Part shown: one piece after another, positions 1 through 64,000 of the stretch
Numbering within the stretch: the first letter of the stretch is position 1
How the letters are laid out: each line of letters opens with the position of its first letter
NCBI GenBank assembly: GCA_964645705.1
Contig: CAZYAB010000002.1
Location: 88,155 to 152,154, forward strand
Reading direction: 5' to 3'
Length of the DNA stretch: 64,000 nt
Source of the DNA: an uncultured Methanosarcinales archaeon
Lineage (GTDB): Archaea > Nanobdellota > Nanobdellia > Woesearchaeales > CAXGTL01
The notes under the pieces: model-generated
Seen by the model: the letters and a program-made list of their open reading frames with translations, nothing else
The model's database searches: none
What the model was told of the DNA's origin: nothing
Made by a program: the position numbers and the translations under genes

Positions 1-516
1 TCTGAAAGACAAAAAAGGCTTTATAATCTAAGAGGAAATGATAAATTCCATCCTCTTGTGTTTACGCATGGTGATTCTAAATGGGATAATTGGATTAATG
101 GAGTTTTGCTTGCAGATTTTGGAAGTACAAAGATCCAGACAGAGTACAAAGACATTGCAAAATCTTTGTTAGATTGTATCTATATTCATTCACCAAAAAT
201 CATAGACGGTTATATTGAGATTTATGAAAAACTTAGAAAAATATTTAGCAGACCTATGAGAGAATCATTAGATTCATTCAAAAGAAATGTTTATGATGCA
301 ATTCTTACAGAAAGTGTAAGAACAATTTATTACAAACACCAAATACCTGGTAAGGAATATTTAGTAAAGCAATTAGTTAAAATTGCAGAAACATATGCTG
401 ATAAAATAATTGAAATGGAAAAAGAAGATACTTTGTTTAATGATATTACAAGAAAATTTTCAGATCTTGGTAAGAGATTGGAGGGAATAAAAAATGAACA
501 TAAAAGAAGATCGTGA
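1..516 (+). CDS. C-terminal fragment of an APH/choline-kinase-like phosphotransferase (frame is open to the window edge; 'THGD...NWINGVLLADFG' catalytic-loop and DFG-like motifs)
   Basis: No stop in frame 1 from position 1. The HGD and DFG motif spacing is typical of the aminoglycoside/choline kinase fold. Confidence 0.4.
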   Translation, partial: SERQKRLYNLRGNDKFHPLVFTHGDSKWDNWINGVLLADFGSTKIQTEYKDIAKSLLDCIYIHSPKIIDGYIEIYEKLRKIFSRPMRESLDSFKRNVYDAILTESVRTIYYKHQIPGKEYLVKQLVKIAETYADKIIEMEKEDTLFNDITRKFSDLGKRLEGIKNEHKRRS

Positions 517-1282
517 TTGGCTTAAAAAAGCAATTGCTAATGATAAGCTTAATCCATTGTATAAACAAACAGAAGGCCATTATATAGAACCTATTTTAAT
601 ATTTGATAATGAATGGGTATTGATTAGGAATGATTGGGATTTGGTTGGAAAAGCAATTGCAGAGGCTTTTAATGTTCAATTATATGGTGGGAAACAAACA
701 AAAGAAAATTTCAAAGTTGATGTTGGTGAAGAACATCATTTACTTTATCAATGGAGCTCTGGATTAATAGAACAAGGTAAGTTTTGGGGGACTGTTTTAG
801 AAAGAGTGTATAATTTAGAACCAACAAAACAAAACATTGAAAAAATAAGTAAATGCCTAGAATTATTAACTACCGAAATAAATTATCCAATGATTGATTT
901 AGTAAAAAGATTGAAAAAAGCAGGATATAAAACAATCATGCTTTCTAATTCAACAAAAGAGATCAATGATGGCAATAATCAGAGATGTGAACAAGAAGGA
1001 TATAATTATTTTGATTTATTTGATAAGGCATATTTTTCGTTTAAAACTCATATTAGAAAACCATCTAAAGAATCATATGAAAATGTTCTTAATGATAATG
1101 GTTTGAAAGCAGAACAATGCATTTTTATAGATGACAAAGACATTAATTTAAGAGGGGCAAATGATTGCGGGATCTATGCAATAAAATATAAAATGCCAAA
1201 ATCAAATGAATCTTCTTATGAACTTGTCAGATCAGTGGAAAATCTAGAATATAAATTAAAAAGATTAGGATTAAAGTTCTAA
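494..1282 (+). CDS. HAD-superfamily hydrolase-like protein (motifs II-IV present: 'IMLSNS', 'K..PSKESY', 'IFIDDKDINLRGANDCG'; motif I degenerate)
   Basis: The C-terminal half matches the HAD motif IV 'DD' signature. The N-terminal DxD motif is not evident. Confidence 0.35.
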   Translation: MNIKEDRDWLKKAIANDKLNPLYKQTEGHYIEPILIFDNEWVLIRNDWDLVGKAIAEAFNVQLYGGKQTKENFKVDVGEEHHLLYQWSSGLIEQGKFWGTVLERVYNLEPTKQNIEKISKCLELLTTEINYPMIDLVKRLKKAGYKTIMLSNSTKEINDGNNQRCEQEGYNYFDLFDKAYFSFKTHIRKPSKESYENVLNDNGLKAEQCIFIDDKDINLRGANDCGIYAIKYKMPKSNESSYELVRSVENLEYKLKRLGLKF

Positions 1283-2211
1283 TCACTTTCTTTTTTTATC
1301 AACCCAAACAAAACAGTTGAACATAAGTGAACATTTCTTATGATCTCACCAATTCTATACAGAACAACATTTTCAATTCCTTTTTTCTTTTGCAATAATT
1401 TGTAAACATCATTCTTTAGTAATTTATCTTTAAGAACACCCACTTTGTGATTAAGTTCAATATTTTTTTTATAGAATGCATTGTAAAATGTGTTGTACAT
1501 TTCATTTGTTTCTCCAAGCAACTTAATTATGTCTTTTCCTAATTTAAATTTCTTTTTCTTATTCAGAAATGCATACAAATAATAATAAGCATGATGAGCA
1601 ATTGACAATTTAGATACTAGATAGAACAATAAATAAGAATCTTTTGTACCTTCTATCTTGTTTCTGATAATAACTCTTCTTGTAAAATTAGTATAATGAT
1701 CAACTATGTCTTTTTGTTCTTTTCTTTTCTGTAGATTTTTTAATTTACCTGACTTAATATCTTCTAACATTTCTTGTGATTCTTGTTTAATTATCAAGAA
1801 GATTTTTCTTAAGATTACGTCGAATTTTGTTGATGATGGTTCTGCAATATTTTGCACAACACAAACATCATCTGTTTCTTTTGTAACTTCAAATCCTAAT
1901 AATGTTTTTCTTGTTATTTCTTTGACATCTTCTAATTGTTGTTTTGTATGGTATTTAAGAGTAATCTTGTCAAAACCTTTTCTATATGTCTGATTTAATA
2001 TATTTCTAACTGTTCTTTCATTATAATCAGCAAGATCAAATCTAATAGCAACTTCAGGACTCTTTATATAAATTGGATGAACAATTAATTTAGAATCTTC
2101 TTCATTTATCTGTAATTCATCCCCGTATTTTAACTTGTTCTCATCTATCCATTTCTTTGGTAAATAGATAGTATACCCGCCTAATCCTTGCTTTATGATT
2201 TTTCTCTTCAT
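1279..2211 (-). CDS. AbrB/SpoVT swapped-hairpin N-terminal domain protein with a PhoU-like helical C-terminus (archaeal AbrB-PhoU type regulator, paralog 1)
   Basis: The N-terminus 'MKRKIIKQGLGGYTIYLPKKWIDENKLKYGDEL' is typical of the AbrB/MazE DNA-binding fold. Paralogous to 3666-4562 and 22744-23661. Confidence 0.5.
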   Translation of the reverse strand: MKRKIIKQGLGGYTIYLPKKWIDENKLKYGDELQINEEDSKLIVHPIYIKSPEVAIRFDLADYNERTVRNILNQTYRKGFDKITLKYHTKQQLEDVKEITRKTLLGFEVTKETDDVCVVQNIAEPSSTKFDVILRKIFLIIKQESQEMLEDIKSGKLKNLQKRKEQKDIVDHYTNFTRRVIIRNKIEGTKDSYLLFYLVSKLSIAHHAYYYLYAFLNKKKKFKLGKDIIKLLGETNEMYNTFYNAFYKKNIELNHKVGVLKDKLLKNDVYKLLQKKKGIENVVLYRIGEIIRNVHLCSTVLFGLIKKESD

Positions 2212-2257
2212 ATTTATATATGTTTGTTTTGATTATTTATAAATTTTTCTATATAAT

Positions 2258-2275
2258 ATCATTAATATTAATCAT
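2258..2275. promoter_or_regulatory. palindromic motif copy (ATCATTAATATTAATCAT) in the divergent intergenic region between AbrB-PhoU paralog 1 and the TPR operon
   Basis: See 16601-16618. The flanking ~70 nt are conserved with 5063-5134. Confidence 0.4.
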
Positions 2276-2379
2276 ATCAGCAAGATATTAATAATTTATT
2301 TACTATTCTAATATATAATAATCATTCTGCACCCTAAAAAAAGCCAGGTGATAGATACCAATACGCGGAGGAGATAAAT

Positions 2380-2514
2380 ATGTATGATTTAGAAGATATC
2401 ATGGAACTAGGCTCAGAAAGACAAAGAGCACAAGTTACAGCAATGTATCTTTCAGACATAGTTAAAGAAAAAGACGAACCTTTGCTAACAAGATTTGACT
2501 ATGACGATGAATAA
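2380..2514 (+). CDS. small acidic hypothetical protein (44 aa, MYDLEDIMELGSERQ...DYDDE), 2 nt upstream of the TPR gene
   Basis: GGAGG 6 nt upstream of the ATG. Below the ORF-track size cutoff. Confidence 0.3.
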   Translation: MYDLEDIMELGSERQRAQVTAMYLSDIVKEKDEPLLTRFDYDDE

Positions 2515-2516
2515 AA

Positions 2517-3665
2517 ATGGCACTAGATAAAAAAACATTAAGACAAGAAAAAAGTGCATTTGAATTAGTAGATAGGATGAATAATAAACTTTGTGGATTG
2601 TGCCCAGAAAAGATAAATGAATATATTCGTCACAATCCTGATGATTCAGATGCTTATGTTGTAAAAGGAATAATGATGCAGAAAGGGGACTATACAGAAG
2701 CATTACAATTCTTTAGATATGCAATGGACAAGTTTCCTGACAATAACCTCTTATTCTTTGCAAAAGGAACACTTTATGAGCACCACAATCTCTCAGACTA
2801 TGCAATTGCTTGTTTTGAAAGATCATTGCAAATAAATCCTAATACCTTCGAATCAATTGTTAACTTAGGAACATTATATAATAGAAAAGGCAAATATGAA
2901 AAAGCAAAAAAATATTGGAACCAAATAATTGAAATGGATCCTAGTTTGGATATAGGATGGTTTGGTTTGTCAAAGTCTGAATATAATTTACAGGATTATG
3001 ATAATGCGCTAGAACATCTGAACAAAGCTATTGAAAATGTGCCAAAAGATTGTTATCTTGCGCACAGAGGTTCTTCAGAAATGGTTTTAGCATCATATAT
3101 TATGAGCAGAGCAGAATTCTATCTTAATAATGATAAAATAGATGATGCAATGAAAGATATTGAACAAGCATTTAAAGTCGATAAAGAAACAACTGCTAAA
3201 TCAATAGAACAAGCTTCTTTTCATTTTTTAAAAAATGATAGAGCAGATATTGCAAGACTTTTAACAGAAAAATTAGTTGATCTAGAACCAAGGATAGTTG
3301 AAAGTCCTTTTTATAATCCGACTCTTGCTGCACTGCACTTAATAGAAGGTAATCATGAAAAAGCAGAAGAAATATGTATAAGTGAATTGGTAAAATTAGG
3401 TATTGATGAAATTACTTTAATGAATACAAAAGCAAGATTCTTAGCAGCAACTGGTAATCTTGAAGAATCAATCAAAGTATGCGAACAAATAATTGAAAAA
3501 ACAAATGATTATGGCCACGCATTAAATATAATTGGAATGGCAAAACAAATTGGCGATGATGAAACAGCGAATAAATATAAAAAAATCATAAAAAAAGACA
3601 AAGATTTAGTTGCTAAATTAAAGTCTAAGTTTGGCGACAGCAGAATTGATGATGTTCTAGAATAA
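2517..3665 (+). CDS. tetratricopeptide (TPR) repeat protein
   Basis: Multiple 34-aa repeats with the W/LG/Y...A...F...A...P pattern ('ALQFFRYAMDKFPDN', 'AIACFERSLQINPN', 'AKKYWNQIIEMDPS'). Confidence 0.7.
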   Translation: MALDKKTLRQEKSAFELVDRMNNKLCGLCPEKINEYIRHNPDDSDAYVVKGIMMQKGDYTEALQFFRYAMDKFPDNNLLFFAKGTLYEHHNLSDYAIACFERSLQINPNTFESIVNLGTLYNRKGKYEKAKKYWNQIIEMDPSLDIGWFGLSKSEYNLQDYDNALEHLNKAIENVPKDCYLAHRGSSEMVLASYIMSRAEFYLNNDKIDDAMKDIEQAFKVDKETTAKSIEQASFHFLKNDRADIARLLTEKLVDLEPRIVESPFYNPTLAALHLIEGNHEKAEEICISELVKLGIDEITLMNTKARFLAATGNLEESIKVCEQIIEKTNDYGHALNIIGMAKQIGDDETANKYKKIIKKDKDLVAKLKSKFGDSRIDDVLE

Positions 3666-4562
3666 TCAATCATCAAACTTTAATGTAAATATGTCGCCAT
3701 ATAAAGAATTCAATAATCTTGCTAGATTATGAAAATGAATAGTTGCTTTATTAACTTTTTTTGTTAATTTTATCTTATTCTTTAATCTATAAGTCATTAT
3801 AGAGTGTTCTTTGTACTTATTCACGTCATATTTATAGAATAATTCATGTGCTGCTCTTAGAATCTCTGTTATTTTATTTCTAAGTTTTCTACCTCTGTTT
3901 CTTGAACTAATATTTGAACAAAAATCTAATAATAACCACCTAAATTCATCAGATATTTTTTCTAGTCTGTCTAAAATTAAGTAATAAAGGTGGGTTTTTT
4001 TAAATTCAATGTGTCCTTTTTTCATGAGTATTCTTTGACAATAATTAATTAATTTCTTTATGTTTTTGTCTAAGGACTTTACTTGAATAGCATCAGCTTT
4101 GGCTTCTGAAAGTTCGATCAATAAAAGTAGTATTCTTCTAAATACAACTTTAAAATCTTCTTCTGATTCTTTTGTTATTTCTTTTATTATTATGTATTCA
4201 TTTTTTTGCTCAACTATTTCACAACCTATTAATTTTTGTTCTATTATCTCTATAATCCTTGACAATACTTTATTGTCGATAAAACTAATTTTTATTTCAT
4301 CAACACCTGCTCTATAGAGTCCTTGGAGAACCTTGATAATAGATCCAGCATAATCCTCAGAATTGATATTGTGTCTTTTTTGTGGTCCTTTGTGTGAAGA
4401 AATAATTATCTTATCACCAACTATGTCTAATTCGATTTTTCTTACTTTATCTAATCCTTCTTGTTTAACCCATTCTATTGGTAATGTCACTGTGTATGAT
4501 TTTCTTTTCTTTGGTCCTTGGGCTGTTAATTTCTTTTCCATATTCATTAGATATATTGCCAA
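3666..4562 (-). CDS. AbrB-PhoU type regulator paralog 2
   Basis: N-terminus 'KSYTVTLPIEWVKQEGLDKVRKIELDIVGDKIIISS', AbrB-like. The C-terminus has the same architecture as 1279-2211. Confidence 0.45.
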   Translation of the reverse strand: MAIYLMNMEKKLTAQGPKKRKSYTVTLPIEWVKQEGLDKVRKIELDIVGDKIIISSHKGPQKRHNINSEDYAGSIIKVLQGLYRAGVDEIKISFIDNKVLSRIIEIIEQKLIGCEIVEQKNEYIIIKEITKESEEDFKVVFRRILLLLIELSEAKADAIQVKSLDKNIKKLINYCQRILMKKGHIEFKKTHLYYLILDRLEKISDEFRWLLLDFCSNISSRNRGRKLRNKITEILRAAHELFYKYDVNKYKEHSIMTYRLKNKIKLTKKVNKATIHFHNLARLLNSLYGDIFTLKFDD

Positions 4563-4695
4563 CTATTTAAACTTTTCGTTAGTTATAGTGTATAATATTA
4601 CAAATATTTTGTATTAGTTTAAACTATATATATCTGGTTTACTTCCTAATTCCTGCGGTGATGGAGATTTTTTAGACAATAAGGAGGCGGATAAA

Positions 4696-5007
4696 ATGGA
4701 AAATTTGGAAAAAGTAATAAGACAAGATTGGGACGAATCTGAAAGAGGCTGGGGATGCAGATCAGACGGTTGTTCTCTACACCTTAGCATAGAGGACAGG
4801 GATTCCTATGTAAGAGACTACTGGAGCACTATGCCTGATGAAGCACCTGATGAGTATGAAAGACCAGAAGGCGAACCATATGCTGTGTATATTGAGAAAG
4901 AGTTGTATGATCAAGTAGCACAGTCATCTAATGGAATCAGGCTGTCTAAGCATAAATTATTAGGATGTTCAACTGGAAAGAGAATAAAGATGCTTCGTGA
5001 CGTTTGA
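4696..5007 (+). CDS. hypothetical protein
   Basis: ORF preceded by 'AAGGAGG' (4679-4685). Confidence 0.4.
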   Translation: MENLEKVIRQDWDESERGWGCRSDGCSLHLSIEDRDSYVRDYWSTMPDEAPDEYERPEGEPYAVYIEKELYDQVAQSSNGIRLSKHKLLGCSTGKRIKMLRDV

Positions 5008-5072
5008 TACAATATAAATATTTTTTTTTATAATCCAAATCAGCCCAAAATAAGGGCATTTTCCAATATAAT

Positions 5073-5090
5073 ATCATTAATATTAATGAT
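5073..5090. promoter_or_regulatory. palindromic motif copy (ATCATTAATATTAATGAT, perfect dyad), upstream of ORF 5177
   Basis: See 16601-16618. Confidence 0.4.
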
Positions 5091-5176
5091 ATGCAATAAC
5101 TATTAATAACTTGTTTACACTATATATTACTATACAAGAAAGAGGTTCTGATAGAGATTCCAATTAACTAACTAAG

Positions 5177-5440
5177 GTGAAAACTATGTGTAAAGAAAGA
5201 ACATGCGGGAAATACCAAATTCCTCTTGACAGGATTGCAAAAGCTGCTAAAAAGCTTGAAGGCATGACTGTAAGGCCAGGAACAAAACACCCATACATAA
5301 TGGTACATCCTAGTATGGAAAAATCGTGTCCTGTTGCAAAAACAAGCGATGCAAAGAAGATGATTGTTCCATGGATCATGGAAGCAACTGGTTATGATCA
5401 TAGGACAGTTTACCAAGGTATTAGAAAAGGTAAGTGGTAG
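5177..5440 (+). CDS. hypothetical small basic protein
   Basis: ORF with an 'AAGGTGAAAA' leader. The same leader recurs at 5483. Confidence 0.3.
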   Translation: MKTMCKERTCGKYQIPLDRIAKAAKKLEGMTVRPGTKHPYIMVHPSMEKSCPVAKTSDAKKMIVPWIMEATGYDHRTVYQGIRKGKW

Positions 5441-5494
5441 ATAAAAAAGAGCACATGGTAGAGATCAAGTAAAAAACCTAACCAAGGTGAAAAA

Positions 5495-5653
5495 TATGAA
5501 AAACGAATATGTAAAACGATTGGAAAACATTGCAGATGTTGTAAAAGAAATCTATGTACTGAATGCAGAATCAAAAGTACGTGAAGCACGAGAGTATAAA
5601 GTAATGAAGAATGGTGAAGTTTACTCTGCAAAAGAACTAAGACTATCACTTGA
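5495..5653 (+). CDS. hypothetical small protein (52 aa)
   Basis: 'CCAAGGTGAAAAATATG' leader paralogous to the one upstream of 5177. Not in the ORF track (<60 aa). Confidence 0.25.
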
Positions 5654-5697
5654 ATGATTTGAACAAATAAATTAATAAAGCAAGAGGCTGACAAAAA

Positions 5698-6468
5698 ATG
5701 AAAATAGCAAAAGGATTGTATGACGTGATTTTTAATAATTTTAAACCTAAAGCAAAATCACATGCTTGTACTGGCAGAATCCCTGATTATACAGAAGTAA
5801 TGGAAAGATTGAATTGGGGAAGAAAAGACGAACAATTCGAAATAAACAAAGCATTTTCACAGCCAATATATGAATCATTAGAGGCAATGCTTGGCAATTC
5901 TGTGAATAAGTATGGTTCCAGAAGAAAGATTGCTGAACTAGATGCATCACTATCAATGAACAGGTTTGGTTTTGATGGTTATGCTAGACAAGTTAGAGAT
6001 GTTCAAGAAGGAACAAAAGATTTCATGGTACACGGAAGTACAAATAAGTTAGGATATCATTTGTTGATAGATAATGATAATATTGAACTTTTGGTAGAAT
6101 ATAAAAAAGATAAAAACCCAGAAATCTTTATTTTCAATAGAAATAATCTAAATGATCGTTTACATTTTAGACTTGCTAAAGATGGTTCTGTTAATGTAGT
6201 TAATTCTTCAGGCATGACATGTGGACAAGCACTCAAAGTCTTCGAAGCTTACAAACCATTCTTGATAAAACTAAAACAAAACAAGAATTTCAAAGATTTA
6301 TACAAAAAAGATGAAGATGAAGAAAAAAATCATGCACTTGCAGCTTATCTAGATGAAGCACAAATCATGAAAGAAAAAATGGAGCTTAAGAAAAGGAAAA
6401 ATGAAAGAGAAAAATACCCAAAACATGTTTACACAAGCCCTAAGCAAATTAAAATCAATTTTAAATAA
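5698..6468 (+). CDS. hypothetical protein. Its stop lies 19 nt upstream of the ARC ATPase start, so it is possibly the first gene of the Pup-like operon
   Basis: ORF with an AGAGG RBS. No recognisable motifs. Confidence 0.45.
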   Translation: MKIAKGLYDVIFNNFKPKAKSHACTGRIPDYTEVMERLNWGRKDEQFEINKAFSQPIYESLEAMLGNSVNKYGSRRKIAELDASLSMNRFGFDGYARQVRDVQEGTKDFMVHGSTNKLGYHLLIDNDNIELLVEYKKDKNPEIFIFNRNNLNDRLHFRLAKDGSVNVVNSSGMTCGQALKVFEAYKPFLIKLKQNKNFKDLYKKDEDEEKNHALAAYLDEAQIMKEKMELKKRKNEREKYPKHVYTSPKQIKINFK

Positions 6469-6487
6469 AGAACAAGGAGGATTAAAA

Positions 6488-8047
6488 ATGACTGATGAAG
6501 AAAATATAATAAATATTGGTGAAACAATAAATAGACCTGATTTAAGACAAAGGCAACCAGATTTAGCACAACAAAACCTGGCGTTAAAAGATAGGCTAGG
6601 AAAATTCGAACTTTTAGCACACAAACAAAGAGAAAAGCTAGAAGAAGCACAAGCATTTGTTCAAAAAGTTTTATCACCGCCGCACACATTAGCAACATTG
6701 CTAAATTTTAATGAAGAAGTTGCTCAGGTTGTTATGGATAATGGACAAAAATTTGAAGTTAATTATATAAACGAATTATTAGAAAATTTTGAAAAAGGTC
6801 AAAGAGTTTACCTAAACCCGCAATCATTATCAATTGTAAAAATAAAAGACAAAGAAAATCATGGTTATTGTGCTGTTATTGACGATGTATTAGAAGACAG
6901 GGTTAAGATAACTATAGATGGCAGACAAAGACTGATTGACAAAGGCAATAATGGTGTAAACATAGGTGACACTGTGATTGTTGACGCATCATTGTCAATG
7001 GTATTAGAAGGACTTGGTAAACAAAGTAAAGATTATTCTGTAAACAAGATTGAAGAAGTAAGATGGGATATGATTGGTGGTTTGGATTATGCTGTTAATG
7101 ATATAATGAAGATAATTGAAGAACCATTTTTGCATAAAGAAACATATCAAAGATACGGACTTAGCATTCCAAAAGGAATATTGCTTCATGGTCCGCCTAG
7201 ATGTGGTAAGACAATGATTGCAAAAGCAGTTGCTTATTCATTGCAAGAAAAACTTAGACAAGAATCAGAAAACCCTGATCTAAAAGGAACTTTCTTTAGT
7301 ATAAAAGGACCAGAATTCCTTAGCAAATGGGTTGGTGAAGGAGAACGTATGGTAAGAGAATTATTTGATAGAGCAAGACAAGCTTCATATGAACACCAAG
7401 GAATGCCGACTATAATCTTTTTTGATGAAGCAGAATCCTCATTCAAGAAAAGAGGATCAGACATGTCAGCGCATTACATGGATCCATTGATAAACACATT
7501 TTTAGCTGAAATGGATGGTATGAATGGTTCAGATAACTTGATCTGGATCTTGGCAACTAATAGAGCAGACCTAATGGACCCTGCAATTTTAGGCCCTGGA
7601 AGAATAGATAAAAAGATCTATATTGGTAGGCCTGACAAAAAAGCATGCCAAGCAATATTCGAGATCTATCTAAAGAATGTCCCATTATATAATTCACATA
7701 CAATCGAACAGATTGCTGAACATGCTGCATCAGAATTATTCAGTGACAAGAGAAAAATTGCACAAGTTGATTTTGTAGATGGAATGAAAGATTTTATGCA
7801 TTATAGAGACATTGTAAGCGGAGCTCTTGTTAAATCAGTTGTTGACAATGCAATCAGGTATGCAATTGAAAGAGATATTGCGAATGGTGAAAGAGGAATC
7901 AAGCAAGAAGATTTGCTAAGAGCAATTGATGAAGTAATAAAAGCAGATGAAAAGGTTTTGCCAAGCATGATTCTTAAAGATGATATTGAGAACAAGTTTG
8001 GTAAGAGGTTCCAATATATCCAAGGAATCAATCCGTATAGCGGATAG
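6488..8047 (+). CDS. arc: ARC/Mpa-like proteasome-associated AAA+ ATPase (N-terminal coiled coil, tandem OB region, AAA module)
   Basis: 'GILLHGPPRCGKTMIAKAVA' (Walker A); 'FFSIKGPEFLSKWVGEGERMVRELFDRAR'; 'IIFFDEAESSF' (Walker B); 'ILATNRADLMDPAILGPGRID'. Near-collinear with Mpa/ARC. Strong GGAGG at 6475. The start is taken at M30 of the track ORF. Confidence 0.85.
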   Translation: MTDEENIINIGETINRPDLRQRQPDLAQQNLALKDRLGKFELLAHKQREKLEEAQAFVQKVLSPPHTLATLLNFNEEVAQVVMDNGQKFEVNYINELLENFEKGQRVYLNPQSLSIVKIKDKENHGYCAVIDDVLEDRVKITIDGRQRLIDKGNNGVNIGDTVIVDASLSMVLEGLGKQSKDYSVNKIEEVRWDMIGGLDYAVNDIMKIIEEPFLHKETYQRYGLSIPKGILLHGPPRCGKTMIAKAVAYSLQEKLRQESENPDLKGTFFSIKGPEFLSKWVGEGERMVRELFDRARQASYEHQGMPTIIFFDEAESSFKKRGSDMSAHYMDPLINTFLAEMDGMNGSDNLIWILATNRADLMDPAILGPGRIDKKIYIGRPDKKACQAIFEIYLKNVPLYNSHTIEQIAEHAASELFSDKRKIAQVDFVDGMKDFMHYRDIVSGALVKSVVDNAIRYAIERDIANGERGIKQEDLLRAIDEVIKADEKVLPSMILKDDIENKFGKRFQYIQGINPYSG

Positions 8048-8065
8048 AATCTAGGAGAAAACAAA

Positions 8066-11000
8066 ATGGCAATAAAGAGGACAATTGGATCTGAAACAGA
8101 ATATGGTATTTTAGGCACTGCAAAGACTGTTAGTCAATACACTTTAGCAGACAGAGTTGTTGATGCATATATAAGAGGACAAAATCATTTTAATAGTGGC
8201 GATACTAATGAATCTGTTATAGAAGATATGACTGATGATGGACACGTAGGTGGTGACTATGGTGCTGGCAGGTCAATAAGTGTTGGTGCAAGTGGTGCAT
8301 ATCCTGCATCAAGCGGATGGGGAAGAAACTATGATTATGGTTATCAAGGAACTCATGTTGCTTACAGAACTACTTATGTGGCTCCTGCAACAACATGTGC
8401 TAGTCATGATGTTAGCAAGATGATTGAAAATGGTTCAAGATTCTATGTTGACATGGGCCATCCAGAATTATCAACACCAGAATGTGCTGGTGCTGTTGAA
8501 TTCGTAATATATGATAAAGCAGGTGAAGTAATAGTTAACCAAGCAGCTAAAAAAGCATCAAACCCAAGAAACAAGATAACTATATTTAAGAATAATTCAG
8601 ATGGAAAAGGAAAATCATTTGGATGTCATGAAAATTATCTAATGCAAAGAATGACTCAGCAAGAATTTGCTAATAAATTAGCTCCAATACTGATTCCATT
8701 TTTTGTTACAAGACAGATCTTTACAGGTTCTGGTAAAATTGGTGTTGAAAAGCCAAGTGGACAAGGTGGAATAGAACATTATAGAAGAGACATATTAAAA
8801 GATTTTGAAATCCTGAGAACACATTTTATTGGTTTAGAAGATGAATATTCAATTGTTAGAAATAATATCCATGATTTGTTTAAATTATATGATAAAAGAG
8901 TAGGAAGTCAACAAGAAATATTTCAATTATCACAAAGAGCTGATTTTATGGAATGTAGGATTGGTCTTCAGACAACATACGATAGACCATTGGTTAATAC
9001 AAGAGATGAACCTCATGCTGATAAAGAAAAATATATGCGTCTTCACGTTATAGTTGGAGATGCAAACATGTCAGAGATAGCTGATTATCTAAAAGTTGGT
9101 ACAACATCACTTGTTTTGGATTTGATAGAAGATAATTTGTTTCAACCATTTCAATTAATGGATCCTGTTACAGCTATTAAATCAATTTCAAGAGACCAAA
9201 GCATGAAATGGATAACATCATTAAAAAATGGAAAAACTGTTTCAGCAATTGACATACAAAGATGGTACCTTGCTGCTGCTAAAAATAATTATGCAGGTAG
9301 AGACGAAATAACAGATGATATTCTTGCTAGATGGGAATATGTTTTAGACACACTAGAAAAAGATCCAATGGAATTATCTGGATGGGTAGACTGGGTCTTG
9401 AAAAAAGCAATGATCCAAGATTATATGGTAAAAAATCAAGTTCCTATTAATGATCCTGCTGTAAAAAACTTAGCATTACAATTTCATGATGTTGACAGAG
9501 AAACTAGTTTGTTCTACCTAATGCAAAGAAAAGGTTTTTCAGAAAGGTTAATTTCAGATGAACAAATACTAAATGCAGTTAATAATCCTCCAGAAAACAC
9601 TCGTGCATATTTCAGAGGAATGTGGTTAAAGAAATATGATATTGATAGAGCTGACTGGGGTGAACTAGAACTAACTGTAAATGGAACAAAAGTAGACATT
9701 AACATTGACGATCCCTTCAAAGGAACTAAAAAAGATTATGAAACATTGTTTGAGAAATGTGCAAATGCAGAAGAAGCTGTTGAAGAACTTAAGAAAGAAG
9801 AATATGATGTAACAGTTGATGAAAAAACACAGTCATGGGTTTCAAGAGGAATTGGTTTTGTTAAGAATAAGATAACTGGCAAAGGTAAGAAAAAAGCAAA
9901 GTCAAAAAAGAAATCAACAAAGAAAACAGCAAAAGTAAAGAGTGCAAAAGAACTAGCAACAGACCTACAAACAAAATCAGTAAAACAAAGACAATTAGAA
10001 ATACTTGATAACAGAACAAGTCCTGGAAGACAGATTGGTCAAACAAGTAGACAGCTTAGTTTTAATGATGTTGACGAACTTAGTGATAAGGTTATGGAAC
10101 AAGCTGAAAATGATTATGTCAGGTTTCATGACAATGAACTAGTCAGGTCAGAGTATGAAGCTTTAAGGGATATTGCATTACAATACTATAACAAACCTGT
10201 TGAAGAAATTTTTTGGAATATAGGATATGAAGAATATGGTAGCTATATTAGAATTGAAGGAAGGCATGTTGTTCAATTAAATTTAAGATATCAAAATTTA
10301 GTAGAGATCCCAGAACAAATAACTAGTTTTAACAAATTAAGGCATTTGGATTTAGAAGGTAATGAAATAACAGAAGTCAGTTATGTCGCAGATTTAGAAG
10401 AATTAACATACATTGATTTACAGGGAAATCCTATAGATGTTTATAAAAGTGCAGATGTGTTGAATGAATTGCATAAAAGGGAAGTAAGAATTCGTCCTCC
10501 AAAACTAGTTGATGAACTCTGTGATCTTAATTTAGAAGATTCTGTGTCAGCAGATGGTAAAGAAGTTTATGAGTTTAATGGAGAATTATTTGTTATTACA
10601 GATGAAAAAGAACAACCACAACCATCAGAACTCGACGAAACACAAGACGACATAAGCGACGTAGTCGAAGCTGTAATTTGTGGTGGTGCTGTAGGTAATG
10701 GCAATGTTGGCGTCATAGACGTAGGCGGTGACACTGTATATTTTCATGACAGAGAATTAGTTAGAGAAGAGTATGAGGCATTAGAAGATTTAGCACAACA
10801 ATATTTTGACAAAAGTGCTGATGAATATTTTAGCACAGATCTTCGTATATTAGATCCTAATTGTTTTGTTGACATTACCAATAGTCATGTAGCATGCATA
10901 ATGTTGTGTGATACAGGTTTAGAAGAAATCCCTGAACAAATTTCAAAGTTAAGCAAATTATTAAGACTTCACATTGGATACAATAAAATTTCAGATATTG

Positions 11001-11116
11001 AGTGTACTGATCAATTAAAATCACTTGATATTTTTGGTATAACTGACAATCCACTTAATGCTAAATCAAAAACAATAGTTGATTTACTAGATAAGAGTGG
11101 TGTTAATATAATTTAA
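8066..11116 (+). CDS. Pup ligase/deamidase family (PafA/Dop-like) paralog 1 (Dop-like by gene order). It has a K-rich linker and a C-terminal duplicated module containing leucine-rich repeats
   Basis: 'MAIKRTIGSETEYG', 'GCHENYLM', 'FFVTRQIFTGSGKIG', 'LKVGTTSLVLDLIED', 'RDEITDDILARWEYVLD'. LRRs: 'LRHLDLEGNEITEVSYVADLEELTYIDLQGNPI', 'LLRLHIGYNKISDIE'. Confidence 0.85.
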   Translation: MAIKRTIGSETEYGILGTAKTVSQYTLADRVVDAYIRGQNHFNSGDTNESVIEDMTDDGHVGGDYGAGRSISVGASGAYPASSGWGRNYDYGYQGTHVAYRTTYVAPATTCASHDVSKMIENGSRFYVDMGHPELSTPECAGAVEFVIYDKAGEVIVNQAAKKASNPRNKITIFKNNSDGKGKSFGCHENYLMQRMTQQEFANKLAPILIPFFVTRQIFTGSGKIGVEKPSGQGGIEHYRRDILKDFEILRTHFIGLEDEYSIVRNNIHDLFKLYDKRVGSQQEIFQLSQRADFMECRIGLQTTYDRPLVNTRDEPHADKEKYMRLHVIVGDANMSEIADYLKVGTTSLVLDLIEDNLFQPFQLMDPVTAIKSISRDQSMKWITSLKNGKTVSAIDIQRWYLAAAKNNYAGRDEITDDILARWEYVLDTLEKDPMELSGWVDWVLKKAMIQDYMVKNQVPINDPAVKNLALQFHDVDRETSLFYLMQRKGFSERLISDEQILNAVNNPPENTRAYFRGMWLKKYDIDRADWGELELTVNGTKVDINIDDPFKGTKKDYETLFEKCANAEEAVEELKKEEYDVTVDEKTQSWVSRGIGFVKNKITGKGKKKAKSKKKSTKKTAKVKSAKELATDLQTKSVKQRQLEILDNRTSPGRQIGQTSRQLSFNDVDELSDKVMEQAENDYVRFHDNELVRSEYEALRDIALQYYNKPVEEIFWNIGYEEYGSYIRIEGRHVVQLNLRYQNLVEIPEQITSFNKLRHLDLEGNEITEVSYVADLEELTYIDLQGNPIDVYKSADVLNELHKREVRIRPPKLVDELCDLNLEDSVSADGKEVYEFNGELFVITDEKEQPQPSELDETQDDISDVVEAVICGGAVGNGNVGVIDVGGDTVYFHDRELVREEYEALEDLAQQYFDKSADEYFSTDLRILDPNCFVDITNSHVACIMLCDTGLEEIPEQISKLSKLLRLHIGYNKISDIECTDQLKSLDIFGITDNPLNAKSKTIVDLLDKSGVNII

Positions 11117-11137
11117 AACACATGGAGGTATAAAAAA

Positions 11138-11308
11138 ATGGCAGAACAAAAATTCAAAAAGTTCAGACCACTGAACGAAGTAAAAGCAGACCAAAAACCA
11201 AAGTATGAGGTTAAAGCGCCAAACTTCGATGGTGTAATGGATGAAATGGATTATCTGATTAACAAAGATAATCTAGAAAAGAATTACAAGCAAACAAGCG
11301 CAGAGTAG
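11138..11308 (+). CDS. Pup-like small protein modifier candidate (56 aa, MAEQKFKKFRPLNEVKADQKPKYEVKAPNFDGVMDEMDYLINKDNLEKNYKQTSAE)
   Basis: GGAGG 9 nt upstream. It sits where pup lies in the actinobacterial arc-dop-pup order. The C-terminal half ('DGVMDEMDYLINKDN') resembles the Pup 'DDLLDEIDDVLEEN' Mpa-binding helix, and the terminal residue is Glu. Not in the ORF track (<60 aa). Confidence 0.45.
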   Translation: MAEQKFKKFRPLNEVKADQKPKYEVKAPNFDGVMDEMDYLINKDNLEKNYKQTSAE

Positions 11309-11321
11309 TTCGGTAAAAAAA

Positions 11322-11342
11322 TGTTTTTTTTATTTTTTTTTA
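11322..11342 (+). terminator. oligo-T tract (TTTTTTTTATTTTTTTTT) immediately after the Pup-like ORF. Candidate archaeal intrinsic terminator or attenuator
   Basis: A 19-nt T-run interrupted by a single A, 14 nt after the stop codon. Confidence 0.3.
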
Positions 11343-11372
11343 AGTAAAAGAGGTTTTGTTAGACAAGAGGCT

Positions 11373-13472
11373 ATGAAAATGCCAAGACTAGAGAAAAGAA
11401 TAATAGGACTTGAAACAAAGTATGGATTCATGCGGAGAGAATCAGATAGTCGCGACTCTGATGACATTAATCTTTTGTTAAAAAGGATTGCAGAAAATGC
11501 ACAATCAATATATGGCAGAGAATTCATAGAAAATGGCGGAAGAATAGTATCTGGTGATTATTATATCAAATACTGTACACCTGAAACATCTAACCCTGTT
11601 GACTTGGTAATATATGATAAAGCAGGAGAAGAAATTATTAGTCAAAACAGTGATGGTATGAGGTTTGTAAAAGATAAAACAGGAGGAACTCAAAGTGCTT
11701 TTTCCTGCCATGAGAATTATTTAATAAGAAAAGTAAGAACAGATAGAGAAGGTTTTATGCATGATCTGGGAAAATACCTTTTAGGATTTTTAATAACAAG
11801 ACAGATATTTTCAGGACCAGGAGACATTTATGGTAGTGAATTTGTTTTGTCTCAAAACATAATGCAGGGTTTAAATGAATATGACCTTGATTCAAAACAA
11901 TATTCAATAATGAATCTTAATTATAGAAAACCACCTATTGATTCAGACAAATACAGCATGTTGCATATTACATTAAACAAAGCAAATTTATCAGAAATAG
12001 CAACATATCTCAAAGTAGGCACAACAAGCTTGGTATTGGATTTAATAGAAGATGATCTGTGTCCTTTGATAACAATAATTAACCCTTCAGAAACTGCAAA
12101 AGATATTTCAAAAGACCAAACATATCAGTGGGAAGTTTTTACAGATTATGAAGAATCAACAACTGCAATCAACATACAAAGACAATATCTAGAAGCAGCA
12201 AAACAAGCATACACAGGAAGAGACGAAATAACAGATGATATTCTTGCTAGATGGGAATATGTTTTAGATTGTCTAGAAGAAGATCCAATGCAATTAACAG
12301 GCTGGATTGACTGGATAACAAAAAGAGCATTGATTGACAATATTTTTGAAAAACAAGACCCAGAAGTAATAGATTTTACAGTACAAAAAATAGATGAAGA
12401 ACAAGAAAAAATCAAAGCCCTAGAACAAGAAATACAAGACGTGATAAATGATTTTGATAATTCACAAGATACAAATGTGTTTCAAAAACTAAGCTCAATA
12501 AAAGACATACTCGAGATTATGAAAGACGGTGTTTATAGACAAAACAGAGGATTTAAAGCAGGTTTACAAGGAATCTTAAATGAAAGATCAAAGACAGTGA
12601 AAAAGATTATATCTAATTATCCAAGGATAAAAAAAGATGAAAGCTTGTTTTATACATTACAAAACAAAGAATTAGTTGACAGATTAATAACAGATGAACA
12701 AATACAGCAAGCCATGAATGAACCACCAAAAGACACAAGAGCTTGGATCAGAGGAAACATAATAAAATCATTCATGGAAAACCCAGATGACTTGACCAAA
12801 GTAGAATGGGACTGTGTTAAGATAAATGGTAAATACTTGCCTTTTAAAAATCCATTTTCAAACCCTGTAAGGTTCAGAGAAGTTTTACCTAGACACGCGT
12901 ATTCTGAATTTGAAGATAAGATCTTAGAACAATTAGATGATTTTATTCAGATCATAAGACAGAATAATGACACAGAATTTGCAGCACACGTAAAATATGA
13001 TTTATACACTGAAATATTAAAAAATTCTGTATTTAATCATGAATTTTTAGAACAAGAACTAGACATAGACAAACCACCTGAACTTGTTGTAGGTGAAAGA
13101 ATAAAACTATATAGAAATCTTGGAACATTAAATTGCGGATCAAGTAATACTTATTTTTATGATGGAAGTGTTGAAGATATCCCATTGGGTTCAACAGGAG
13201 TAATTGAAAAAATAAGATATATATTTTCAGATCTAAAGATAAAAGTAAACTTGGACAATGGAAGATCATGGTGGCTGGATTCAAGAGAATTAATGCCATT
13301 AGCAGATGAATCAATAACAATAGATAATATTATTCATCAAACATTGTTTGGAGATATTCAAGATCTGAGAGGAACTCAAAGAGAGAGAACATATCTTGAG
13401 AGAAAAAAAGAATTAGATAATTTACTCACTAAGATTATAATAAATTACCTGGATGATATAAATGAGGCTTGA
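11373..13472 (+). CDS. PafA/Dop-like paralog 2, with a variant active-site motif (LETKYG instead of ETEYG) and a ~250-aa C-terminal extension of unknown fold
   Basis: 'RLEKRIIGLETKYG', 'SCHENYLI', 'FLITRQIFSGPGDI', 'LKVGTTSLVLDLIED', 'RDEITDDILARWEYVLD'. Confidence 0.8.
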   Translation: MKMPRLEKRIIGLETKYGFMRRESDSRDSDDINLLLKRIAENAQSIYGREFIENGGRIVSGDYYIKYCTPETSNPVDLVIYDKAGEEIISQNSDGMRFVKDKTGGTQSAFSCHENYLIRKVRTDREGFMHDLGKYLLGFLITRQIFSGPGDIYGSEFVLSQNIMQGLNEYDLDSKQYSIMNLNYRKPPIDSDKYSMLHITLNKANLSEIATYLKVGTTSLVLDLIEDDLCPLITIINPSETAKDISKDQTYQWEVFTDYEESTTAINIQRQYLEAAKQAYTGRDEITDDILARWEYVLDCLEEDPMQLTGWIDWITKRALIDNIFEKQDPEVIDFTVQKIDEEQEKIKALEQEIQDVINDFDNSQDTNVFQKLSSIKDILEIMKDGVYRQNRGFKAGLQGILNERSKTVKKIISNYPRIKKDESLFYTLQNKELVDRLITDEQIQQAMNEPPKDTRAWIRGNIIKSFMENPDDLTKVEWDCVKINGKYLPFKNPFSNPVRFREVLPRHAYSEFEDKILEQLDDFIQIIRQNNDTEFAAHVKYDLYTEILKNSVFNHEFLEQELDIDKPPELVVGERIKLYRNLGTLNCGSSNTYFYDGSVEDIPLGSTGVIEKIRYIFSDLKIKVNLDNGRSWWLDSRELMPLADESITIDNIIHQTLFGDIQDLRGTQRERTYLERKKELDNLLTKIIINYLDDINEA

Positions 13473-15084
13473 GAAAAGAATAATTGGACTTGAAACAGAG
13501 TATGGATCATTTTCACAAGATTTAGCTAGATCAAGGGATGGTGAGGATGGTCACCATGATGCACACAATAACAGACTAATAGAAACAATAAGAGAAGCAA
13601 GACCAAGAAGCGGAAACTCTTTTTTATTAAATGGTGGAAGAATGTATGAAGATTGTGGCCATATTGAATATTGTACACCAGAAACAACTAATCCTGTTGA
13701 CTTGGTTTTATATGAAAAAGCAGGAGAAAGATTGCTTAACCAGCATTCAAGAGGAGTTATGTTTATCAAGAACAATGTTGCTGCAAATAACAGTACATTT
13801 GGATGTCATGAAAATTATTTAATCAAAAGGCCTGAACATTTTATAAATGAAGTAGGAAGATATCTAATGTCATTCCTAGTAACAAGACAAATCTATGCAG
13901 GAACAGGAGATATTTATGAGAATAAATTTAGAATATCACAAAAATCAAGATTTATTACCGAAAACTATGGTAAAAATACAACCAGAGATAGACCAATAAT
14001 CAATCTAAAAGATGAATCTCATTGCGGTGGTAAAGAAAGCGAGAATTATAGATTACATCTTATATTAGGCGATTCAAATTTATCAGAAATAGCAACTTAT
14101 CTAAAAGTAGGTACAACAAGCTTAGTATTGGATTTGATTGAAGATGGAATTTGCCCTTACATTAGTTTATACAATCCTGTTTATGCTCTTCATGAGATTT
14201 CACAAGACTTGACATTTAAGATAGAAAATAAAATAAATGATTCCAGACCAATGACAGCAATCAACATACAAAGACAATATCTAAAAGCAGCAAAAAAAGC
14301 ATACACAGGAAGAGACGAGATTACTGACGATATTCTTGCTAGATGGGAATATGTTCTGGATTGTTTAGAAACAGATCCAATGAAACTTGACACATGGATT
14401 GATTGGGTTATAAAGAAAAGCTTGATTGATAAAAGTCTTGATAAGAATAGTAATTTTAGTGAAACAATTAGAAAAGAATTAGTTAATTTACAACAAAAAA
14501 TAGCATCCGCATATCAAAAAATATCAGAATCAAAAACATTATTATTACCAGATAACCAAATAATCAGAGCAGATAATTTACTTATTCAAGCAATGTCTAG
14601 TATTACGAACATAATTGATGAAGATGTTTATTCACCTATTAAAGAATTTGTAAATGGTAGAAATTTTGAAGAGTTTGATGTAAACAAGATATCAAAAAAT
14701 ATTTCATACAAATATCATAGTACTGATCCTAATAATAGTTTATTTTATTTTTTACAAAACAATGGCATGATTGACAGACTAGTATCAGATGAACAAATAA
14801 CGCATGCTGTAAATAATCCTCCTCAAGACACAAGAGCTTGGGTCAGAGCAAAAATTTTGTCAGAAATAAGAGGATTAGGAGGATCAGTAGAACAAATGGA
14901 TTGGTCAGCGATCAGTGTTTATCATCCTAATCTTAGTGGTGGAAGAGTTATGAAACCTAAATGTGCTAGATGCAGTGCAGACTGTAAAGGTTATGTTAAT
15001 TCAAATGGAAAAGAGTTTGATCTTACAGATCCTTTTGACAATAAAAAACAAGAATATGAAGAAATGGTTAGAGACATTCGTTAG
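13462..15084 (+). CDS. PafA/Dop-like paralog 3 (canonical ETEYG). Overlaps paralog 2 by 11 nt and has a short Cys-containing tail
   Basis: 'MRLEKRIIGLETEYG', 'GCHENYLI', 'FLVTRQIYAGTGDI', 'RDEITDDILARWEYVLD'. The tail is 'CARCSADCKG'. Confidence 0.8.
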   Translation: MRLEKRIIGLETEYGSFSQDLARSRDGEDGHHDAHNNRLIETIREARPRSGNSFLLNGGRMYEDCGHIEYCTPETTNPVDLVLYEKAGERLLNQHSRGVMFIKNNVAANNSTFGCHENYLIKRPEHFINEVGRYLMSFLVTRQIYAGTGDIYENKFRISQKSRFITENYGKNTTRDRPIINLKDESHCGGKESENYRLHLILGDSNLSEIATYLKVGTTSLVLDLIEDGICPYISLYNPVYALHEISQDLTFKIENKINDSRPMTAINIQRQYLKAAKKAYTGRDEITDDILARWEYVLDCLETDPMKLDTWIDWVIKKSLIDKSLDKNSNFSETIRKELVNLQQKIASAYQKISESKTLLLPDNQIIRADNLLIQAMSSITNIIDEDVYSPIKEFVNGRNFEEFDVNKISKNISYKYHSTDPNNSLFYFLQNNGMIDRLVSDEQITHAVNNPPQDTRAWVRAKILSEIRGLGGSVEQMDWSAISVYHPNLSGGRVMKPKCARCSADCKGYVNSNGKEFDLTDPFDNKKQEYEEMVRDIR

Positions 15085-15126
15085 CTAGATGTTTGTTTTT
15101 AGTATTGGTGATAGATTAAACCTAGC

Positions 15127-16599
15127 TTGGGCTATGTAAAAATGGAAAATAATAAAGACAATGAAATGACTGAAAAAGAAAAAAAAGATTTTCTTAGAGG
15201 TATGACTAAAAGGCATATTGAGCAATCATTTGAAATGATGGAATCAATGGGAATGCCATTAGATTACGCACTTGCTATTTTTGCAGATACAACTAGGTTC
15301 TTAGAAAGAGATAATTCACCTGAATTTGAAAAGTTTTTAGAATATTCAGGACAAATATTTGAAAATGAGTTTCATGTAAAATGTTCTTATCATCATGCAG
15401 AGAATGTTCCTCCTTATGAATTTAGACCTGCGTCTGTTGAATATACTAACATATTGTTTCAATTATATGAACAATATTCTAATCAAGAATATGAATCAGA
15501 ACAAGAATTAACAGATATAATGAAAAATATTCTCAGTGGAAAAAAAATATTAGAAATAGGTTGTGGTCCTGGGTTTTTTCTACCTATTTTAAAAAGACTT
15601 GGTGCACAAGCACATGGAATAGAGGTTTGTGAAGATAATAAAGACAAAGTTCCTGATGTAGATATTGTTTATACTGATGCAGAGAATTTAGAGTCAATAC
15701 TCGGCGAGGAGAAATTTGATATAATCATATCAAAAGACGTATTTTGTGGTGTTGTTTTAAAAAAAGACAAAGCATATTCTATATTAGAAAATGCTTATAA
15801 TAAATTAAAAAAAAACGGAATTATAATCAATCAGATAGATTACAAGAGAATGGAACTTTCTTTTTATTTCATGAGGCAGAAAATGATTTGTAATGATCTA
15901 AATTATGATTTTGACAGAATGCTAGATAATTGGTTTTATGAAATGAGTGAAGAAGAGCAAGAAGAAATGCTTCATGTTAATTCACCTAGTTTAACAGAGG
16001 ATGAAATAAAAAAAATAGGTTATGAAGTCATGAGAAAAGAAAATGATGAGAACTTAACAACAATAATGAAAAAACAAACAAACAAAAAACTTGACCAAAA
16101 TCTTGAAGATTTCTTGATTAAAAATTCATTTGATGAAGTTAATCACTGTTTTTTACAATTTTCATCTCACTTAGATATAGATAAAATATTAGAAGAATAT
16201 GATGAAAACGGAAAATATGATGTATATTTTGATAATATTCATGAGATCGGATCATTTGTATTTGATTGTAGAAGGAATTTGTGTGAATTTTATTTTAAAG
16301 ATGACATGAAATCTAAGATATTTTTATACCAATTTCATGAAAAAGACATGGGTTATCATCTGATTGGAATCAATATTGGAGACAAAGACAAATTAAATGA
16401 TTTTGTAAAGGATTTTGTTGACATTATCAAACCAAAGCTAAAATTAAGCTCAGAACATAATCAAGAAATAGCAAAACATTCATTTGAATTTGCAGCAAGC
16501 CAGTACAGGCTTTCTAAATGTCTTTTTAATTCATTTCCTGATGAGAGATTTAGAATACTCAGTTATTCAAACATACTTAATTGTGCTCAGGTGTATTAA
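15127..16599 (+). CDS. SAM-dependent methyltransferase (class I motif I 'ILEIGCGPGFF') with an extra C-terminal domain
   Basis: Glycine-rich motif I followed by an acidic residue ('GIEV'). Confidence 0.6.
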   Translation: MGYVKMENNKDNEMTEKEKKDFLRGMTKRHIEQSFEMMESMGMPLDYALAIFADTTRFLERDNSPEFEKFLEYSGQIFENEFHVKCSYHHAENVPPYEFRPASVEYTNILFQLYEQYSNQEYESEQELTDIMKNILSGKKILEIGCGPGFFLPILKRLGAQAHGIEVCEDNKDKVPDVDIVYTDAENLESILGEEKFDIIISKDVFCGVVLKKDKAYSILENAYNKLKKNGIIINQIDYKRMELSFYFMRQKMICNDLNYDFDRMLDNWFYEMSEEEQEEMLHVNSPSLTEDEIKKIGYEVMRKENDENLTTIMKKQTNKKLDQNLEDFLIKNSFDEVNHCFLQFSSHLDIDKILEEYDENGKYDVYFDNIHEIGSFVFDCRRNLCEFYFKDDMKSKIFLYQFHEKDMGYHLIGINIGDKDKLNDFVKDFVDIIKPKLKLSSEHNQEIAKHSFEFAASQYRLSKCLFNSFPDERFRILSYSNILNCAQVY

Positions 16600-16600
16600 A

Positions 16601-16618
16601 ATGATTAATATTAATCAT
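16601..16618. promoter_or_regulatory. 18-bp perfect palindrome ATGATTAATATTAATCAT, 62 nt upstream of the receiver gene. Third copy of a recurring intergenic motif
   Basis: Perfect dyad. Copies occur at 5073-5090 (ATCATTAATATTAATGAT) and 2258-2275 (ATCATTAATATTAATCAT), each followed by a downstream 'TATTAATA' box. Confidence 0.4.
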
Positions 16619-16679
16619 ATGGAGAATGTATTAATATCAAGATTACCATCAATAGTATATATATATAAAGTGAAAAAAA

Positions 16680-17636
16680 ATGAAAAATAAAGACAAGAAA
16701 ACAATACTAATAGTAGACGATGATGAACAAGTAAGAGAAAATCTTGTTAAAGCAGCTGAAGCTCTTGATTTAGAAGTAACTGCTGCTGGAGATGGTCCTA
16801 CTGCAAAAGCATTAGCACTGAGTTGCGATTTTGACATTGCTGTTCTTGACAAGGATTTCCCCTATATAGATAATCATGTATTTAAGAATGCTGGAAATAA
16901 GATTGCAGCAATATTAAAGGAAAAGAATCCAGATATAAAACTCGCAGGATTAACATTAGGACAAGTTTCAGAGTTTTCAGAAGAATTCTTTGACATAAAA
17001 GAAAGTAAACAAACTATAAGACAAAAAGACTACAATACTTTAATCAGGACTTTATTAAATCCTTATGAAAAAAATCTAGTTACAATAAGAAAACAATACT
17101 CTGAGGCAGAGAGGTTATTCCAAGAAAGTTTTGAAGCATATCAATGTATTTCAATACTTTGCGAAGGTTATGATGTATTTACAAAAGTATTGAATAAAGA
17201 ATCTTTAGGTAGCGATTATGCGGAAATAGAACACTTGGTATCACCAGCAGTTTCTAGAAATACCAGTCATCCAACAAATATGTTAAATCTAGAAGATATT
17301 TTTAATAAAGAAACCACAGGAGATGACATACTAAGAGAAGATGGTTCTGTAAAAACACCTTATGAATTTATTTGTGAAGAAACAGATGAATTCATAGATT
17401 ATGTTGAAGAAAATTTTTCAGAATACAATAATAGAGTAATCCTATTATTAGAAAAAATAAAAGAGTTTAGACATGATAAAAACATTAAACAATTTTTTAA
17501 AGAGGTTCAAGAAAAGGATTTTGAAAGTATCAATAAAAAAAAATTTTATCAACCATTGGTTCAAATGATTAGAGATTATCATGCAAACAGCTACGGAATA
17601 CTAAATATTGTGAAAGAGGAATTAGAACATGAATAG
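16680..17636 (+). CDS. CheY-like receiver (REC) domain protein with an uncharacterised C-terminal domain
   Basis: 'KKTILIVDDDEQVRENL...DFDIAVLD' carries the acidic pocket and phospho-acceptor Asp pattern. Confidence 0.55.
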   Translation: MKNKDKKTILIVDDDEQVRENLVKAAEALDLEVTAAGDGPTAKALALSCDFDIAVLDKDFPYIDNHVFKNAGNKIAAILKEKNPDIKLAGLTLGQVSEFSEEFFDIKESKQTIRQKDYNTLIRTLLNPYEKNLVTIRKQYSEAERLFQESFEAYQCISILCEGYDVFTKVLNKESLGSDYAEIEHLVSPAVSRNTSHPTNMLNLEDIFNKETTGDDILREDGSVKTPYEFICEETDEFIDYVEENFSEYNNRVILLLEKIKEFRHDKNIKQFFKEVQEKDFESINKKKFYQPLVQMIRDYHANSYGILNIVKEELEHE

Positions 17637-18348
17637 ACAGCATGAAATATTAATAATAGAAGATAGAGGAGAATACATAAAAGCAGCTGAAAAAGCAGCA
17701 GACCAGCTAGACATTGAAATAGTTGTATGTAGAGATTATGCTCAAGCATTAGAAGAGATTAAGATAAGACCATCAGGAATATTAACAGACATATTCTTTT
17801 TAGAAGAATTTGGCACTAATAAAAAAGACAAAGCATATGAAGTAATTGATAAGATAAAACAAGCAGTATCACACGACATAGACATAATGGGGGTTGCAAG
17901 ATATAAAGCAAGAACTGTTTATAATGCAGTCACAAAAGTTGCTGATTTATTTGGTGGAGATGTTGACTTTGTTCTTGATCAATTGCCTAATCCTGTTTTT
18001 AGCAACAGAATGAATTTAGAACAAGCACTTGTACCTGAGAAAACAAAACGTCAACGAGAATCATTAAAAGCAATTCAATCACAGCTTGATGAACAACAAC
18101 CCTTAGGAGTATTAGTAGCAGAACAAGCAAGAGAAATGGGTATACCTTATTATCTTTTATCTTCATATAATCATCATGGTGACAAACTAAAAGGAGTTAA
18201 TGCTTATCTACAAAAAGCAAGTCTAATTGTTGATGCTGTCGAATGTAATTTTGGTGATAGAGATAAACCAGAATATTGGATAGAGATATTCAACAAAATA
18301 GCAAAAGCTGTTGATGAAAAAGAGGCAATATTATACAGAAGAAGATGA
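17629..18348 (+). CDS. degenerate receiver-like domain protein ('ILIIEDRGE...ILTDIFF'). Overlaps the preceding gene by 8 nt
   Basis: REC-like spacing, but the first acidic pair is ED and the surrounding motifs are divergent. Confidence 0.4.
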   Translation: MNRQHEILIIEDRGEYIKAAEKAADQLDIEIVVCRDYAQALEEIKIRPSGILTDIFFLEEFGTNKKDKAYEVIDKIKQAVSHDIDIMGVARYKARTVYNAVTKVADLFGGDVDFVLDQLPNPVFSNRMNLEQALVPEKTKRQRESLKAIQSQLDEQQPLGVLVAEQAREMGIPYYLLSSYNHHGDKLKGVNAYLQKASLIVDAVECNFGDRDKPEYWIEIFNKIAKAVDEKEAILYRRR

Positions 18349-18378
18349 AGATAGAAAATATTATAGGAGGCGAATGAG

Positions 18379-18811
18379 TATGAAAAATGATAAACAAGAC
18401 GAACAAAGAGTTGAAGTACCAAAATCACAAATACAAAAACAAATAGAAGGAATTGTTTCAGATAATAGAACATTTGAACCAATAAGAAATTTTTTCCCAG
18501 AGCACATGTATGATAATGAACTAGGTTTACAGTTTTATCTAGGTGCAATGGAAACAAGAGACAAAACACGAGACTTTGCAGAGAGTGTTGAATTTGCATA
18601 TATTCTTAGCAAGATAGTGTCAGAATTTGACAGACAAGATAGATCACTTGATTCAATTTCAAATGTTGATGAGTTTAATCAAGCATTTGATGAAATGTAC
18701 GCAAGATCAAGAGAAGATCTGGAAAGATTATATCAAAACCCAAGTTTCAAACAAACAAAAGCAGAATTTGATCAAGTAAATTACAGCATAGAAATCAAGA
18801 TAGATGCTTGA
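18379..18811 (+). CDS. hypothetical protein
   Basis: GGAGG at 18367-18371. The start is taken at the internal Met of the track ORF 18311-18811. Confidence 0.4.
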
Positions 18812-18836
18812 TTCATTTTGTGATGAGGGGGGAAAG

Positions 18837-19127
18837 ATGGAAAACAATATTGTTGAAACAATCAAACACATTAGCAAAGAACTAGAATCAGATGAAATGG
18901 ATGAAAGAGATAATTGGATGCAAGGTGCCACATTAGTAATCAAAGCTATAAATCTTATAAAAAAATATCCTAATATTGACGAAGATTCACTTGGCTATAA
19001 TCCAGACGCATATTTTGCAAACCAATTTTCAAAATATTGGTCAGGCGATAGAGCTGATGTTTACACAAGAAGGATTTTGATGATTGGCATGGAAAAATTA
19101 GGAGATGAGGCAATGAAAAATGCATGA
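18837..19127 (+). CDS. hypothetical protein
   Basis: G-rich RBS before 'MENNIV'. Internal start of the track ORF 18804-19127. Confidence 0.35.
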   Translation: MENNIVETIKHISKELESDEMDERDNWMQGATLVIKAINLIKKYPNIDEDSLGYNPDAYFANQFSKYWSGDRADVYTRRILMIGMEKLGDEAMKNA

Positions 19128-19515
19128 AGAAAATAATGAAACAAATAGAACATACAGAAAAGAAAAACCAAACAAAGTACTTAAAGAAAATGATTATCTA
19201 GAAAGAGCTATAGAAAGAATATATAAACAAAAACCAGACACTCCTGAAAACTTGGTTCAAGACTTGTTCAGGATCAGAAAGATGGTAACTGATGTAGAAA
19301 CACTTGCTACAAACAGAATAAATGATTTAGCAGGAAAATACACAGAAGATTTGCAATCACAATTAGAACAAGCACATTATGTAGAAGACATACGTGATGT
19401 TGTAAAACAAATATCTAGGAGATATAGAGAAGTTGTGTATGCACTTGCAGAACAACTAGGACTTTGTAAAGAAAAAATTAGCAAACTCGATGATGTCTCT
19501 TTTGAAGAATACTAA
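19120..19515 (+). CDS. hypothetical protein
   Basis: ORF overlapping the previous one by 8 nt. Confidence 0.4.
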   Translation: MHEENNETNRTYRKEKPNKVLKENDYLERAIERIYKQKPDTPENLVQDLFRIRKMVTDVETLATNRINDLAGKYTEDLQSQLEQAHYVEDIRDVVKQISRRYREVVYALAEQLGLCKEKISKLDDVSFEEY

Positions 19516-19642
19516 ATTAGTAACCAACCAGTAGTAAAATAAGCGAAAGATTTATAAAGGGGAAATCACCTCCCTATATTATAAAAAAGGGTTCTGGTGA
19601 TTTCACATATTATTGTATAAAAATATGTGGGGTATAAATAAA

Positions 19643-20302
19643 ATGAAAACAATAGGAAAAATTGCAACAATAGGAGCATTAGTAACTAGTTTACTATGTG
19701 CAGCACCAAGAACAGAAGCAGAAGAAATCATAAGTTTCACTGTTGAAGGTGAAAAACAAGAAAGACAAGTTGATCTAGAAACAATAGATGAAAAAATCAA
19801 TGAATTACAAGAAAAGTATGCACAAGCTTCAACACAAGAAGAGAAAAAATTCTATGAAAAAGAATTAGAAATATATAAAGGTATTAAAGGAATAGGGGCT
19901 GTGATGAGAGGATTAGGAGAAATCTTTGGTACAGTTGCCCAAGTTGTAGTAGGAGTTGCAGGAACAGAACAAGATCCAAATGTTTCTGTAAAAAGACAAC
20001 AACAAACATATCAAACAGAGCTTAAATTACTAGCATCACAATATCTTGATCAATTACTTAATGTTACAAATAGAAAAAAAGCAAAGAACTTGATATCAAT
20101 GTATGGACATAATTTTCAACAAGAAGCACAACAAAGTACAGGATTAGGAAGCGAAGTATTACCAAGTAATTGTGATTTTAGACCTGGAAGAATAAGAAAA
20201 GCAATGGAATATCTTGTTAATGAAGTACAAAGAAGATATTCACAAGAAGAAATTGATGATTTAAAAGATTCAAACCCAGGAATACAAGCATTATATGAAT
20301 AA
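19643..20302 (+). CDS. secreted coiled-coil protein (signal peptide 'MKTIGKIATIGALVTSLLCAAPRTEA'). The C-terminal 'NPGIQALYE' motif is shared with 25409-26128
   Basis: Signal-peptide-like N-terminus. Paralog further along the window. Confidence 0.45.
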   Translation: MKTIGKIATIGALVTSLLCAAPRTEAEEIISFTVEGEKQERQVDLETIDEKINELQEKYAQASTQEEKKFYEKELEIYKGIKGIGAVMRGLGEIFGTVAQVVVGVAGTEQDPNVSVKRQQQTYQTELKLLASQYLDQLLNVTNRKKAKNLISMYGHNFQQEAQQSTGLGSEVLPSNCDFRPGRIRKAMEYLVNEVQRRYSQEEIDDLKDSNPGIQALYE

Positions 20303-20322
20303 GAACAAGGAGGCAACACAAA

Positions 20323-20484
20323 ATGGCAAAGATAAAATATTTGGAATTAACAGAACCTTTGAGACCAGTATCTACTGCTTTTGACCAAGATAATGATAAG
20401 TATACAATATTTCAAGACTTAAATTATTATGGATCAATGGCTGATAGACCTATATTTTCAAGGGTTATAGATGATAGTGAATAA
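20323..20484 (+). CDS. small hypothetical protein (53 aa)
   Basis: 'ACAAGGAGGCAACACAAAATG' is a strong SD. Not in the ORF track. Confidence 0.3.
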   Translation: MAKIKYLELTEPLRPVSTAFDQDNDKYTIFQDLNYYGSMADRPIFSRVIDDSE

Positions 20485-20527
20485 TTTTTTTATTTTATTT
20501 TTTTTAATATAAAAATTAAACTCAAAA

Positions 20528-22747
20528 ATGAATACAACTTCAGAACAAAAATCCTCAACATCTCATCTTGAAGGATTTTTAAGAAAAATAGATCAACTTA
20601 GTATTTTACAAACTCCTGCTAATGAACTTAGAGATTATGATCCTGAACTTGAAGAAACTAATGAAGACTTGCTTAGACAAGAAGCATCTGAATTAGAAAG
20701 AAAAGTATCTGAATTATTAGAACTTGAACCTAATTCTAAAGATATTGCAACATATATTATAAAAAATGGTCTAGATCCAGAATTATTCATGGATTTGATT
20801 GAACAAAAATATACTGATTTTAAAACATTAAAAGGGGGTAATAGCAGGTCTTGTTTTGAAGCAAAATGGGGTGCTCATGAATTAGTTTTCAAATTTGATG
20901 TTTTGCATGATTATGATAATGATGATAATAGGGGCGGAACAAACATAGATGAAATAGAAGCATTATTACACTTGCCCGATCCAGAATTACATAACATAGT
21001 TGAGATGAAGGGTTTTATTGATCTAACAAAATATAATGGAAAAGGTTATTTAACTATTGAAAAAAAGTTTGATGGTGTTTCTTTATTTGATTATGTTCAA
21101 GAACATGGACCACTATCTGCAAAACAATTTGAACAATTAGTTCCAGAAGTTTTAAAAGCACTTAGTCATTCATATGCAAAAGAATACAAAGGCAGACCAA
21201 AACCACAGATTCTTCACAGAGATTTTCATGCAGGAAACATACTTATAAAGTGTGAGTATAATGAAAACATAAATCCAATTTTTCGTGATGAAAGTGTACT
21301 TTGGGTTCGTGGTAGTGAAGACATAAAAGAAGTTAGAATAACAGATTTTGCAACAGCTTCAAAAAGCGAAGATTTAGAATCTAAGACAGAACAAAGCGTT
21401 ACAATACATGCTTTATCAATACAAGATCCATTATTAAGTTATACTTTTACAAGAAAAGAAACAAAATATTCCCCAGCTTCACAACTTTATGAACTAGGTG
21501 TTGATCTTTATTATTCTTTGACAAAAAGATCAATATTTACATTTAATTCAAAACAAAAGATTGCAGAAGTTAAAAAGACTGGTGAAAGTTTATTGAACGA
21601 AGACGGAACATTGAACATAGATCTTTATGAAAAAGCATTAGATAATGCTTTAGACAAACTTCCAGATGAAGTAAAAGCATATAAAGATATATTATTTAAT
21701 CTTTTAAGCTTAAAACAAAGAGTAGATGATCCAGAAATAAACCCTAATTATGATTCTGAAAATCCTTTTGATGATTTAATTGAAGATTTTAAACAAACAA
21801 AACAACTCAATTATGATGCTAATCTTGCTAAAATTAGAGAAAAGGCAGAAAAGGATAAATTAGAGTTAGAAAATATAACAAAACCAATATATGAAAAACA
21901 ACCTTTTTACAAAAGATTATTAGGAAATAAGTTTGCACTTGCAACTGGCGCGCTTGGTTTGATAGGATTGTTAGTGTTTGGAAGAGGCATGTATGCTGGT
22001 AAAGAAACAAAAGTTTTTGAACATCCGCCAATTGCAGCACAAACAGAAAAACAACCAGAAGAACAACAAGAAGAAAACATGCCAATTGCCGAACAACCAG
22101 CACAACCAGAAGAAAACATAATACCAGAACAAATAAGAGAACCAGAACAAGAAAATAAAAAACCACAAATGAATACACAAAAATTAAGTCTTGAAAACAA
22201 GATTCAAAATGGTGCTTATGTTGATGTTAATAATGGTGATTGGAGATATGTAAAGAGTTATTTTGATTATGATTTGCAAACTAATTTAAATAAGCATCAA
22301 CACAAATCTAATGGTACTATAATTGATGTCACTGATCTTAATATTGTGAAAGATACTTTTATTCCAACAGCAGTTAATGAGATTAAAAACAATGCTTATG
22401 TTGATGTTAAGAATAGTGATTGGAAATATGTAAAGAGTTATTTTGATTATGATTTGCAAACTAATTTAAATAAGCATCAACACAAATCTAATGGTACTAT
22501 AATTGATGTCACTGATCTTAATATTGTGAAAGATACTTTTATTCCAACAGGAGTTAATGAGATTAAAGAGCACGCATATATTGATACTAAGAATGGTGAT
22601 TGGAAACCTGTAAAGAATTATTTTGATTATGATTTTAATACTCATTTATACAAGTATCAGCACAAAGAAAATGGTTCTATAATTGAAGTTACTGATCTTA
22701 ATATTGTGAAAAGATTTACAATACCAACTAATGTAACTGCAAACTAA
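20528..22747 (+). CDS. membrane-anchored Hanks-type (eukaryotic-like) protein kinase domain protein. It has an N-terminal kinase, one TM helix, a P/E/Q-rich linker and three tandem ~60-aa C-terminal repeats
   Basis: 'ILHRDFHAGNILIK' (catalytic loop HRD...N), 'ITDFATAS' (DFG-like), Gly-rich 'LKGGNSRSCFEA', 'VFKF'. The TM helix is 'FALATGALGLIGLLVFG'. Confidence 0.6.
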   Translation: MNTTSEQKSSTSHLEGFLRKIDQLSILQTPANELRDYDPELEETNEDLLRQEASELERKVSELLELEPNSKDIATYIIKNGLDPELFMDLIEQKYTDFKTLKGGNSRSCFEAKWGAHELVFKFDVLHDYDNDDNRGGTNIDEIEALLHLPDPELHNIVEMKGFIDLTKYNGKGYLTIEKKFDGVSLFDYVQEHGPLSAKQFEQLVPEVLKALSHSYAKEYKGRPKPQILHRDFHAGNILIKCEYNENINPIFRDESVLWVRGSEDIKEVRITDFATASKSEDLESKTEQSVTIHALSIQDPLLSYTFTRKETKYSPASQLYELGVDLYYSLTKRSIFTFNSKQKIAEVKKTGESLLNEDGTLNIDLYEKALDNALDKLPDEVKAYKDILFNLLSLKQRVDDPEINPNYDSENPFDDLIEDFKQTKQLNYDANLAKIREKAEKDKLELENITKPIYEKQPFYKRLLGNKFALATGALGLIGLLVFGRGMYAGKETKVFEHPPIAAQTEKQPEEQQEENMPIAEQPAQPEENIIPEQIREPEQENKKPQMNTQKLSLENKIQNGAYVDVNNGDWRYVKSYFDYDLQTNLNKHQHKSNGTIIDVTDLNIVKDTFIPTAVNEIKNNAYVDVKNSDWKYVKSYFDYDLQTNLNKHQHKSNGTIIDVTDLNIVKDTFIPTGVNEIKEHAYIDTKNGDWKPVKNYFDYDFNTHLYKYQHKENGSIIEVTDLNIVKRFTIPTNVTAN
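22201..22740 (+). repeat. 3 x 180-bp direct tandem repeat inside the kinase gene (copies 1 and 2 near-identical, copy 3 diverged)
   Basis: Lines 22261-22320 and 22441-22500 are identical. The period is exactly 180 nt. Confidence 0.85.
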
Positions 22748-23661
22748 CTCTTAATTATACCAATCAATGCACTGCTGCAATGATAAAACATTCTTATTGT
22801 ATTAATTAAATAATGAATTACAGGTTTTTCATTGTCTTTTTTAGAATCAAGGCTTTTTATGCCAAACTTGAATGCATAAGTAGTCTCAATGTTATGTATG
22901 TCTTTAACAATATTCAAATCTTTTGTAACATAAAGTGAATGTAATTTATCTAATTGTTCTTTAGAAGCTTTTAATAGTTTTCTGATGTCTGAATTCATTT
23001 TTATCTTGTTTCTATAAACATGATCATTAAGAAAACCAAGATTTCTTACTGCGAGTGTTATGTTTGATAAGAATAACCAATAAATAGGTGCAAGTTTAGT
23101 AGAAAATAGACCTTTTGAAATACATCTTCTTAAGAAATTAGCATATTTATGAACACTTATTGCAAGTTCTTCTGCTTCTTTGAATTCTTGTCTTTTCCTT
23201 TTTGTGATATTGGTTTCTAATATTCTTATTATTTCTTTTAAAATAAAGAATTCTTTGTTAATTATAGTATTAAAATTCTCAATACTTGGCTCTGTTATTG
23301 ATTCTATAACGCAATCTTTGTCAGATCTTGATTTTATGTCAAAACCTATGATTCCTGTTTCAACTGTTTTTTTGATTGTTTTTAGTGCTTTTTTATCTTC
23401 AAATTTAATAGTAATTTTGTCATATCCTTGCCTGTAAAGGTTGACAATCACTCTTCGTATGATGCTCTGTTCTGATATTGGCAATTTAACTGTTGTTTCT
23501 AATCTTTGTTTTTTTTTCTTTGACTCAATCACTAGTTTATTATTCTCTTCATCGACGTCAACTTCGTCTCCTGCTTTTAATCCAATCTTATTAATCCACT
23601 TCTTAGGAACATAGATTGTCAAGCCACCGCCTCCGCCTTGCTTGATCAATTTTCTTTTCAT
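22744..23661 (-). CDS. AbrB-PhoU type regulator paralog 3
   Basis: N-terminus 'MKRKLIKQGGGGGLTIYVPKKWINKIGLKAGDEVDV'. Collinear with 1279-2211. Confidence 0.5.
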   Translation of the reverse strand: MKRKLIKQGGGGGLTIYVPKKWINKIGLKAGDEVDVDEENNKLVIESKKKKQRLETTVKLPISEQSIIRRVIVNLYRQGYDKITIKFEDKKALKTIKKTVETGIIGFDIKSRSDKDCVIESITEPSIENFNTIINKEFFILKEIIRILETNITKRKRQEFKEAEELAISVHKYANFLRRCISKGLFSTKLAPIYWLFLSNITLAVRNLGFLNDHVYRNKIKMNSDIRKLLKASKEQLDKLHSLYVTKDLNIVKDIHNIETTYAFKFGIKSLDSKKDNEKPVIHYLINTIRMFYHCSSALIGIIKS

Positions 23662-23830
23662 ATCCTATGGTATATCTTGCTTATTTATATACTTTTCGGT
23701 TATCATATTCATCATATCTTTCATATCAGTAGGATATTAATAATTGTTTTACTATCCTTACTAAATATAACCATAAAAAAGAGTTCTCAGAATAACCCCA
23801 AACAATCACAAAAAAAGAGGGTGATGGTAG

Positions 23831-24055
23831 ATGGAGATGATGACTATGTCAAGATACAAAACAAAACATACAGGCATGAAAACAATAATACTGTCTGCAA
23901 TAGGGGCATATGCACTAACTAAATTTATGTGTCCTGATTTTGATATCCTTCCTGATTTTAATTATGATAAATCAACAGAAGTGTATCAAACAAGACAAGC
24001 ACAAGAATTCCAACATCCTGTGATTGGAATCACAACTGAGCATAATAGAGGTTAA
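23831..24055 (+). CDS. small membrane protein (74 aa). First gene of a long co-directional array
   Basis: ORF containing a hydrophobic helix 'IILSAIGAYALTKFM'. Confidence 0.3.
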   Translation: MEMMTMSRYKTKHTGMKTIILSAIGAYALTKFMCPDFDILPDFNYDKSTEVYQTRQAQEFQHPVIGITTEHNRG

Positions 24056-24059
24056 TAAA

Positions 24060-24953
24060 ATGAATAATAAAAATAAACTAACTTTAGGAGCAATTTTATT
24101 AGGATCAATGTATTTTTTAAATCCTTTTTCAACACCTGTTAGAGCCCAGGAATTACATATGAATGGCGAATATTCTGGAGAAAAAGTAACAATACAACAA
24201 CCACAAGTACCAAAAACACAACAATCAGTAGATAATGTTATTGAAAGAACAGAAGCAATAAAAGAATATAATCGAATGAATGATTTATTCCAATCTCATG
24301 TATTTGGTGATGGCTATACAAAAGAGAATCCTGCTTGGGGTTCTATTTATGAAAGATTGCACACTGCTGTGAAAAGAAAACGTAAGCAAGATGATCTTGA
24401 TTATAAAGTAGATGGTAATACAAGTCAAAATGATTTGAATTTTTTGGTTGACCACATGGATGATGATATAAGTAATTTTAATTTGGATAAAATAAAAAAT
24501 AGAACAAGAATGTTCAAACTTGCTTATGTAGTAAGAGATAAGACAGAGTTTAACAAAGAACTAAACAAATATCGCAAAGCTGTTAATTTTTTCAAACTAA
24601 ATCTTTATGGAAATGGTTGCGAAGAGTTTCCTGGTTTTGGTTCTATTGCTGAAAGATATTTAAGACTTAGATCAGAAGGAAACTTGCTAAGATATGGAAT
24701 TGTTCTAAATAATCATGAATTTAGATTTTTGATAGATCACAAAGATGATAATGCTAATCATCTTGGCATAAGAGAAATTCAAAAAAGAACAGACTTGTAT
24801 GAAGAAGCAAATGTAATCAAACACAAAAACAAGTCTGAAAGAAACAAAGAAAGAATTAAGAACGGCTTGAAAGAAGCAGGTGACAAAGTAAAAAAGATTG
24901 CACCTGTGTATAAAGACCTAAAAAAAGCAAAAGAGATTACAGGCGGACTTTAA
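24060..24953 (+). CDS. secreted protein with an internal two-fold duplication (signal peptide 'MNNKNKLTLGAILLGSMYFLNPFSTPVRAQE')
   Basis: The repeats 'FGDGYTKENPAWGSIYERL' and 'YGNGCEEFPGFGSIAERYL' are followed by 'FLVDHMDDD' and 'FLIDHKDDN'. Confidence 0.45.
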   Translation: MNNKNKLTLGAILLGSMYFLNPFSTPVRAQELHMNGEYSGEKVTIQQPQVPKTQQSVDNVIERTEAIKEYNRMNDLFQSHVFGDGYTKENPAWGSIYERLHTAVKRKRKQDDLDYKVDGNTSQNDLNFLVDHMDDDISNFNLDKIKNRTRMFKLAYVVRDKTEFNKELNKYRKAVNFFKLNLYGNGCEEFPGFGSIAERYLRLRSEGNLLRYGIVLNNHEFRFLIDHKDDNANHLGIREIQKRTDLYEEANVIKHKNKSERNKERIKNGLKEAGDKVKKIAPVYKDLKKAKEITGGL

Positions 24954-24965
24954 GAGGTTAAGAAA

Positions 24966-25412
24966 ATGAATGAACTAGAAAAAATAATGTCAAAACATAA
25001 AGAACCTGAACAATCACAACAAACGCAAGAATCTCTATACAAACCAAAATTTGATGCGTTTGGTATTATGGCAGTAGGTCTTGCATCAACATTATTAACA
25101 ATCTTTGGGCTTTGCATTGGAATTGAAATGTATGAAACAAAAAGATTTAACAGAGAAACACCTATCAATGATTCTCTTTGGGATCTGAGGTTTGCACGAG
25201 CAGATGACAGCTATGATTTAGTTAATACGTATATGAATAGAGATTCAGGTGAAATTATTTATATTAATGAGTCTCAGAGAATAGTTTCTTCTGATGCTCC
25301 AGAAGGTGTAAAAAACAGTACCAAGGGCAGATATGTTTCTAAAGAAGAATTGTACAATGATTGGCAATATGTTGGTCAAGAAAAACAAACTAAGGAGAGT
25401 GAAACAAAATGA
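24966..25412 (+). CDS. membrane-anchored protein (N-terminal TM). Paralog of 26130-26843
   Basis: TM helix 'FGIMAVGLASTLLTIFGLCIGI'. Shares 'YINESQRIV' and 'YNDWQYVG' motifs with 26130. Confidence 0.4.
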   Translation: MNELEKIMSKHKEPEQSQQTQESLYKPKFDAFGIMAVGLASTLLTIFGLCIGIEMYETKRFNRETPINDSLWDLRFARADDSYDLVNTYMNRDSGEIIYINESQRIVSSDAPEGVKNSTKGRYVSKEELYNDWQYVGQEKQTKESETK

Positions 25413-26128
25413 GTTTAACAAAAATATTAACAACAACAGCATTAGTAGGAGGTATGATGTTTAACTATTTAGTTAAACCAGTTTTGGCAATTAACAATAA
25501 AGCAAAACAAGCACAAGAAACTGTAATTGATTATAATGCTGAATTAAAAAGATTAGATGAATTATATGAAAAAGCAACAACAGATGATCAAAGATCTAAG
25601 ATAGATGAACTAAGAACAAGATATCAAAGCATTAAATCATTAAATGAAGAACTTAGTGAATTAGAAACATCAATAAGCACAGACACACAAGAAACACTAG
25701 CAACACAAGCAGAAATATTGCCACAAGAAGCAGGACAATTAGATGAAATTACAACAAACGACATACCTCATTATGAAGTTCCTGTGCATAATCTAGCACA
25801 TCATTATTTAAAACAAATAATGAATATACCAGAACAACCTCTTGCAACATCACCAAGTCATAATTTCTATTTAAAAAGAAATGTTGCAGACATGCTCATT
25901 GCATCATATGCATGCGAGCTACAGCACGGAAAAAATGTAGAAAAAGATGGAGACACAATTATTGTCAGAATGAGAGGACATGTTTCTGGAAATTATATTC
26001 AAAAAGCAAGACGTAAGCTAAAGCAAGCAGTAGAATCAATCTACACACTTGAACAAATACAAGATCTTGCAAATGCAAACCCGGGAATTAGTACACTATA
26101 TCCTGGAACATTTATAGGAGGCGAATAA
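25409..26128 (+). CDS. secreted coiled-coil protein. Paralog of 19643-20302 (C-terminal 'NPGISTLYPG')
   Basis: Signal peptide. Shared C-terminal motif block. Confidence 0.45.
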   Translation: MSLTKILTTTALVGGMMFNYLVKPVLAINNKAKQAQETVIDYNAELKRLDELYEKATTDDQRSKIDELRTRYQSIKSLNEELSELETSISTDTQETLATQAEILPQEAGQLDEITTNDIPHYEVPVHNLAHHYLKQIMNIPEQPLATSPSHNFYLKRNVADMLIASYACELQHGKNVEKDGDTIIVRMRGHVSGNYIQKARRKLKQAVESIYTLEQIQDLANANPGISTLYPGTFIGGE

Positions 26129-26129
26129 A

Positions 26130-26843
26130 ATGGTTGAAAATTTACAAGATAGAATTCAAGAAAATATAGAAAGAAGAAGAATAAATTATAATGGAACTAG
26201 TGGTCCTAAAAGAGCATTAATGCTTTTTGTTATTGCAGCGCTTGGATACGGAGCATACTATACTTATGGATTGTTTTCAGATGATAAAGATGTTCCTTAT
26301 GAAAAACAAGCAAAACAAATTGTTAGAGAATATATGCCAGAATTAGAAAAAGGACAAGAATATTTCCCTGGCTCTGTTCCAATTGATTCAGAAGGTGTTG
26401 AAGAAAAAACAAAACCTTTTGAAAAATATATCTATAACCCTGATAAAGATCCACAGCCTACAACCACAGAACAAGAACCAGAACAGCAACCAGAACAAGA
26501 AGATAACGGAAGACTTTACATGAATGAATCAACAGGAGAATTAATTCGTATTAATGACAGAGGAATAATTCTTTCATATGACAAACCAGCGGCTGTGAAT
26601 GAATTAGTAGAAGGTGCTTATGTATATGAAAATACTTTGTATAATGAATGGAATGATTTAGGAAAAGGCGAAGAATCAGGAAATTATTATTTCCAAAATC
26701 CAACAACAGGCACTATAATTTCTATTAACAAATATTTCAGAATACAGTCAGTTGAACAACCAAAACAATCAGATGAATTAGAACCAGGTGTTTACATTCA
26801 TGAAAACACTTTGATGAATGAATGGAATCATGTTGAAGAATGA
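26130..26843 (+). CDS. membrane-anchored protein with repeated 'Y.(H/Y)EN(T)L(Y/M)NEWN' modules
   Basis: N-terminal TM. Three internal repeats. Confidence 0.4.
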   Translation: MVENLQDRIQENIERRRINYNGTSGPKRALMLFVIAALGYGAYYTYGLFSDDKDVPYEKQAKQIVREYMPELEKGQEYFPGSVPIDSEGVEEKTKPFEKYIYNPDKDPQPTTTEQEPEQQPEQEDNGRLYMNESTGELIRINDRGIILSYDKPAAVNELVEGAYVYENTLYNEWNDLGKGEESGNYYFQNPTTGTIISINKYFRIQSVEQPKQSDELEPGVYIHENTLMNEWNHVEE

Positions 26844-27598
26844 CGGTGAATAAAATGAATAAGTTAGTAAAAAATATAGGAAAAGGATTGGGTCTTACAA
26901 TACTTGCAAGCATGTTATTTGTAAACCCTGTAAATGCACAAGAGAACCAAGTAAAAGATCAGAAACATCAAAAACCAAGCATAAGTTATTTGAATTTTTA
27001 TTCAACAGATTGCACTCCTTTGTCACGCGGAAAATCAGGTGAAGAATCAGTACTTATGTTAGGAATTGGAGATGATGAATATATGATCGCAGACAGAAAT
27101 AGTAATGATAAACCTGATTTTGCAGACGTAACTGAAAACAGAGTAAGATATGAATTATCAACAGAATCTATTGTAGACAGGTTTTATGGTAATTTTTATA
27201 GAAGAATTGTAAATGGTTTAGTAAAAAATTATTGTAATAAACTTAGAGAGATAATAGAGGGAGAAGTACAGCCGAAAGTTTTTAATCTCTTTTTAGAAAA
27301 AGAAAAACAAGATTCTGATGAATCAAGGGAAGTTGCTAATCTTTATGCAATTGGCCCTGATAATGTTTTGTATGCCTTCAGAATGTATAAAGATGATTTT
27401 ACCCTCCTGGATTTCGATCTTCAAGACAGAGATAGAAATGTTAACATAAAAATTAAGAACAATTTTCCTGAAAAAGTTCAAGAGATGCTCAGTGATGTAT
27501 TTACTTCATTAACTGATTCTTGTACAGAACTTAATGAAACAGTTAATGAGTACAGTAAAAAAAGACAAGAAGAGATCTTGAATCAATTAGGTTATTAG
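26840..27598 (+). CDS. secreted hypothetical protein (signal peptide 'ILASMLFVNPVNAQE')
   Basis: ORF overlapping the previous gene by 4 nt. Confidence 0.45.
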   Translation: MTVNKMNKLVKNIGKGLGLTILASMLFVNPVNAQENQVKDQKHQKPSISYLNFYSTDCTPLSRGKSGEESVLMLGIGDDEYMIADRNSNDKPDFADVTENRVRYELSTESIVDRFYGNFYRRIVNGLVKNYCNKLREIIEGEVQPKVFNLFLEKEKQDSDESREVANLYAIGPDNVLYAFRMYKDDFTLLDFDLQDRDRNVNIKIKNNFPEKVQEMLSDVFTSLTDSCTELNETVNEYSKKRQEEILNQLGY

Positions 27599-27868
27599 GT
27601 GGATAAACAAATGTTTGAAAAAAAACCACAACAATATGGAGTAGTAATGCTTAGTAAAGATCAAGACATTAGTTATAAGATTTCACAGATCTTTAATGAT
27701 AATAATGGACAAGTAGATTTGCGCGTCATGTGTCAAGAACTGTTATTGAGATTTAATTTTCTTCCAATGAGATTTGTCTCTGCTGACAAAGAAAAAAAGA
27801 TTTCAAATTACAGAGAATTAGGTCTTTCTCTTTACCCAATAATTGATAATATAATCTATGAAAAATGA
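27599..27868 (+). CDS. small hypothetical protein
   Basis: ORF with tight coupling on both sides. Confidence 0.35.
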   Translation: MDKQMFEKKPQQYGVVMLSKDQDISYKISQIFNDNNGQVDLRVMCQELLLRFNFLPMRFVSADKEKKISNYRELGLSLYPIIDNIIYEK

Positions 27869-29754
27869 AATATAAAAAAACATTAGGAACTGTAATGTCA
27901 TTGATAACTGCGCCTTTTTTATATTTTGCACAGCCTGCTAATGCAGAAACATTTTCACAAAGAGTTGCGAGAGAACAGAGAGAGTTTACAGAACAAACAC
28001 TAAAACAACAAAAAGAGTTCCAAGAACAAGTAAAAAAAGAGCAAAAAGAATTTGATGAATACATAAGACAAAGCAATATCCAATTCAGACAAGAACTTGA
28101 AAAAACAAGAATACAGTTTAATCAAAGAGTAAATAATTTCCACAATAATTCTCAAGATGAGATTTCTGATTTAGAAGAAAGAATTGCGCCTGTTAAAAGA
28201 CATTGGAATATAGTTCCAAGAAAAAGAATAATGCCAAGAAATAGAATAACAAGAAGAAGAAAAAGGGAAACTCAAGACAGTCATAAACTAAGACAAGAAT
28301 TCAATAAATTCAAAAAATCATTAGACACAATAGTTGACAATGATGTAAGACCTTTATTTTCTAACGAAGAAGCTTATCAATTTTTTAGATTGTCAAAGGT
28401 AGATGGAAGAGAAGATAAAGTAGAATTTGCAAAAAACCTTCACAATAAGTACAGCCAAATATGGCCTGCAGCAGAACACAAAGGTTTTCCATTGTTTAAA
28501 GCAAAAGAAATAATTAACATATATAATTTGGACAATGATTTTACACAACGTGTTGATGAATTATTAAAACATAAACCAGAACAAAACCATGGTAATCCTT
28601 TTTTTCATGATGGAGAACAAATATTAAGAGCTTATTTAAACAAGATGCCAGAGAAATTCATTAATGGCTGGGGGAAATTACTCGACAGACTAAATTTTGA
28701 TTGTGAATTCTTAAACAAAGCATGGGTATCACAATTATATGCAGACAGTGATTTTGTTACAAAAGCGCTTGCACTTGAAACAGAAAAAGGTGACAAGCTT
28801 TATGATAAATATGATAAAGATGCAAAAAGTCTACTAGAACTGCATCAACTAGGTGCAACAGCAGAAACATTAGAATTTTTTTCACAGTTTAGAAATAAGA
28901 ACGATTATTTTTCATTCAGGCCAGAACATCTTACAGAAATTATGAAAAAAGGCTTTGACCTTAACAATGAATACATACAACAATTACTAGAACTAGAAAA
29001 AAGAAACAAAGGAAAACTTACATTCAGAGACTTAGAAGATGCAACAGATATAAAAAATATGAACAACCCTAATTATGTATCATCATTATATAAAATTTTT
29101 AAAGAAATAGGGATTGATTATGAACTAAGCTTATCAAAGATCAAAAGATATTGTCAATTAAATTTACCATTAAGAGAAATCTTTTTTTACGATACAAGAA
29201 AACCAAATGCATTGATTGTATTGCCAACAGCAGACCACAATGATGCTTTTTATGGAGAATCCGGAAGAAATTTTATTAAAACAATATTAAGACAATATGA
29301 TTCGCAAATTCTAATCGCAGACACAGAAAAAGACGTATATGCTGGTTTGAAGTTTGTACCAAATATTTCATTAGCATCAATATCTGGTCACGGAACAAAA
29401 ACAACACTATCATTGGGAGAAGCAGACCTAAGATTATATACTGGTTCTGGTGACGAAACAAAAACAATCGACATTTCTGATACAGAATTTGTAGAACTTT
29501 TAAAAGAAACTAATCCGTATTGTGTTTTATTTTTATGGGCATGTAGTAATGGACAAGGCAGAGAATACGAAAATAATCTTGCTAATTTTTCAGCAAAATC
29601 AGGAAGAAAAGTGATTTCTGGTGATAATGTTTCTAACATTACAGAGATAACTTCATCATATCCTTTTGATGCTGAAGTCTATTATCATGATAAAAATACT
29701 AATCAGTATACTAAGGTTACGTATAAAATACACATAGGAGGTATGGCACAATGA
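27865..29754 (+). CDS. secreted coiled-coil protein with a C-terminal caspase-like (clan CD, C14/CHAT-type) cysteine peptidase domain
   Basis: Signal peptide 'LITAPFLYFAQPANAET'. The N-terminal region is heptad-repeat rich (Q/E/K). The C-terminal region has 'ALIVLP...ISGHGTK...CVLFLWACSNGQG', matching the His/Cys dyad context ('SGHG', 'xACxSG') of caspase-fold peptidases. Confidence 0.45.
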   Translation: MKYKKTLGTVMSLITAPFLYFAQPANAETFSQRVAREQREFTEQTLKQQKEFQEQVKKEQKEFDEYIRQSNIQFRQELEKTRIQFNQRVNNFHNNSQDEISDLEERIAPVKRHWNIVPRKRIMPRNRITRRRKRETQDSHKLRQEFNKFKKSLDTIVDNDVRPLFSNEEAYQFFRLSKVDGREDKVEFAKNLHNKYSQIWPAAEHKGFPLFKAKEIINIYNLDNDFTQRVDELLKHKPEQNHGNPFFHDGEQILRAYLNKMPEKFINGWGKLLDRLNFDCEFLNKAWVSQLYADSDFVTKALALETEKGDKLYDKYDKDAKSLLELHQLGATAETLEFFSQFRNKNDYFSFRPEHLTEIMKKGFDLNNEYIQQLLELEKRNKGKLTFRDLEDATDIKNMNNPNYVSSLYKIFKEIGIDYELSLSKIKRYCQLNLPLREIFFYDTRKPNALIVLPTADHNDAFYGESGRNFIKTILRQYDSQILIADTEKDVYAGLKFVPNISLASISGHGTKTTLSLGEADLRLYTGSGDETKTIDISDTEFVELLKETNPYCVLFLWACSNGQGREYENNLANFSAKSGRKVISGDNVSNITEITSSYPFDAEVYYHDKNTNQYTKVTYKIHIGGMAQ

Positions 29755-30605
29755 CAAAAATAAGGGACACATTTCCACATCATGAATTTAAAAGACAAAT
29801 TCTTGAAAAGAAAAAACAAGAACTCTTAGATGAAGTTGGTTTAAATAATGTATCACCTATTGATACAGAATACATGCCGCCTGAAAAAGTATTAGAATAC
29901 ATCTGTTCATTGCATGAGATAAGATTGCTTAACAAAGGATATGCAAGATTAAAAAAAACAATAGAAGTATTTTCAGCTTGTGCATTGCTTCAACTAATAC
30001 CTGGTTTTATTGGTTCACCAGGATTATCATTATTACTTACTGGATTCCCGCTAGCAGTTGGATTTCATAATTATGATAATATAAAAGAATTATTATTAAG
30101 AAGACCTGCTGGCAAGGACTTTTTTTATGATTTTGATGAAAACAAGTTCATGAACAGGCCACCTTTTAATAATAAAGGAGTGGATGTTCTTCCAATAAAG
30201 AGTATTGATGAATTTAACACAAGGTATGATTTTGTATTTGTAAATGGCTTTGAAATAATTGAATATAATTTTTATGATAAGAATGATCTTATTAGACACG
30301 ATGTTCCTGATAATCTTAAACATTGTTATGACGTGTCTGAGATTTTGAAAAAAGATTATGCAGGCTTAGCTTATATGAAAGGCTGGCTAAAAAGTGATGA
30401 ATTAGAAGCAAAGATTCTTACTCATGACGAAGTTCTTTGCAGAGACTTATCAGACTATAGGCCTGGTGATGCTTTGGCATTGTTTGGTCTTTATTGTCCT
30501 GATTCACAACCTGCCATAGAAATTCTTGACATAGACTTTGCAATAATTTCTAAACTGTCATTAGATGATTGCTCTGTTTCATTAGGGTATAAGGAGGAGA
30601 AATAA
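29751..30605 (+). CDS. membrane protein (hypothetical)
   Basis: TM segment 'LLQLIPGFIGSPGLSLLLTGFPLAVGF'. Overlaps the previous gene by 4 nt. Confidence 0.4.
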   Translation: MTKIRDTFPHHEFKRQILEKKKQELLDEVGLNNVSPIDTEYMPPEKVLEYICSLHEIRLLNKGYARLKKTIEVFSACALLQLIPGFIGSPGLSLLLTGFPLAVGFHNYDNIKELLLRRPAGKDFFYDFDENKFMNRPPFNNKGVDVLPIKSIDEFNTRYDFVFVNGFEIIEYNFYDKNDLIRHDVPDNLKHCYDVSEILKKDYAGLAYMKGWLKSDELEAKILTHDEVLCRDLSDYRPGDALALFGLYCPDSQPAIEILDIDFAIISKLSLDDCSVSLGYKEEK

Positions 30606-30607
30606 AA

Positions 30608-30982
30608 ATGTTACATAGAAACCAAGAAATAATTTATAGAAGAAATGGAAAAGAATTATGCAGGCTGGTTACAGATGATTGTAAAAAAATAGATATTGCA
30701 ACACTACAATATATAAGGGATTATCAACCATTTACAGAACCAGGAAATTTCTTAACAATTCCATTTAAAAAACGTGAAAAACGATCATCAACACTAAAAA
30801 CAGTTTCAAGAAAAGAAAATGTATTAGTTTGTGGAACAGGACATTCAACATATGAAATAGAATATGTGAACATTGACCTAGAACAAATGTTGATAGATGG
30901 TGCGTTCTTTGGCGTTAATGAAGAAGGAGACGGAATTAATCCTCCTTATTTTCCATTAGATCATAAGGTGAGAAAAGAATGA
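30608..30982 (+). CDS. hypothetical protein
   Basis: ORF in the coupled array. Confidence 0.35.
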   Translation: MLHRNQEIIYRRNGKELCRLVTDDCKKIDIATLQYIRDYQPFTEPGNFLTIPFKKREKRSSTLKTVSRKENVLVCGTGHSTYEIEYVNIDLEQMLIDGAFFGVNEEGDGINPPYFPLDHKVRKE

Positions 30983-31305
30983 CACAACAAGAACTAGAAA
31001 CAATAACAAAATCAGAAGCAGATGAATTATTTTTAGATGATATTTCTTCTGATATCAAGTATTTTGGGTTTGGAAGTCTTTATGGTATTAGTGCAGGAGT
31101 TACAATGATGGTTCATTCAAGTGTAGCCCATTTTAACTCACCCAAGTACATTCCATTGTTTTCATGTGGTACTGGTGCTTTATTAATATCAATTGGGGCT
31201 CAATTAAAATTAGCCTATAACATTTTTCACAAAACAAAGTCTTACTTAGAAAATCCTGAGAATTACGTAAACATGTATTCAAAGACATTAGGTGGTGAAG
31301 AATGA
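30979..31305 (+). CDS. hypothetical membrane protein
   Basis: Hydrophobic segments. Overlaps its neighbour by 4 nt. Confidence 0.35.
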   Translation: MTQQELETITKSEADELFLDDISSDIKYFGFGSLYGISAGVTMMVHSSVAHFNSPKYIPLFSCGTGALLISIGAQLKLAYNIFHKTKSYLENPENYVNMYSKTLGGEE

Positions 31306-31553
31306 AAAAACCTTCAATCATGGACAAAGATCTGGAATTAACAATAAAATTAGAATCATCTTCACATTTTTTAGATGCAATGGCTGTTTTGACAGTTTTT
31401 CCTCTTTTTGCAGGCATTGACATGTATTGCGATGGTGCAAACCCTCAACTAGGCGCAGCTTTAGTTCTATACTCAGTAGCACAGTTAGGACTTTATCTAG
31501 CAGACGGACTATCTATTAAAAAAGGAATTTATTATCATTCGGAGGATAAATAA
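31302..31553 (+). CDS. small membrane protein
   Basis: Two hydrophobic helices. Confidence 0.35.
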   Translation: MKKPSIMDKDLELTIKLESSSHFLDAMAVLTVFPLFAGIDMYCDGANPQLGAALVLYSVAQLGLYLADGLSIKKGIYYHSEDK

Positions 31554-31554
31554 A

Positions 31555-32133
31555 ATGACAAACTTATATTTAAATTCAATAAAGAAATTTTTAGGAATCA
31601 AAGATAATAAAGATACTGAACAAAAACCAAAAACAATAGATGACATTGTTCAGATAAAAGACAAGATCTTAGAAAAATACAGACAAAGAGGCCATCAAAG
31701 AGAAACAGATGATTCTTTGATAGTCACATACACTACTAGATGTTGCCATTATACTGGTATGATGCATTCTACAGGAATGAGGCCAAGCAGAAGGTATGAG
31801 ATAAATAAAAAATCAGGAAATGTGATTGTGACACATTATATTCAGGCAGAACATTATCTTCCTCCATCTCCTGCAACATTGTTATTAATGCCTTATGAAC
31901 CTAGTTCAAGAACAGAATATACTCCTAAAGAATTTTTAAAATATTTAAGAACAAAAGACAGAAGCTTAGGTAAAAAACTAAAGATTCCATTTGAAGAAAC
32001 ATTAAAAGGCAAGATAGAGAAAAGAGAAATCGAGTTTAGGAGAATATTGAGAGAATGCAAGGAAAAAGAAGAAGAAAAGAAAGAACAAGATAAAAAGAGA
32101 AAACAACAAGATGATGAGGATATTATATTGTAG
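31555..32133 (+). CDS. hypothetical protein with a K/E-rich C-terminal tail
   Basis: ORF, coupled. Confidence 0.35.
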   Translation: MTNLYLNSIKKFLGIKDNKDTEQKPKTIDDIVQIKDKILEKYRQRGHQRETDDSLIVTYTTRCCHYTGMMHSTGMRPSRRYEINKKSGNVIVTHYIQAEHYLPPSPATLLLMPYEPSSRTEYTPKEFLKYLRTKDRSLGKKLKIPFEETLKGKIEKREIEFRRILRECKEKEEEKKEQDKKRKQQDDEDIIL

Positions 32134-32136
32134 AAA

Positions 32137-32409
32137 ATGTCAAAACACCATACAATAAAATTAGGACAGGCGTGTGAAGAGGAGATAGGACCTTATGGGC
32201 CAAAAGTCACTTTTACTTATACAGGAATGCTTCCAGGAAACACAGTATTTGATATAACTTATGGTTTGATAGGACATGTGCCAGGAAAGCTTGTACATTA
32301 TCCAGTAGGCACCAAAACTCTTGAATATGGTGATAGAAAGTTTAGGGTGATAAATGTAACACCTGAAGAATTAATTGTAGAATATTTAGGAAAGGCGGAT
32401 AAAAAATGA
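32137..32409 (+). CDS. small hypothetical protein. Paralog of 32406-32747
   Basis: 'RVINVTPEELIVEYLGK' in this ORF matches 'RVISVTPEELVLEYIKE' in the paralog. Confidence 0.4.
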   Translation: MSKHHTIKLGQACEEEIGPYGPKVTFTYTGMLPGNTVFDITYGLIGHVPGKLVHYPVGTKTLEYGDRKFRVINVTPEELIVEYLGKADKK

Positions 32410-32747
32410 CAAAACAATACATACTAAAACTAGGAGAAAACATGACAAAGTATTACAAAGAAAATAAAACATCAATGTTTAAAGAACTTATTGATATCTT
32501 CAAATCTAAACCATCTGAAAATGGAATCCAAGATCTTGTCTATTGTGGATTGTCACCAGAAGAATCTATTTTTGACTTAAACATATATCATTATTGTCAC
32601 GAATCAATGAAAGAAAGACACATTACTGTACATTATCCTGCAGATGCTAGAATAATCAAAGTAAACCTTTATTCATACAGAGTAATAAGTGTAACACCAG
32701 AAGAATTGGTTTTAGAATATATCAAGGAGGAGAAAAATAAAAAATGA
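32406..32747 (+). CDS. small hypothetical protein. Paralog of 32137-32409
   Basis: As above. Confidence 0.4.
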   Translation: MTKQYILKLGENMTKYYKENKTSMFKELIDIFKSKPSENGIQDLVYCGLSPEESIFDLNIYHYCHESMKERHITVHYPADARIIKVNLYSYRVISVTPEELVLEYIKEEKNKK

Positions 32748-33490
32748 CAAACTTCCTAACATCACAACAAACTTTAGAACAGATCTGTGATATTGAACCA
32801 TCTAAAGATCTAGGAAATGGTATTATGAAATCTGTATTAGGTTTGCCTAGTGTAACTATTTCTACAATTGCATCAAAACACCTTATTTATGAAACAATAT
32901 ACACTATAAGGAGAAATCCTATAATCTCTTCTTTATCTGATAAGATTTGTGAATGTTCTATACAGGGTATGGGTTTAGTTTTAGCAGGAGTGTTTTTTTT
33001 AGGAGGGATGTATTGTTTATTAGATGCCACTTCATCTTTTTCATCAACAATGAAAAAGCAATCAAATTCTGTGTATTATGTTAATCAAGGATATTCAAAC
33101 AAAAACAGAATATTTAACAATTTATTTTGTGAAAAAGTAAAACCTATAGAAAGTAAAGATGAATTAGAAAAATACAAGGGTTTTGTTCTACTAAATGGAG
33201 TTTATGTCAAAGATGTTAAAACAAGACATAAAAGAGAACACAGCCCAACTATTATTGGCCCTGATGGCAGGTTTGATAAATATTATACACTTTTTGACTG
33301 TGATTTTAAAGGACAAAAACTAAAAGTTGTTTCAATTGATGAGGATATGTTTATGGGAAATACTGCCAAGGATGCTGTTAAAAAATTACTTTCATTAAAA
33401 GGCTCATATGTTTATTTAGGTGGTAAGGTTCGAAATAATCAAAATATGTTATTATATTCTTTTGGAAAAGCTTTGGAAGTGGAGGAATAA
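32744..33490 (+). CDS. membrane protein (hypothetical)
   Basis: TM 'MGLVLAGVFFLGGMYCLL'. Confidence 0.35.
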   Translation: MTNFLTSQQTLEQICDIEPSKDLGNGIMKSVLGLPSVTISTIASKHLIYETIYTIRRNPIISSLSDKICECSIQGMGLVLAGVFFLGGMYCLLDATSSFSSTMKKQSNSVYYVNQGYSNKNRIFNNLFCEKVKPIESKDELEKYKGFVLLNGVYVKDVKTRHKREHSPTIIGPDGRFDKYYTLFDCDFKGQKLKVVSIDEDMFMGNTAKDAVKKLLSLKGSYVYLGGKVRNNQNMLLYSFGKALEVEE

Positions 33491-33493
33491 AAA

Positions 33494-34282
33494 ATGACAG
33501 ACAAACTAAAGACACTCGGAATACCATTATTAATAACATGCTTAAGTTGTAACACAAATACTTTAGCACAAGAAAATAAACCAAAACAAAGAACTTTCAA
33601 TGAATCTTTATGGTATGATATATTGAAGAAAGACTATACAAAAGAGCAGGCAAGAGAGATATTGTCAGATCCTGATAAGTTTCTAGCTGAATATGATAAA
33701 CATACAATTGCTGATATTACTAAAATTAAAGCAAAAGATGGATCTATTGAAAAATATGCCAGAAGAGATCCAAGAATTTCCTCAGCATGGTTAGCACGTG
33801 AATTACTTCACACAATAAAAGGAGAAAATGATTTTTTAAAAAAACTTGTTGATATGTATTTAGAATATGAAGAAAAGCACAAGCAAGATCCTGGTTATAT
33901 GGAAATTTCTGATGCATTTATCCCTTGCTGTGCAATAAGAAACATGACTCCAGGAGATGATGCTTATTTTCAGAAATTATTAGATACAAAAGATAGTTAT
34001 CATATACAATTAGAAGCATTAAATAAAATGCCAGATGAAAAAAAGATTCCATTGATAATCTCTGGTTTAGATGATTATGGCAAAAACATAAGGGTTATTG
34101 AAAAACATCCTGGTGAATTACATTATTTTGAATCATTAGAGTATTTTGTTGCAAGAGATGCCTTATTAAGTGTAAATGACATCTCTTTTTTAGAAGAAAC
34201 AGCTAACAGAAAAGATCTTGGAGAGATGGCGATTTTTTGTGCTGAAGAAAGACTTAGACAATTAAGATCAAAAGGTGAATAA
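33494..34282 (+). CDS. secreted or lipoprotein-like hypothetical protein
   Basis: N-terminus 'LGIPLLITCLSCNTNTLAQE'. Confidence 0.4.
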   Translation: MTDKLKTLGIPLLITCLSCNTNTLAQENKPKQRTFNESLWYDILKKDYTKEQAREILSDPDKFLAEYDKHTIADITKIKAKDGSIEKYARRDPRISSAWLARELLHTIKGENDFLKKLVDMYLEYEEKHKQDPGYMEISDAFIPCCAIRNMTPGDDAYFQKLLDTKDSYHIQLEALNKMPDEKKIPLIISGLDDYGKNIRVIEKHPGELHYFESLEYFVARDALLSVNDISFLEETANRKDLGEMAIFCAEERLRQLRSKGE

Positions 34283-34285
34283 AAA

Positions 34286-34522
34286 ATGACAGAACAAAAC
34301 AATATAAAAGATTATTTGAATCAGACAAAAGTTAATTTATTAAGCTATTCAGGAGCAGCAAGCTTAGGTGGAATGCTTACTTCATATGCTATGCATGAAC
34401 CAGATGCATTGATGTTGACCTCAGCTCTATTTATAGGAACAAATGTAATGAAAGGCATAGAATATCTAATAGCTTACAGCAATATGCAATCTGATCATTA
34501 TAATAATAAAACAGGTGAATAA
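34286..34522 (+). CDS. small membrane protein
   Basis: Hydrophobic ORF. Confidence 0.3.
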   Translation: MTEQNNIKDYLNQTKVNLLSYSGAASLGGMLTSYAMHEPDALMLTSALFIGTNVMKGIEYLIAYSNMQSDHYNNKTGE

Positions 34523-34525
34523 AAA

Positions 34526-34924
34526 ATGACAGACATAGACTCAATATTAAACACAATTGCACAAGTAAACCCTTTTTTAGCAGCAAATGCATGGCGAGGT
34601 GTTGTAGGTTTTGGTACTGGAATTATGATTGGAATGATTGATATGACAGTTAACAGAGCAAATAATAAAAAAACCAGATATTTTTTAGACAAAAACTCAT
34701 ACCAGCAATTAGGTTTAGCATATTTAGCAGAAGTAGGAGCAAATACTTTTATTTGTGCTGCTGGTCTTGCAGAAAAAGCAAGTGAATACATGGCTAACCA
34801 ACATTTTGCAGATGATCTAGGTGGAATACTTGGATTTATGTGCGGTTATAATCTAGTAAAAGCAGGAGACGAAATCTTAAAACAAGAAGAATCAAATTAC
34901 AGAAGAAACAATTGTAATAGATAA
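34526..34924 (+). CDS. membrane protein (hypothetical). Last gene of the array
   Basis: Gly-rich TM helices. Confidence 0.35.
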   Translation: MTDIDSILNTIAQVNPFLAANAWRGVVGFGTGIMIGMIDMTVNRANNKKTRYFLDKNSYQQLGLAYLAEVGANTFICAAGLAEKASEYMANQHFADDLGGILGFMCGYNLVKAGDEILKQEESNYRRNNCNR

Positions 34925-34926
34925 CA

Positions 34927-36837
34927 TCACTTCAACCTAATGGCTTCCAAATCCCTAGGACAAGTAGTCTCTAACCTATATTGTTTATGCAAAGAAGAAG
35001 CTAAGTCTAAACACCTGGAATTCTCGCCATGATTAATTATGATCTTTTTAGGTCTAGGATCACATTTTCTCACAAAATTCATCAACTCATTTCTATCAGC
35101 GTGATTAGAAATTTCAAGAGCACTGTGTATTTGTATTTTTAATTCTAACATTTCTGTTTTTTGCCCTTGTTTGAAAACAATCTCTCGCTCGCCTCTTTGT
35201 ATTCTCTTACCAAGCGAACCTTCGCCTTGGTAACAAGAAAATATTAATGAATGTTTTTTATCAAAACCAAGCTCACGAAGATATTGAACACTTGGTCCAC
35301 CTATCAGCATACCAGATGTTGCTAATATAACACAAGGATTTTTTTCTAATATTAAATCTTTTCTTTCTTTTTGTGATCCTACTCTTTTGAATATTGGTGA
35401 TAAAAAAGGATTATTGTCTTTATGAAATATTTGTTTTGTTATCTGACGATTCAAGAATTCAGGATATGCAGTATGAATAGCAGTAATATCCCAGACCATC
35501 CCATCTATGTATACTGGAATTGCTTTCATCTCTTTATTTCTCACCATTGACTCAATCATCATCATTATTTCTTGTGCTTTTCCAGAACCAAGAACAGGCA
35601 TCAGCACTTTTCCCTTTCTTGCAATAGTATCTATTATGCATTGTTTTAATTTTTGATCTGCTTCTGTTCTTGTCAAATGCACGCAATCCCTTCCACCATA
35701 AGTTGATTCCATCATCAATGTTTCTAATCTTGGAAACTTTGTTGCCGCACCTTCTAACAACTGTGTTCTGTTGAATTTAAAATCCCCTGTATACAAGACA
35801 TTGTGCAAACCATTTCCAATATGCAGATGTGCCATTGATGAGCCTAAAATATGTCCTGCATTATACAATGTTAATCTAACATCAGGAGTTATATCAGAAA
35901 CTTCTTCATAATCCAAACAAATTGTATGTTTAACCATTTCTTTGATATCATCAGTTTCATAAATAGGATTTTTTCCTTCATTCTTCATAATCTTTACAGT
36001 GTCTAATTGTAACAATGACATTACATCTCTTGTTGGTAATGTACAATATACAGGCCCTTTATATCCATATTTAAATAAATAAGGGACCATTCCACTATGA
36101 TCAATATGAGAATGAGTAACAATAACAGCATCTAGTTCATTTATATTAAACTCAGGTGATTCTAAAAAAGGATAAGCATGTGTTTCAGATGCAACATTAA
36201 TACCACAGTCTAATAAAACCCTGGATTCTGGTGTTTGCAACAGTATGCATGATCTTCCAACTTCTCTTCCACCACCAAGATAAGAAACTCTAACCCATTC
36301 TTGTTTTCTGCCTCTTATCCATCCATCATAAATTCTGTGCCCTGCTTTGTTCAAGAACTTTCTTCTTTCATCAGAATTTTGATAAAGAACTGCACGAATA
36401 TTTTCAATTAATTTTGACCTTATTGAAGGTGTTCTTTTTATCAAAGGAACCCATAATGTTTTTCCTCTTATCTGCCTTAATAGTGAACCTTGTTTTCCAA
36501 TTGCCAGACCTGGTTTTTCAGCATGAATAATCACTTCAGATCTCTGTGGATCAAATATTATATCAGAAACTTTTGCTTCTTTTGGAACTATTTCTTTTAT
36601 TTGTTTTTCAGCTTTTTCCATTTCCATGCAAATAGAAGGATCTGGTCTAAGTTCAATTCTTTTCTTGAATTCATCAACAACTTTTTTTATTGTTCCTTTA
36701 TTATCTAAGAAATATTGTTTTTCTTTTGTATATACGACTATGTTTGCAGCTTCAAAACTAACATCACTAATTTTTCCACTAGGCAATCTTTTTGTAATCT
36801 CCTTAAGTATGTCTGGCATATATTTTTCCCCACCCAA
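34927..36837 (-). CDS. aCPSF1/FttA: archaeal KH-domain metallo-beta-lactamase / beta-CASP ribonuclease (transcription termination factor)
   Basis: 'IVTHSHIDHSGMVPYL' (HxHxDH), N-terminal KH region, 636 aa. Collinear with archaeal CPSF1. Confidence 0.85.
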   Translation of the reverse strand: MGGEKYMPDILKEITKRLPSGKISDVSFEAANIVVYTKEKQYFLDNKGTIKKVVDEFKKRIELRPDPSICMEMEKAEKQIKEIVPKEAKVSDIIFDPQRSEVIIHAEKPGLAIGKQGSLLRQIRGKTLWVPLIKRTPSIRSKLIENIRAVLYQNSDERRKFLNKAGHRIYDGWIRGRKQEWVRVSYLGGGREVGRSCILLQTPESRVLLDCGINVASETHAYPFLESPEFNINELDAVIVTHSHIDHSGMVPYLFKYGYKGPVYCTLPTRDVMSLLQLDTVKIMKNEGKNPIYETDDIKEMVKHTICLDYEEVSDITPDVRLTLYNAGHILGSSMAHLHIGNGLHNVLYTGDFKFNRTQLLEGAATKFPRLETLMMESTYGGRDCVHLTRTEADQKLKQCIIDTIARKGKVLMPVLGSGKAQEIMMMIESMVRNKEMKAIPVYIDGMVWDITAIHTAYPEFLNRQITKQIFHKDNNPFLSPIFKRVGSQKERKDLILEKNPCVILATSGMLIGGPSVQYLRELGFDKKHSLIFSCYQGEGSLGKRIQRGEREIVFKQGQKTEMLELKIQIHSALEISNHADRNELMNFVRKCDPRPKKIIINHGENSRCLDLASSLHKQYRLETTCPRDLEAIRLK

Positions 36838-36852
36838 TCTTGGTAGAACTAA

Positions 36853-37488
36853 TTATTCTTTTAATCTTGTATCAAGTTCTTTTTCAATAACTCTTTTAAC
36901 ACCATCTTTGGTGATTGTCAATACGTCTACTCCGTTTCCAGAAGCAATGTCTCTTTGCATTGCAGCATTCACAGATTTTAATGCAAGCTTTACTCCTTCA
37001 TCAACAGTCATAGCTTCTTTATATAATGTTTCTAAAACACCAAAAGCATAAACAGATCCTGACCCAGAACATGTGAAATCTTTGTGTTCTGATAATGATC
37101 CATCAGGAAAAATATCATAAAGAGTAAATCCAGAATTATCAACACCAGCAAACAAGAAATGAGATATTCCTGGTATTGTTGAGAACTTTCTTATGTTTTG
37201 ATAAACTAGTCCTGCTAATAAGTTAGCAGTTTCTTTAACAGTAGGATCTCTATCAACTCTAATAGATTTTAGCTTTATCTCTGCCCTTACTAGTTTAACC
37301 ATGAGCTGTATATCAGAAACAGTGCCTGCTGTTGTAAGAGCCATTTTATTAGTGATTTCGTGTATTTTTTGTTCTTTTTTATGCATTACTAAGTATCCTG
37401 CCGTTGCTCTTTTATCAGCAGCTAAAACTATTCCATCTTTACATACAATTCCTATAGTTGTAGTACCAGTTTTCAGAGTTTTTTCCAT
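36853..37488 (-). CDS. psmB: proteasome beta subunit (propeptide 'MEKTLKTG' followed by catalytic Thr1 in 'TTTIGIV')
   Basis: The N-terminus is typical of the Ntn-hydrolase 20S beta subunit ('TTTIGIVCKDGIVLAADKRAT'). Confidence 0.85.
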   Translation of the reverse strand: MEKTLKTGTTTIGIVCKDGIVLAADKRATAGYLVMHKKEQKIHEITNKMALTTAGTVSDIQLMVKLVRAEIKLKSIRVDRDPTVKETANLLAGLVYQNIRKFSTIPGISHFLFAGVDNSGFTLYDIFPDGSLSEHKDFTCSGSGSVYAFGVLETLYKEAMTVDEGVKLALKSVNAAMQRDIASGNGVDVLTITKDGVKRVIEKELDTRLKE

Positions 37489-37551
37489 ATTCTCAACCTC
37501 TTACGAGAATTCTATATGTAGTTAGGAAGGGGTTATTTATAAAGCTTACGC

Positions 37552-39003
37552 TTAATAACTCTTACCAAAATACATCCAAACCTTGCTCTTTTTACCACAA
37601 TGCACACATTTACCTTTATCTTTTGGTTGTTTAAATGGAATATTAAGTGTTTTAGCACCGCCTGTTTTATCCTTTATCCAGTCTTCACATTCTTCTTCAG
37701 CACACCACGGTGCAAATGCCAGTTTACCACTTGTCACTATTTTTTTTAATTCATCAAAATCTTTTGGTTTAACAATATGTGATTCAAGATAATGTTTTGC
37801 TTTGACAAACATGTCATGTTGCATTTGGTTTAGCATATCTTTAACTTTAATAACAACATCATTCGATGAAACGAATTCTTTTTTACCACTGTCTCTTCTT
37901 ACTAAAACCACTTGATCTTTTTCAACATCTTTTGGTCCTACTTCCAACCTAATAGGAATTCCTTTCAACTCCCAATCATTGAATTTAAAACCAGGCGTTA
38001 CATCAGAACGATCATCAATAATAGGTTTATATTTTTTTAATGATTTAAATATTTCATCAACTTTTGACATAACTTTTTCTTTTGTATCCTCTCTACATAT
38101 AGGCACAATGACAATTTTTTCTTCAGCTAATTTAGGCGGAACAACAAACCCTTTATCATCAGAATGCACCATTATCAACATTCCCAACATTCTAACACTT
38201 ATACCCCATGAATTTTGCCAAGCATATTTTTCTTTTTTATCTTTATCAATAAATTTAATATTAAATGCTTTTGCAAAGTTTTGGCCTAGTTGATGAGATG
38301 TCCCCCCTTGTACTGCTTTTCCGCTTGGCATCAATGACTCAACTGATAATGAAAAATCAGCTCCTGCGAATTTTTCTTTTTCAGACTTTTTCCCAGTTAA
38401 AACAGGGATACAACATAATTCTTCAAATGTTTTCTTATATAGTTTTAGTATTTTCTTAGTTTCTTGAACAGCTTGTTTTCTTGTTGCAAAAACAGTGTGC
38501 CCTTCTTGCCATAAAAACTCTCGGAATCTAATCAAAGCAACAGGATGCTTGAATTCCCATCTGACAACATTATTCCATTGGTTGATACGCAAAGGTAAAT
38601 CTCTGTAAGACCTTATCCATTTTGCATAAAAAGAGTACATTATTGTTTCGCTTGTTGGACGTATAGCCAATCTTTTTGGTAACTTAGACGAACCGCCTTG
38701 GGTTACCCAAGCAACTTCTGGTGCAAAACCTTCAACATGTTGTGATTCTTTTGTCAAAAGATGTTCAGGAATCAGTAATGGAAAGTAAGCATTTTTCACA
38801 CCATCTTTTTTTATTAATTTATCAAAATAAGCTTGAATCTTTTCCCAAACAGAATAAATCCTTGGCTTTAGAACATAACAACCAGAAACTTCAGAATAAT
38901 CAATTAAGTCAGCTTTTTTAAGAACTTCAGTATACCACTCTGAAAAATTCTCATCTTTCTTAACAGTAATTCCAATATCTTTTTTTTCCTTTTTCTCTGA
39001 CAT
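37552..39003 (-). CDS. proS: prolyl-tRNA synthetase, archaeal/eukaryotic type (class II, C-terminal Zn-binding domain ending in Tyr)
   Basis: 'FSEWYTEVLKKADLIDY', class II motifs, C-terminus 'CVHCGKKSKVWMYFGKSY'. Confidence 0.85.
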   Translation of the reverse strand: MSEKKEKKDIGITVKKDENFSEWYTEVLKKADLIDYSEVSGCYVLKPRIYSVWEKIQAYFDKLIKKDGVKNAYFPLLIPEHLLTKESQHVEGFAPEVAWVTQGGSSKLPKRLAIRPTSETIMYSFYAKWIRSYRDLPLRINQWNNVVRWEFKHPVALIRFREFLWQEGHTVFATRKQAVQETKKILKLYKKTFEELCCIPVLTGKKSEKEKFAGADFSLSVESLMPSGKAVQGGTSHQLGQNFAKAFNIKFIDKDKKEKYAWQNSWGISVRMLGMLIMVHSDDKGFVVPPKLAEEKIVIVPICREDTKEKVMSKVDEIFKSLKKYKPIIDDRSDVTPGFKFNDWELKGIPIRLEVGPKDVEKDQVVLVRRDSGKKEFVSSNDVVIKVKDMLNQMQHDMFVKAKHYLESHIVKPKDFDELKKIVTSGKLAFAPWCAEEECEDWIKDKTGGAKTLNIPFKQPKDKGKCVHCGKKSKVWMYFGKSY

Positions 39004-39210
39004 TTAAAACACAGCACCGCAGTTTTTGCAATACTTATCATTACCTAATTTCTCAAAATCACAGCTACCACACATAATACACTCAGAAACACCTCTGTAA
39101 GGTTGTTTTTTAGGTTTTGTGAATTTGGATTTTAGTTTATTTAGTATGTTTTTCATTTTAGATAGGGTATGGCAGGCTTATATATAAATGTTGTATATTA
39201 TTTTTCAGGA

Positions 39211-40326
39211 TTATTTCTTTTTCTTCTTTTTTGTCAACTTAGCTCTTATCTCACTCAATCTTTTTAATCTTGTTTCTAGTGTACTAATCCTGTTTCTTAA
39301 TCTTTTGAACTTATATTCAAGTTCCTTTTTAACAGACCTTTTCTTAACTTTTTCTAATGCTTTTTCAAGATTTTCCTTTTTTCTTATTAAATCTTTTAAT
39401 TCTGTTTCTAATTTTTCTTTTGTTTCAAGAATTCTTTCACTTTTTCTTCCTTTTTCAAATACAAGTTTTTCAATATCTCCTGCTCTTTTAGTAATTTCTG
39501 AGATTTTTTCTTCTGCTTTATACTTAGCAATAAACTTTCTTTTCTTAATGTCTCTTATATTTACAAAATTAGGTGACACAATTTCAATATTTGCTTTACT
39601 GCATTCATCTAATACTTCTTTTTTTAACTGACTTGTCAAACCAATTATTTTATCAACATCTTTTAGAAAACCATTTATCTCATATGTAACAGAAAAATCA
39701 CCTAATTCTAGTACACTAACAAAAGCTTTTTTTAGACCAACATTTTTTGCAGCTTTTAGTAAAACAATTTCAACTTTTGTCCTAGGAAGATCATAACCAA
39801 GACTTACTGTTGTAGAAATAATAGCACCTTCTTGACTTAAATTAGTCATTTTTTTTGACATTATCAAGCTATTCGGAATAGTAACAAGTGTTCTTTTTCT
39901 TGTTTCTATTTCAGTATGAAACATGCTAAGTTCTGTAACTTTACCAAGCGTTCCTTCGAACTCAATTATATCTCCTATTTTATATTGTTTCAGTGATTTA
40001 ATTAATACACCAGACATACCATTTGCAATAAGTGTTGAAGAAGAGAATGCAACCATACCACTCATCACAAGCAAGAATATCTGTATCATTCCTTTTTGTA
40101 TTCCAGGAATATTTAATAAAAATAAAATAACAGCCATAACATAGATTCCTATTTTTATTGTATATTTACTGAATACTGATTTATATCCAAATTGTTTTCT
40201 TATGAAATTATATATCTTGTTTGTCAAAAAATTAGCAAAAACAGTTAAGATTATTATAGTTAAAACATTAAGAATATTAGGTAAATACGGCTTTATTCCT
40301 TGAATTATTGACTCAATGTTGATCAT
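39211..40326 (-). CDS. MscS-family mechanosensitive channel with a K/E-rich coiled-coil C-terminal tail
   Basis: 'GDIIEFEGTLGKVTELSMFHTEIETRKRTLVTIPNSLI'. Confidence 0.7.
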   Translation of the reverse strand: MINIESIIQGIKPYLPNILNVLTIIILTVFANFLTNKIYNFIRKQFGYKSVFSKYTIKIGIYVMAVILFLLNIPGIQKGMIQIFLLVMSGMVAFSSSTLIANGMSGVLIKSLKQYKIGDIIEFEGTLGKVTELSMFHTEIETRKRTLVTIPNSLIMSKKMTNLSQEGAIISTTVSLGYDLPRTKVEIVLLKAAKNVGLKKAFVSVLELGDFSVTYEINGFLKDVDKIIGLTSQLKKEVLDECSKANIEIVSPNFVNIRDIKKRKFIAKYKAEEKISEITKRAGDIEKLVFEKGRKSERILETKEKLETELKDLIRKKENLEKALEKVKKRSVKKELEYKFKRLRNRISTLETRLKRLSEIRAKLTKKKKKK

Positions 40327-40657
40327 TAATATAATTTATAGAATAATAGTATATAAAGCTTTGTTGTTACTTTAGAATTGTCATCATTAACAAGAATCTT
40401 GTTTAACAAACATCAATGGCCTTTTTTTCATTCTCATAAAAACATGACCATTACGTATTTCTATTTGTCTAAACTTCATGACAAGACCTTCAATCTTTTG
40501 AAAATTAAATAAAATAATATACACCCCCCACAATTTTTGAGTCAAATACCACTATATGCACTCTTGTATTGTACTTATTATAATAGTAATTTTGCTTTAA
40601 AAGTCTTTTGATTTTATTGTGGAAAAAACTACACTAATGTAAATTAAAGTAGATTGA

Positions 40658-41500
40658 TTAAAGAATTTGAGCAACTACCACACATATAAGAATCACTATT
40701 CCTGCAATCATTTTCTTCATCTCAAGCTTTTCTTTTAACCAAAACAATGCATAAATATAAAGCAAGATAGGCATGAGTGTCATTATCAGCATTGTATACA
40801 CAACACCAAACTTTTGAAAACTATAATATGTTAAAACTAGCTGAATAATTATCAAGATTTGTGTAATAGTTAAATGAAAAAATCTTTTCTTGCCTAATGA
40901 AACAATATTAGGCCTAAAATATATAACCAGTATAATCATTATAAAAAAACATCTTATAAAATACAAACTAAAAGCATTATATGTATTAAGCAATGATTTA
41001 ACAATTACATTTTCAACTGCAAAAAATACCATTGCGCCCAATATCATCAAAGCACTTTTATGAAATTTAAGATGATGTTTTTTTACATGTGACAAAACTA
41101 ATGCAAGAGAAGCAATCAAAGCAGGAATAAGTATGTAAGGATTTCTTTCATCAGCATATACAATCGCAGAAAACAATATTGTAAACATATTACCAAAAAC
41201 AAGTAATGCATCTGTTTCTGTTAATTGCTCAGACTTCATTCCATGAAAAAGCCAAACATTTGCAATTGTTCCAATAACAACCACAACCAATAACAATATA
41301 ATATTAATTGGTAGAAAAAAATTATAATTAAACTCAAATAAAAATGGGGATATAATCAGCATTAACAAAGATAATAAAATAAAAGACGCAGCTGTAAACA
41401 ATTTATAATTAACTTTTTCCTTAGAAAGTATGAACTTATTAAGAAACATTTCTAATGAACCAGACACAGCTGCAATTGTTGGTATTATGAATTGAAACAT
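40658..41500 (-). CDS. polytopic membrane protein (EamA/DMT-like, 8-10 TM)
   Basis: Hydrophobicity pattern only. Confidence 0.35.
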   Translation of the reverse strand: MFQFIIPTIAAVSGSLEMFLNKFILSKEKVNYKLFTAASFILLSLLMLIISPFLFEFNYNFFLPINIILLLVVVVIGTIANVWLFHGMKSEQLTETDALLVFGNMFTILFSAIVYADERNPYILIPALIASLALVLSHVKKHHLKFHKSALMILGAMVFFAVENVIVKSLLNTYNAFSLYFIRCFFIMIILVIYFRPNIVSLGKKRFFHLTITQILIIIQLVLTYYSFQKFGVVYTMLIMTLMPILLYIYALFWLKEKLEMKKMIAGIVILICVVVAQIL

Positions 41501-41501
41501 T

Positions 41502-42401
41502 TTACATAGCCATTAATTTATTTATCCTCTCATTTATATTTGGGTGTGTTGAAAATAAGCTAACTACAAATCCTTTTTTCTTTCTAAAAGGAGTTGAAAT
41601 AAAAAGATGAGCAGTTGCTTTGTTTGCTTTATCAACCAATGGATCAGGATCTTTAGATATTTTTCTCAAAGCACTTGCTAAACCAGGGGGATATCTTGTC
41701 ATTACAGCAGCACTTGCATCAGCCATAAATTCCCTTTTTCTACTTATTGCAAGTTTTATCATCTCACCTATTAATGGTGCTAGTATTGCTAATACAAAAC
41801 CGACTATTACCATTATAGCTGCTAACTGACCACTGCCTTTTGATTTTCTTCTTCCTCCACCATATGCAAATGTTCTTAATAAAAAATCACTAAGTAATGT
41901 TGCAATTCCTACTAAAACAGCTGCCAACATCATCATCCTTACATCATAATTTTTTATATGCGACATTTCATGCGCAATCACGCCTTCTAATTCTTGTCTA
42001 TTCATCACTTTTAATAAACCAGTTGTAACTGTTATAGATGCATGCTTAGGATCTCTTCCTGTTGCAAATGCATTCAAAGCACTATCATTTATTACATAAG
42101 CTTTTGGCGTAGGAATGCCTGCTGATATAGCAAGACCTTCTAATGTATGATATAGGTAAGGATATTCTTTTTTTGTAACTGGTCTTGCATCAGACATTTT
42201 TAATATCATCTTGTCTCCTGAAAAATATCCAAATAAAGCATAAATTACTGCAAATGCAGCTGCAAAACCTATACCAAACCCAACACTGCCATACACATAC
42301 CCTATAACATAGCCTAGTACAGTAATCAAAACAATAAAAAAAATCATAAGAACTATGGATTTTATCTTATTCTTTCTTACTTCATCAAACATTATTACCA
42401 T
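41502..42401 (-). CDS. htpX: HtpX-type M48 zinc metalloprotease
   Basis: 'GVIAHEMSHIKNYD' (HExxH), TM helices, overall M48 layout. Confidence 0.75.
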   Translation of the reverse strand: MVIMFDEVRKNKIKSIVLMIFFIVLITVLGYVIGYVYGSVGFGIGFAAAFAVIYALFGYFSGDKMILKMSDARPVTKKEYPYLYHTLEGLAISAGIPTPKAYVINDSALNAFATGRDPKHASITVTTGLLKVMNRQELEGVIAHEMSHIKNYDVRMMMLAAVLVGIATLLSDFLLRTFAYGGGRRKSKGSGQLAAIMVIVGFVLAILAPLIGEMIKLAISRKREFMADASAAVMTRYPPGLASALRKISKDPDPLVDKANKATAHLFISTPFRKKKGFVVSLFSTHPNINERINKLMAM

Positions 42402-42406
42402 TTTAC

Positions 42407-42961
42407 TTAGAACTTGACCTTAACATTCTTTTTTTCTGAAGAACTTGCTTTAAAAGATTGTTCTGCAGTAAAACCTAGCATTTTTGCAAACAGATTATTG
42501 GGAAATGTTTGTATCTTTGTATTAAAGATCATTACCACATCATTATAATGCTGTCTTGAATATGCTATCTTGTTTTCTGTTCCTGTTATTTCTTCTTGCA
42601 ATTGTAAAAAATTCTCATTTGCTCTTAACTTAGGATAATTTTCAGCAACAGCAAACAATGATTTTAATGTTTGTGTTAATTGATTAGAAGCTTTTGCTTT
42701 TTTCCCAATATTTTTTGCAGACATTATAGCAGATCTTGCTTTTGTAATGTTTTCAAGCAAAGTTTTTTCATGCCTCATGTATCCTTTTACAGTTTCAACT
42801 AGATTTGGTATAAGATCATTTCTTCTTTTCAACTGCACATCGATTTGTGCAAAGGAATTCCTAAGTTGATTTCTTAATCTAATAATACTGTTATATAACC
42901 ATATAACTCCTAATAATAGAAAAACTACAACTACGATTGCTATAATTGTTGAAGTTAACAT
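42407..42961 (-). CDS. LemA family protein
   Basis: N-terminal TM followed by 'NYPKLRANENFLQLQEEITGTENKIAYSRQHYNDVV...FP'. Confidence 0.7.
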   Translation of the reverse strand: MLTSTIIAIVVVVFLLLGVIWLYNSIIRLRNQLRNSFAQIDVQLKRRNDLIPNLVETVKGYMRHEKTLLENITKARSAIMSAKNIGKKAKASNQLTQTLKSLFAVAENYPKLRANENFLQLQEEITGTENKIAYSRQHYNDVVMIFNTKIQTFPNNLFAKMLGFTAEQSFKASSSEKKNVKVKF

Positions 42962-42986
42962 TTTTACACCTCCAGTTTGTGTTTTA

Positions 42987-44171
42987 TTAAATCATGCCTA
43001 GCCATATAGCTATAAACATACATATACCTAATAATAATATAATAACACCAGCTATTAAATGCAATACTTTAAGTTTTCTTTGTCTCCATTCTTCTGCTTT
43101 TTCAGTTGTTGTAAAACCAAAACATATTGCTAATGTTATTAACAGCATAGGTAAAATAAAAATAAGATTATATAATACTAGTAACCACAAAGCATAAGTT
43201 CTTGTAGCTGCTTGTGCAAGTAAACCTAATATTACTATATAAGGACCAGATGTACATGGTAATAAGAACAATGAAACAACAAATCCAATCATAAAAGCAC
43301 CAGGCACAGAAGTAACACCGCGTAAAACAGCTTTCATATGCGGTCTCCAGCTAAGAGGTACTTCCATTATAAACCATTTACCATACCAAAGATAATCTTT
43401 TAAATTAAACAACCCGATTATAACTGCTAAAACAGCGACAGTAATATAAAAACCACGAGTCAAACCACTTGCTTTAATAGCTGAAAACAAGCCAATTCCC
43501 ATTAAGAAATATGAAATAAATATTGATAATGTAAATGCTAATCCTGCAAATAATGCTTTTTTTCTAACACCAGTAGCAAGTATAGTTGTCAATAAGATTA
43601 TTAACACAGCAAATGCACATGGATTTATTGCATCAACAAGAGCAGCCATGACAACTGCTGATATTGTTAATGATTTTAACTGCGCATTTGGTTCATCTGG
43701 ATCAACTTGTTCACCAGGTCCAATTGTTTGAGTAATATCTTCTTTATTAATTTGGCCAGAAATACAAACATCAACACAATCATTAATTTCTTTTGCAATA
43801 TTTTCATTATATCCTACAAAAACTTCTTCACTTGTGAACACAACAGGTATGCTTATTCCATTATCAACATCAAGATCATATTTTTCAGCATATTCAAAGA
43901 ATAATTCTATGTTTTCTCTGATTTCATATCTTTCAATTACTAAATCAGGATGTTCTTGTTGTAATTCATCAAGAAACAATTGCATTTTCACACAATAAGG
44001 ACAACCAGGTCTTCCAAAATAAACTAATTTTATTTTATTACTTGTTTCATCTTGGCTCTGTTGATTATTACTAAATACATTATTATCAGAATCACCTAAT
44101 ACTTGAGCAAAACACATAGACAAAACTAATAAAAATAATACTATTATTGTAGTTAGTTTTAATTTATTCAT
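42987..44171 (-). CDS. secreted thioredoxin-fold domain (CPYC) fused to a CcdA/DsbD-type transmembrane thiol-disulfide transporter
   Basis: 'YFGRPGCPYCVKMQ'. The TM region carries 'NPCAF' and 'LPCTSGP'. Confidence 0.65.
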   Translation of the reverse strand: MNKLKLTTIIVLFLLVLSMCFAQVLGDSDNNVFSNNQQSQDETSNKIKLVYFGRPGCPYCVKMQLFLDELQQEHPDLVIERYEIRENIELFFEYAEKYDLDVDNGISIPVVFTSEEVFVGYNENIAKEINDCVDVCISGQINKEDITQTIGPGEQVDPDEPNAQLKSLTISAVVMAALVDAINPCAFAVLIILLTTILATGVRKKALFAGLAFTLSIFISYFLMGIGLFSAIKASGLTRGFYITVAVLAVIIGLFNLKDYLWYGKWFIMEVPLSWRPHMKAVLRGVTSVPGAFMIGFVVSLFLLPCTSGPYIVILGLLAQAATRTYALWLLVLYNLIFILPMLLITLAICFGFTTTEKAEEWRQRKLKVLHLIAGVIILLLGICMFIAIWLGMI

Positions 44172-44293
44172 ATTACCCCTATTCTCTGAATTATTCTTTA
44201 CTATTTATATATCTTTTGATTGTTTTTAATAAGATAGAAATATAATTTTAATAAAAAAACAGAAAAAACAAAAAAAATAAAAACAAAAAAGAT

Positions 44294-44494
44294 TTAGGAA
44301 GCTTCTCCACCTAATCCTTCATCAATATCATCTATTGATGATCCTACGTCTCCAACATCTTCGCCAAGATCTGAAACAATTTCAGATGCTTCTTCATCAG
44401 ATTCAATATTGCTTTGAGGAGCACATCCACTGCTCCCTGCTAATATTACTAATAAAAGCATAGTTATTATCAATAAACAAATTATTTTTCTCAT
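44294..44494 (-). CDS. small secreted acidic protein (66 aa). Overlaps the upstream giant gene by 4 nt
   Basis: Signal peptide followed by a lipobox-like 'AGSSGC'. Confidence 0.35.
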   Translation of the reverse strand: MRKIICLLIITMLLLVILAGSSGCAPQSNIESDEEASEIVSDLGEDVGDVGSSIDDIDEGLGGEAS

Positions 44495-47400
44495 TGTGCT
44501 TCACCTCCTTCATTTGATCCTGTGTCAGCAGGTTCTGGTGATGAAACCTCACCACCGCCTCCTCCGCTTTCAGTTGCAGGCGGTTCTTCTGATCCTCCGC
44601 CCCCACCTGATTCAGTTGTAGGTTCGCTTTGTTCTGGCTCTGATTGTTGTTCTGGTTCTGGTGTTTCTTCATAACCGCGACCTAGACATACACACATATC
44701 ATTTACACAATCTGTGTTTTGATCACCACATTCTTGATGACATCCATCTTTACATTCACTATAAGTAGAGTCTTCTCCTTCTCCTTCAAATCCTCCTTCT
44801 GGTTTTTGTACATCACAATCTTTATAACACCAATCTCCTTCACCTGGATCGCAGTTTCCATCTCCACACCAAGGTTCTTCTTCATGTTGACCAAAGTCAA
44901 TACATTTTATATCAATAACACATTCATAACCTCTTCCAGAGTCTCCATATATTGGTTCATCTCCAGCTCCTGATCCGAACTTAGCCCTACATTCTGCTTT
45001 TTCTCTTTGCCAGTCTGAATCTGTAAAACAATTATCTGGTTCTTGGATTGGCATAGGATATGGTCCTGCTTCTGGAGGCATCATATCAAATTTATCTTCA
45101 GGCATACATGATCCTGCTCCTTCGCTTTTACTAGGATCATAACAATATATTGTTTCACCTTTACCCATTACACAATTATCACTTCCTGTTCCTTCTGGAC
45201 ATTCGCCTTTTAATACTTTAGATGTTCCTGAAGGACATTGTTCATTATAATCAACAAGACATGCTTGTGGTAATCCTTGACAACATTTCTTTGTAAACAT
45301 TGGTCCTCCTCTTATACCAGGCCCTCTAGGTCCTTCACCTTCATATGGTCCTCTTCTCATACCAGGTCCATATGGATCAGGTCCTGCTGGTCCTGTAGGA
45401 AAATGCTCAGGCCCTCCTGGTCCTGCCATATCACCAAAACATTCTTTTTCACATTTTTGACAATCTGGATCAGGATCAAATCCTGGTCTACATGGTTTAT
45501 CACCACCAGCAGTACTACTAAGACAATCCATCATACATCTTTCTGCTTCATTTCTTGGTTGATGAGGTCCGCCAGGTCCTCCTGGTCCACCAGGTCCTCC
45601 TGGCCCTCCAAACCTTTCAAACATTTCTTTCATTGGTCCAGAACAATGTTTCATAAGATCTTCTGGTCCTCTCATACCAAATGCATAATTAGGATATGCA
45701 CATTTCATAGTCATATCACCAATAGGTGTCTCAACTTTTCCTGTTATTAAACAATTTGTTTCTTCTAATCCGATTATGCTTATTGTTACCATTGGATCTT
45801 CTGGTGGATGGAATTCATATGGTTTACATATTCTTACATGTTCATCAAATATTCTGCCTTCATCAGGATAATATTCATCTTCATATTCGCCATATTGATC
45901 AACTTCAAATTTTCTTTCAAACTCAGGCATTACCATGTCAGCAGTTATCTCTTCAGCAGGTGTAAACATTACATATAAAATATCATTAAGAACAACTTCT
46001 TTAATATATTTTAGATCATGTTTAATATCAATTACATCTTGTGTTGATAATTTTCCAACTTTGCCCCTGATAGCTAACATTAATTCATTTATTTTTGCTT
46101 TTGCACCATTAAACATTCCTGCAACTCTGTAGAATTTCTCTGTATTAGCATCATCGCCTTGACCTTCATGATACTTTGCAAGATTTTCTGCTTTTGCTTT
46201 TAATTGATCAAATTCAATTTTTAGTTCTTCTAATTTCATAGCAATGTTCATTAAATCTCCAACATTAGGAATTTTATCTACAGATTCATATTCAATCATG
46301 TCTTCATTACCTCTTCTTATACAATCAACGAATTCTAAACATCCAAATTGATCATGCCTAAACACTAGTTTTCCACCATCATATTCACATTTTTCAAATG
46401 CTTCTGAAGGGGGAGCTTCACCATTACAATGCTGTTCTCTTCCCATATCTTCATAAATTTTTGTCTCTTGACAATCTATCATAGGACATCCCATCTTTTC
46501 ATCAAAATATTTAATTGCTTTTTTCCCATATTTTTCACAAGATGTTTTTTCAGAATGCAATTTTGCTTGATCAGGACAGTGACTACTATATCTTTTTCTC
46601 TCATCAAACTCTTCATGAATGCAATCAATAAAATTACATCCATTTTCATTTTTAGTTACAGGTTTTCCACCCATTTTTTTACACTTTCTAGCAATCTTGT
46701 CCATTTCTTCTGGTGGCGGGCATTTACCTTTTCTTTGCTCAAGAAAACTTCCTTCTTTTTTTTCTTTTTCTTCTCTGCCAAATCCACATTTTACATATCT
46801 ACATCCTCTTTCATCTCTTAATGTTTTAGGTTGAGCACCTTCTCCTTGACATCTTTTTGTTTCTTTTATTATCTCAGATTTTGGTGGACAATCTTCTTTT
46901 AGTTTTTCTTGGATTTGTTTTTCTTTTTCTTTACAAACCATTATAAAGTTCCCAAATTCATCTTTTTCACCACGACAACCTGGGGGGATTTTTGGTTTAA
47001 CTGGTTCTTTTGGACCTATATCTATTTTTTCTTCATATTCTTTTTTTCTTTCCATATCTTTTTTTCTGATCTCTTGTTCATGTTCTCTTCTTGTTTTATC
47101 TGTTTCTTCATCCCATATTCTTTGTTCTGCTTCATCATGAGATTCGAACGGCATTCTATAATCATCAACACAAGGAACTTCTTTATCACCTTCATAACAT
47201 TTTTCAGGTTCAAAAGGCATTCTATGATCATCTACCATTTCAGGCATCATTGGTTGAATATATTCTTCTGGTTTGTAATCATCATGCATGTGATCATCTT
47301 CATAGAAATCATCTTTAGGTTCATCATACATCACTGGTTCGGGTTCATGATGAACCGGTTCTTCTATAGGTTTATCATGCATAATGGGTTCTGGCTGAGA

Positions 47401-47538
47401 TTCATCTCTTACAGGATCTGCAACAGGTTCAGCAAAAACTTCACCACCAGCATCAACATTTGCACCTTCTTCAGCAACTACTAATGACATTATCATCAAT
47501 AATATCATAAAACATACTAGAATTCCTTTTAATTTCAT
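44491..47538 (-). CDS. large (1015 aa) secreted, Cys-rich, acidic protein with (GGP)n and Gly-Pro-rich low-complexity segments. Probable surface or extracellular structural protein
   Basis: Signal peptide 'MKLKGILVCFMILLMIMSLVVAEE', more than 60 Cys, 'GGPGGPGGPGGPGGP', and a terminal 'GGGGGSEEPPATESGGGGG'. Confidence 0.55.
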   Translation of the reverse strand: MKLKGILVCFMILLMIMSLVVAEEGANVDAGGEVFAEPVADPVRDESQPEPIMHDKPIEEPVHHEPEPVMYDEPKDDFYEDDHMHDDYKPEEYIQPMMPEMVDDHRMPFEPEKCYEGDKEVPCVDDYRMPFESHDEAEQRIWDEETDKTRREHEQEIRKKDMERKKEYEEKIDIGPKEPVKPKIPPGCRGEKDEFGNFIMVCKEKEKQIQEKLKEDCPPKSEIIKETKRCQGEGAQPKTLRDERGCRYVKCGFGREEKEKKEGSFLEQRKGKCPPPEEMDKIARKCKKMGGKPVTKNENGCNFIDCIHEEFDERKRYSSHCPDQAKLHSEKTSCEKYGKKAIKYFDEKMGCPMIDCQETKIYEDMGREQHCNGEAPPSEAFEKCEYDGGKLVFRHDQFGCLEFVDCIRRGNEDMIEYESVDKIPNVGDLMNIAMKLEELKIEFDQLKAKAENLAKYHEGQGDDANTEKFYRVAGMFNGAKAKINELMLAIRGKVGKLSTQDVIDIKHDLKYIKEVVLNDILYVMFTPAEEITADMVMPEFERKFEVDQYGEYEDEYYPDEGRIFDEHVRICKPYEFHPPEDPMVTISIIGLEETNCLITGKVETPIGDMTMKCAYPNYAFGMRGPEDLMKHCSGPMKEMFERFGGPGGPGGPGGPGGPHQPRNEAERCMMDCLSSTAGGDKPCRPGFDPDPDCQKCEKECFGDMAGPGGPEHFPTGPAGPDPYGPGMRRGPYEGEGPRGPGIRGGPMFTKKCCQGLPQACLVDYNEQCPSGTSKVLKGECPEGTGSDNCVMGKGETIYCYDPSKSEGAGSCMPEDKFDMMPPEAGPYPMPIQEPDNCFTDSDWQREKAECRAKFGSGAGDEPIYGDSGRGYECVIDIKCIDFGQHEEEPWCGDGNCDPGEGDWCYKDCDVQKPEGGFEGEGEDSTYSECKDGCHQECGDQNTDCVNDMCVCLGRGYEETPEPEQQSEPEQSEPTTESGGGGGSEEPPATESGGGGGEVSSPEPADTGSNEGGEAQ

Positions 47539-47866
47539 TTATACCACCTTCTTTTTTTAATTATAATTGATTATATATAACTTATAGAATTGTTATATAT
47601 AAAGTTAACTGAATTTTTTTATTATTTTTAGTGTTTAAATTTTTCCAAAACATTTATAAATCATAACCTTCCATTATAAAATGTGATAAAATGGTAAGAA
47701 AAACACTTTTCATGGACATTGCTGAGCAATCAGCTTAGATGATAGTGTCTGGTGTTTTTTTTGTTTCTTATGCAGCAATTACTCATCATATAGCCTCCAA
47801 GAATGGAGACTAAAAAATATTATATTTTTTTATCAAAAAACAAAAACAAAAACCGAGGAAAATAAA

Positions 47867-48853
47867 ATGCAACCAATAATTCAAGTAAAAAACCTGAAAA
47901 AAAGCTTTAAAATGTACAAAAGAGAAGCAGGATTATTCAGTGCATTCAAAAGCTTATTTATAAGAAAGCACAAGTTAGCTCATGCACTAAAAGGAATCAA
48001 TTTTGAAGTAGAAAAAGGCGAGATTTTGGGCTTTATAGGACCTAATGGTGCTGGTAAATCAACTACAATAAAAGCATTATCAGGCATACTCTATCCTAGC
48101 TCAGGCTTTATCAAGGTAATGAAATACACTCCTTGGAAAGACAGAGTTAGATATGTTAAACACATAGGTGTTGTATTTGGCCAAAAACACCAGCTACACT
48201 GGGATTTACCACCTTTAGACACATATTATCTAAATAAACAACTGTATAAAATCCCTGATAAAGCATTTAAAAGAAGATTAAGATATATGGTTAATTTGCT
48301 TGATCTTAAGGAAATAGTCAAAACACCTGTCAGAGACCTTTCATTAGGTGAACGTATGAAATGTAAATTAGTAGCAGCATTATTACACAATCCAAAGATA
48401 GTATTCCTAGATGAACCGACAATTGGTTTAGACGCAGTTGCAAAGCACAAGCTAAGAGAATTTGTTAAATATGTAAATACTAAATACAAGACAACTTTTA
48501 TCATAACAACTCATAATATGGATGATATTGAGAAACTTTGTAAAAGAATAGTAATCATAAACAATGGTGATATTGTATATGACGGACCATTAGATAAGAT
48601 AAAAAAGACATATGTTAAATACAAATTACTAGATGTTAAGTTTGATGAAAAAGCACCTAGCTTTAGGTTCCCTGGTTGTAAAGTAATTGACAAAGACAAG
48701 TATGAATTAAAGATAGAAGTAAATACAAAAAAACAATCAGTAAAAACAGTTGTTGATCACTTGATAAAACATTATCCATTTGAAGATTTGATAATAAGTG
48801 ATCCACCTATTGAAGAGATTATTCAATTGATTTATACTCAAAAGAGAGAATAG
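47867..48853 (+). CDS. ABC transporter ATP-binding protein
   Basis: 'GPNGAGKSTTIKALSG' (Walker A), 'LSLGERMKCKLVAALL' (signature), 'IVFLDEPTIGLD' (Walker B). Confidence 0.85.
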   Translation: MQPIIQVKNLKKSFKMYKREAGLFSAFKSLFIRKHKLAHALKGINFEVEKGEILGFIGPNGAGKSTTIKALSGILYPSSGFIKVMKYTPWKDRVRYVKHIGVVFGQKHQLHWDLPPLDTYYLNKQLYKIPDKAFKRRLRYMVNLLDLKEIVKTPVRDLSLGERMKCKLVAALLHNPKIVFLDEPTIGLDAVAKHKLREFVKYVNTKYKTTFIITTHNMDDIEKLCKRIVIINNGDIVYDGPLDKIKKTYVKYKLLDVKFDEKAPSFRFPGCKVIDKDKYELKIEVNTKKQSVKTVVDHLIKHYPFEDLIISDPPIEEIIQLIYTQKRE

Positions 48854-48863
48854 AATAAACAAA

Positions 48864-49664
48864 ATGAACATAAAAAAATACACAGGATTAATGAAGGTTG
48901 GATTTAAAGTAGCTTTAGCTTACAGATTCCACGGTTTAGTTTCAATAATCATGACTCCTATTTCATTGATTGTGTTTTATTTTTTATGGCAATCTATTTA
49001 TTCGTATACAGGTGAAACAATAATCAAAGGCTTTACATTTGAAGCATTGATAGGTTATTACGCACTTTCAATGATAATTGCATTTTTCACATGGAGCCAA
49101 GCAGATAAATGGTTGGAAAATGATATTAGGCACGGCCATCTAATCTTTAAACTATTACAACCAGTAAGCCATTGTTTGAATGAGTTTTTCATAGAACTTG
49201 GAATACACAGTTACACAGTATTAATAGAAACAATTCCAATCTTTTTGATAGGATATTTGTTTTTTTATGTACCACTGCAATCAATATCAACTATTGTATT
49301 ATTTTTTGTATCAGTAATAATGGCGGCAATCCTGTATTTCCAGTTTGCGTATTTTTTAGGATTATCAGCATTCTGGTTAAAAAGAATAGATGGCATTAGA
49401 AGAATGAGATCGCCATTAATAGCATTTTTATCAGGCGGAATACTACCATTAACATTTTTCCCAGCATGGTATACAAATGTACAACACTGGTTACCATTCC
49501 AATACATGAGATATGTGCCAATAATGATTTACTTAGAACAAGTTTCATTTAGCAATGTACTATTGTTATTGTTAGGCCAGTTTTTATGGATACTAGGTTT
49601 AGCATTTTTAATAAATATGATTTGGAAAATCGCATATAAGAAATTTTCAGGTGTAGGAACATGA
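48864..49664 (+). CDS. ABC-2 type transporter permease
   Basis: 6-TM hydrophobic protein immediately downstream of the ATPase. Confidence 0.55.
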   Translation: MNIKKYTGLMKVGFKVALAYRFHGLVSIIMTPISLIVFYFLWQSIYSYTGETIIKGFTFEALIGYYALSMIIAFFTWSQADKWLENDIRHGHLIFKLLQPVSHCLNEFFIELGIHSYTVLIETIPIFLIGYLFFYVPLQSISTIVLFFVSVIMAAILYFQFAYFLGLSAFWLKRIDGIRRMRSPLIAFLSGGILPLTFFPAWYTNVQHWLPFQYMRYVPIMIYLEQVSFSNVLLLLLGQFLWILGLAFLINMIWKIAYKKFSGVGT

Positions 49665-50443
49665 GATACTTAAAAATATTTTGGAAATTCGTAAGCCTTG
49701 ATTTAAGTAGTGAGTTTAGGTATAAGCTTAACATAGTTATGAAATTCCTTAGCTTGATTGTAATGGATTTCATAGGTCCATTGATTGCATTACTTATATA
49801 TTCAAACACACTAGGTATACCTGGATGGACATTGTATGAGTTTTTATTATTCCAAGGTACACTTACATTAGTATTAGGACTAGGCCATTCATTTGCATTT
49901 AGGTTTGCTTGGGAAGTAATGGACATGGTAAGAAATGGCGAATTAGACAAGGTAATGGTCAAACCATTAAAACCATTAACATATCTAATGTTAGGATCAT
50001 TCAATTTTCCAGGAATGGCAGAAATATTTGCAGGATTAGTCATAATTATATATGCATTATTAAACCTTAACCTTGGATTTACACTAAATTACATACCTTA
50101 TATAGCATTCATATTATTAGCAGTATTATTCCAGTTTGGGGTTGCAACATTGATTTCAGCATCTTCGATCTTATTTATCAAATCATGGGCATTGTTTGAT
50201 ATTTGGATGCATATGATTAATTTTGCTAGATATCCATCTATCATATTTAGCGTAGCTATCAGGTTTTTGATAACATTCATATTTCCAGTAGCAATTGCAT
50301 CATTTTACCCAGCAGCAGCATTATTAGGCAGATTATCATTAGCAGAAACATTATTGCCTATGTTAGCTGTAATCTTGTTTTATATAGTTTCAAGACTATT
50401 ATGGTATTTAGCAATGAAGAAATATACTAGTGCTGGAGGTTGA
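49661..50443 (+). CDS. ABC-2 type transporter permease (second subunit)
   Basis: 6-TM protein overlapping the previous gene by 4 nt. Confidence 0.55.
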   Translation: MRYLKIFWKFVSLDLSSEFRYKLNIVMKFLSLIVMDFIGPLIALLIYSNTLGIPGWTLYEFLLFQGTLTLVLGLGHSFAFRFAWEVMDMVRNGELDKVMVKPLKPLTYLMLGSFNFPGMAEIFAGLVIIIYALLNLNLGFTLNYIPYIAFILLAVLFQFGVATLISASSILFIKSWALFDIWMHMINFARYPSIIFSVAIRFLITFIFPVAIASFYPAAALLGRLSLAETLLPMLAVILFYIVSRLLWYLAMKKYTSAGG

Positions 50444-50527
50444 ATACTTTTTTTCTTATTTTTATAATTTATATATTCTCTAATTACATAAAGCTTATAT
50501 AAATTAAATAAATAAAATATAATTGGG

Positions 50528-51607
50528 GTGATTTATATGAAAGATAAAATTCAAGAAATTATTGATTCTGAACTTAGAAAAATAAGTTTTGGTACGCCAC
50601 AGATTGATCAAAATCATGGTTTAGTAGTAGTTCCTGCTATAAGAGAAATAAGAAATCCAGGTTTTAAGGTCTTGTCAAGAAATCTTAGAACTTCTGAACA
50701 TGGAGATGGATATGTTCATATTTGTGAACCAGGAAACATAGGTAACCAAAGTTGGTATCATAATCTTTGTTTTAAGAATTTTTATGATTCTCCTATTTTG
50801 ATTCCACAAGGTCTTACATTAAAAGGAGGCGATCAAGATAGAATGGTAATTGTTTCTGTATTTATTCAAGCAGGAAATATCAATGTTCCAGTAACTGTAA
50901 ATGTTAATGTAAATTGTATAGAACAAGGCAGAAGCAAAGGAGGTCATCCATTCACAATAGGAGGATATGGTATCCAAAGTATTCGATTAAGACAATCAGT
51001 AGACACATTATTAGGTGCTTTTGAACAAGGAAACTATGATCCTGATGATAGTCAAGGTAGTGTTTGGGGAGACATAAGCTCTCTTGGTTATGGACAGGAT
51101 AGTATGCATAGAATCTATAAAGAAAAAGAAAAAGAATTAGAAGAGCTTATGCAAACATTTCCTCAAGAAAAGAACCAGATAGGTTATATTGTTTATTATA
51201 ATGGTGTAACAAGCTTTGAATTCTATGGAAAAAGATTAAGTTCAAGCCAGCACAAAGATATACTTGGTTCTTATATAATTCATGCAATACTTAATCCAAA
51301 TGGTTCTGGGCAAAGATTATCTGCAGACCAAGTAAGAAACATAACTTCGCAATTAACAAATGTTAAATCAATTAGCATGTCAAGTGAAAATACAGGCATG
51401 CATGATTTAAGATTTAGTTTAAGCGAACAAGGAATTATAGGCAATGCTAGTTTAGTTGATGAAAATTTAATTCATCTATCTGCTACAAGAGTAATGGAAG
51501 AGAGTTATATAAACAAATCAGTAATAAATAGCATAAAAAATGCTTGTAAACAAGTAGAAATAGAATATGAGAAAAAAGTAAAATCCGCATTTGTACCAAC
51601 ATATTAA
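50528..51607 (+). CDS. hypothetical protein
   Basis: ORF with a 'GGGGTGA' RBS. No recognised motif. Confidence 0.4.
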   Translation: MIYMKDKIQEIIDSELRKISFGTPQIDQNHGLVVVPAIREIRNPGFKVLSRNLRTSEHGDGYVHICEPGNIGNQSWYHNLCFKNFYDSPILIPQGLTLKGGDQDRMVIVSVFIQAGNINVPVTVNVNVNCIEQGRSKGGHPFTIGGYGIQSIRLRQSVDTLLGAFEQGNYDPDDSQGSVWGDISSLGYGQDSMHRIYKEKEKELEELMQTFPQEKNQIGYIVYYNGVTSFEFYGKRLSSSQHKDILGSYIIHAILNPNGSGQRLSADQVRNITSQLTNVKSISMSSENTGMHDLRFSLSEQGIIGNASLVDENLIHLSATRVMEESYINKSVINSIKNACKQVEIEYEKKVKSAFVPTY

Positions 51608-51612
51608 ATTTT

Positions 51613-52365
51613 TTATTCTTTTTTTATTATTCCTTGAATAAAACTATCTAATTGTTCATATTTGTCTAATCTATCTTTTTTCTCATAAAAACTTTTTAAA
51701 ACCCATCTCATTGTTTTTTTTAGATTATTAAAATTGCTGAAGTAAATAAACTTTTTATAATCAACCTGGTGATTTTGTTGTATTTGTTTTTTCATTACAC
51801 CATCTGATTTAGAAATTACAAAAACATTTTTTAGATTTAGAGTAATTTCTTTTTTTGCTACATCTCTTAATTGATCAACAATTATTTCTGTAATATTACC
51901 ATAAGCTGCCACTAGATAATTATTTTTTTTATAACTTAAAAGAACTGCTAGATTTGTGCCTTCAGTAACTTTAGTATTATAAGGCTCAGAATGCAGACCG
52001 CTTCTCATGATTATATTGCTTACCTCTCTTTTTGTGTCTAGATCTTCTAATGTTTTTAATTTATTATTATATCCTGTAGTTGATTTAATCAATTTTTCAA
52101 GGTTTTTATTAGAAATACTTGATGATGGTAAACCAAAACCTCTTCCAAAAAAAGAAGCAGCTACTGCTGTTGCTAATATTAATATTCCTTCTGTTATGTA
52201 TATTGCTGGCTCTGTAAGAGAATTAGGATCTTGTACAAAGCTTGGTACTGCATGAAGGCCTTTATAAAGCCCAAATGTTCCTAAAGCCACAGAAATATAA
52301 TTGCATGCTGTTTGATAAGGATTTATACCTTGTAAAGATTCTGTTATTCTTGATATTAATGTCAT
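51613..52365 (-). CDS. hypothetical protein (N-terminal hydrophobic region)
   Basis: ORF. Confidence 0.35.
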   Translation of the reverse strand: MTLISRITESLQGINPYQTACNYISVALGTFGLYKGLHAVPSFVQDPNSLTEPAIYITEGILILATAVAASFFGRGFGLPSSSISNKNLEKLIKSTTGYNNKLKTLEDLDTKREVSNIIMRSGLHSEPYNTKVTEGTNLAVLLSYKKNNYLVAAYGNITEIIVDQLRDVAKKEITLNLKNVFVISKSDGVMKKQIQQNHQVDYKKFIYFSNFNNLKKTMRWVLKSFYEKKDRLDKYEQLDSFIQGIIKKE

Positions 52366-52655
52366 TTATATAGTGTTTTTTCGAATAATGTTTTTAAGCA
52401 TTTATAGTTTTTATTATATATACAAAAGTTTTATTATAAGCATAAAGCTTTAAATATTATTTTCATATACTTTATAAACAAAAGCTTTATATATATGGTT
52501 TACCTTATAAGTAATTAAAATTGAGAATTAGACAAAGTTCTAGTGAAGATTCGTGTGAGGATGAAGTTTCAGATAGTGATGAGGTTGCTTTTCTTGAACA
52601 AAAATATAGAAAAAAAATCTTTTCCTTTTCAAAAGACTGGTAATTCTATTTGATT

Positions 52656-53276
52656 TTAGCTATTAATTGGCTTAAATGTCTTTATAATGTGTTCATAAAC
52701 ATCATGACTATCACATTCTTTATAATAACAATTATAAGTCATTGTGTATAATTTATCAAATCCTATTGCCATTATTTGGTTAAATTCTGTCTTCTTATTT
52801 TCTATTATTACTGTGTATTGTATTTTATAGCCTTTTATAGAACCAAAAAGTATTTCAGAAGATTCTTGTGTTATTTTCAAATCATTCATTGTTTTTTTAT
52901 TAAGCTCAATTCCTTGATCTAATAGTTCTTTTAGATCATATGCTGCATCTTTGCCAATATGAGCAACAATAATATTTATGCTTTCAAGATTTTCTACATC
53001 ATCACGCATGTATACAAACATGTTTTCTGTTATCTTGTTTTCTTTCCAATTATCTGGCAACATTAATTTAAAATGTTTATTAGAAAATGTTATTAGGTTG
53101 CCTAGATCTTGCACTTGTCCAATTTCATCAACTCCATTCTGAATTTCTTCACTTAATTCTTCAACAGGTTCTTGGTATGTTGTGCCGCACCCTGTTAAGA
53201 AAAACAATAATATTATTAAGCAAAATATTTTTTTATACATTTTATTCATCACCTTCAAATCTTTGATTTGTTTCAC
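52656..53276 (-). CDS. lipoprotein (lipobox 'LTGCG'). The true start is probably the internal Met 'MNKMYKK'
   Basis: 'IFCLIILLFFLTGCGTT'. Confidence 0.5.
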   Translation of the reverse strand: MKQIKDLKVMNKMYKKIFCLIILLFFLTGCGTTYQEPVEELSEEIQNGVDEIGQVQDLGNLITFSNKHFKLMLPDNWKENKITENMFVYMRDDVENLESINIIVAHIGKDAAYDLKELLDQGIELNKKTMNDLKITQESSEILFGSIKGYKIQYTVIIENKKTEFNQIMAIGFDKLYTMTYNCYYKECDSHDVYEHIIKTFKPINS

Positions 53277-53827
53277 CTTTTGTTTATTCTTTTTAATAAT
53301 TGTTTTAAATTTTGTTTTCCTGTCTTTGTTTTAAACTTAGACATTCTTACATTTTTAAATTTTTCTAAAAATCTCATATAATCTTTTTTATTTATTGATG
53401 GTTTTAGTTTTTTATGATCTATCTGTGACAAAGAATCTGCTTCCATAACCATTATTTCATGTTTTTTCTTTATCTTTTTCATATTATCATGTATCTTTAT
53501 TAAATGGGCAATCATTTTTATTTGTTTTTTTGTATAATTTAATCTTTTTAATATTTTCTTTGCTAGTTTTGCGCCAACTATCATGTGCTTTTTCTTTAAT
53601 GCTAATCTGTCATCAAGACTATAATCATTTTTCAAAAATTTTCCATAACCAATATCGTGCAGATACATTGTTGTTACAAGTATCTTTTCATCACCGCCTT
53701 CTTTTTTTATTATTTTCCTCATCCATTCAGCAGAAAGAATACTATGCTTATAAGTCCAATTCTTTTTATCAAAGTAATTTCCAAGAACTTTTATTAATTT
53801 TTGTTCTGTTTTTTTATCTAGTTCCAT
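53273..53827 (-). CDS. HD-domain phosphohydrolase
   Basis: 'TMYLHDIGY' is an HD motif. There is a further 'H...D' downstream. Confidence 0.6.
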   Translation of the reverse strand: MELDKKTEQKLIKVLGNYFDKKNWTYKHSILSAEWMRKIIKKEGGDEKILVTTMYLHDIGYGKFLKNDYSLDDRLALKKKHMIVGAKLAKKILKRLNYTKKQIKMIAHLIKIHDNMKKIKKKHEIMVMEADSLSQIDHKKLKPSINKKDYMRFLEKFKNVRMSKFKTKTGKQNLKQLLKRINKR

Positions 53828-53949
53828 ATTATGATTTATGTCCTTTGACTATAAAAACCTTTTCGTGAATTTTACGATATTTTCAGCACTAGACATATAT
53901 TCTCTATTACATAATTAAATAAATACACTCAGATAATCCCTATATAAAA

Positions 53950-54453
53950 ATGAAACAAATAGATTCATTAGAAGACTTAGCAATAATTATGAAGTATGTT
54001 GAACCATCTAGATTGTTTATTGAGCTTTCACAACCAAAACAACAGTGCAAAATAAATGTTTCTGAAAAATCAATTTCGATTTTAGCAGGATTTGATGAAT
54101 ATGTTGAATTGCCAGCAGATTGTGGTTTAAATAATAAAGAGACAAGATTAAACACTCTTTATTATGGTTGCATGGTTTATGAAAATAATGGTTGTTCACA
54201 AAAAGATTGCGCAGAATATAGGAACTTTGTTTCAAATAAAGAATATTTAGAATTGATTATTGACATGTTTAGAACAGTATTAGAAGGAGATATTTCTATT
54301 GATTATAAAGTAAAGGCAGGTGACAAGTGTGTTTTCTTACCATGTGCCAGTATTGAGTCTGCTCATTTATCTAATAAAAAAAATTGGTTAGAAATTGCAA
54401 AATCAATAACAGACGTGTATGATACTGGTGTTAGAATTTATATTAGTTATTAG
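53950..54453 (+). CDS. hypothetical Cys-containing protein
   Basis: ORF. Confidence 0.35.
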   Translation: MKQIDSLEDLAIIMKYVEPSRLFIELSQPKQQCKINVSEKSISILAGFDEYVELPADCGLNNKETRLNTLYYGCMVYENNGCSQKDCAEYRNFVSNKEYLELIIDMFRTVLEGDISIDYKVKAGDKCVFLPCASIESAHLSNKKNWLEIAKSITDVYDTGVRIYISY

Positions 54454-55582
54454 AACTTTTTATAAACTTCTCAAGATCATAATCTTTTCTTATCAAATCT
54501 TCTAAAGAAACTAAGTAAATGCCTAAACCATTGTCTTGTGCTTTTTCTGCTTCTTTTTTTGCATCATCTGAAAATGACACAGCTATCAAAAAACCATTTC
54601 CAATACTACTTTCTTCTGGTTGATTACTCACAACACCTATTAATTCTCTTACATCTTTAACACTTACTGGTTTTTCTTTGTTTTGTTTAACAGAAATACA
54701 ATACTTAGGATTATTAGCAGGATATAATCCGTCTATTCCTCCGTCCCTAGTCTTTTTAGGTGATTGTTGTGAACCTGTCATGTCGCAAAGATAATCTTGA
54801 TATTCTAATGGATGCAGTCTTAATAATCTTTTCATGTTTAGTTTTGCTCTTCTTATCTCTAGGTCAAGTCCATAGTCCAATGATTTGATTTGTTTTTTTA
54901 GATTGTCGCATTTTTCAGAATAAATATTAATTGCAACACCCTTTCTGCCTAGTCTAAGAACAGTTTCAATAAATTGAATATCACCGCACATAGGATCAAC
55001 TACTTTTTGTCCTTTATTTGAACTGAGCAATGTTATTATTTCATATAAAGTAGGTATGTCTACATCCCAAACATCTCCTGTTTTTTTTAGATCATATTTT
55101 GATAAGATGTTTTTATTATAAACAACCTTGTTTTTATCTTTTCTTCTGTCTAGTTTAACATAACAATGTATTACATCATGTCCTGTGTGGGGTTTGTCAG
55201 GCCTTGGTAAAATAATTCTATTTCTGTAATTCCTCTTATCAAAAACTTTGTCTGTTACTAATTTGATTTCTTCTGCAAAATCTTCACAATGAACATAATA
55301 AGTTCCGCCTGTTCTTAATCCTATTCTAAATTGTCTTGCTCTTTCCATGTACCAGTCTAAGTATGGTTCAATATCTCCTTTGTCCAGTGCTTTGAAAACC
55401 TTTTCAGATAATTCATCATATGGATAATCTTGTTTGTATGTGTGAGGAGGATTTGCATATATTAGATTGATACCTTTTCTATTGTCTCCTGCTGGAAAAT
55501 ATTGTCTAAGAACATCAATACAGTCTCCGCAATTGATTATGTGTTTTTGTGTTTTTGGTTTTCTTTGTCTTCTATTTCCCAT
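54443..55582 (-). CDS. beta-class DNA amino-methyltransferase (N4-C or N6-A: motif IV 'NPPH' precedes motif I 'VVDPMCGD') with a C-terminal PD-(D/E)xK-like domain
   Basis: 'INLIYANPPHTY' and 'QKVVDPMCGDIQF'. The C-terminus has 'DGGIDGLYP...YCISVKQNKEK'. Confidence 0.65.
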   Translation of the reverse strand: MGNRRQRKPKTQKHIINCGDCIDVLRQYFPAGDNRKGINLIYANPPHTYKQDYPYDELSEKVFKALDKGDIEPYLDWYMERARQFRIGLRTGGTYYVHCEDFAEEIKLVTDKVFDKRNYRNRIILPRPDKPHTGHDVIHCYVKLDRRKDKNKVVYNKNILSKYDLKKTGDVWDVDIPTLYEIITLLSSNKGQKVVDPMCGDIQFIETVLRLGRKGVAINIYSEKCDNLKKQIKSLDYGLDLEIRRAKLNMKRLLRLHPLEYQDYLCDMTGSQQSPKKTRDGGIDGLYPANNPKYCISVKQNKEKPVSVKDVRELIGVVSNQPEESSIGNGFLIAVSFSDDAKKEAEKAQDNGLGIYLVSLEDLIRKDYDLEKFIKSSNN

Positions 55583-55717
55583 TACTCAGAGGGTGTGTTG
55601 CTATATATATAAATATTCATAGACTGTAGAATAGAGAATATAAATGTTTATAAATTAGAAAACCCTCCTGAGTAAAAAAGTAGTTCTTATAATAATAATC
55701 ACGAGGCGAACGTAAAA

Positions 55718-56869
55718 ATGGAAATAAATCAAATGTACTGGGAATTTGGAATGATTCATAAAATTGGATTGAGTTTACAAGAAGGGCATGTTCATGTAAA
55801 AGAGATTGTAGATACAATAGATCAAAGAATTTCTGATTCAAAAAAGGAGTATGAATCATTTTCAAAAGAAAAATCAGATGAATTATCTAGGTGTGAAAGT
55901 TCAATAGAAAAAATAACTAAAGATTTTAAGAGGTTTTATCTTCATTCGTTAATTCCATTATTTGAAGTAGCTTATGATATTTTAAAGAATTATCCAGATC
56001 AAGAATATTTTTTAACACAAAACAAAAGAAATTTGGATGAAAGAAATAATGATTATAATGAACCAAAATATATCTTCTATTTCTTGTCTAATAAAGTGGG
56101 TACAGGAATATTTTCTAGGAAATCTGAAGTGCCTAATGATAAGTTAGAACCTGTTATTTATGATGTAACTGATAAAGTACTTATGCCTATAGAGTTAATA
56201 GCACAATTTGGAAAAAAAGAAGAGAGTGTTGACCTAGCATATTCTAGGCTTATTTCTTTTATCAAAGAAAACATTTCTAAAGTTGAATTAAGTGATGAAA
56301 TAAATAATAATTTTGAAGAAATTTATAATAAGGAACAACAATTACAAAAAGATATTGAAGATAATAAACAAAGAACTATAGAGATAAATAAAGAAATAAA
56401 AGATTCAAAACAACAACATGATTTGTTTTTGGAACAGGAATTAAAAGAAATGTCACAATACAAAGAATTATTGCCACAAGAGGAGCACCAGGCTGAGAAA
56501 CATTATCTTCGTTCATTGTCTCAACTTTATGAAATTTCATGTTATATAATTGATAATTTATCTAATTTTGAGGATTATGCTTTAACACAAAGACAGATTT
56601 CTATAGAAGAGAGAGGAGGGAATATTTCAAAACCTAATTTCGCAACTTATCATTTGTCTAAGAAATATGTAACAAAATTATTTAAACATATGTTTGGACT
56701 AAGTATGGCTGAAAAAAAACCACAAAATCATGGTGATGAATCAATAACAATTTTGGAATTAATAGCAGAAATAGGAATAGAAGAGGAAAATGTTAAAGAA
56801 ACTTATGATCGATTAATTGCTCTGATTCAAGAAAATATACAGGAAATAGAAAAAAACAAAAAACCTTAA
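55718..56869 (+). CDS. hypothetical coiled-coil protein with an internal two-fold duplication
   Basis: 'YSRLISFIKENISKVE' and 'YDRLIALIQENIQEIE'. Also 'YLHSLIPLFEVAYDIL' and 'YLRSLSQLYEISCYII'. Confidence 0.4.
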   Translation: MEINQMYWEFGMIHKIGLSLQEGHVHVKEIVDTIDQRISDSKKEYESFSKEKSDELSRCESSIEKITKDFKRFYLHSLIPLFEVAYDILKNYPDQEYFLTQNKRNLDERNNDYNEPKYIFYFLSNKVGTGIFSRKSEVPNDKLEPVIYDVTDKVLMPIELIAQFGKKEESVDLAYSRLISFIKENISKVELSDEINNNFEEIYNKEQQLQKDIEDNKQRTIEINKEIKDSKQQHDLFLEQELKEMSQYKELLPQEEHQAEKHYLRSLSQLYEISCYIIDNLSNFEDYALTQRQISIEERGGNISKPNFATYHLSKKYVTKLFKHMFGLSMAEKKPQNHGDESITILELIAEIGIEEENVKETYDRLIALIQENIQEIEKNKKP

Positions 56870-57300
56870 CTAACTTCCAAAACCTTAATATTAAAAGTCA
56901 GATTCTTTCCAGCCAAAGGATGATTCAGATCAATTGTAACTTCTGTTTCACCGATTTCAACAATCTTAGCAGGAAACTGTCTTCCGTCTTGTGACGCAAA
57001 CATTAACATCATTCCTGGCTTTGGTTCTGGTTCTTTTGGTAATTTATCTTTTGGTAGTTTTTGAATTAATTTAGGATTAGAATGTCCATAAGCTTGTTCA
57101 GGTGTTAGTTTGAATGTCTTTTCTTCACCTTTTTCCATGCCAATTACAGCTTCATCAAACCCTTTTATAACTTTTCCAGCACCAACTTCAAATTCCAAAG
57201 GATGAGAATGATCACCATGCTTTGATGAGTCAAATACTGTTCCATCATCTAGTTTACCTTCATAATCAAGTTTTACTTTATCGCCTTTCTTAATTGCCAT
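56866..57300 (-). CDS. FKBP-type peptidyl-prolyl cis-trans isomerase (SlyD-like with inserted flap domain)
   Basis: 'KKGDKVKLDYEGKLDDGTVFDSS' ... 'HPLAGKNLTFNIKVLEV'. Confidence 0.75.
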   Translation of the reverse strand: MAIKKGDKVKLDYEGKLDDGTVFDSSKHGDHSHPLEFEVGAGKVIKGFDEAVIGMEKGEEKTFKLTPEQAYGHSNPKLIQKLPKDKLPKEPEPKPGMMLMFASQDGRQFPAKIVEIGETEVTIDLNHPLAGKNLTFNIKVLEVS

Positions 57301-57387
57301 ATTGTTTTGCCTCCTATATAAGTTATTTATCTGAATAATTTGTGTCGCTTTATAAGCCTTTGTGTTGTTTTTATATATAGAATTAGT

Positions 57388-57630
57388 TTATTTTACTTTT
57401 TCATAACATCTACTTCTCATATAATCATCAGAAATAAGATTACATATTGTTTCATCTTGTTCTAGTTCAGCTAAATCAGTCAAACAATCAGCTCTTTCAA
57501 CATAATTATTTAGACTAAGACAATTATTGATTTGAACTTGAGAAATATCAGTCACAATTTCGCCTGTATAACCAGGATAACAACCTGTTAAAAACAAAGT
57601 ACAAATCATTAAAATTATTATCATTTTCAT
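57388..57630 (-). CDS. small secreted Cys-containing protein
   Basis: Signal peptide followed by a lipobox-like 'LTGCY'. Confidence 0.35.
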   Translation of the reverse strand: MKMIIILMICTLFLTGCYPGYTGEIVTDISQVQINNCLSLNNYVERADCLTDLAELEQDETICNLISDDYMRSRCYEKVK

Positions 57631-57722
57631 TCTTTACAATATGGTAAAAATCATCATTAATAAATTAATTTAATATGAATCCGGAAGAATCACGGAGGCA
57701 CAATTCTTCAAAAAACAAGAAA

Positions 57723-59231
57723 TCACACCAACATATACGGTTGCAGACCTAGTTCAGAATCAGTTGTCACATTTAATTTTAATTCATTCAATCCTGCTTC
57801 ATCACCATGCTTAGGAATATGTGTTAAATGCAGATTAAGATTTTCTAATTTGTTCAAATTATTTATTGCACGTTTCATATAAGCGTTATTACGCGCACCA
57901 ATTGCCAACAATATCAAAATTTCTTCAACATTCAAAGAAGCAGACAAATAACCAAACTTTTTTTTATATTTAATCATCTGTTTTATCAGATACTTTGGCA
58001 ATAACTTCTTTTTTTTAGGAATGCCTGACATTTTTTTAAGTGCTTTTAATATCACTGCTGATTCTGCATGCAGTAGATGAGAATTATGTGCTTTGATAAT
58101 TTTTCCACTAGGGAGTTCAATAGCAGCACCGCAATATACACCTTTGTTACCTTCTTTATTTTTTTCTGTTTGTTTTCTGGCTTGTCTGGATTTTTTGATC
58201 AATGGATATATTTTTTCACTAACTTTTGCTTTTTTCATGATAAGTTTTATTTGGTCAATTGTTTCTTGTGTTTCAATTCCTAGTACAAATTCTTGTTTAT
58301 ATCGAAGATATCTTCTTACTATCTCTTGTTTTGATTTTTGTCTTATCACCTTATCATTTATAATACCTTGTTTTGCCATGTTCACACCCATGTCAGTCGG
58401 AGAATTATATTTGTTGACAAAATTTTCAGTTTTTGTGATTGATTTCATGATCCTTTTTAAAATATAAAAATTTTCAATATCTCTGTTATAATTCACAGCT
58501 TTTTTTTTATATTTTTTTAGGTGGTAAGGATCAATCATATTAACATCTTTTAGATCAGCTGTAGCAGCTTCATAAGCAATATTAACTTCATGATTAAGTG
58601 CAAGGTTCCAGATAGGAAATGTTTCAAACTTAGCATATCCTGCATTGATGTTTCTTTTTTGTTCATGATACAACTGTGTAAGACACACAGCCATTTTACC
58701 ACTTCCGCCACCAGTACCTGTCACAATGATTAAAGGCTGTTTTGTTTTGATGTATGGTCGTTTGTTAAATCCTTTTAATGATTTTTTTATGTTCTTGGGA
58801 TAACCAGGTATATCATGATAAACATATACTTTATTCCCTGCATTTTCTAATTTTCTTTTGAACCTGATTGCCAGATTTTCATTTTCATACCTAGTTATTA
58901 CTATTGCACACACTTTAAGTCCTTTTTCTCTTATTTCACTTATTTCTTTTATTGCTTGCAGATCATATGTCAATCCAAAATCATGCCTGATTCTTCCTTT
59001 TTGAATATCTTTTGCACTTATACAATAAATTATTTCAAGATTCTTTAGATTCTTAAGAAGTTGCACTTTTGCATCAGGTTCATATCCTGGTAGAACTCTT
59101 TGCGCATGTCTATCATATAATAATTTTCCACCAAACTCAAGATAAAGCTTTTTATCGAACTTAGCCAATCTTTGTTTTATTTCCTGTGTTTGATGTTTAA
59201 GATACTTTTTTGTGTCAAAACCTCTTTTCAT
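57723..59231 (-). CDS. UPF0371 / DUF1846 family protein
   Basis: 'KLYLEFGGKLLYDRHAQRVLPGYEPD' is highly characteristic of the UPF0371 N-terminus. Confidence 0.6.
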   Translation of the reverse strand: MKRGFDTKKYLKHQTQEIKQRLAKFDKKLYLEFGGKLLYDRHAQRVLPGYEPDAKVQLLKNLKNLEIIYCISAKDIQKGRIRHDFGLTYDLQAIKEISEIREKGLKVCAIVITRYENENLAIRFKRKLENAGNKVYVYHDIPGYPKNIKKSLKGFNKRPYIKTKQPLIIVTGTGGGSGKMAVCLTQLYHEQKRNINAGYAKFETFPIWNLALNHEVNIAYEAATADLKDVNMIDPYHLKKYKKKAVNYNRDIENFYILKRIMKSITKTENFVNKYNSPTDMGVNMAKQGIINDKVIRQKSKQEIVRRYLRYKQEFVLGIETQETIDQIKLIMKKAKVSEKIYPLIKKSRQARKQTEKNKEGNKGVYCGAAIELPSGKIIKAHNSHLLHAESAVILKALKKMSGIPKKKKLLPKYLIKQMIKYKKKFGYLSASLNVEEILILLAIGARNNAYMKRAINNLNKLENLNLHLTHIPKHGDEAGLNELKLNVTTDSELGLQPYMLV

Positions 59232-59342
59232 AATAACATAAATAAAGAAAATAGTTTATATACCTTTCTGTTTGTATTTAGAAATTTATAATAGTTTTGG
59301 TTTATTTATTGACTTCCAATTCATCAAAAAACTGTTCAACTA

Positions 59343-59948
59343 TTAACATTTTACCTTCTTGCCTTCATCAAATCTCCATACATTACCAACAAACTCTAAT
59401 CCATCATTGTAAATAATTGCAGAATTGTTTTCTAAACCATATATTAGTCTGTCTTCAGACATGGGTAGAAGAAATCTGTCAAACTTTTCTTCATAATGAG
59501 CTTTTACCCAGAAATTTACCATACCAATCATTGGCATAATCGAAACATCGTCTCTTAATTTAAGATATTCAGGACACATTACATATGCTCCTGCACTATT
59601 CCCAGACACAATTCCTGGAAAACCTTTTATCATATTAACTAAACTATGCTCTTTAATCTTTTGCATTAATTTTTCTGTTTTACCACCAGGCAAATAAAGA
59701 AGGTCCACAAGATCAAACAATAAATAATTAGGATTATCATCTGAAAAAAACCAAACATTCTCAGCACCTAACTCTTTAAAATAATTTTTAAAAAACTCTT
59801 CTTTTTTTTTTAATTTGCCTTTATCATCAAAAGTTAGATTCAAAACCAGAACATTATTATCTTCAGATTCATCAATAACTCTTTTATCTAGATCTTTTAA
59901 TCCGCCTGTTGACGTGTGTCCTGATAATAAAAATATTTTTCTAGGCAT
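59343..59948 (-). CDS. peptidase S51 family (dipeptidase E / cyanophycinase-like)
   Basis: 'IVSGNSAGAYVMC' (nucleophile elbow GxSAG), 'YLPGGKTEKL'. Confidence 0.6.
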   Translation of the reverse strand: MPRKIFLLSGHTSTGGLKDLDKRVIDESEDNNVLVLNLTFDDKGKLKKKEEFFKNYFKELGAENVWFFSDDNPNYLLFDLVDLLYLPGGKTEKLMQKIKEHSLVNMIKGFPGIVSGNSAGAYVMCPEYLKLRDDVSIMPMIGMVNFWVKAHYEEKFDRFLLPMSEDRLIYGLENNSAIIYNDGLEFVGNVWRFDEGKKVKC

Positions 59949-59949
59949 T

Positions 59950-60330
59950 TTAATTATACTTCATAACCAACTTACAAACCAAACCAGGCATTGAATTATG
60001 CTCTGCACCAGTATCACAAATATTTTCTATTATGCTCTTTAGTTTTGCTTTACCATTTCTTTGATGACTCTTGCCATTGCCTTTTGCACTATATCCATTC
60101 CTATACTTAGGTATTCTTAAACCAAATTTTCTAAACTTTTTTGCATAATATTGGGCTTGATCTACTAAACCTAATTTAATAGCATCGTCTATTACTTTTC
60201 TTGCTACTTTTGGTTCACCATCAGGCAATCTTTCTCCTCTTGTTCTGTAATCTGCAATAATACTTAGTTCAGCACTTAGTCTATTCTTTATAGTATATTC
60301 ATCCATTTTAACATCCCTCCAATCTATCAC
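59950..60330 (-). CDS. hypothetical basic protein
   Basis: ORF. Confidence 0.35.
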   Translation of the reverse strand: MIDWRDVKMDEYTIKNRLSAELSIIADYRTRGERLPDGEPKVARKVIDDAIKLGLVDQAQYYAKKFRKFGLRIPKYRNGYSAKGNGKSHQRNGKAKLKSIIENICDTGAEHNSMPGLVCKLVMKYN

Positions 60331-60447
60331 AGAACTCTTTTATTATATATATGGAAAGATTTCATCATATATAAATCTTTACTATAAAACATATATATTT
60401 AAAAACAGAACAAAAATCCCATATATAAACTAATAAGGTGATATAAA

Positions 60448-60717
60448 ATGTCAGAAGAAAACACATACTATGTAACAACTGAAAACAAAGACGGACATAC
60501 TTCTGTAACAAATTTAGGATCAGAAGAAAATTTCCACGATTGGTACAACAGAAAGATGACGCATCTTTCTGAAACGCGTAACTCAGATGTATACCAAATA
60601 TTATACCGCGGTAATGATGAAAAAAAAGCAATAGCAGCTCGCGACAGACGCAGAACAATTAAACCTAATCATGATGAAGAAGACGATGATGATCTAGAAG
60701 ATATTGTTGAAGAATAA
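60448..60717 (+). CDS. small acidic hypothetical protein (D/E-rich tail)
   Basis: ORF with 'AAGGTGATATAAAATG'. Confidence 0.35.
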   Translation: MSEENTYYVTTENKDGHTSVTNLGSEENFHDWYNRKMTHLSETRNSDVYQILYRGNDEKKAIAARDRRRTIKPNHDEEDDDDLEDIVEE

Positions 60718-60815
60718 TCTGCAACACCAAAATTCTTACTATTTAACATAACTTCTATCAAAATTAAACCTATGACCAACCTTTATATATAACCATTACT
60801 AAAGTAATAATTACA

Positions 60816-62075
60816 ATGAAAAAAACAATAATATTCGGACTATTACTAACTATTTTTTTATTTGGATGTACTTCAGAATTTAAAACAATGGATGATACAC
60901 AAGCAACTTCATCAGGTGTTGAACAAGTTGTAAATGCCAACAATCAGTTTGCTTTTGACATGTACAATAAAATAGATAATGATAAAAATGTATTCTTTTC
61001 ACCTTATTCAATATCAACTGCACTTGCAATGACATACGAAGGTGCAAATGGTCAGACAAAAGAAGAAATAAAAAATGTTTTCTATTTTCCAGATGATCAA
61101 ACACTAAGATCGTCTAATGCAAGAATATATAATCTAATAAACAAAGACAATAAAAAATACGAGCTCAATACAGCAAACGCATTATGGGCTCAGAAAGATT
61201 ATGATTTCCTTCCCACTTATTTCAACACTATTGAAAATTATTATGGTGGTAAAGTAACTAATCTAGACTTTGTTACACAAACAGAAGAATCAAGACAAAC
61301 AATAAACAAATGGGTAGAAGATCAAACAAATGATAAGATAAAGAATTTAATAGAAAAAGGAATGTTAAATGCAATGACAAGATTAGTATTAACAAATGCA
61401 ATATATTTCAAAGGAACATGGGAATGGGAATTTGACAAATCAGATACAAGCAACCAAGACTTTAAGATAACTTCTGACAATGTTGTAAAAACTCCAATGA
61501 TGTTTATGGAACCTGACAAAGCCAGGTTTAATTATGCAAATTTAGAAAAATTACAAATCCTAGAATTACCTTACAAAGGTAATGATATTTCAATGTTAAT
61601 ATTATTACCAAAACAAGGACCAGAATATGATTTTGACAATGATAAAATGATAACTCATGATTATACTCTTAAAGATATAGAATTATCTTCTGAAAAACTC
61701 AAAGAATACAGATCACAAATGAAAGAAACAAAATTAGACGCAATATATCTTCCTAAGTTTGAGTTTGACACAAAATATCTCCTGAATAATGCATTAAAAA
61801 GTTTAGGAATGCCGACTGCTTTTTCAATGGATGCTGACTTTTCAGGCATGGATGGAACAAAAGATTTGTTTATCTCAAATGTTATACATCAAGCATTTGT
61901 CAAGGTTGATGAAAAAGGAACAGAAGCAGCTGCTGCAACAGCAGTTACAATGGAGTTAAAATCAGCAATGCCAACAAACATATTCAGGGCAGATCATCCG
62001 TTCATCTTCATTATACAAGAAAGATCAACAGGAAATATCTTGTTTATGGGTAAGGTAGTGGATCCGACTATTTAA
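60816..62075 (+). CDS. serpin (serine protease inhibitor) with an N-terminal signal peptide/lipobox
   Basis: 'NAIYFKGTWEWEF' (serpin signature), 'FRADHPFIFIIQERSTGNILFMGKVVDP' (C-terminal serpin motif), reactive-centre-loop region 'GTEAAAATAVTM'. Confidence 0.85.
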   Translation: MKKTIIFGLLLTIFLFGCTSEFKTMDDTQATSSGVEQVVNANNQFAFDMYNKIDNDKNVFFSPYSISTALAMTYEGANGQTKEEIKNVFYFPDDQTLRSSNARIYNLINKDNKKYELNTANALWAQKDYDFLPTYFNTIENYYGGKVTNLDFVTQTEESRQTINKWVEDQTNDKIKNLIEKGMLNAMTRLVLTNAIYFKGTWEWEFDKSDTSNQDFKITSDNVVKTPMMFMEPDKARFNYANLEKLQILELPYKGNDISMLILLPKQGPEYDFDNDKMITHDYTLKDIELSSEKLKEYRSQMKETKLDAIYLPKFEFDTKYLLNNALKSLGMPTAFSMDADFSGMDGTKDLFISNVIHQAFVKVDEKGTEAAAATAVTMELKSAMPTNIFRADHPFIFIIQERSTGNILFMGKVVDPTI

Positions 62076-62404
62076 AGTCTCAATGTATTGACATAATTAA
62101 TCATCATCAATACTAAGTCTTTTTTATCATCTTTAACAGTCGGATGTATGTCTTGAAAATAACATATCAATGTTTCATACTTATCAGATAGTTGTTCCAT
62201 ATCTTTTATTTTATTCCTGAGTTCATTAAGAAGAAATTGTTCAGGCTTATCAAGATCATCTTTCCAAACATGTTTATTAATAAAGTCATAAAGTACTAAA
62301 GGATCTTTCATTGTCTCATTCATATAAGAAAAAGTAAGTGGAAAAGAATTTATAAGTTTATAGATTTTATTTAAGCTGGTTTTCAGAATTAAGATTCTCA
62401 GCAA
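62072..62404 (-). CDS. hypothetical protein
   Basis: ORF. Confidence 0.3.
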   Translation of the reverse strand: MLRILILKTSLNKIYKLINSFPLTFSYMNETMKDPLVLYDFINKHVWKDDLDKPEQFLLNELRNKIKDMEQLSDKYETLICYFQDIHPTVKDDKKDLVLMMINYVNTLRL

Positions 62405-62690
62405 AAGTTCTTAATTCTCTTGCTAAATCATATTCTTTGTTCATTTCTTTACTATGGGCCATTTGTTTTAATTCTCTTGCCATAAGATATACACTAATTT
62501 TTCTATTATTCTTAGGATTATCAGCTCCTGCAATATCATTAACGCACTCAACAAAATCATTTCTAAGTTCTTCATAACCAACTTCAAAGTTAGAATCTGG
62601 CATATCATACATGTTTTTAAGAGCTTCAAGATGTATATTTGCAGCAGAGATAATTTTTGAGTCTAATATCCTTGTTTCTAGTTCAGTCAT
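62367..62690 (-). CDS. hypothetical protein
   Basis: ORF. Confidence 0.3.
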   Translation of the reverse strand: MTELETRILDSKIISAANIHLEALKNMYDMPDSNFEVGYEELRNDFVECVNDIAGADNPKNNRKISVYLMARELKQMAHSKEMNKEYDLARELRTFAENLNSENQLK

Positions 62691-62811
62691 TTTTATAAAC
62701 CCCTAATATAAAATAGAAACCAACCCATATTTATAAGCATTTCTATTATATCACTACTATATAGAGGTCATATGCCCAAGATTTATATAGTAAAAAATCC
62801 TTCCTAAGTAT

Positions 62812-63315
62812 ATGATGATAGTAAAACAACTATTAAAAGAAAAATACATACTAGATATAGAACCAGCAGAACCATGGAAAATACCTAGAATAAATTACTC
62901 ATTATTCACAAAACAATCAAGAAAACAAGTAAAATCATGCATAAATCATCTAGTAGATTATATAACACATTATTATTTGTTAGGAGAATTCCCAGATGAA
63001 GAAACAAAAGATGATTGGGTAGATGAAATGGAAGACAAGTATGGTAAAGAAATGAAACAAGAGATAAATAAAAACCCATTAAAAGGAAACATGATCTATG
63101 GTATTAAAACTCTTATGATTGCTAATTTCAGAGAAAATAATTATCAAGATTATATTGGAGAAAATAAACAAAGATTCATAAAACTAACAGAAAATGCAAT
63201 ACAATCATGCAACCTAAAAAAATACACTGAATTAGAATCAATAGATGAAAAAATAGATCTTGTATATAATATAAAACAAAACATTTATTCTTTGTTAAAA
63301 TTTCTTTCTTGCTAA
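62812..63315 (+). CDS. hypothetical protein
   Basis: ORF. Confidence 0.35.
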
Positions 63316-64000
63316 TACCTATAGTGTTCTGGTTTATAAGGACCTTGTACTTTTACACCAATATAAGCAGCTTGTTCTGGTGTTAATTCAGTTAACTTAG
63401 CACCAAGTTTATCAAGATGTAAACGCGCAACTTCTTCATCAAGTTCTTTACTAATCATATAAACTCCAACCTTTCTATCAACATTCTTTGCAATGTCAAT
63501 CTGCGCAAGTATTTGATTGGTGAATGAATTGCTCATTACAAATGAAGGATGTCCAGTTGCACAACCTAAATTAACAAGCCTACCTTCTGCTAACAAATAA
63601 ATTGAATGTCCGTCAGGAAAAGTAAACCTATGAACAGGACAAAAACTTCCTTTTATTTCTTCCTTAACAACACCGGGCCATTTTTCTAATCCAGCAACAT
63701 CAATTTCATTATCAAAATGTCCTATGTTACACACTATTGCTTGGTCTTTCATCTTACTCATGTGCTCTGCAGTTATAATATTATAATTACCAGTTGCAGT
63801 TACATAAATATCAGCTTCAGCAAGAGCATCTTCAACCTTACAAACCTTGTAACCAGCCATGCACGCTTGCAATGCGCATATTGGATCAATCTCAGAAACC
63901 AAGACTTTTGCTTTTTCATTTTTCATTGACTCTGCACTACCTTTACCAACATCACCATAACCACATACCATTGCAGTTTTACCAGAAATAAGTACATCCA
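63312..64000 (-). CDS. ahcY: S-adenosyl-L-homocysteine hydrolase, C-terminal part (the N-terminus lies beyond the window edge)
   Basis: '[16 protein letters not shown]' (NAD-binding), '[12 protein letters not shown]', C-terminus 'KPEHYRY'. Confidence 0.85.

Follow-up and report, generated by a model that had tools for sequence, protein, structure and literature searches.

We found a pupylation-type gene cassette in an archaeal genome, and read it as a genuine protein-tagging system of Woesearchaeota, inherited within the lineage and operating as proposed below; we give this reading a probability of about 0.6. The window (the 64,000-nucleotide stretch analyzed here) carries, close-packed on the forward strand at 5698-15084, genes for an Mpa/ARC-like AAA+ ATPase, three PafA/Dop-family proteins (Pfam Pup_ligase) and a 56-aa Pup homologue, the last placed between the first and second ligase-family genes (Table 1). 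Pupylation has so far been described from bacteria only (Iyer et al., 2008; Hecht, 2020). Our literature search found no description of it in archaea, in agreement with the first-pass annotation of this DNA, which was aware of no characterised archaeal system. That annotation had proposed a complete locus in the arc-dop-pup order. The gene set and the order hold, and match bacterial reference loci with full flanks, where the ATPase lies upstream in 53/57 and Pup follows Dop. "Complete" was too strong, since the locus has no linked 20S genes and its ATPase ends without the GxYx/HbYX tail.

Proteins of the cassette

Table 1. Features of the cassette and of the unlinked proteasome gene, in window coordinates.
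Feature	Coordinates	Strand	Match or basis
256-aa protein heading the gene run	5698..6468	+	no Pfam or NCBIfam match above threshold
Mpa/ARC-like AAA+ ATPase	6488..8047 (ORF opens 6401)	+	TIGR03689 best model
Dop-like protein, 1016 aa	8066..11116	+	PF03136 460 bits; C-terminal LRRs
Catalytic part of Dop-like protein	8066..9835	+	PF03136, TIGR03688
C-terminal extension of Dop-like protein	10112..11110	+	Pfam LRR_8 52 bits, LRR_4 36 bits
Pup homologue (tag), 56 aa	11138..11308	+	archaeal small-ORF HMM, hhalign, synteny
T-rich tract directly 3′ of tag gene	11309..11345	+	read from sequence
PafA-like predicted pseudoenzyme, 699 aa	11373..13472	+	PF03136 256 bits
PafA-like enzyme, 540 aa	13462..15084	+	PF03136 363 bits
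Archaeal 20S proteasome beta subunit	36853..37488	-	TIGR03634 208 bits, Pfam Proteasome 175 bits

The assignment of the ATPase to the Mpa/ARC type was upheld: among NCBIfam models TIGR03689 "proteasome ATPase" scores highest (354 bits, model positions 5-485 of 512), against 214 bits for the PAN model, and Pfam AAA scores 114 bits on the ORF at 6401-8047. M30 is the likely true start; it agrees with the N-termini of relatives and with a gene call of 519 aa made in another assembly. The protein has a predicted coiled coil, an OB region and a single AAA module, and among single-module PDB entries Mpa matches it best (5kwa_A, query 93-541); identity to the ATPases of related cassettes is 37-42%. 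The GxYx/HbYX tail, which mediates 20S docking in Mpa (PMC6466877), is absent from this ATPase, as it is in 13 archaeal-type cassettes. The gene at which the locus had been made to start is unrelated: it stops 20 nt short of the likely start of the ATPase, and its 256-aa product reaches the threshold of no Pfam or NCBIfam family, has no counterpart among the related loci, and gave a single-sequence AF2 model too poor to use (pLDDT 41). Its membership of the system is uncertain.

All three enzymes were confirmed as members of the Pup_ligase family. The Dop and PafA equivalog models are their sole strong NCBIfam matches, although every protein of the cassette scores below its equivalog cut-off (Dop 431 vs. 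492, PafA 294 vs. 551, ATPase 354 vs. 505). The Dop-like protein prefers the Dop model (TIGR03688, 431 bits) to the PafA model (TIGR03686, 346 bits), has an intact active site with changes at 9 of the 102 positions invariant in bacterial PafA/Dop, and is 47% identical to a 589-aa protein of a Nanoarchaeia locus. Where the bacterial Dop-loop sits it has a 107-aa insertion with a conserved motif of its own, which shares no motif with the bacterial loop. Its extension consists of a Lys-rich linker and two modules of ~127 aa (aa 683-809 and 889-1015), an internal duplication (alignment score 192) in which each copy combines a helical motif with leucine-rich repeats. The module was not found in any other Dop-like protein sampled from archaeal-type loci, and the fusion is seen in this window only.

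Three PafA/Dop paralogs with the motifs ETEYG and GCHENYL had been reported. Three family members there are, but the 699-aa one has ETKYG and SCHENYL and lacks the catalytic Asp, and from its sequence it is a pseudoenzyme: 40/102 invariant positions are changed, with E16K in ETEYG and the catalytic Asp, His and Glu replaced by Gly61, Tyr64 and Lys66. Its C-terminal extension of ~200 aa gave an unusable AF2 model (pLDDT 35). The 540-aa protein, its sister in our tree (bootstrap 1.00), retains the catalytic E, E, R, Y, D, H and E and the HENY residues, with 19/102 invariant positions changed; phmmer against the crystal-structure sequences gives 1e-69 for Dop and 3e-57 for PafA. It lacks the Dop-loop and has a 41-aa loop before beta2, as in PafA, and is the best candidate for the ligase.

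The tag protein (MAEQ...DGVMDEMDYLINKDNLEKNYKQTSAE) ends in YKQTSAE, with a terminal Glu and no Gly-Gly, and a GGAGGT ribosome-binding site precedes its gene by 8 nt. It has no match to Pfam Pup, so that the earlier Pup-like call fails on that model, but stands on two others: an HMM trained on ten small ORFs at the same place in related loci, with the window excluded, recovers it at E=2.6e-9 (the next unrelated ORF among 2993 has E=2.7), and a profile-profile alignment by hhalign matches it to actinobacterial Pup at 97.4% probability (E=1.3e-11). Nine contigs, from several samples, encode the identical protein. At least 10 other loci have a small ORF in the corresponding position; all copies end in Gln or Glu, the majority with the canonical GGQ, and three archaeal-type homologues give sub-threshold Pfam Pup matches. 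The window tag lacks the G[EQ] signature reported for all Pups (Iyer et al., 2008). The T-rich tract beyond the tag gene may be an archaeal oligo-T termination or attenuation signal.

Host and related loci

By its gene content the host is archaeal, of Woesearchaeota (DPANN). The archaeal neighbors named earlier were confirmed, namely aCPSF1 (TIGR03675, 871 bits), the proteasome beta subunit, family-I ProRS and AbrB/MazE-domain proteins; this aCPSF1 is on the same 236,815-bp contig as the cassette and has Woesearchaeota as its nearest named relatives, and Cbf5 lies just outside the window. The beta subunit has a short propeptide followed by TTT, with Thr1 intact, and its gene adjoins aCPSF1, unlinked to the cassette. 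The window ORFs scanned included no E1 or SAMP gene. The contig is neither bacterial nor a chimera at the locus: five independent assemblies tile window positions 1138-25264 at 99.75-100% identity, GC and GC3 are uniform across the region, and GC3 of the locus genes (0.17-0.24; 0.39 for the 57-codon tag ORF) is like that of their neighbors (0.18 ± 0.03).

The order ATPase, long Dop-like gene, small ORF, PafA-like gene recurs in at least 10 other lineages (loci L004-L009 and JGI loci L091-L122), and the Mpa-like ATPase is linked to the small ORF in every cassette. One relative carries the NCBI label Candidatus Nanoarchaeia, and in another (L007) the archaeal RNA polymerase genes rpoH-rpoB-rpoA adjoin the cassette. 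A TPR protein, an AbrB-like protein and a Ser/Thr kinase are recurrent neighbors common to diverged relatives (GC 0.30-0.40). No 20S genes were linked in the flanks of any archaeal-type cassette, whereas they are linked in 51/57 bacterial loci.

Proposed mechanism and competing readings

We consider it highly probable that the cassette is a real Pup-type conjugation system of archaea; for its feeding the 20S proteasome the odds are about even. The activities, the division into ligase and remover and the 20S link we infer from homology and residue conservation, as follows. The tag would be produced with its terminal Glu in place, so that deamidation would be unnecessary. The 540-aa enzyme would phosphorylate this Glu at its gamma-carboxylate, at the expense of ATP. 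The Dop-like enzyme, with its intact active site and long insertion, would take the tag off, and its two leucine-rich-repeat modules would probably limit it to particular partners, while the 699-aa paralogue would probably serve as a non-catalytic adaptor or regulator binding Pup or substrate. Tagged proteins would be bound and unfolded by the ATPase and probably handed to the archaeal 20S proteasome, whose beta subunit is the presumed downstream protease.

The last step is where the most serious competitor departs, a reading that we find unlikely though well short of negligible: the tagging chemistry would be the same, and the tag and ARC-like ATPase would form a stand-alone unfolding, disassembly or regulatory system uncoupled from the proteasome. 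Corynebacterium glutamicum has pup, dop, pafA and arc without 20S, and tagging without a proteasome is reported there. The missing docking motif in all 13 ATPases and the want of flanking proteasome genes favor uncoupling, as do the recurrent kinase, AbrB-like and TPR neighbors, which suggest a regulatory setting. Against this, the genome encodes a beta subunit with intact Thr1, unlinked genes may still function together, and Mpa itself docks weakly to 20S, with other docking modes existing.

A role in antiviral conflict, with the LRR modules sensing an invader that tagging then marks, by analogy with bacterial ubiquitin-like defence systems, would suit the LRR fusion, the lineage-specific diversification of the paralogues, and a nearby methyltransferase and kinase that weakly match defence-associated models; it is very unlikely, however, given that PADLOC matched neither the ligases nor the tag and otherwise gave only generic similarities (AAA, kinase, methyltransferase), that the fusion is confined to this window, and that the core cassette is stably kept beside housekeeping genes. 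Slightly less probable again is that the enzymes have a small molecule or peptide as substrate, working as carboxylate-amine ligases or amidases, and that the small ORF is no protein tag. The glutamine-synthetase/gamma-glutamyl-cysteine-ligase fold of the family and the window ORF's lack of both Gly-Gly and a Pfam Pup match would allow it; the syntenic conservation of the small ORF, its invariable Gln/Glu end, its profile-level match to Pup and the constant linkage of the ATPase speak against it. Recent acquisition from bacteria, or a chimera of bacterial and archaeal DNA, is scarcely credible, even though pupylation was previously known from bacteria alone and Planctomycetota-labelled proteins are among the best non-self full-length matches of the 540-aa paralogue. 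Besides the tiling assemblies and the host-like codon composition, the cassette and its neighbors are kept in diverged archaeal relatives, one beside the RNA polymerase operon, and in our tree the three enzymes branch outside both bacterial clades, PafA (bootstrap 0.99) and Dop (0.98). The tree thus gives no support for recent transfer from bacteria, and the horizontal acquisition first suggested gives way to the other option then offered, lineage-specific elaboration, which fits better. If there was a transfer it was old, and it may have run either way. The phylogeny does not single out the archaeal counterparts of PafA and Dop.

Comparison with known tagging systems

The actinobacterial Pup-proteasome system (Mycobacterium tuberculosis mpa-dop-pup-prcBA, with pafA) has the same four protein families, ATPase-dop-pup order and catalytic residues, and its tag is likewise built with a C-terminal helix and a final Gln or Glu. 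Here, in contrast, the host is archaeal, the enzymes lie outside the bacterial clades and below the equivalog cut-offs, the pafA-like gene is adjacent rather than distant, prcBA is unlinked, the GxYx tail is missing from the ATPase, SAE stands in place of GG[QE] at the end of the tag, the Dop-like enzyme differs in its loop motif and bears a second insertion as well as LRR modules, and there is an extra pseudo-ligase. C. glutamicum and Bifidobacterium, which pupylate without a proteasome, likewise have tag, ligase, depupylase and ARC ATPase without linked 20S genes, but here a 20S beta gene stands elsewhere in the genome, and host, enzyme clades and tag terminus differ. Archaeal SAMP tagging with PAN or Cdc48 and 20S shares the presumed purpose and a small tag conjugated through its C-terminus to lysine; folds and chemistry are unrelated. 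SAMPs are beta-grasp proteins activated at the Gly-Gly carboxylate by an E1-like adenylating enzyme, whereas this system would use a disordered-type tag, a Glu side-chain linkage and a ligase of glutamine-synthetase fold.

Also comparable are the sporadic systems of Nitrospirae, Planctomycetes ("PafA2"), Verrucomicrobia and Deltaproteobacteria, in which diverged PafA/Dop homologues lie beside a small Pup-like gene (Iyer et al., 2008; Hecht, 2020); Planctomycetota-labelled PafA2 proteins are among the nearest matches of the 540-aa paralogue. In Planctomycetes the homologue is single and is linked to a membrane protein (Iyer et al., 2008; Hecht, 2020), whereas in the archaea two to three homologues and the ATPase form a fixed cassette. 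A diverged pupylation system in archaea bears on the origin of pupylation and of the bacterial proteasome.

Gene content and host of the locus

We found six plus-strand ORFs at 5698–15084, spaced 18–64 nt apart or with short overlaps, in a window of ~30% GC throughout. The first-pass annotation had described them as a complete bacterial-type pupylation locus in an archaeal host, possibly acquired horizontally. Its view of the host is borne out: the same window also encodes aCPSF1 (TIGR03675, 871 bits), a proteasome beta subunit of archaeal type and a family-I ProRS, Cbf5 is immediately outside it, and the closest named aCPSF1 relatives (69–74% identity) are almost all labeled 'Candidatus Woesearchaeota archaeon' or 'Nanoarchaeota archaeon'. 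aCPSF1 and the Pup ORF are recorded on one 236,815-bp contig. Independent JGI, ENA and Logan assemblies tile 1138–25264 at 99.75–100% identity, including all within-locus junctions, and GC3 of the locus genes is 0.17–0.24, against 0.18 ± 0.03 for other genes, the exception being the 57-codon tag ORF (0.39). The archaeal markers, the tiling and the GC3 values exclude the bacterial or chimeric contig that the annotation had raised as a concern. Recent transfer from high-GC Actinobacteria was also rejected.

Scans of the window for tRNA and Rfam families gave no matches, and PADLOC gave generic matches only. A sigma-70 promoter/terminator scan, uninformative for an archaeal host, found fewer sites than in shuffles. 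The single-sequence AF2 model of the 256-aa protein opening the locus was unusable (pLDDT 41). Immediately 5′ of the locus is a 53-aa ORF, MKNEYVKRLENIADVVKEIYVLNAESKVREAREYKVMKNGEVYSAKELRLSLE, with a GGTGA ribosome-binding site and a terminal Glu; it is annotated as a gene in other assemblies, and no family match or Pup similarity was found for it. Directly upstream of the window, a JGI contig carries six successive ORFs of 318–669 aa (four of ~650 aa) that have no Pfam match and may form one paralogous family.

Elsewhere in the window, a run of at least 11 successive same-strand ORFs (124–629 aa, no Pfam match) possibly represents cell-surface or mobile-element genes, and a 1015-aa ORF with no Pfam or NCBIfam match has the highest GC of the window (0.36 vs ~0.30). 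A full-length serpin (Pfam 394 bits), here in a DPANN archaeon, has peptidase S51 and DUF1846 genes nearby, and another protein fuses N6/N4 DNA methylase and Mrr-type restriction endonuclease domains.

Coordinates of features in the window and in related contigs, with changes at 102 alignment columns invariant in 20 bacterial PafA and Dop sequences
Position	Strand	Feature	Changed	Remarks
1279-2211	-	AbrB-like gene
3666-4562	-	AbrB-like gene
5497-5657	+	53-aa ORF
5698-6468	+	256-aa protein
6401-8047	+	Mpa/ARC-like ATPase
8066-11116	+	1016-aa Dop-like enzyme	9/102	catalytic set kept
9294-9394, 12214-12314		101-nt repeat
11138-11308	+	56-aa tag ORF
11373-13472	+	699-aa PafA-like paralogue	40/102	catalytic set lost
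13462-15084	+	540-aa PafA-like enzyme	19/102	kept: both ETEYG glutamates, R-x-Y-x-D, H-x-E, HENY
20528-22747		Ser/Thr kinase gene
~22199-22715		kinase-gene length polymorphism
22744-23661	-	AbrB-like gene
24024-34924	+	run of ORFs
34.9-39.0 kb		aCPSF1, proteasome beta, ProRS
44491-47538	-	1015-aa ORF
54443-55582	-	methylase-Mrr fusion
60816-62075	+	serpin
L131:1-10023		six ORFs		JGI contig Ga0117914_1000487, 10 kb upstream of window
L004:4484-5386		AbrB-like counterpart
L009:6646-7569		AbrB-like counterpart
L113:217-8154		cassette with third PafA-like gene
L122:8637-13343		cassette with third PafA-like gene

The tag, the ATPase and the PafA/Dop homologues

The tag ORF encodes MAEQKFKKFRPLNEVKADQKPKYEVKAPNFDGVMDEMDYLINKDNLEKNYKQTSAE, with a GGAGGT ribosome-binding site upstream and a T-rich tract downstream. 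The annotation had called it Pup-like. It has no match to Pfam Pup (PF05639) even at E ≤ 10 (gathering threshold 27 bits), and a word-based search of 5.8 billion proteins with the 56-aa sequence returned only itself; its homology to Pup emerged from profile comparisons. Every cassette of this type (the window and at least 10 other loci) has a small ORF of 56–89 aa flanked by the Dop-like and PafA-like genes, and these ORFs have in common the C-terminal pattern ..hLD.ID.Lh.K.NL...Y.Q...[QE]. An HMM made from ten syntenic small ORFs, the window left out, picked the window ORF from 2993 ORFs at E = 2.6e-9 (34.7 bits), the next, unrelated ORF having E = 2.7; the same HMM recovers 61 of 62 GG[QE]-ending small ORFs from bacterial reference loci, the best ten at 28–33 bits. 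Comparison of the archaeal-type tag alignment with that of actinobacterial Pup by hhalign gave 97.4% probability (E = 1.3e-11) over 30 C-terminal columns, and the tag homologues of three related loci (L004, L007, L091) have sub-threshold Pfam Pup matches of 15–20 bits that reach the last profile position. Because of these HMM matches, the hhalign result and the relatives' Pfam matches, we read the window ORF, by sequence, as a diverged Pup with its terminal Glu retained; a chance small ORF is rejected.

The divergence is greatest at the very end. Most loci have tags ending QQGGQ, QKGGQ, QTGGQ or QSGGQ; L008 ends QSSGQ, L009 QSSAQ and the window QTSAE, so that the relatives form a graded series GGQ, SGQ, SAQ and the penultimate residue in the window is Ala. 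According to Iyer et al. (2008), Pups are 50–90 residues long and all end in a G[EQ] signature. Pup is ligated via its terminal Glu (PMC8599861). The length and terminal Glu of the window tag agree with the definition of Iyer et al., while the G[EQ] signature is broken.

For the ATPase, a Pfam AAA module was found, and the top NCBIfam model is the Mpa/ARC 'proteasome ATPase' TIGR03689 (354 bits, model positions 5–485 of 512), which outscores every other AAA model, including PAN (214 bits). The annotated Mpa/ARC identity therefore holds as the best model, at a score below the curated equivalog cut-off (504.75 bits). The architecture of coiled coil, OB region and single AAA module fits Mpa/ARC, and the best single-module PDB match is Mpa (5kwa_A, residues 93–541); ~170 residues separate the helical N-terminus from Walker A, and the Mpa alignment suggests two OB domains. 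The start is most likely M30 (nt 6488), since MTDEEN... matches the N-termini of relatives and a 519-aa gene is called in another assembly.

Membership of all three larger homologues in the PafA/Dop family, as annotated, was confirmed by PF03136 (Pup_ligase), with 460, 256 and 363 bits for the 1016-, 699- and 540-aa proteins (gathering threshold 25), and the Dop and PafA equivalog models are their sole strong NCBIfam matches. All score below the curated cut-offs: the 1016-aa protein has 431 bits with the Dop model TIGR03688 (cut-off 492.3) and a lower PafA score, 346, and the 540- and 699-aa proteins have 294.5 and 201.8 bits with the PafA model TIGR03686 (cut-off 551.3), their Dop-model scores being equal or slightly higher. 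The 540-aa protein matches Dop and PafA crystal-structure sequences at 1e-69 and 3e-57. Pup-ligase/deamidase motifs had been reported for all three; the catalytic residues are present in the 1016- and 540-aa proteins and are lost from the 699-aa protein, where E16K alters the second glutamate of ETEYG, V59 replaces Y, G61 the catalytic D, Y64 an H and K66 an E, and several Arg, His and Asp further along are also gone. From these residues we assign it as a predicted pseudoenzyme, and the 540-aa protein as a candidate Pup ligase for ATP-dependent conjugation of Pup to lysine.

The Dop-loop, a conserved stretch of 40–65 residues before strand beta2, is found in all Dop and no PafA (PMC8599861). 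At exactly this site the 1016-aa protein has a 107-aa insertion; lengths here are 78–114 aa in the archaeal clade, 67–68 aa in bacterial Dop and ~36 aa in PafA. The insertion is conserved within the archaeal clade and has no motif in common with the bacterial Dop-loop (..WDYE..P..DARG vs H.N...TN.S...D.GGH.GGDY). The 540- and 699-aa proteins lack a Dop-loop, their pre-beta2 loops of 41 and 35 aa being PafA-like. Towards its C-terminus the 1016-aa protein has a Lys-rich linker and then two modules of ~127 aa, in each of which a helical motif is combined with leucine-rich repeats (LRR); these modules are absent from every other Dop-like member sampled. For the C-terminal extension of the 699-aa protein the single-sequence AF2 model was unusable (pLDDT 35).

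The Dop-like gene and the gene for the 699-aa paralogue share a 101-nt segment at 88% identity, whose encoded peptide, ..GRDEITDDILARWEYVLD.., recurs in the 540-aa paralogue. In other assemblies, contigs end near 11353–11361 and 12239–12248. The repeat and the nearby contig breaks suggest that the paralogues have undergone gene conversion, and assembly near the breaks may be disrupted by the repeat. A third PafA-like gene occurs in two further cassettes (L113, L122), that of L113 having a 747-aa copy with 31/102 invariant positions changed as well as a 490-aa copy; extra, partly degenerate paralogues thus emerge repeatedly in the family.

Related cassettes and origin

The N-terminal 580 residues of the 1016-aa protein are 47% identical to the 589-aa HLC73494.1, labeled by NCBI as 'PafA2 family protein [Candidatus Nanoarchaeia archaeon]', whose locus has the order ATPase, 112-aa protein, Dop-like, 56-aa GGQ ORF, PafA-like. 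The four-gene core of ATPase, Dop-like, tag and PafA-like genes is ~2.9 kb upstream of rpoH-rpoB-rpoA in a 406-kb NCBI contig (L007), and is also present in L008, L009 and many of the 33 JGI contigs found by a DNA-pattern search for the clade-specific motif YVDMGHPE. Of the 2973 PafA/Dop-family clusters that a profile of the Dop-like clade found at E ≤ 1e-30 among 1.84 billion cluster representatives, no more than about six exceed 540 bits, so the Dop-like clade is small. Genome-contig search with the 540-aa protein found no relatives, and with alignment A1 the matches listed were bacterial only, at no more than 42% identity; these bacterial loci served as our reference set. A second, more distant YVDMGHPE group (L097, L109, L118, L092, L095, L106/L110) has larger ATPases (635–797 aa), and its Pup-like ORFs have KQKGGE or KQRGGQ at their ends; this group may bridge the archaeal and bacterial clades.

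In the window, L004 and L009, the genes recurring beside the cassette encode a Ser/Thr kinase, a TPR protein and AbrB/MazE-domain proteins of ~300 aa, which argues for shared ancestry of the region. The three AbrB-like paralogues of the window have the AbrB/MazE (SpoVT-type) domain N-terminally, and one is convergent with the kinase gene. Since the kinase and AbrB-like pair stands beside the cassette in two diverged relatives, it may be linked to regulation of the Pup cassette. The kinase gene itself is 180 nt (60 codons) longer in the window than in the ENA scaffold L001 (739 vs 679 aa), which looks like a tandem duplication or deletion.

In an approximate neighbor-joining tree (414 columns, 200 bootstraps), the bacterial PafA sequences form one clade (0.99) and the bacterial Dop sequences another (0.98), and neither contains an archaeal-type sequence. 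The window Dop-like protein clusters with those of L004, L008, L009, L102 and L113 (0.89), and the 540- and 699-aa paralogues are sisters (1.00), indicating a lineage-specific duplication. Neighbor-joining did not separate the deep archaeal-bacterial nodes and yielded no one-to-one PafA/Dop orthology. The position of the archaeal-type enzymes outside both bacterial clades contradicts a recent bacterial origin, and with it the recent form of the horizontal acquisition first proposed. Pupylation has been held to have arisen in Actinobacteria and been transferred to a few bacterial phyla (Hecht et al., 2020; PMC7947786). That pupylation and its ARC-type ATPase are instead an old vertical trait of a DPANN lineage (Woesearchaeota/Nanoarchaeia), with clades outside the bacterial PafA/Dop split, we consider an unlikely reading. 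If it were true, the bacterial Pup-proteasome could have come from archaea along with the 20S and need not be an actinobacterial invention, SAMPs and ubiquitin-like systems would be joined by a third route of lysine tagging in archaea, and the host would have evolved parts selective for substrates, namely a depupylase bearing LRRs and a pseudo-ligase acting as an adaptor.

Possible proteasome coupling, proposed mechanism and significance

The window keeps the ATPase-dop-pup order of the bacterial neighborhood. Of the bacterial reference loci, 57 have full flanks, and 53 of these carry the ATPase upstream and 51 a proteasome beta gene downstream; in archaeal-type loci the ATPase always adjoins, pafA adjoins too, unlike the distant bacterial pafA, and no proteasome gene occurs in the flanks of any. 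The proteasome beta gene of the window is ~22 kb from the cassette, beside aCPSF1. Docking of Mpa to the 20S is mediated by a GxYx (HbYX-type) C-terminal tail (PMC6466877), a tail that the archaeal-type ATPases lack, unlike Mpa: the window ATPase ends ...GINPYSG, and the tails of 13 archaeal-type ATPases are variable, none having GxYx/HbYX or a penultimate Tyr. Passage of tagged proteins to the archaeal 20S, which we think probable, is therefore the weakest inferred step, and the main rival, a proteasome-independent unfoldase, would account for both the flanks and the tails.

Beyond homology, residue conservation and synteny, we infer the following. The tag would be produced ligation-ready, with Glu as terminal residue, and the intact 540-aa enzyme would join it to lysines. 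The Dop-like, LRR-bearing enzyme would strip it from selected partners and, in relatives with Gln-ending tags, the Dop-like enzyme would deamidate the tag too. The dead 699-aa paralogue may be an adaptor or regulator. The ATPase would unfold the tagged proteins, probably for the archaeal 20S.

Full-text literature searches on pupylation in archaea (including DPANN and Woesearchaeota) and in metagenome-assembled genomes found no account of an archaeal system; the most thorough evolutionary study of pupylation treats bacterial phyla only and never mentions archaea (PMC7947786), and Pup is absent from a 2020 review on the modification of archaeal proteins. The cassette proteins are already public, some with automatic 'PafA2 family' labels. 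The chemistry is familiar; its occurrence in another domain of life, the clades of the enzymes and the accessory components are new.

Pupylation is usually regarded as a bacterial invention, and a DPANN cassette reopens the origin of pupylation and the ARC ATPase and their relation to interdomain 20S transfer. The family offers natural variants for testing mechanism: the tag lacks Gly-Gly, the loop at the Dop-loop site is of another kind, one PafA paralogue is predicted to be dead, and LRR modules are fused to a Dop-like enzyme that resembles a substrate-specific deconjugase; all these mechanistic ideas are directly testable with recombinant proteins. For small-genome archaea, the cassette is a candidate degradation-tagging route.

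What the first reader, a model, noticed from the sequence alone, without database searches (positions are those of the whole stretch)
8066..11116. Dop/PafA-family enzyme fused to a duplicated leucine-rich-repeat module
The first ligase-family paralog is 1016 aa, twice the normal size. After the catalytic core and a Lys-rich linker (KGKKKAKSKKKSTKKTAK) it carries two copies of a ~200-aa module. Each copy begins 'FHD(N/R)ELVR(S/E)EYEAL' and contains canonical LRRs (LxxLxLxxNxI). An LRR substrate- or partner-recognition domain on a Pup-family enzyme is unusual. It suggests targeted tagging or de-tagging of specific proteins, possibly surface or host proteins. The N-terminal region also contains a G/Y-rich low-complexity insertion (residues ~40-110).
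Basis: seen in the sequence. Interest (0 to 1): 0.65.

Follow-up and report, generated by a model that had tools for sequence, protein, structure and literature searches.

The report
Archaeal Dop-like enzyme with LRR tail
A small symbiotic-type (DPANN) archaeon carries a bacterial-style Pup protein-tagging gene cluster, and its tag-removing (Dop-like) enzyme has gained two small leucine-rich-repeat binding modules that no other family member I examined has at its C-terminus.

Summary
ORF 8066-11116 (+) is an intact 1016-aa gene, and the identical protein is on four public contigs, so it is not an assembly chimera.

- **Catalytic core (residues 1-~579):** a complete Pup_ligase-fold domain. It resembles the depupylase/deamidase Dop more than the ligase PafA (330 vs 231 bits to solved structures). 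It also has the Dop-type GLQTT alpha-loop and all catalytic residues.
- **Tail:** a Lys-rich linker is followed by two diverged copies (36% identity) of a ~128-aa unit. Each unit is a helical N-cap plus three LRRs plus a capping helix. Each copy passes Pfam LRR_8 on its own. Copy A models at pLDDT 88 and matches only LRR structures.
- **Context:** the gene sits in an mpa-dop-pup-pafA cluster, and this gene order is conserved in other DPANN archaea. The adjacent 56-aa Pup homologue ends in Glu, so no deamidation is needed.
- **Relatives:** their Dop-like genes stop after a short basic tail. None carries LRRs.

Best reading: a depupylase tethered by LRR adaptors to particular partners or substrates. 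The fusion and the folds are shown here. The activity and the targets are inferred. This is a new variant of a known kind.

The parts
8066..11116 (+). Whole gene: Dop-like enzyme with a C-terminal double LRR tail (1016 aa, stop codon included)
   Evidence: The ORF is intact. The identical protein is on 4 public contigs. A GGAG Shine-Dalgarno-like motif lies 8 nt upstream of the ATG.
8066..9802 (+). Pup_ligase-fold catalytic core, Dop-like (residues 1-~579)
   Evidence: Pfam PF03136 E 1.2e-137. NCBIfam Dop 431 bits vs PafA 346 bits. Solved Dop structures 4b0r/5lrt 330 bits vs PafA 4b0t 231 bits. Residues equivalent to Acidothermus Dop are present: E8/E10 as E10/E12, R90 as R125, Y92 as Y127, D94 as D129, H155 as H188, T217 as T303, R227 as R313, H241 as H327, W453 as W531.
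8183..8419 (+). Insertion at the Dop-loop position (residues ~40-118). The first half is conserved in DPANN orthologues (TNESxxxxxTDxGGHxGGDYG). The second half is an expanded G/S/A/Y-rich stretch.
   Evidence: Alignment A1. Composition G12 S9 A8 Y7 of 79 residues. Definition of the Dop-loop taken from PMC8599861.
8750..8914 (+). Second clade-specific insertion (residues ~229-283), between Acidothermus Dop residues 193 and 197
   Evidence: There is a gap in the PDB alignment between query residues 229 and 283. The insertion is shared by DPANN Dop-like orthologues and absent from actinobacterial Dop and from the PafA-like paralogues.
9803..10111 (+). Linker 1 (residues 580-682), with a Lys-rich core at residues 606-623 (nt 9881-9934). 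It is probably disordered.
   Evidence: 19 Lys in 103 residues. No Pfam domain. DPANN orthologues end here with short basic tails such as KNTKYHRSKKSK. A short 12-nt A-rich tandem repeat lies at 9890-9933.
10112..10501 (+). LRR module A (residues 683-812): N-cap helix FHDNELVRSEYEALRDIALQYY, a beta-hairpin, three LRRs and a C-terminal capping helix
   Evidence: LRR_8 33 bits and LRR_4 36 bits when scanned alone. PDB sequence hit 4u09 at E 8e-14. The AF2 model has pLDDT 88 and pTM 0.83. Foldseek top hits are all LRR proteins at probability 1.00.
10502..10729 (+). Linker 2 (residues 813-888): acidic, then Gly/Val-rich
   Evidence: D10 E10 G9 V11 in 76 residues. No domain hit.
10730..11113 (+). 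LRR module B (residues 889-1016): a diverged duplicate of module A
   Evidence: 36% identity to module A, E 2e-19. LRR_8 27.7 bits alone against a cutoff of 27. PDB hits 4u08 at 5e-07, plus LRRD1 and Rsu1.
11138..11308 (+). Pup homologue, 56 aa, C-terminus ...NYKQTSAE. Part of the same system.
   Evidence: It aligns with the small ORFs at the same position in DPANN clusters, which end QSSGQ, QSSAQ, QKGGQ and QLGGQ. It was called as a gene on 5 contigs. GGAGG lies upstream and an oligo-T tract lies downstream at 11324-11342. There is no hit to any Pfam model, Pup included.
6401..8047 (+). Mpa/ARC-like AAA+ ATPase, immediately upstream
   Evidence: NCBIfam pup_AAA TIGR03689 354 bits, below the equivalog cutoff of 504.75. 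It holds the same position in relatives. Its C-terminus ...GINPYSG lacks the GQYL ending that I recall for Mpa.
11373..13472 (+). PafA-like paralogue 2 (699 aa), with degenerate catalytic motifs and a ~200-aa C-terminal extension of unknown fold
   Evidence: The motifs are changed: GLETKYG; YxDxxHPE becomes IVSGDYYIKY; NTRDEPH becomes NLNYRKPP. Pup_ligase 256 bits. The extension has no Pfam hit.
13462..15084 (+). PafA-like paralogue 3 (540 aa), without a Dop-loop and with motifs largely intact: the candidate ligase
   Evidence: Alignment A1. Pup_ligase 363 bits. It shares HIEY, NGGR and K-for-R227 with the DPANN PafA-like genes. It shares a ~75-aa insertion with paralogue 2.

Best explanation
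The gene encodes the Dop-type enzyme (depupylase/deamidase) of a Pup system carried by a DPANN-type archaeon.

**Architecture**
- A full, catalytically intact Dop-like core is joined by a ~100-residue Lys-rich linker, probably flexible, to two mini-LRR domains.
- Each mini-LRR domain is an N-cap plus three LRRs plus a capping helix.
- An acidic, Gly-rich spacer separates the two domains.

**Likely activity**
- The neighbouring Pup already ends in Glu, so the deamidase step is not needed.
- The enzyme most likely acts only as an isopeptidase that removes Pup from lysines.

**Likely role of the LRR modules**
- The LRR modules most likely act as built-in adaptors. They would hold the depupylase on one or two particular partner proteins or complexes.
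- Pup removal would then be concentrated on selected targets or at a selected place.

**Shown here:** gene integrity, the fusion, Dop-like identity of the core, the LRR fold, and membership of an mpa-dop-pup-pafA cluster.

**Inferred:** depupylase activity (by homology and conserved residues), the adaptor role of the LRRs (by analogy with other short LRR domains), and an intracellular site of action.

**Unknown:** the partner.
For: **Core identity**
- Dop scores exceed PafA scores in NCBIfam (431 vs 346 bits) and against solved structures (330 vs 231 bits).
- The insertion before beta2 lies at the Dop-loop position, and GLQTT matches the Dop alpha-loop with T217 (definitions from PMC8599861).
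- All active-site residues are kept.

**System**
- The order AAA ATPase, Dop-like, small Pup homologue, PafA-like recurs in four DPANN loci. Two of these loci sit beside archaeal RNA polymerase or ribosomal protein genes.
- The Pup homologues align and end in Gln in the relatives but in Glu here.

**Fusion**
- The identical ORF is on 4 contigs, and the junction is reproduced in another sample.
- Relatives end with a short basic tail where the linker begins here.

**LRR**
- Each module passes LRR_8 alone.
- The exhaustive profile search gave 46,201 hits at E<=1e-3; in the 150 best listed, the best-matching stretch lies in the LRR part of the profile.
- The model of module A has pLDDT 88, and the top 50 Foldseek hits are all LRR structures. 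These include small enzyme-tethering or adaptor LRRs: CCR4 (7ax1, 4b8c), Rsu1 (7d2t), TAP (1ft8) and SHOC2.

**Rarity**
- No other of 255 family ORFs in the fetched loci has a comparable C-terminal extension.
Against: - No activity data exist for any archaeal Dop-like enzyme.
- The NCBIfam Dop score is below the equivalog cutoff (431 < 492.3).
- The Trp that is highly conserved in actinobacterial Dop-loops (W47) has no conserved counterpart here.
- With a Glu-ended Pup and atypical PafA-like paralogues (K for R227; one copy dead), this enzyme could have a different or additional role.
- No partner could be identified. There are no homologues of the LRR tail, so there is no co-variation and no conserved neighbourhood specific to the tail.
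- The predicted concave-face residues differ between the two modules, whereas the N-cap is the best-conserved part (62% vs ~26% identity). The binding surface may therefore not be the canonical one.
- Module B and the linkers were not modelled with confidence.
Confidence: 0.55

Rival explanations
1. The enzyme works, mainly or also, as the Pup ligase of this organism, and the LRR modules select the proteins to be tagged. This would be an E3-like targeted tagging device.
For: - Pup ends in Glu and is ligation-ready without Dop.
- Paralogue 2 has lost its catalytic motifs. Paralogue 3, like the DPANN PafA-like genes, carries K in place of R227 and other substitutions.
- Paralogues 2 and 3 also score higher against Dop than against PafA, so the Dop/PafA split in this clade is not the actinobacterial one.
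- PMC8599861 reports that Dop can be converted towards ligase activity by removing the Dop-loop and swapping the alpha-loop.
Against: - This protein keeps both features whose removal converts Dop into a ligase: the Dop-loop insertion and the GLxTT alpha-loop.
- It sits in the dop position of the conserved cluster.
- A loop-less PafA-like gene with the Mg/ATP-binding motifs intact (paralogue 3) is present.
Confidence: 0.15
2. The LRR modules are not substrate selectors. They would be assembly or regulatory elements that dock the enzyme onto other parts of the same system (the AAA ATPase, the dead paralogue 2 with its extra C-terminal domain, or the enzyme's own core as an autoinhibitor).
For: - This genome uniquely combines the LRR tail with an extra, catalytically dead PafA-like paralogue that has its own ~200-aa extension. 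Relatives have neither.
- The N-cap is the most conserved part of the two modules, which fits a shared docking site.
- The oppositely charged linkers (Lys-rich, then acidic) could fold back.
Against: There is no direct evidence. No complex prediction was possible, and the co-occurrence rests on a single genome.
Confidence: 0.2
3. The cluster is a conflict or immune system, and the LRRs sense an invader protein, as in NLR or ROCO-type sensors.
For: - The only other LRR plus Pup_ligase fusion found (P0042) is Ubl-LRR-Roc-COR-Pup_ligase. It lies next to a TIR protein and bacterial E1/E2/RING-like genes.
- A Ser/Thr kinase, receiver-like proteins and AbrB/MazE-like genes lie nearby in the window.
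Against: - PADLOC gives only generic AAA, methyltransferase and kinase domain hits, and none for the three Pup_ligase-fold proteins.
- The core four-gene cluster is conserved in DPANN genomes beside housekeeping genes.
- No effector domain such as TIR or a nuclease was found among the cluster proteins scanned with Pfam.
Confidence: 0.07
4. The long ORF is an artefact: an assembly chimera or a sequencing frameshift joining a dop gene to a separate LRR gene.
For: One 1.5-kb ENA contig carries a stop (TAT>TAA at 9610) and diverges at its 3' end inside module B.
Against: - That stop lies inside the catalytic core, in the conserved TRAYFRG motif, not at the junction. The same contig reads through the core-linker-LRR junction in frame.
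- The identical intact 1016-aa product is on 4 longer contigs in three repositories.
- GC content is uniform across the gene.
- The two modules are only ~73-77% identical at the DNA level over short stretches, so repeat collapse is unlikely.
Confidence: 0.03

Closest known systems
Dop (depupylase/deamidase of Pup), Actinobacteria; structures 4B0R, 5LRT, 7OXV-7OYH
   Same: - Same Pup_ligase / glutamine-synthetase-like fold.
- 330 bits to Acidothermus Dop.
- Insertion at the Dop-loop position, GLxTT alpha-loop, and the same catalytic residues.
- Same gene position, between the AAA ATPase and pup.
   Different: - The host is archaeal.
- The score is below the NCBIfam equivalog cutoff.
- The Dop-loop sequence is different and longer (79 aa), with no conserved W47.
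- There is an extra 55-aa insertion at residues 229-283.
- There is a 437-aa C-terminal extension with two LRR modules.
- No proteasome-subunit gene turned up in the window ORFs I scanned or in the called genes flanking the relatives' clusters.
DPANN 'PafA2 family' Dop-like proteins (P0001-P0024; annotated Candidatus Nanoarchaeia / Aenigmarchaeota)
   Same: - 41-47% identity by BLASTP to the full protein (42-52% over the aligned core in A2).
- Same two insertions.
- Same four-gene cluster.
- A basic C-terminal tail.
   Different: - They are 563-668 aa and stop after the basic tail.
- None has LRRs.
- Their Pup ends in Gln.
- In the four relatives' loci examined there is one PafA-like gene, against two here.
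P0042: Ubl-LRR-Roc-COR-Pup_ligase protein (NCBI assembly GCA_024449685.1)
   Same: It is the only other protein found that joins LRRs to a Pup_ligase domain. It also sits between an Mpa-like AAA ATPase and a small Pup-like ORF ending in EGQ.
   Different: - Its LRRs are N-terminal and form part of a ROCO GTPase module.
- Its neighbourhood has TIR, E1, E2 and RING-like genes.
- It is only 37% identical in the core, so it is an independent fusion.
Cap-plus-LRR units of bacterial multi-LRR proteins (P0204, P0211, P0259), and short adaptor LRR domains in solved structures (CCR4 LRR 7AX1/4B8C, Rsu1 7D2T, TAP/NXF1 1FT8, OsSERK2 4Q3G)
   Same: - The unit begins with an 'EYxAL...Y' helical cap, followed by a hairpin and LxxLxLxxN repeats.
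- In the multi-LRR proteins the cap+LRR unit recurs many times along one chain (P0204, P0211, P0259).
- The solved structures above are small LRR domains; CCR4's sits in the CCR4-CAF1 complex.
   Different: - Here there are only three repeats per unit.
- The cap motif FHDxELVRxEYEAL has no close relative. No homologue of the whole module was found among 5.8 billion clustered proteins at E<=0.001 apart from the protein itself.
- The LRRs are attached to a Dop-like enzyme.

Membership tests
Pup_ligase superfamily (PafA/Dop, Pfam PF03136) | Full-length match to the family profile above the curated cutoff | tested here: met
   460 bits against a cutoff of 25; residues 5-531 match profile positions 1-437 of 441.
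Pup_ligase superfamily (PafA/Dop, Pfam PF03136) | Nucleotide/Mg2+ and catalytic residues: GxExE, RxYxDxxHPE, HENY, NTRDEPH, RLH | tested here: met
   The protein has GSETEYG, NGSRFYVDMGHPE, CHENY, NTRDEPHAD and RLHVIVGD.
Dop (depupylase/deamidase) | Dop-loop: an insertion of 40-65 residues preceding strand beta2, absent from PafA (PMC8599861) | tested here: met
   A 79-residue insertion lies at that position. It is shared by DPANN orthologues and absent from paralogues 2 and 3 and from the DPANN PafA-like genes.
Dop (depupylase/deamidase) | Conserved first half of the Dop-loop, including W47 | tested here: not met
   The first half is conserved within the DPANN clade but with a different motif (TNES...TDxGGHxGGDYG). 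No conserved Trp aligns with W47.
Dop (depupylase/deamidase) | Alpha-loop before beta7 with T217 contacting the Pup C-terminus | tested here: met
   FMECRIGLQTTYD aligns with Acidothermus Dop FFEVEVGLETTLK. T303 and T304 are invariant in the 16 DPANN sequences.
Dop (depupylase/deamidase) | NCBIfam TIGR03688 equivalog score | tested here: not met
   431 bits is below the cutoff of 492.3. It is still higher than the PafA model score of 346 bits.
Dop (depupylase/deamidase) | Gene context: next to pup and the Mpa/ARC ATPase | tested here: met
   The order is AAA ATPase 6401-8047, this gene, then Pup homologue 11138-11308. The same order occurs in four DPANN loci.
Dop (depupylase/deamidase) | Isopeptidase/deamidase activity on Pup | not testable with these tools
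   This needs a biochemical assay.
PafA (Pup ligase) | No Dop-loop; best match to the PafA models | tested here: not met
   The loop is present. The PafA score is lower than the Dop score in both NCBIfam and PDB searches.
Leucine-rich repeat (LRR) domain | Repeated LxxLxLxxN motifs matching LRR profiles above the curated cutoff | tested here: met
   LRR_8 scores 52 bits for the whole protein, 33 bits for module A and 27.7 bits for module B, against a cutoff of 27. The exhaustive profile search found 46,201 proteins at E<=1e-3; in the 150 best listed the best-matching stretch lies in the repeat part of the profile.
Leucine-rich repeat (LRR) domain | Curved beta/alpha solenoid fold | tested here: met
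   Module A: the AF2 model has pLDDT 88 and pTM 0.83, and the top 50 Foldseek PDB hits are all LRR structures (probability 0.97-1.00). Module B was not modelled separately. The single-sequence run failed (pLDDT 34.5). Its LRR fold is inferred from 36% identity to module A.
Pup (prokaryotic ubiquitin-like protein): the neighbouring 56-aa ORF | Small protein next to dop, with a C-terminal helix-forming region and a terminal Gln or Glu | tested here: met
   It aligns with DPANN cluster ORFs ending KGGQ, LGGQ, SSGQ and SSAQ, and itself ends TSAE. It does not reach any Pfam model, and the penultimate Gly-Gly is absent.

The most novel reading that the evidence does not exclude
This would be the first Pup-pathway enzyme with a built-in substrate or partner recognition domain. 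An archaeal depupylase would be steered by two different LRR adaptors to specific proteins, giving the Pup system target-specific erasure, a property so far associated with ubiquitin systems. Because the organism is a DPANN-type archaeon, the partners could include proteins involved in its dependence on a host cell.
Probability: 0.25. Interest if true: 0.75.

Novelty: new variant of a known kind. Interest (0 to 1): 0.55.

Why it matters
Papers on pupylation stress that a single ligase and a single depupylase handle hundreds of substrates without dedicated recognition subunits (abstracts of PMC10465538 and the 2026 bioRxiv preprint listed). A Dop-type enzyme with its own protein-binding modules would be a natural example of adaptor-directed Pup removal. 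Its partner could be found by pull-down.

The gene also belongs to a complete mpa-dop-pup-pafA cluster in an archaeon. Similar clusters occur in other DPANN genomes. In the text library available here, I found no paper that mentions pupylation together with these lineages. Pupylation outside Bacteria may therefore be under-described.

No proteasome-subunit gene turned up in the window ORFs I scanned or in the called genes flanking the relatives' clusters. The ATPase also lacks the C-terminal docking motif I recall for Mpa. This raises the question of what Pup tagging leads to in these cells.

Tried and rejected
1. **Searches for the same fusion elsewhere.**
   - The C-terminal 347 aa, searched against 5.8 billion clustered proteins, found only a fragment of the protein itself.
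   - A profile of the two modules gave one weak LRR hit (E 0.27).
   - Scans of GTDB genomes, JGI metagenomes and IMG/VR with the tail or the whole protein found nothing.
They are not exhaustive.
2. **Single-sequence AlphaFold of residues 676-1016** failed (pLDDT 34.5). Nothing was taken from it.
4. **The exhaustive profile search** was swamped by long multi-LRR proteins. It therefore says 'LRR' but not which subfamily.
5. **Pfam scan of the 56-aa ORF, linker 1 and the paralogue-2 extension:** no credible hits.
6. **PADLOC scan of ten cluster proteins:** only generic domain hits.
7. **Assembly or frameshift artefact:** rejected.
8. **Organism name:** no source names the contig. The archaeal assignment rests on the aCPSF1 equivalog (871 bits), on the best homologues of the Dop-like protein being the only named archaeal hits (DPANN annotations for P0001 and P0024), and on archaeal RNA polymerase and ribosomal genes beside two homologous clusters.


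Full report

The ORF at 8066-11116 on the + strand is intact and encodes 1016 aa. Pfam places a complete Pup_ligase domain at residues 5-531 (E 1.2e-137) and LRR_8 at 52 bits, above its cutoff of 27. The Lys-rich string KGKKKAKSKKKSTKKTAK begins at residue 606. The motifs FHDNELVRSEYEAL and FHDRELVREEYEAL begin at residues 687 and 893.

The two copies align over residues 683-810 and 889-1015. The BLOSUM62 local score is 192, and tblastn gives 36% identity at E 2e-19. No further copy exists in the window. The conserved unit is therefore about 128 aa.

At the DNA level the copies share only short stretches of 73-77% identity. This is an old duplication, not an assembly repeat.

**2. Is the fusion an artefact?**

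No. The identical 1016-aa product is recorded on four contigs in NCBI, JGI and ENA, the longest 236,815 nt. One is a separately assembled 40-kb JGI contig that ends just after the small downstream gene.

A 1.5-kb ENA contig from another sample covers window 9316-10817 and reads from the catalytic core through the linker into the LRR region in the same frame. It has one substitution (TAT>TAA at 9610), which lies inside the conserved TRAYFRG motif of the core, and unrelated sequence at its last 28 bases. GC content is even across the gene.

**3. What is the N-terminal part?**

- **Similarity.** It is closer to Dop than to PafA. NCBIfam gives 431 vs 346 bits, both below the equivalog cutoffs. Against solved structures it scores 330 bits to Acidothermus Dop (4b0r/5lrt) and 231 bits to Corynebacterium PafA (4b0t).
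- **Dop-loop.** According to PMC8599861, the feature that separates Dop from PafA is the Dop-loop, an insertion of 40-65 residues before strand beta2. In the alignment with DPANN orthologues, an actinobacterial Dop and the PafA-like genes, this protein has a 79-residue insertion exactly there (residues ~40-118). Its first half is conserved among the DPANN orthologues (TNES..TDxGGHxGGDYG). Its second half is expanded here. The Trp that is highly conserved in actinobacterial Dop-loops has no conserved counterpart.
- **Alpha-loop and catalytic residues.** The Dop alpha-loop (FFEVEVGLETTLK, with T217 contacting the Pup C-terminus) is matched by FMECRIGLQTTYD. The equivalents of E8/E10, R90, Y92, D94, H155, R227, H241 and W453 are all present.
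- **Second insertion.** A 55-residue insertion at residues 229-283 is shared with the DPANN orthologues only.
- **End of the core.** The core ends near residue 579, where the alignment to Dop stops seven residues before the Dop C-terminus.

**4. What is the C-terminal part?**

After the core come four segments:

| Segment | Residues | Character |
|---|---|---|
| Linker 1 | 580-682 | 19 Lys in 103 residues; no domain hit |
| Module A | 683-812 | cap + three LRRs + capping helix |
| Linker 2 | 813-888 | acidic, then Gly/Val-rich |
| Module B | 889-1016 | diverged duplicate of A |

- **Profile evidence.** Each module passes the LRR_8 gathering score on its own, at 33.0 and 27.7 bits. Both hit solved LRR proteins by sequence: A hits 4u09 at 8e-14, and B hits 4u08 at 5e-07.
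- **Exhaustive search.** A profile of A+B, searched against 1.84 billion representatives, gave 46,201 hits at E<=1e-3. In the 150 best listed, the best-matching stretch lies in the repeat part of the profile, mostly positions ~57-118. The only sequence matching the whole unit strongly is a fragment of this protein.
- **The cap.** A few hits extend into the cap. They are large bacterial proteins that repeat a unit 'EYxALxxxYxxTxGxxW...W.GV...V..L.L..N.L' many times. The module is thus a helical N-cap, a hairpin, three LRRs and a capping helix.
- **Structure.** AlphaFold on the whole tail without an alignment failed (pLDDT 34.5). Module A, run with a four-sequence alignment, gave pLDDT 88 and pTM 0.83. 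The top 50 Foldseek hits in the PDB are all LRR structures (probability 0.97-1.00). They include OsSERK2 (136 aligned columns, TM 0.54) and small adaptor LRRs such as the CCR4 LRR, Rsu1, TAP and SHOC2.

Between the two modules, the N-cap is the best-conserved part (21 of 34 positions). The repeat region is about 26% identical, and the predicted concave-face positions differ. The two modules probably do not bind the same surface in the same way.

**5. Surroundings**

- **The organism is an archaeon.** The window encodes aCPSF1 at 871 bits against an equivalog cutoff of 580. The best homologues of the Dop-like protein carry the only archaeal source names, Candidatus Nanoarchaeia and Aenigmarchaeota.
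- **Upstream** lies an Mpa/ARC-like AAA ATPase.
- **Downstream, after 21 nt,** lies a 56-aa ORF with its own GGAGG motif, followed by an oligo-T tract.
- **Synteny.** In four DPANN loci the order is the same: AAA ATPase, Dop-like gene (565-668 aa), small ORF, PafA-like gene (435-479 aa). Two of these loci sit beside archaeal RNA polymerase or ribosomal protein genes.
- **The small ORFs are Pup homologues.** They align with one another, and those of the relatives end ...QKGGQ...QLGGQ...QSSGQ and ...QSSAQ. The window's ends ...KQTSAE. A terminal Glu is the ligation-ready form, so the deamidase step is not needed here. This last point rests on established knowledge of the pathway.
- **Two PafA-like genes.** Paralogue 3 (13462-15084) keeps most motifs. 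Paralogue 2 (11373-13472) has lost them: GLETKYG, IVSGDYYIKY for YxDxxHPE, and NLNYRKPP for NTRDEPH. It also carries a ~200-aa extension with no Pfam hit.
- **No proteasome genes seen.** No PF00227 hit turned up among the window ORFs I scanned or among the called genes in the relatives' loci.

**6. How the fusion arose**

The DPANN orthologues end with a short basic tail (for example KNTKYHRSKKSK) at the point where the Lys-rich linker starts here. The simplest history is that about 1.3 kb encoding the two LRR modules was added in frame at the 3' end of dop, before pup.

The fusion is rare:
- Among 255 Dop/PafA-family ORFs in the 169 loci fetched, only this protein has more than 160 aa after the core.
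- Among the 120 listed homologues, the only other LRR-containing one is P0042. In P0042, LRR-Roc-COR lies N-terminal to the Pup_ligase domain, in a neighbourhood with a TIR protein and E1/E2/RING-like genes. That is an independent event.

**7. Mechanism**

- **Shown:** an intact Dop-like catalytic domain, two LRR domains on long charged linkers, and a complete Pup gene set around it.
- **Inferred:** the enzyme removes Pup from lysines, and the LRR domains hold it on specific partners. Depupylation would then be directed rather than general. I give this reading 0.55.
- **Rivals:**
  - LRR-directed ligase: 0.15.
  - LRRs as assembly or regulatory elements within the system, perhaps with the dead paralogue 2: 0.20.
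  - Immune sensor: 0.07. PADLOC gives only generic hits.
  - Artefact: 0.03.
- **Surface or host targets.** The protein starts directly with the catalytic-core motif. By analogy with Dop it would need nucleotide and Pup conjugates, which argues for action inside the cell.

**8. Novelty**

The parts are known families. The combination is new in the data I could search, and I found no homologue of the tail. I rate it a new variant of a known kind.

Three searches of the available text library found no paper that links pupylation with DPANN lineages. That library lacks most subscription journals, so absence there is weak evidence.

Noticed in passing
window 6401-15084; loci L003, L005, L088, L089: A complete Pup gene set (Mpa-like ATPase, Dop-like, Pup, PafA-like) occurs in an archaeal genome. 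The same four-gene order recurs in other DPANN contigs, two of them beside archaeal RNA polymerase or ribosomal genes. No proteasome-subunit gene was seen in the flanks. No paper in the searchable library links pupylation with these lineages.
   Followed up: partly
window 11138-11308 (+): The 56-aa Pup homologue ends in Glu (TSAE), whereas the homologues in related clusters end in Gln (KGGQ, LGGQ, SSGQ, SSAQ). It lacks the Gly-Gly and is missed by the Pfam Pup model.
   Followed up: yes
window 11373-13472 (+): The second Pup_ligase paralogue has lost the catalytic motifs, so it is a likely pseudoenzyme. It has a ~200-aa C-terminal extension with no Pfam match. Paralogues 2 and 3 share a ~75-aa insertion that the DPANN PafA-like genes lack.
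   Followed up: partly
window 9281-9439 vs 12236-12314 and the matching part of 13462-15084: The three paralogues share near-identical stretches (GRDEITDDILARWEYVLD; SEIAxYLKVGTTSLVLDLIED). Over residues 406-458, paralogue 1 is closer to paralogues 2 and 3 (64-66%) than to its own orthologue (57%). This hints at gene conversion within the genome.
   Followed up: partly
L087 2126-6730 (protein P0042) and neighbours: A 1534-aa Ubl-LRR-Roc-COR-Pup_ligase protein sits in a cluster with an Mpa-like ATPase, a TIR protein, a Pup-like ORF ending EGQ, a second Pup_ligase, Prok-RING, ThiF (E1) and a UQ_con-like (E2) gene. This would be a mixed Pup and ubiquitin-like cluster.
   Followed up: partly
one search hit list (P0030, P0036, P0043, P0044, P0052, P0054, P0055, P0107, P0118; P0089; P0071; P0049): Other unusual Pup_ligase domain combinations appear in uncultured lineages. 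Partners include the proteasome subunit domain PF00227, the Pup domain PF05639, PF13280 and ABC ATPase domains.
   Followed up: no
window 6401-8047 (+), C-terminus: The Mpa-like ATPase ends ...GINPYSG, and the L003 homologue ends ...NGCKNGA. Neither shows the C-terminal GQYL-type docking motif that I recall for Mpa, so coupling to a 20S proteasome is uncertain.
   Followed up: partly
window 20528-22747 (+): A Ser/Thr protein kinase has three nearly identical ~62-aa C-terminal tandem repeats (..AYVDVNNGDWRYVKSYFDYDLQTNLNKHQHKSNGTIIDVTDLNIVKDTFIPT..). A Pkinase gene also lies close to the Pup cluster in L005.
   Followed up: no
window 1279-2211 (-), 3666-4562 (-), 22744-23661 (-): Three ~300-aa paralogues each have an N-terminal AbrB/MazE-type domain. 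They flank the Pup cluster region.
   Followed up: no
window 44491-47538 (-): A 1015-aa ORF has no Pfam or NCBIfam hit. It lies in the window's most GC-rich stretch (0.366 against ~0.30).
   Followed up: no
window 60816-62075 (+): A full-length serpin (PF00079, E 1e-117) is encoded in this archaeal contig.
   Followed up: no
window 24024-34282 (+): A run of about 15 co-directional ORFs. None of the 11 scanned has a Pfam hit (two of them also lack NCBIfam hits).
   Followed up: no
L001 position 295 = window 9610: A short ENA contig from another sample carries TAA instead of TAT inside the conserved TRAYFRG motif of the Dop-like core. This is either a low-coverage error or a rare null allele.
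   Followed up: partly

Follow-up and report, generated by a model that had tools for sequence, protein, structure and literature searches.

A probable divergent Pup-family tag in a proposed pupylation-type operon of an uncultured archaeon

The closest described counterparts of the system considered here are the Pup tag of Actinomycetota (PF05639, TIGR03687) and UBact, which is attributed to Lehmann et al. in 2017 and is said to comprise Pup homologues from Gram-negative phyla such as Nitrospirota, Verrucomicrobiota and Planctomycetota. In archaea, protein tagging has to our knowledge been thought to be limited to beta-grasp modifiers, and no description of Pup, PafA or Dop in archaea was found in the literature, where pupylation is bacterial, mainly actinobacterial and sporadic in other bacterial phyla (PMC2588565, PMC3511204, PMC6466877, PMC12288473). 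The Pup family has been defined by a G[EQ] C-terminus; its members form a bihelical unit plus an extended tail of 6-7 residues, and pup always adjoins a gene of the PafA family (Iyer et al. 2008, PMC2588565). Actinobacterial loci carry prcBA beside pup (PMC2588565), and a GxYx docking motif has been described for the C-terminus of Mpa (PMC6466877). In Plesiocystis and Rhodopirellula the Pup ligase is membrane-anchored, with a 4-TM insert (Iyer et al. 2008, PMC2588565). Modifiers that are conjugated to archaeal lysines include SAMPs, Urm1 and ubiquitin-type proteins, some of which are tied to proteasomal turnover (PMC4895103, PMC4569737).

Here we describe a 56-aa ORF in a 64,000-nt stretch of archaeal DNA (the window) that is likely, in our judgement, to encode a divergent Pup-family tag within an archaeal pupylation-type operon (Table 1). 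The order of AAA ATPase, Dop-type enzyme and tag is that of actinobacterial arc, dop and pup. The window differs from the actinobacterial system in its archaeal host, in the lack of prcBA in the operon, in a partner "ligase" clade that is not PafA-specific, and in having an LRR on the Dop-type enzyme and a probably dead paralogue as extras. Compared by description, UBact and the window tag are both Pup-type proteins outside Actinomycetota, found beside PafA/Dop and Mpa homologues and ending in Gln or Glu, but the hosts of UBact are bacterial. The neighbourhoods of Plesiocystis and Rhodopirellula resemble the window in combining Pup and Pup ligase without linked proteasome genes and in bearing an extra module on an enzyme; there it is the 4-TM segment in the ligase, whereas in the window it is the LRR at the C-terminus of the Dop-type enzyme, and the window also encodes an Mpa-type ATPase. 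Like SAMPs and Urm1, the window product would by analogy be a small archaeal tag conjugated to lysine. SAMPs, however, are beta-grasp proteins that end in Gly-Gly and undergo E1-type adenylation, and they are unrelated to the tag family, whereas the window tag is predicted to be disordered and would attach through its Glu side chain by means of a ligase of the glutamine-synthetase fold.

Table 1. Features of the tag operon and the proteasome gene of the window, in window coordinates
Feature	Position	Strand	Remarks
Mpa/ARC-type proteasomal AAA ATPase	6401..8047	+	548 aa; also recorded as a 519-aa form with its start at 6488
Dop-type enzyme with C-terminal LRR	8066..11116	+	1016 aa; Dop part ~1-578, LRR ~730-1010 (about 10253-11095)
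Shine-Dalgarno site GGAGG	11124..11128	+	9 nt 5' of the tag ATG
Tag gene	11138..11308	+	56 aa, probable Pup-family tag; C-terminus ...YKQTSAE
T8 (11324-11331) and T9 (11333-11341)	11324..11341	+	begin 15 nt past the tag stop
Degenerate Pup-ligase paralogue	11373..13472	+	699 aa; ~350-aa C-terminal extension; Pup_ligase E 7e-76
Loop-less Pup-ligase paralogue	13462..15084	+	540 aa; core catalytic residues intact; Pup_ligase E 3e-108
Archaeal 20S proteasome beta subunit	36853..37488	-	adjoins aCPSF1; outside the operon

The tag gene and its family

The ORF extends from an ATG at 11138 to a TAG at 11306-11308 and translates as MAEQKFKKFRPLNEVKADQKPKYEVKAPNFDGVMDEMDYLINKDNLEKNYKQTSAE. A preliminary description of this DNA had reported a 56-aa frame ending in ...SAE without GG, preceded by a GGAGG ribosome-binding site and placed between the first and second PafA/Dop-like genes (8066-11116 and 11373-13472), and each of these features was found as described. 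The N-terminal half had also rightly been called K-rich, with seven Lys in the first 28 residues. The ORF had further been called unannotated; this stands in that it has been given no name and no Pfam domain, but the gene callers used in NCBI, JGI, ENA and Logan do call it.

Searches with the ORF alone returned little. It has no Pfam or NCBIfam match at E<=10, nothing but the ORF came out of a word-indexed search of 5.8 billion proteins, and an exhaustive phmmer search of 1.84 billion representatives returned the ORF itself and a spurious AHNAK-type repeat protein. Matches from a contig scan with the Dop-type alignment were dominated by Actinomycetota and did not include the genome of the window itself, and a metagenome scan with a narrower alignment gave one new locus. 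Eight further loci are known to us that encode, in order, an Mpa-type AAA ATPase, a Dop-type enzyme, an ORF of 57-86 aa and a loop-less Pup-ligase paralogue; the Mpa-type gene lies upstream in all loci but L103, whose contig begins just upstream of its Dop-type gene. In all nine loci the small ORF is directly 3' of the Dop-type gene and 5' of the loop-less paralogue, and has a Pup_ligase gene on either side. The GC content of the loci spans 30% to 52%, with the position of the small ORF constant throughout.

The small ORFs of the nine loci constitute one family of 56-86 aa, in which the window copy aligns with the other eight. The C-terminal half has the consensus LLDG[IV][ED].L[IV].K.NL...Y[KH]Q..[GA][QE], and many members begin M-x-x-Q-x-Q, which may be compared with MAQEQ in Pup. 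All nine members end in Gln or Glu, as GGQ (four), SGQ (two), SAQ (two) or SAE (one), so that the canonical G[EQ] signature fades by degrees within the family. The single Glu-terminated member is that of the window, while the eight relatives end in Gln; the window tag being Glu-terminated already, deamidation would not be needed. Each of the nine genes has GGAGG or GGAGGT 6-10 nt 5' of its start, so that Shine-Dalgarno site and ATG are kept at every locus. When a profile was built from the eight homologues of the other loci only, leaving the window ORF out, the ORF ranked first of the 1151 stop-to-stop segments of the window (E 5.2e-8; runner-up 0.027).

Six independent assemblies agree exactly over the gene together with 200 nt on its upstream side and up to 200 nt on its downstream side, and these six provide no polymorphism for dN/dS over the ORF and its flanks. 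The ORF is in frame with the upstream gene, and its merger into that gene by a frameshift correction, a concern of the preliminary description, was examined; a TAA at 11114-11116 separates the two, and the six assemblies agree. The tag gene is real and conserved.

Oligo-T is an archaeal termination signal, and the T8/T9 tract may therefore be a partial terminator that raises the level of tag mRNA relative to the downstream genes. The tract had been noted in the preliminary description, correctly, and read as a sign of separate high-level expression. Such expression may occur; oligo-T follows the tag gene in only three of the nine loci, namely the window, L007 (T6/T7) and L102 (T7/T5), the other six having none.

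Similarity to Pup

Alignment of the nine-member family with 56 actinobacterial Pups, harvested beside Dop genes, by hhalign gave a probability of 94.3% (P 1e-7) over 31 columns that reach the last residue. The score of 38.5 compares with a mean of 8.7 and a maximum of 14.9 for column shuffles, none of 200 reaching 40% of the observed value, and with 18.5 for the reversed alignment. In a search of the whole PDB the top five to six matches were Pup chains (E 0.013-0.17). One of the seven family members scanned matches PF05639 (E 0.019) and TIGR03687 (E 0.0016), and the NCBIfam scan of these seven found nothing other than this TIGR03687 match. The comparison with Pup-family profiles to which the preliminary description had pointed is thus positive for the family profile but not for the single ORF, which against the actinobacterial Pup HMM has an E of 0.26 and ranks second of 1151. 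The segment slightly above it (~44296-44500, minus strand) was rejected as a chance match, being an acidic stretch after the signal-peptide-like start of a secreted protein, with no Q/E end. In sequence comparison it is the family profile, and not the single ORF, whose similarity to Pup reaches significance.

The individual features of Pup can be followed in the window tag. Its 56 residues fall inside the 50-90 aa range of Pup, its N-terminal half is tentatively predicted to be disordered, and it begins M-A-E-Q. The hydrophobic register of the Pup LLDEIDxVL helix is retained in the family, and in the window GVMDEMDYLI aligns with Pup DLLDEIDDVL in this common register. A hand alignment of FDGVMDEMDYLINK with DLLDEIDDVLEE given in the preliminary description was reproduced by the alignment tools. 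As in Pup, a Y-x-Q motif is found 7 residues from the C-terminus, and the terminal Glu is also common to Pup and the window tag. The window tag differs from Pup in ending S-A-E rather than G-G-[QE], in a helix region 2 residues shorter, and in being missed by the curated models. In an AlphaFold2 model from a 6-sequence alignment, residues 1-29 are coil, two helices span 30-43 and 46-49, and residues 50-56 form a tail. With a pLDDT of 59.5 this secondary structure is only indicative, but the arrangement resembles the bihelical unit and extended tail of Pup (PMC2588565). Synteny, the family profile, the hhalign result and the Pup chains of the PDB search all concur with the divergent Pup-like modifier first proposed from the window alone, and the profile similarity indicates that the tag family is homologous to Pup.

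The enzymes encoded around the tag

The ATPase is composed of an N-terminal helix (a putative coiled coil), OB domains and an AAA module (Pfam AAA E 7e-33). It scores 354 bits against TIGR03689 pup_AAA (E 1.4e-105), as against 214 bits for PAN, and its best single-stretch match in the PDB is Mpa (5kwa; residues 93-541, 251 bits). Homologues head seven of the eight loci compared. By analogy with Mpa, it would be the receptor and unfoldase for the tag. Its C-terminus is ...GINPYSG, which is not GxYx, and those of its relatives include PAYEV, AAYR and LYNGCKNGA, such that neither GxYx nor HbYX is conserved. A Tyr lies near the C-terminus in the window, L007, L010, L013 and L100, with none in L014 and L102, and the AYR of L013 is HbYX-like. 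Docking to the 20S proteasome is doubtful because the NPYSG tail in the window is of neither the GxYx nor the HbYX type.

The 20S beta subunit gene of the window (Pfam Proteasome E 2e-51) scores 208 bits against TIGR03634 arc_protsome_B and 76 bits against the bacterial beta model. This gene and aCPSF1 identify the window as archaeal, and its presence means that the host has a protease that could receive substrates from a Pup-type tag. It lies 22 kb off, and 20S proteasome genes are found inside none of the nine operons. Searches of the window for tRNA genes and Rfam families gave no match.

The first of the three Pup-ligase-family genes in the window (8066-11116; Pup_ligase E 1e-137, with LRR_8 and LRR_4) is Dop-like, scoring 431 bits against TIGR03688 Dop and 346 against PafA, or 485 and 380 with custom HMMs. 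Its ETEYG and NGxRxYxD motifs are separated by an insert of 112 residues, a site at which actinobacterial Dop has 70-89 residues and PafA 40-49, and it retains 86 of 99 universally conserved columns, catalytic Asp129 included. The upstream paralogues of the loci likewise score 81-121 bits higher with the Dop HMM than with that of PafA and are of Dop type. We infer by analogy that this enzyme is a depupylase, and in the relatives with a Gln-ended tag a deamidase as well. The LRR, which among the nine loci is fused to the Dop-type enzyme in the window only, is a candidate module for recognition of substrates or partners.

The third gene (13462-15084) has a PafA-like spacing of 46 residues from ETEYG to NGGRMYED and retains Glu11, Glu13, Tyr62, Asp64, His67, Glu69, His116, Glu117 and Arg142; the catalytic Asp and the metal or ATP ligands are kept in both the first and the third gene. 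It would be the ligase and analogue of PafA, although it scores nearly equally with the Dop (324 bits) and PafA (306 bits) HMMs. The downstream loop-less clade as a whole is about equidistant from Dop and PafA in sequence, and in a crude neighbour-joining tree the two downstream paralogues of the window lie nearer the Dop-type clade. The assignment of ligase and deconjugase is uncertain because the downstream clade is not specifically PafA-like and these two paralogues sit nearer the Dop-type enzymes in this tree.

The middle gene (11373-13472), which groups with the third as a tandem duplicate in the same tree, is altered at 47 of the 99 universally conserved columns. The changes include Glu to Lys16, Tyr to Val59, catalytic Asp to Gly61, His to Tyr64, Glu to Lys66 and TRDEPH to NYRKPP, and the product is probably a pseudoenzyme that perhaps acts as a tag-binding adaptor or regulator. 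This dead middle paralogue is a feature specific to the window.

A proposed pathway and its alternatives

Judged on sequence, the gene neighbourhood is conserved, the host is an archaeon and each enzyme has the catalytic competence or degeneracy described above; the conjugation chemistry, the roles of ligase and deconjugase, the binding by the ATPase and proteasomal delivery we infer by analogy with the actinobacterial system. The 56-aa tag would be translated from its own strong Shine-Dalgarno site and, with its terminal Glu already present, would skip the deamidation step that the orthologous Dop-type enzyme would first carry out, Gln to Glu, in the eight Gln-ended relatives. With ATP, the enzyme encoded at 13462-15084 would phosphorylate the C-terminal Glu56 on its gamma-carboxylate and then join the tag to epsilon-amino groups of target lysines as an isopeptide. 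The Dop-type enzyme would take the tag off again, and its LRR may pick conjugates or partners. The N-terminal coiled coil of the ATPase would bind the C-terminal helix of the tag (~30-49), after which the ATPase would thread the disordered tag N-terminus, unfold the tagged protein and possibly feed it to the archaeal 20S proteasome.

It is possible, though with clearly less than even probability in our view, that the peptide is homologous to Pup and conjugated, but that tagged proteins are not thereby sent to the proteasome for degradation. The ATPase might be a stand-alone unfoldase or remodeller, a use reported in proteasome-less actinobacteria such as Corynebacterium, or tagging might be regulatory and tied to the kinases, the receiver-domain protein and the AbrB-type regulators encoded nearby. 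The ATPase C-termini (NPYSG, PAYEV, AAYR, LYNGCKNGA), which are not a conserved GxYx or HbYX motif, are consistent with this, as are the operons devoid of 20S genes, where actinobacteria have prcBA beside pup (PMC2588565). Genes for Ser/Thr kinases and AbrB/MazE-domain proteins are moreover recurrent neighbours of the operon, in the window, L007 and L013. The host nevertheless has an archaeal 20S beta subunit, and five of the loci keep the Tyr near the C-terminus of the ATPase, with an HbYX-like ending in L013. Archaeal proteasome genes are normally scattered through the genome, so their absence from the operon carries little weight. At the other extreme, that the frame is open by chance, or is a piece of the upstream gene severed by a sequencing error or read through at its TAA, is suggested by the mere 56 codons of the ORF and by its sharing the frame of the LRR gene with only the TAA and seven codons between. 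We consider this extremely improbable given the leave-one-out match, the Shine-Dalgarno site and ATG at all nine loci and the six identical assemblies. The in-frame arrangement occurs in three of eight loci, which is the chance rate, and in L010 and L100 the tag gene overlaps the upstream gene in another frame; readthrough or fusion was rejected on this rate and on the tag having its own Shine-Dalgarno site and ATG.

Two further readings accept the gene and give it another function. Rather than a tag, the peptide might be a ribosomally made substrate or precursor that is modified or cyclised by the adjacent carboxylate-amine ligases, or it might act non-covalently on the ATPase or ligases as adaptor or regulator. 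The PafA family belongs within the glutamine-synthetase/GCS-like amidoligases, which are also active on small peptides (PMC2588565; PMC3511204), and a peptide-metabolite route has been proposed as the evolutionary source of Pup (Iyer et al., PMC2588565); the window moreover has extra paralogues, the dead one among them, and a methyltransferase directly 3'. We nonetheless think this unlikely, since every locus with upstream flank has an Mpa-type unfoldase with OB domains, as expected of a protein tag and not of a metabolite. The peptide also appears to keep the parts of Pup that bind Mpa and PafA together with the terminal Gln/Glu, and the loci share no conserved transporter or peptidase of the kinds usual in peptide-natural-product clusters. 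Ubiquitin-like conjugation serves several bacterial defence systems, and the operon might accordingly be an anti-virus or conflict system in which infection triggers tagging of viral or host proteins and the LRR fused to the Dop-type enzyme is the sensor. Some of the loci have neighbours of toxin-antitoxin and defence type, with Fic, Lit and an ABC/AAA_15-type ATPase near L007, HicA and HepT/MNT near L010, and PemK near L014. This seems to us very unlikely, as PADLOC gave no match for the ligases or tag, its only similarities being generic ones to AAA, kinase and methyltransferase proteins, viral contigs yielded no relatives when scanned, and the operon of L014 lies among the housekeeping genes for SecY, L34e and PheRS.

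On the reading that we prefer, that of a divergent Pup-family tag, a complete tagging system of the pupylation type appears to exist in some archaea. The archaeal enzymes fall outside the Dop and PafA clades of Actinomycetota, so the pathway could be ancient or could have travelled with the proteasome, the neighbour-joining tree being too crude to tell whether they are ancestral to or derived from the bacterial enzymes. A wider interpretation, which we offer tentatively and regard as doubtful, is that an archaeal pupylation-type pathway of disordered Glu/Gln-terminated tag, Dop-type amidase, distinct ligase clade and Mpa-type unfoldase leads to the archaeal 20S proteasome as a second route, one that works without ubiquitin or SAMPs; that it is possibly ancient in archaea or spread with the proteasome between archaea and Actinomycetota, and is not a bacterial invention; and that the LRR-Dop fusion and the dead paralogue are E3-like specificity factors that select substrates. 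If true, the one-ligase system of bacteria would be one without such factors.

Tags of this kind, missed by Pfam and NCBIfam models and under ORF-length cutoffs, are systematically given no function in archaeal genomes. An archaeal operon of ATPase, Dop-type enzyme, tag and ligase would add a second and chemically different tagging system to archaea. It would make testable with real sequences the origin of the Pup-proteasome system, the handling by its enzymes of a tag without a Gly-Gly linker, and the bolting of specificity modules (LRR, pseudo-ligase) onto the single-ligase system of bacteria.

The putative tag gene and its relatives

The small ORF, its GGAGG site, the flanking genes and the oligo-T tract are all found in the window as the preliminary description had listed them, and the gene order places the ORF between the first and second PafA/Dop-like genes (see table). 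GGAGG stands 6-10 nt 5' of the start in 9/9 tag genes. The T8 and T9 tracts begin 15 nt past the tag stop and could attenuate transcription, while oligo-T follows the tag gene at only 3/9 loci. Calling the ORF unannotated was correct in that it is nameless and domainless in public collections, but gene callers had already predicted it in several of them.

Searched alone, the tag ORF gave no match in Pfam or NCBIfam at E<=10, and neither a word-indexed search nor exhaustive phmmer over 1.84 billion representatives returned anything but the ORF itself. For comparison, 56 genuine actinobacterial Pups were taken from the Dop loci of a genome scan, and against their HMM the ORF scored E 0.26, ranking 2 among 1151 window segments. 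Comparable loci were gathered by searching with the neighbouring ligase and then fetching the contigs of the closest relatives. The order AAA ATPase, Pup_ligase, 57-86-codon ORF, Pup_ligase recurs on contigs L007, L010, L013, L014, L102 and L103 (the last beginning just upstream of its Dop-type gene, the paralogue with a long insert); locus L100 was added by a metagenome scan and a further relative, P0127, by a protein search. Nine distinct small proteins could be aligned, with variable N-terminal halves, many beginning M-x-x-Q-x-Q, and C-terminal halves of the form LLDG[IV][ED]xL[IV]xKxNLxxxY[KH]Qxx[GA][QE]. A profile of the other eight members finds the window ORF at E 5.2e-8, rank 1 of 1151 segments, the runner-up having 0.027. 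Given this match and the synteny in relatives, the tag ORF is, on comparative sequence grounds, a genuine conserved gene, neither a chance ORF nor a fusion artefact. Merger with a neighbouring gene, which had been named as an outcome that would count against the ORF, is not borne out: it shares the reading frame of the upstream gene, from which a TAA separates it, but the same layout occurs in only 3/8 loci, which is the chance rate, and the intervening stop is identical across six assemblies. At two loci, L010 and L100, tag and upstream gene share sequence in different frames.

Relationship to Pup

The ORF alone matches no curated model, but the family profile aligns with the 56 Pups in hhalign at 94.3% probability (P 1e-7, 31 columns), or 92.1% when the window sequence is left out. 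Two hundred column-shuffled versions of the family gave 8.7 +/- 1.9 (maximum 14.9) against 38.5 observed, and a reversed alignment gave 18.5. When family profiles were run against all PDB sequences the top five or six matches were Pup chains (E 0.013-0.17), with alignments spanning the helix through the very last residue, and one family member matches curated models for Pup (Pfam Pup, E 0.019; TIGR03687, E 0.0016). At family level the proposal of a Pup-like modifier is therefore supported by the PDB, curated-model (one member) and profile-profile tests. The tools also recovered the alignment with the Pup helix that had been drawn by eye for the C-terminal half: with GVMDEMDYLINK--DNLEKNYKQTSAE set against DLLDEIDEVLEANAEEFVRSYVQKGGE, hydrophobic positions stay in register, and the Y-x-Q motif and terminal acid/amide are retained.

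The family C-termini are GGQ (n=4), SGQ (n=2), SAQ (n=2) and, in the window only, SAE (n=1), a gradation in which the window protein is the most derived member, while the family as a whole still holds the canonical ending. An AF2 model of low confidence (pLDDT 59.5) predicts coil for residues 1-29, then two helices (30-43 and 46-49) and a tail of 7 residues, which would fit the description of Pup as a 'bihelical unit with an extended 6-7-residue tail' (Iyer et al. 2008, PMC2588565). The window protein differs from Pup in ending SAE rather than in G[EQ] and in escaping the curated models, and is for these two reasons a divergent variant and not a plain member. From these comparisons we consider it very probable that the tag gene belongs to the Pup family.

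Ligase-family enzymes and neighbouring genes

The spacing from ETEYG to NGxRxYxD in actinobacteria is 70-89 residues in Dop, encoded upstream of pup, and 40-49 in the distal PafA; in the archaeal loci it is 76-119 in upstream enzymes and 18-46 in downstream enzymes. The Dop HMM beats the PafA HMM by 81-121 bits on archaeal upstream enzymes and scores about equally with it on downstream ones, and NCBIfam agrees that the upstream window enzyme is Dop-type. In a crude neighbour-joining tree, neither the Dop clade nor the PafA clade of actinobacteria includes the archaeal clades. To score enzyme integrity, 99 columns were used whose conservation among actinobacterial Dop and PafA sequences reaches 94% or more. 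The middle window gene has Glu changed to Lys16, Tyr to Val59, the catalytic Asp to Gly61, His to Tyr64 and Glu to Lys66, and no longer has the TRDEPH motif. A role as catalytic base or nucleophile has been proposed for the conserved Asp (PMC3511204); having lost it together with most metal or ATP ligands, the middle gene is best read as a pseudoenzyme. It looks like the product of a tandem duplication with the third gene, and carries a C-terminal extension of ~350 aa with weak coiled-coil-type matches. The leucine-rich repeats (LRR) fused to the Dop-type enzyme are present in the window only (0/8 other loci), with Leptospira LRR proteins and Roco 'Rab family protein' LRRs as best PDB matches.

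The ATPase start is uncertain, as public records hold a 548-aa form and a 519-aa form starting at 6488. Proteins of ~300 aa carrying an AbrB/MazE (SpoVT) DNA-binding domain at the N-terminus occur in three copies around the window operon, and this family may regulate the proposed tagging system. Three more unknown proteins (~110-120, ~230-320 and ~270 aa) recur immediately 3' of the ligase among several relatives, and none of them was detected in the window; the ~270-aa protein has a near-threshold match to Janus/Ocnus (phosphohistidine-phosphatase family).

Features of the window and of related loci (window positions unless a contig is named)
Feature	Position	Strand	Remarks
Tag ORF	11138-11308	+	ATG to TAG, 56 codons, MAEQKFKKFRPLNEVKADQKPKYEVKAPNFDGVMDEMDYLINKDNLEKNYKQTSAE
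GGAGG	11124-11128	+	9 nt 5' of tag ATG
Uncharacterised 256-aa ORF	5698-6468	+	shares 68 nt with ATPase ORF
AAA ATPase	6401-8047	+	TIGR03689 'proteasome ATPase' E 1e-105; PAN 214 bits
First gene, 1016-aa Pup_ligase protein, C-terminal leucine-rich repeats	8066-11116	+	Pup_ligase plus LRR_8/LRR_4; 86/99 columns and catalytic Asp129 kept
Leucine-rich-repeat domain	10253-11116	+	C-terminal part of Dop-type enzyme
Middle gene, 699-aa Pup_ligase protein	11373-13472	+	Pup_ligase E 7e-76; 52/99 columns kept, 47/99 changed
Third gene, 540-aa Pup_ligase protein	13462-15084	+	Pup_ligase E 3e-108; 73/99 columns, catalytic Asp and Glu/His/Arg ligands kept
Methyltransferase	15127-16599		several methyltransferase-domain Pfam families
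Receiver-domain protein	16680-17636		
AbrB/MazE-domain family, window	1279-2211, 3666-4562, 22744-23661	-	
AbrB/MazE-domain family, relatives	L007 6646-7569; L013 3502-4422	-	divergent from adjoining ATPase gene
Ser/Thr protein kinases, window	20528-22747	+	few kb from operon (3 loci)
Ser/Thr protein kinases, relatives	L007 4869-6683; L013 238-3512		few kb from operon
Recurrent unknown proteins 3' of ligase	L007 13717-15693; L100 7653-7976; L102 11003-13290; L103 4692-6683		
aCPSF1/FttA, adjoining archaeal proteasome beta subunit gene, then ProRS	34927-37488	-	
Ten consecutive ORFs, 190-630 aa	24024-34282	+	no Pfam match at thresholds used
1015-aa ORF	44491-47538	-	no Pfam match at thresholds used
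Rejected frame	~44296-44500	-	Pup HMM E 0.15, composition chance; signal-peptide/lipobox-like start (…LAGSSGC…), then acidic stretch
DNA methylase (N6_N4_Mtase) and Mrr-type restriction endonuclease domains in one protein	54443-55582	-	
Serpin, full-length, archaeal genome	60816-62075	+	Pfam Serpin E 1e-117

Host and proposed function

Judged by its housekeeping genes the host is an archaeon, fixed by the aCPSF1/FttA (TIGR03675, 871 bits, above cutoff), proteasome beta and ProRS (class-I, archaeal/eukaryotic type) cluster. GC content is 30%. Among the relatives, genes for ribosomal protein L34e, SecY and EMC3/TMCO1 are found in L014, and one for a family-B polymerase in L007.

In the mechanism that we propose, the tag would be translated from its own Shine-Dalgarno site and, ending in Glu, would require no deamidation; the eight Gln-ended relatives would need it, which fits the Dop-type gene directly upstream in all. 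The intact loop-less paralogue, the presumed ligase, would phosphorylate the Glu56 side-chain carboxylate and join the tag to lysines, by analogy with PafA. The Dop-type enzyme would take the tag off, with the LRR as candidate selectivity module; tag binding is a possible role for the dead middle paralogue. The N-terminal coiled coil of the Mpa-type ATPase would receive the helix of the tag, whose disordered N-terminus the ATPase would then thread, as has been described for Mpa (PMC6466877). We consider it likely that the small protein acts as a conjugated tag.

A possible but less favoured reading is that the peptide is not conjugated, being a precursor modified by the amidoligases or an adaptor; against it, the unfoldase is conserved and the Pup features for binding and conjugation are retained. 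The only hints of a defence role are the LRR and the toxin-antitoxin genes near some loci, and PADLOC and a scan of viral contigs returned nothing. Within the conjugated-tag mechanism the weakest step, less probable than conjugation itself, is delivery to the 20S proteasome, since the ATPase ends NPYSG and not GxYx and the operons are without proteasome genes; a 20S beta subunit is present in the host. For this last step it must be taken seriously that tagged proteins may instead have a fate independent of the proteasome.

In the literature searched, neither Pup nor PafA nor Dop is described from archaea, and the pathway is treated as bacterial in reviews up to 2025 (PMC3511204, PMC6466877, PMC12288473). 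The tag protein is a homologue of Pup in an archaeon, and it probably works as Pup does, as a conjugated tag.
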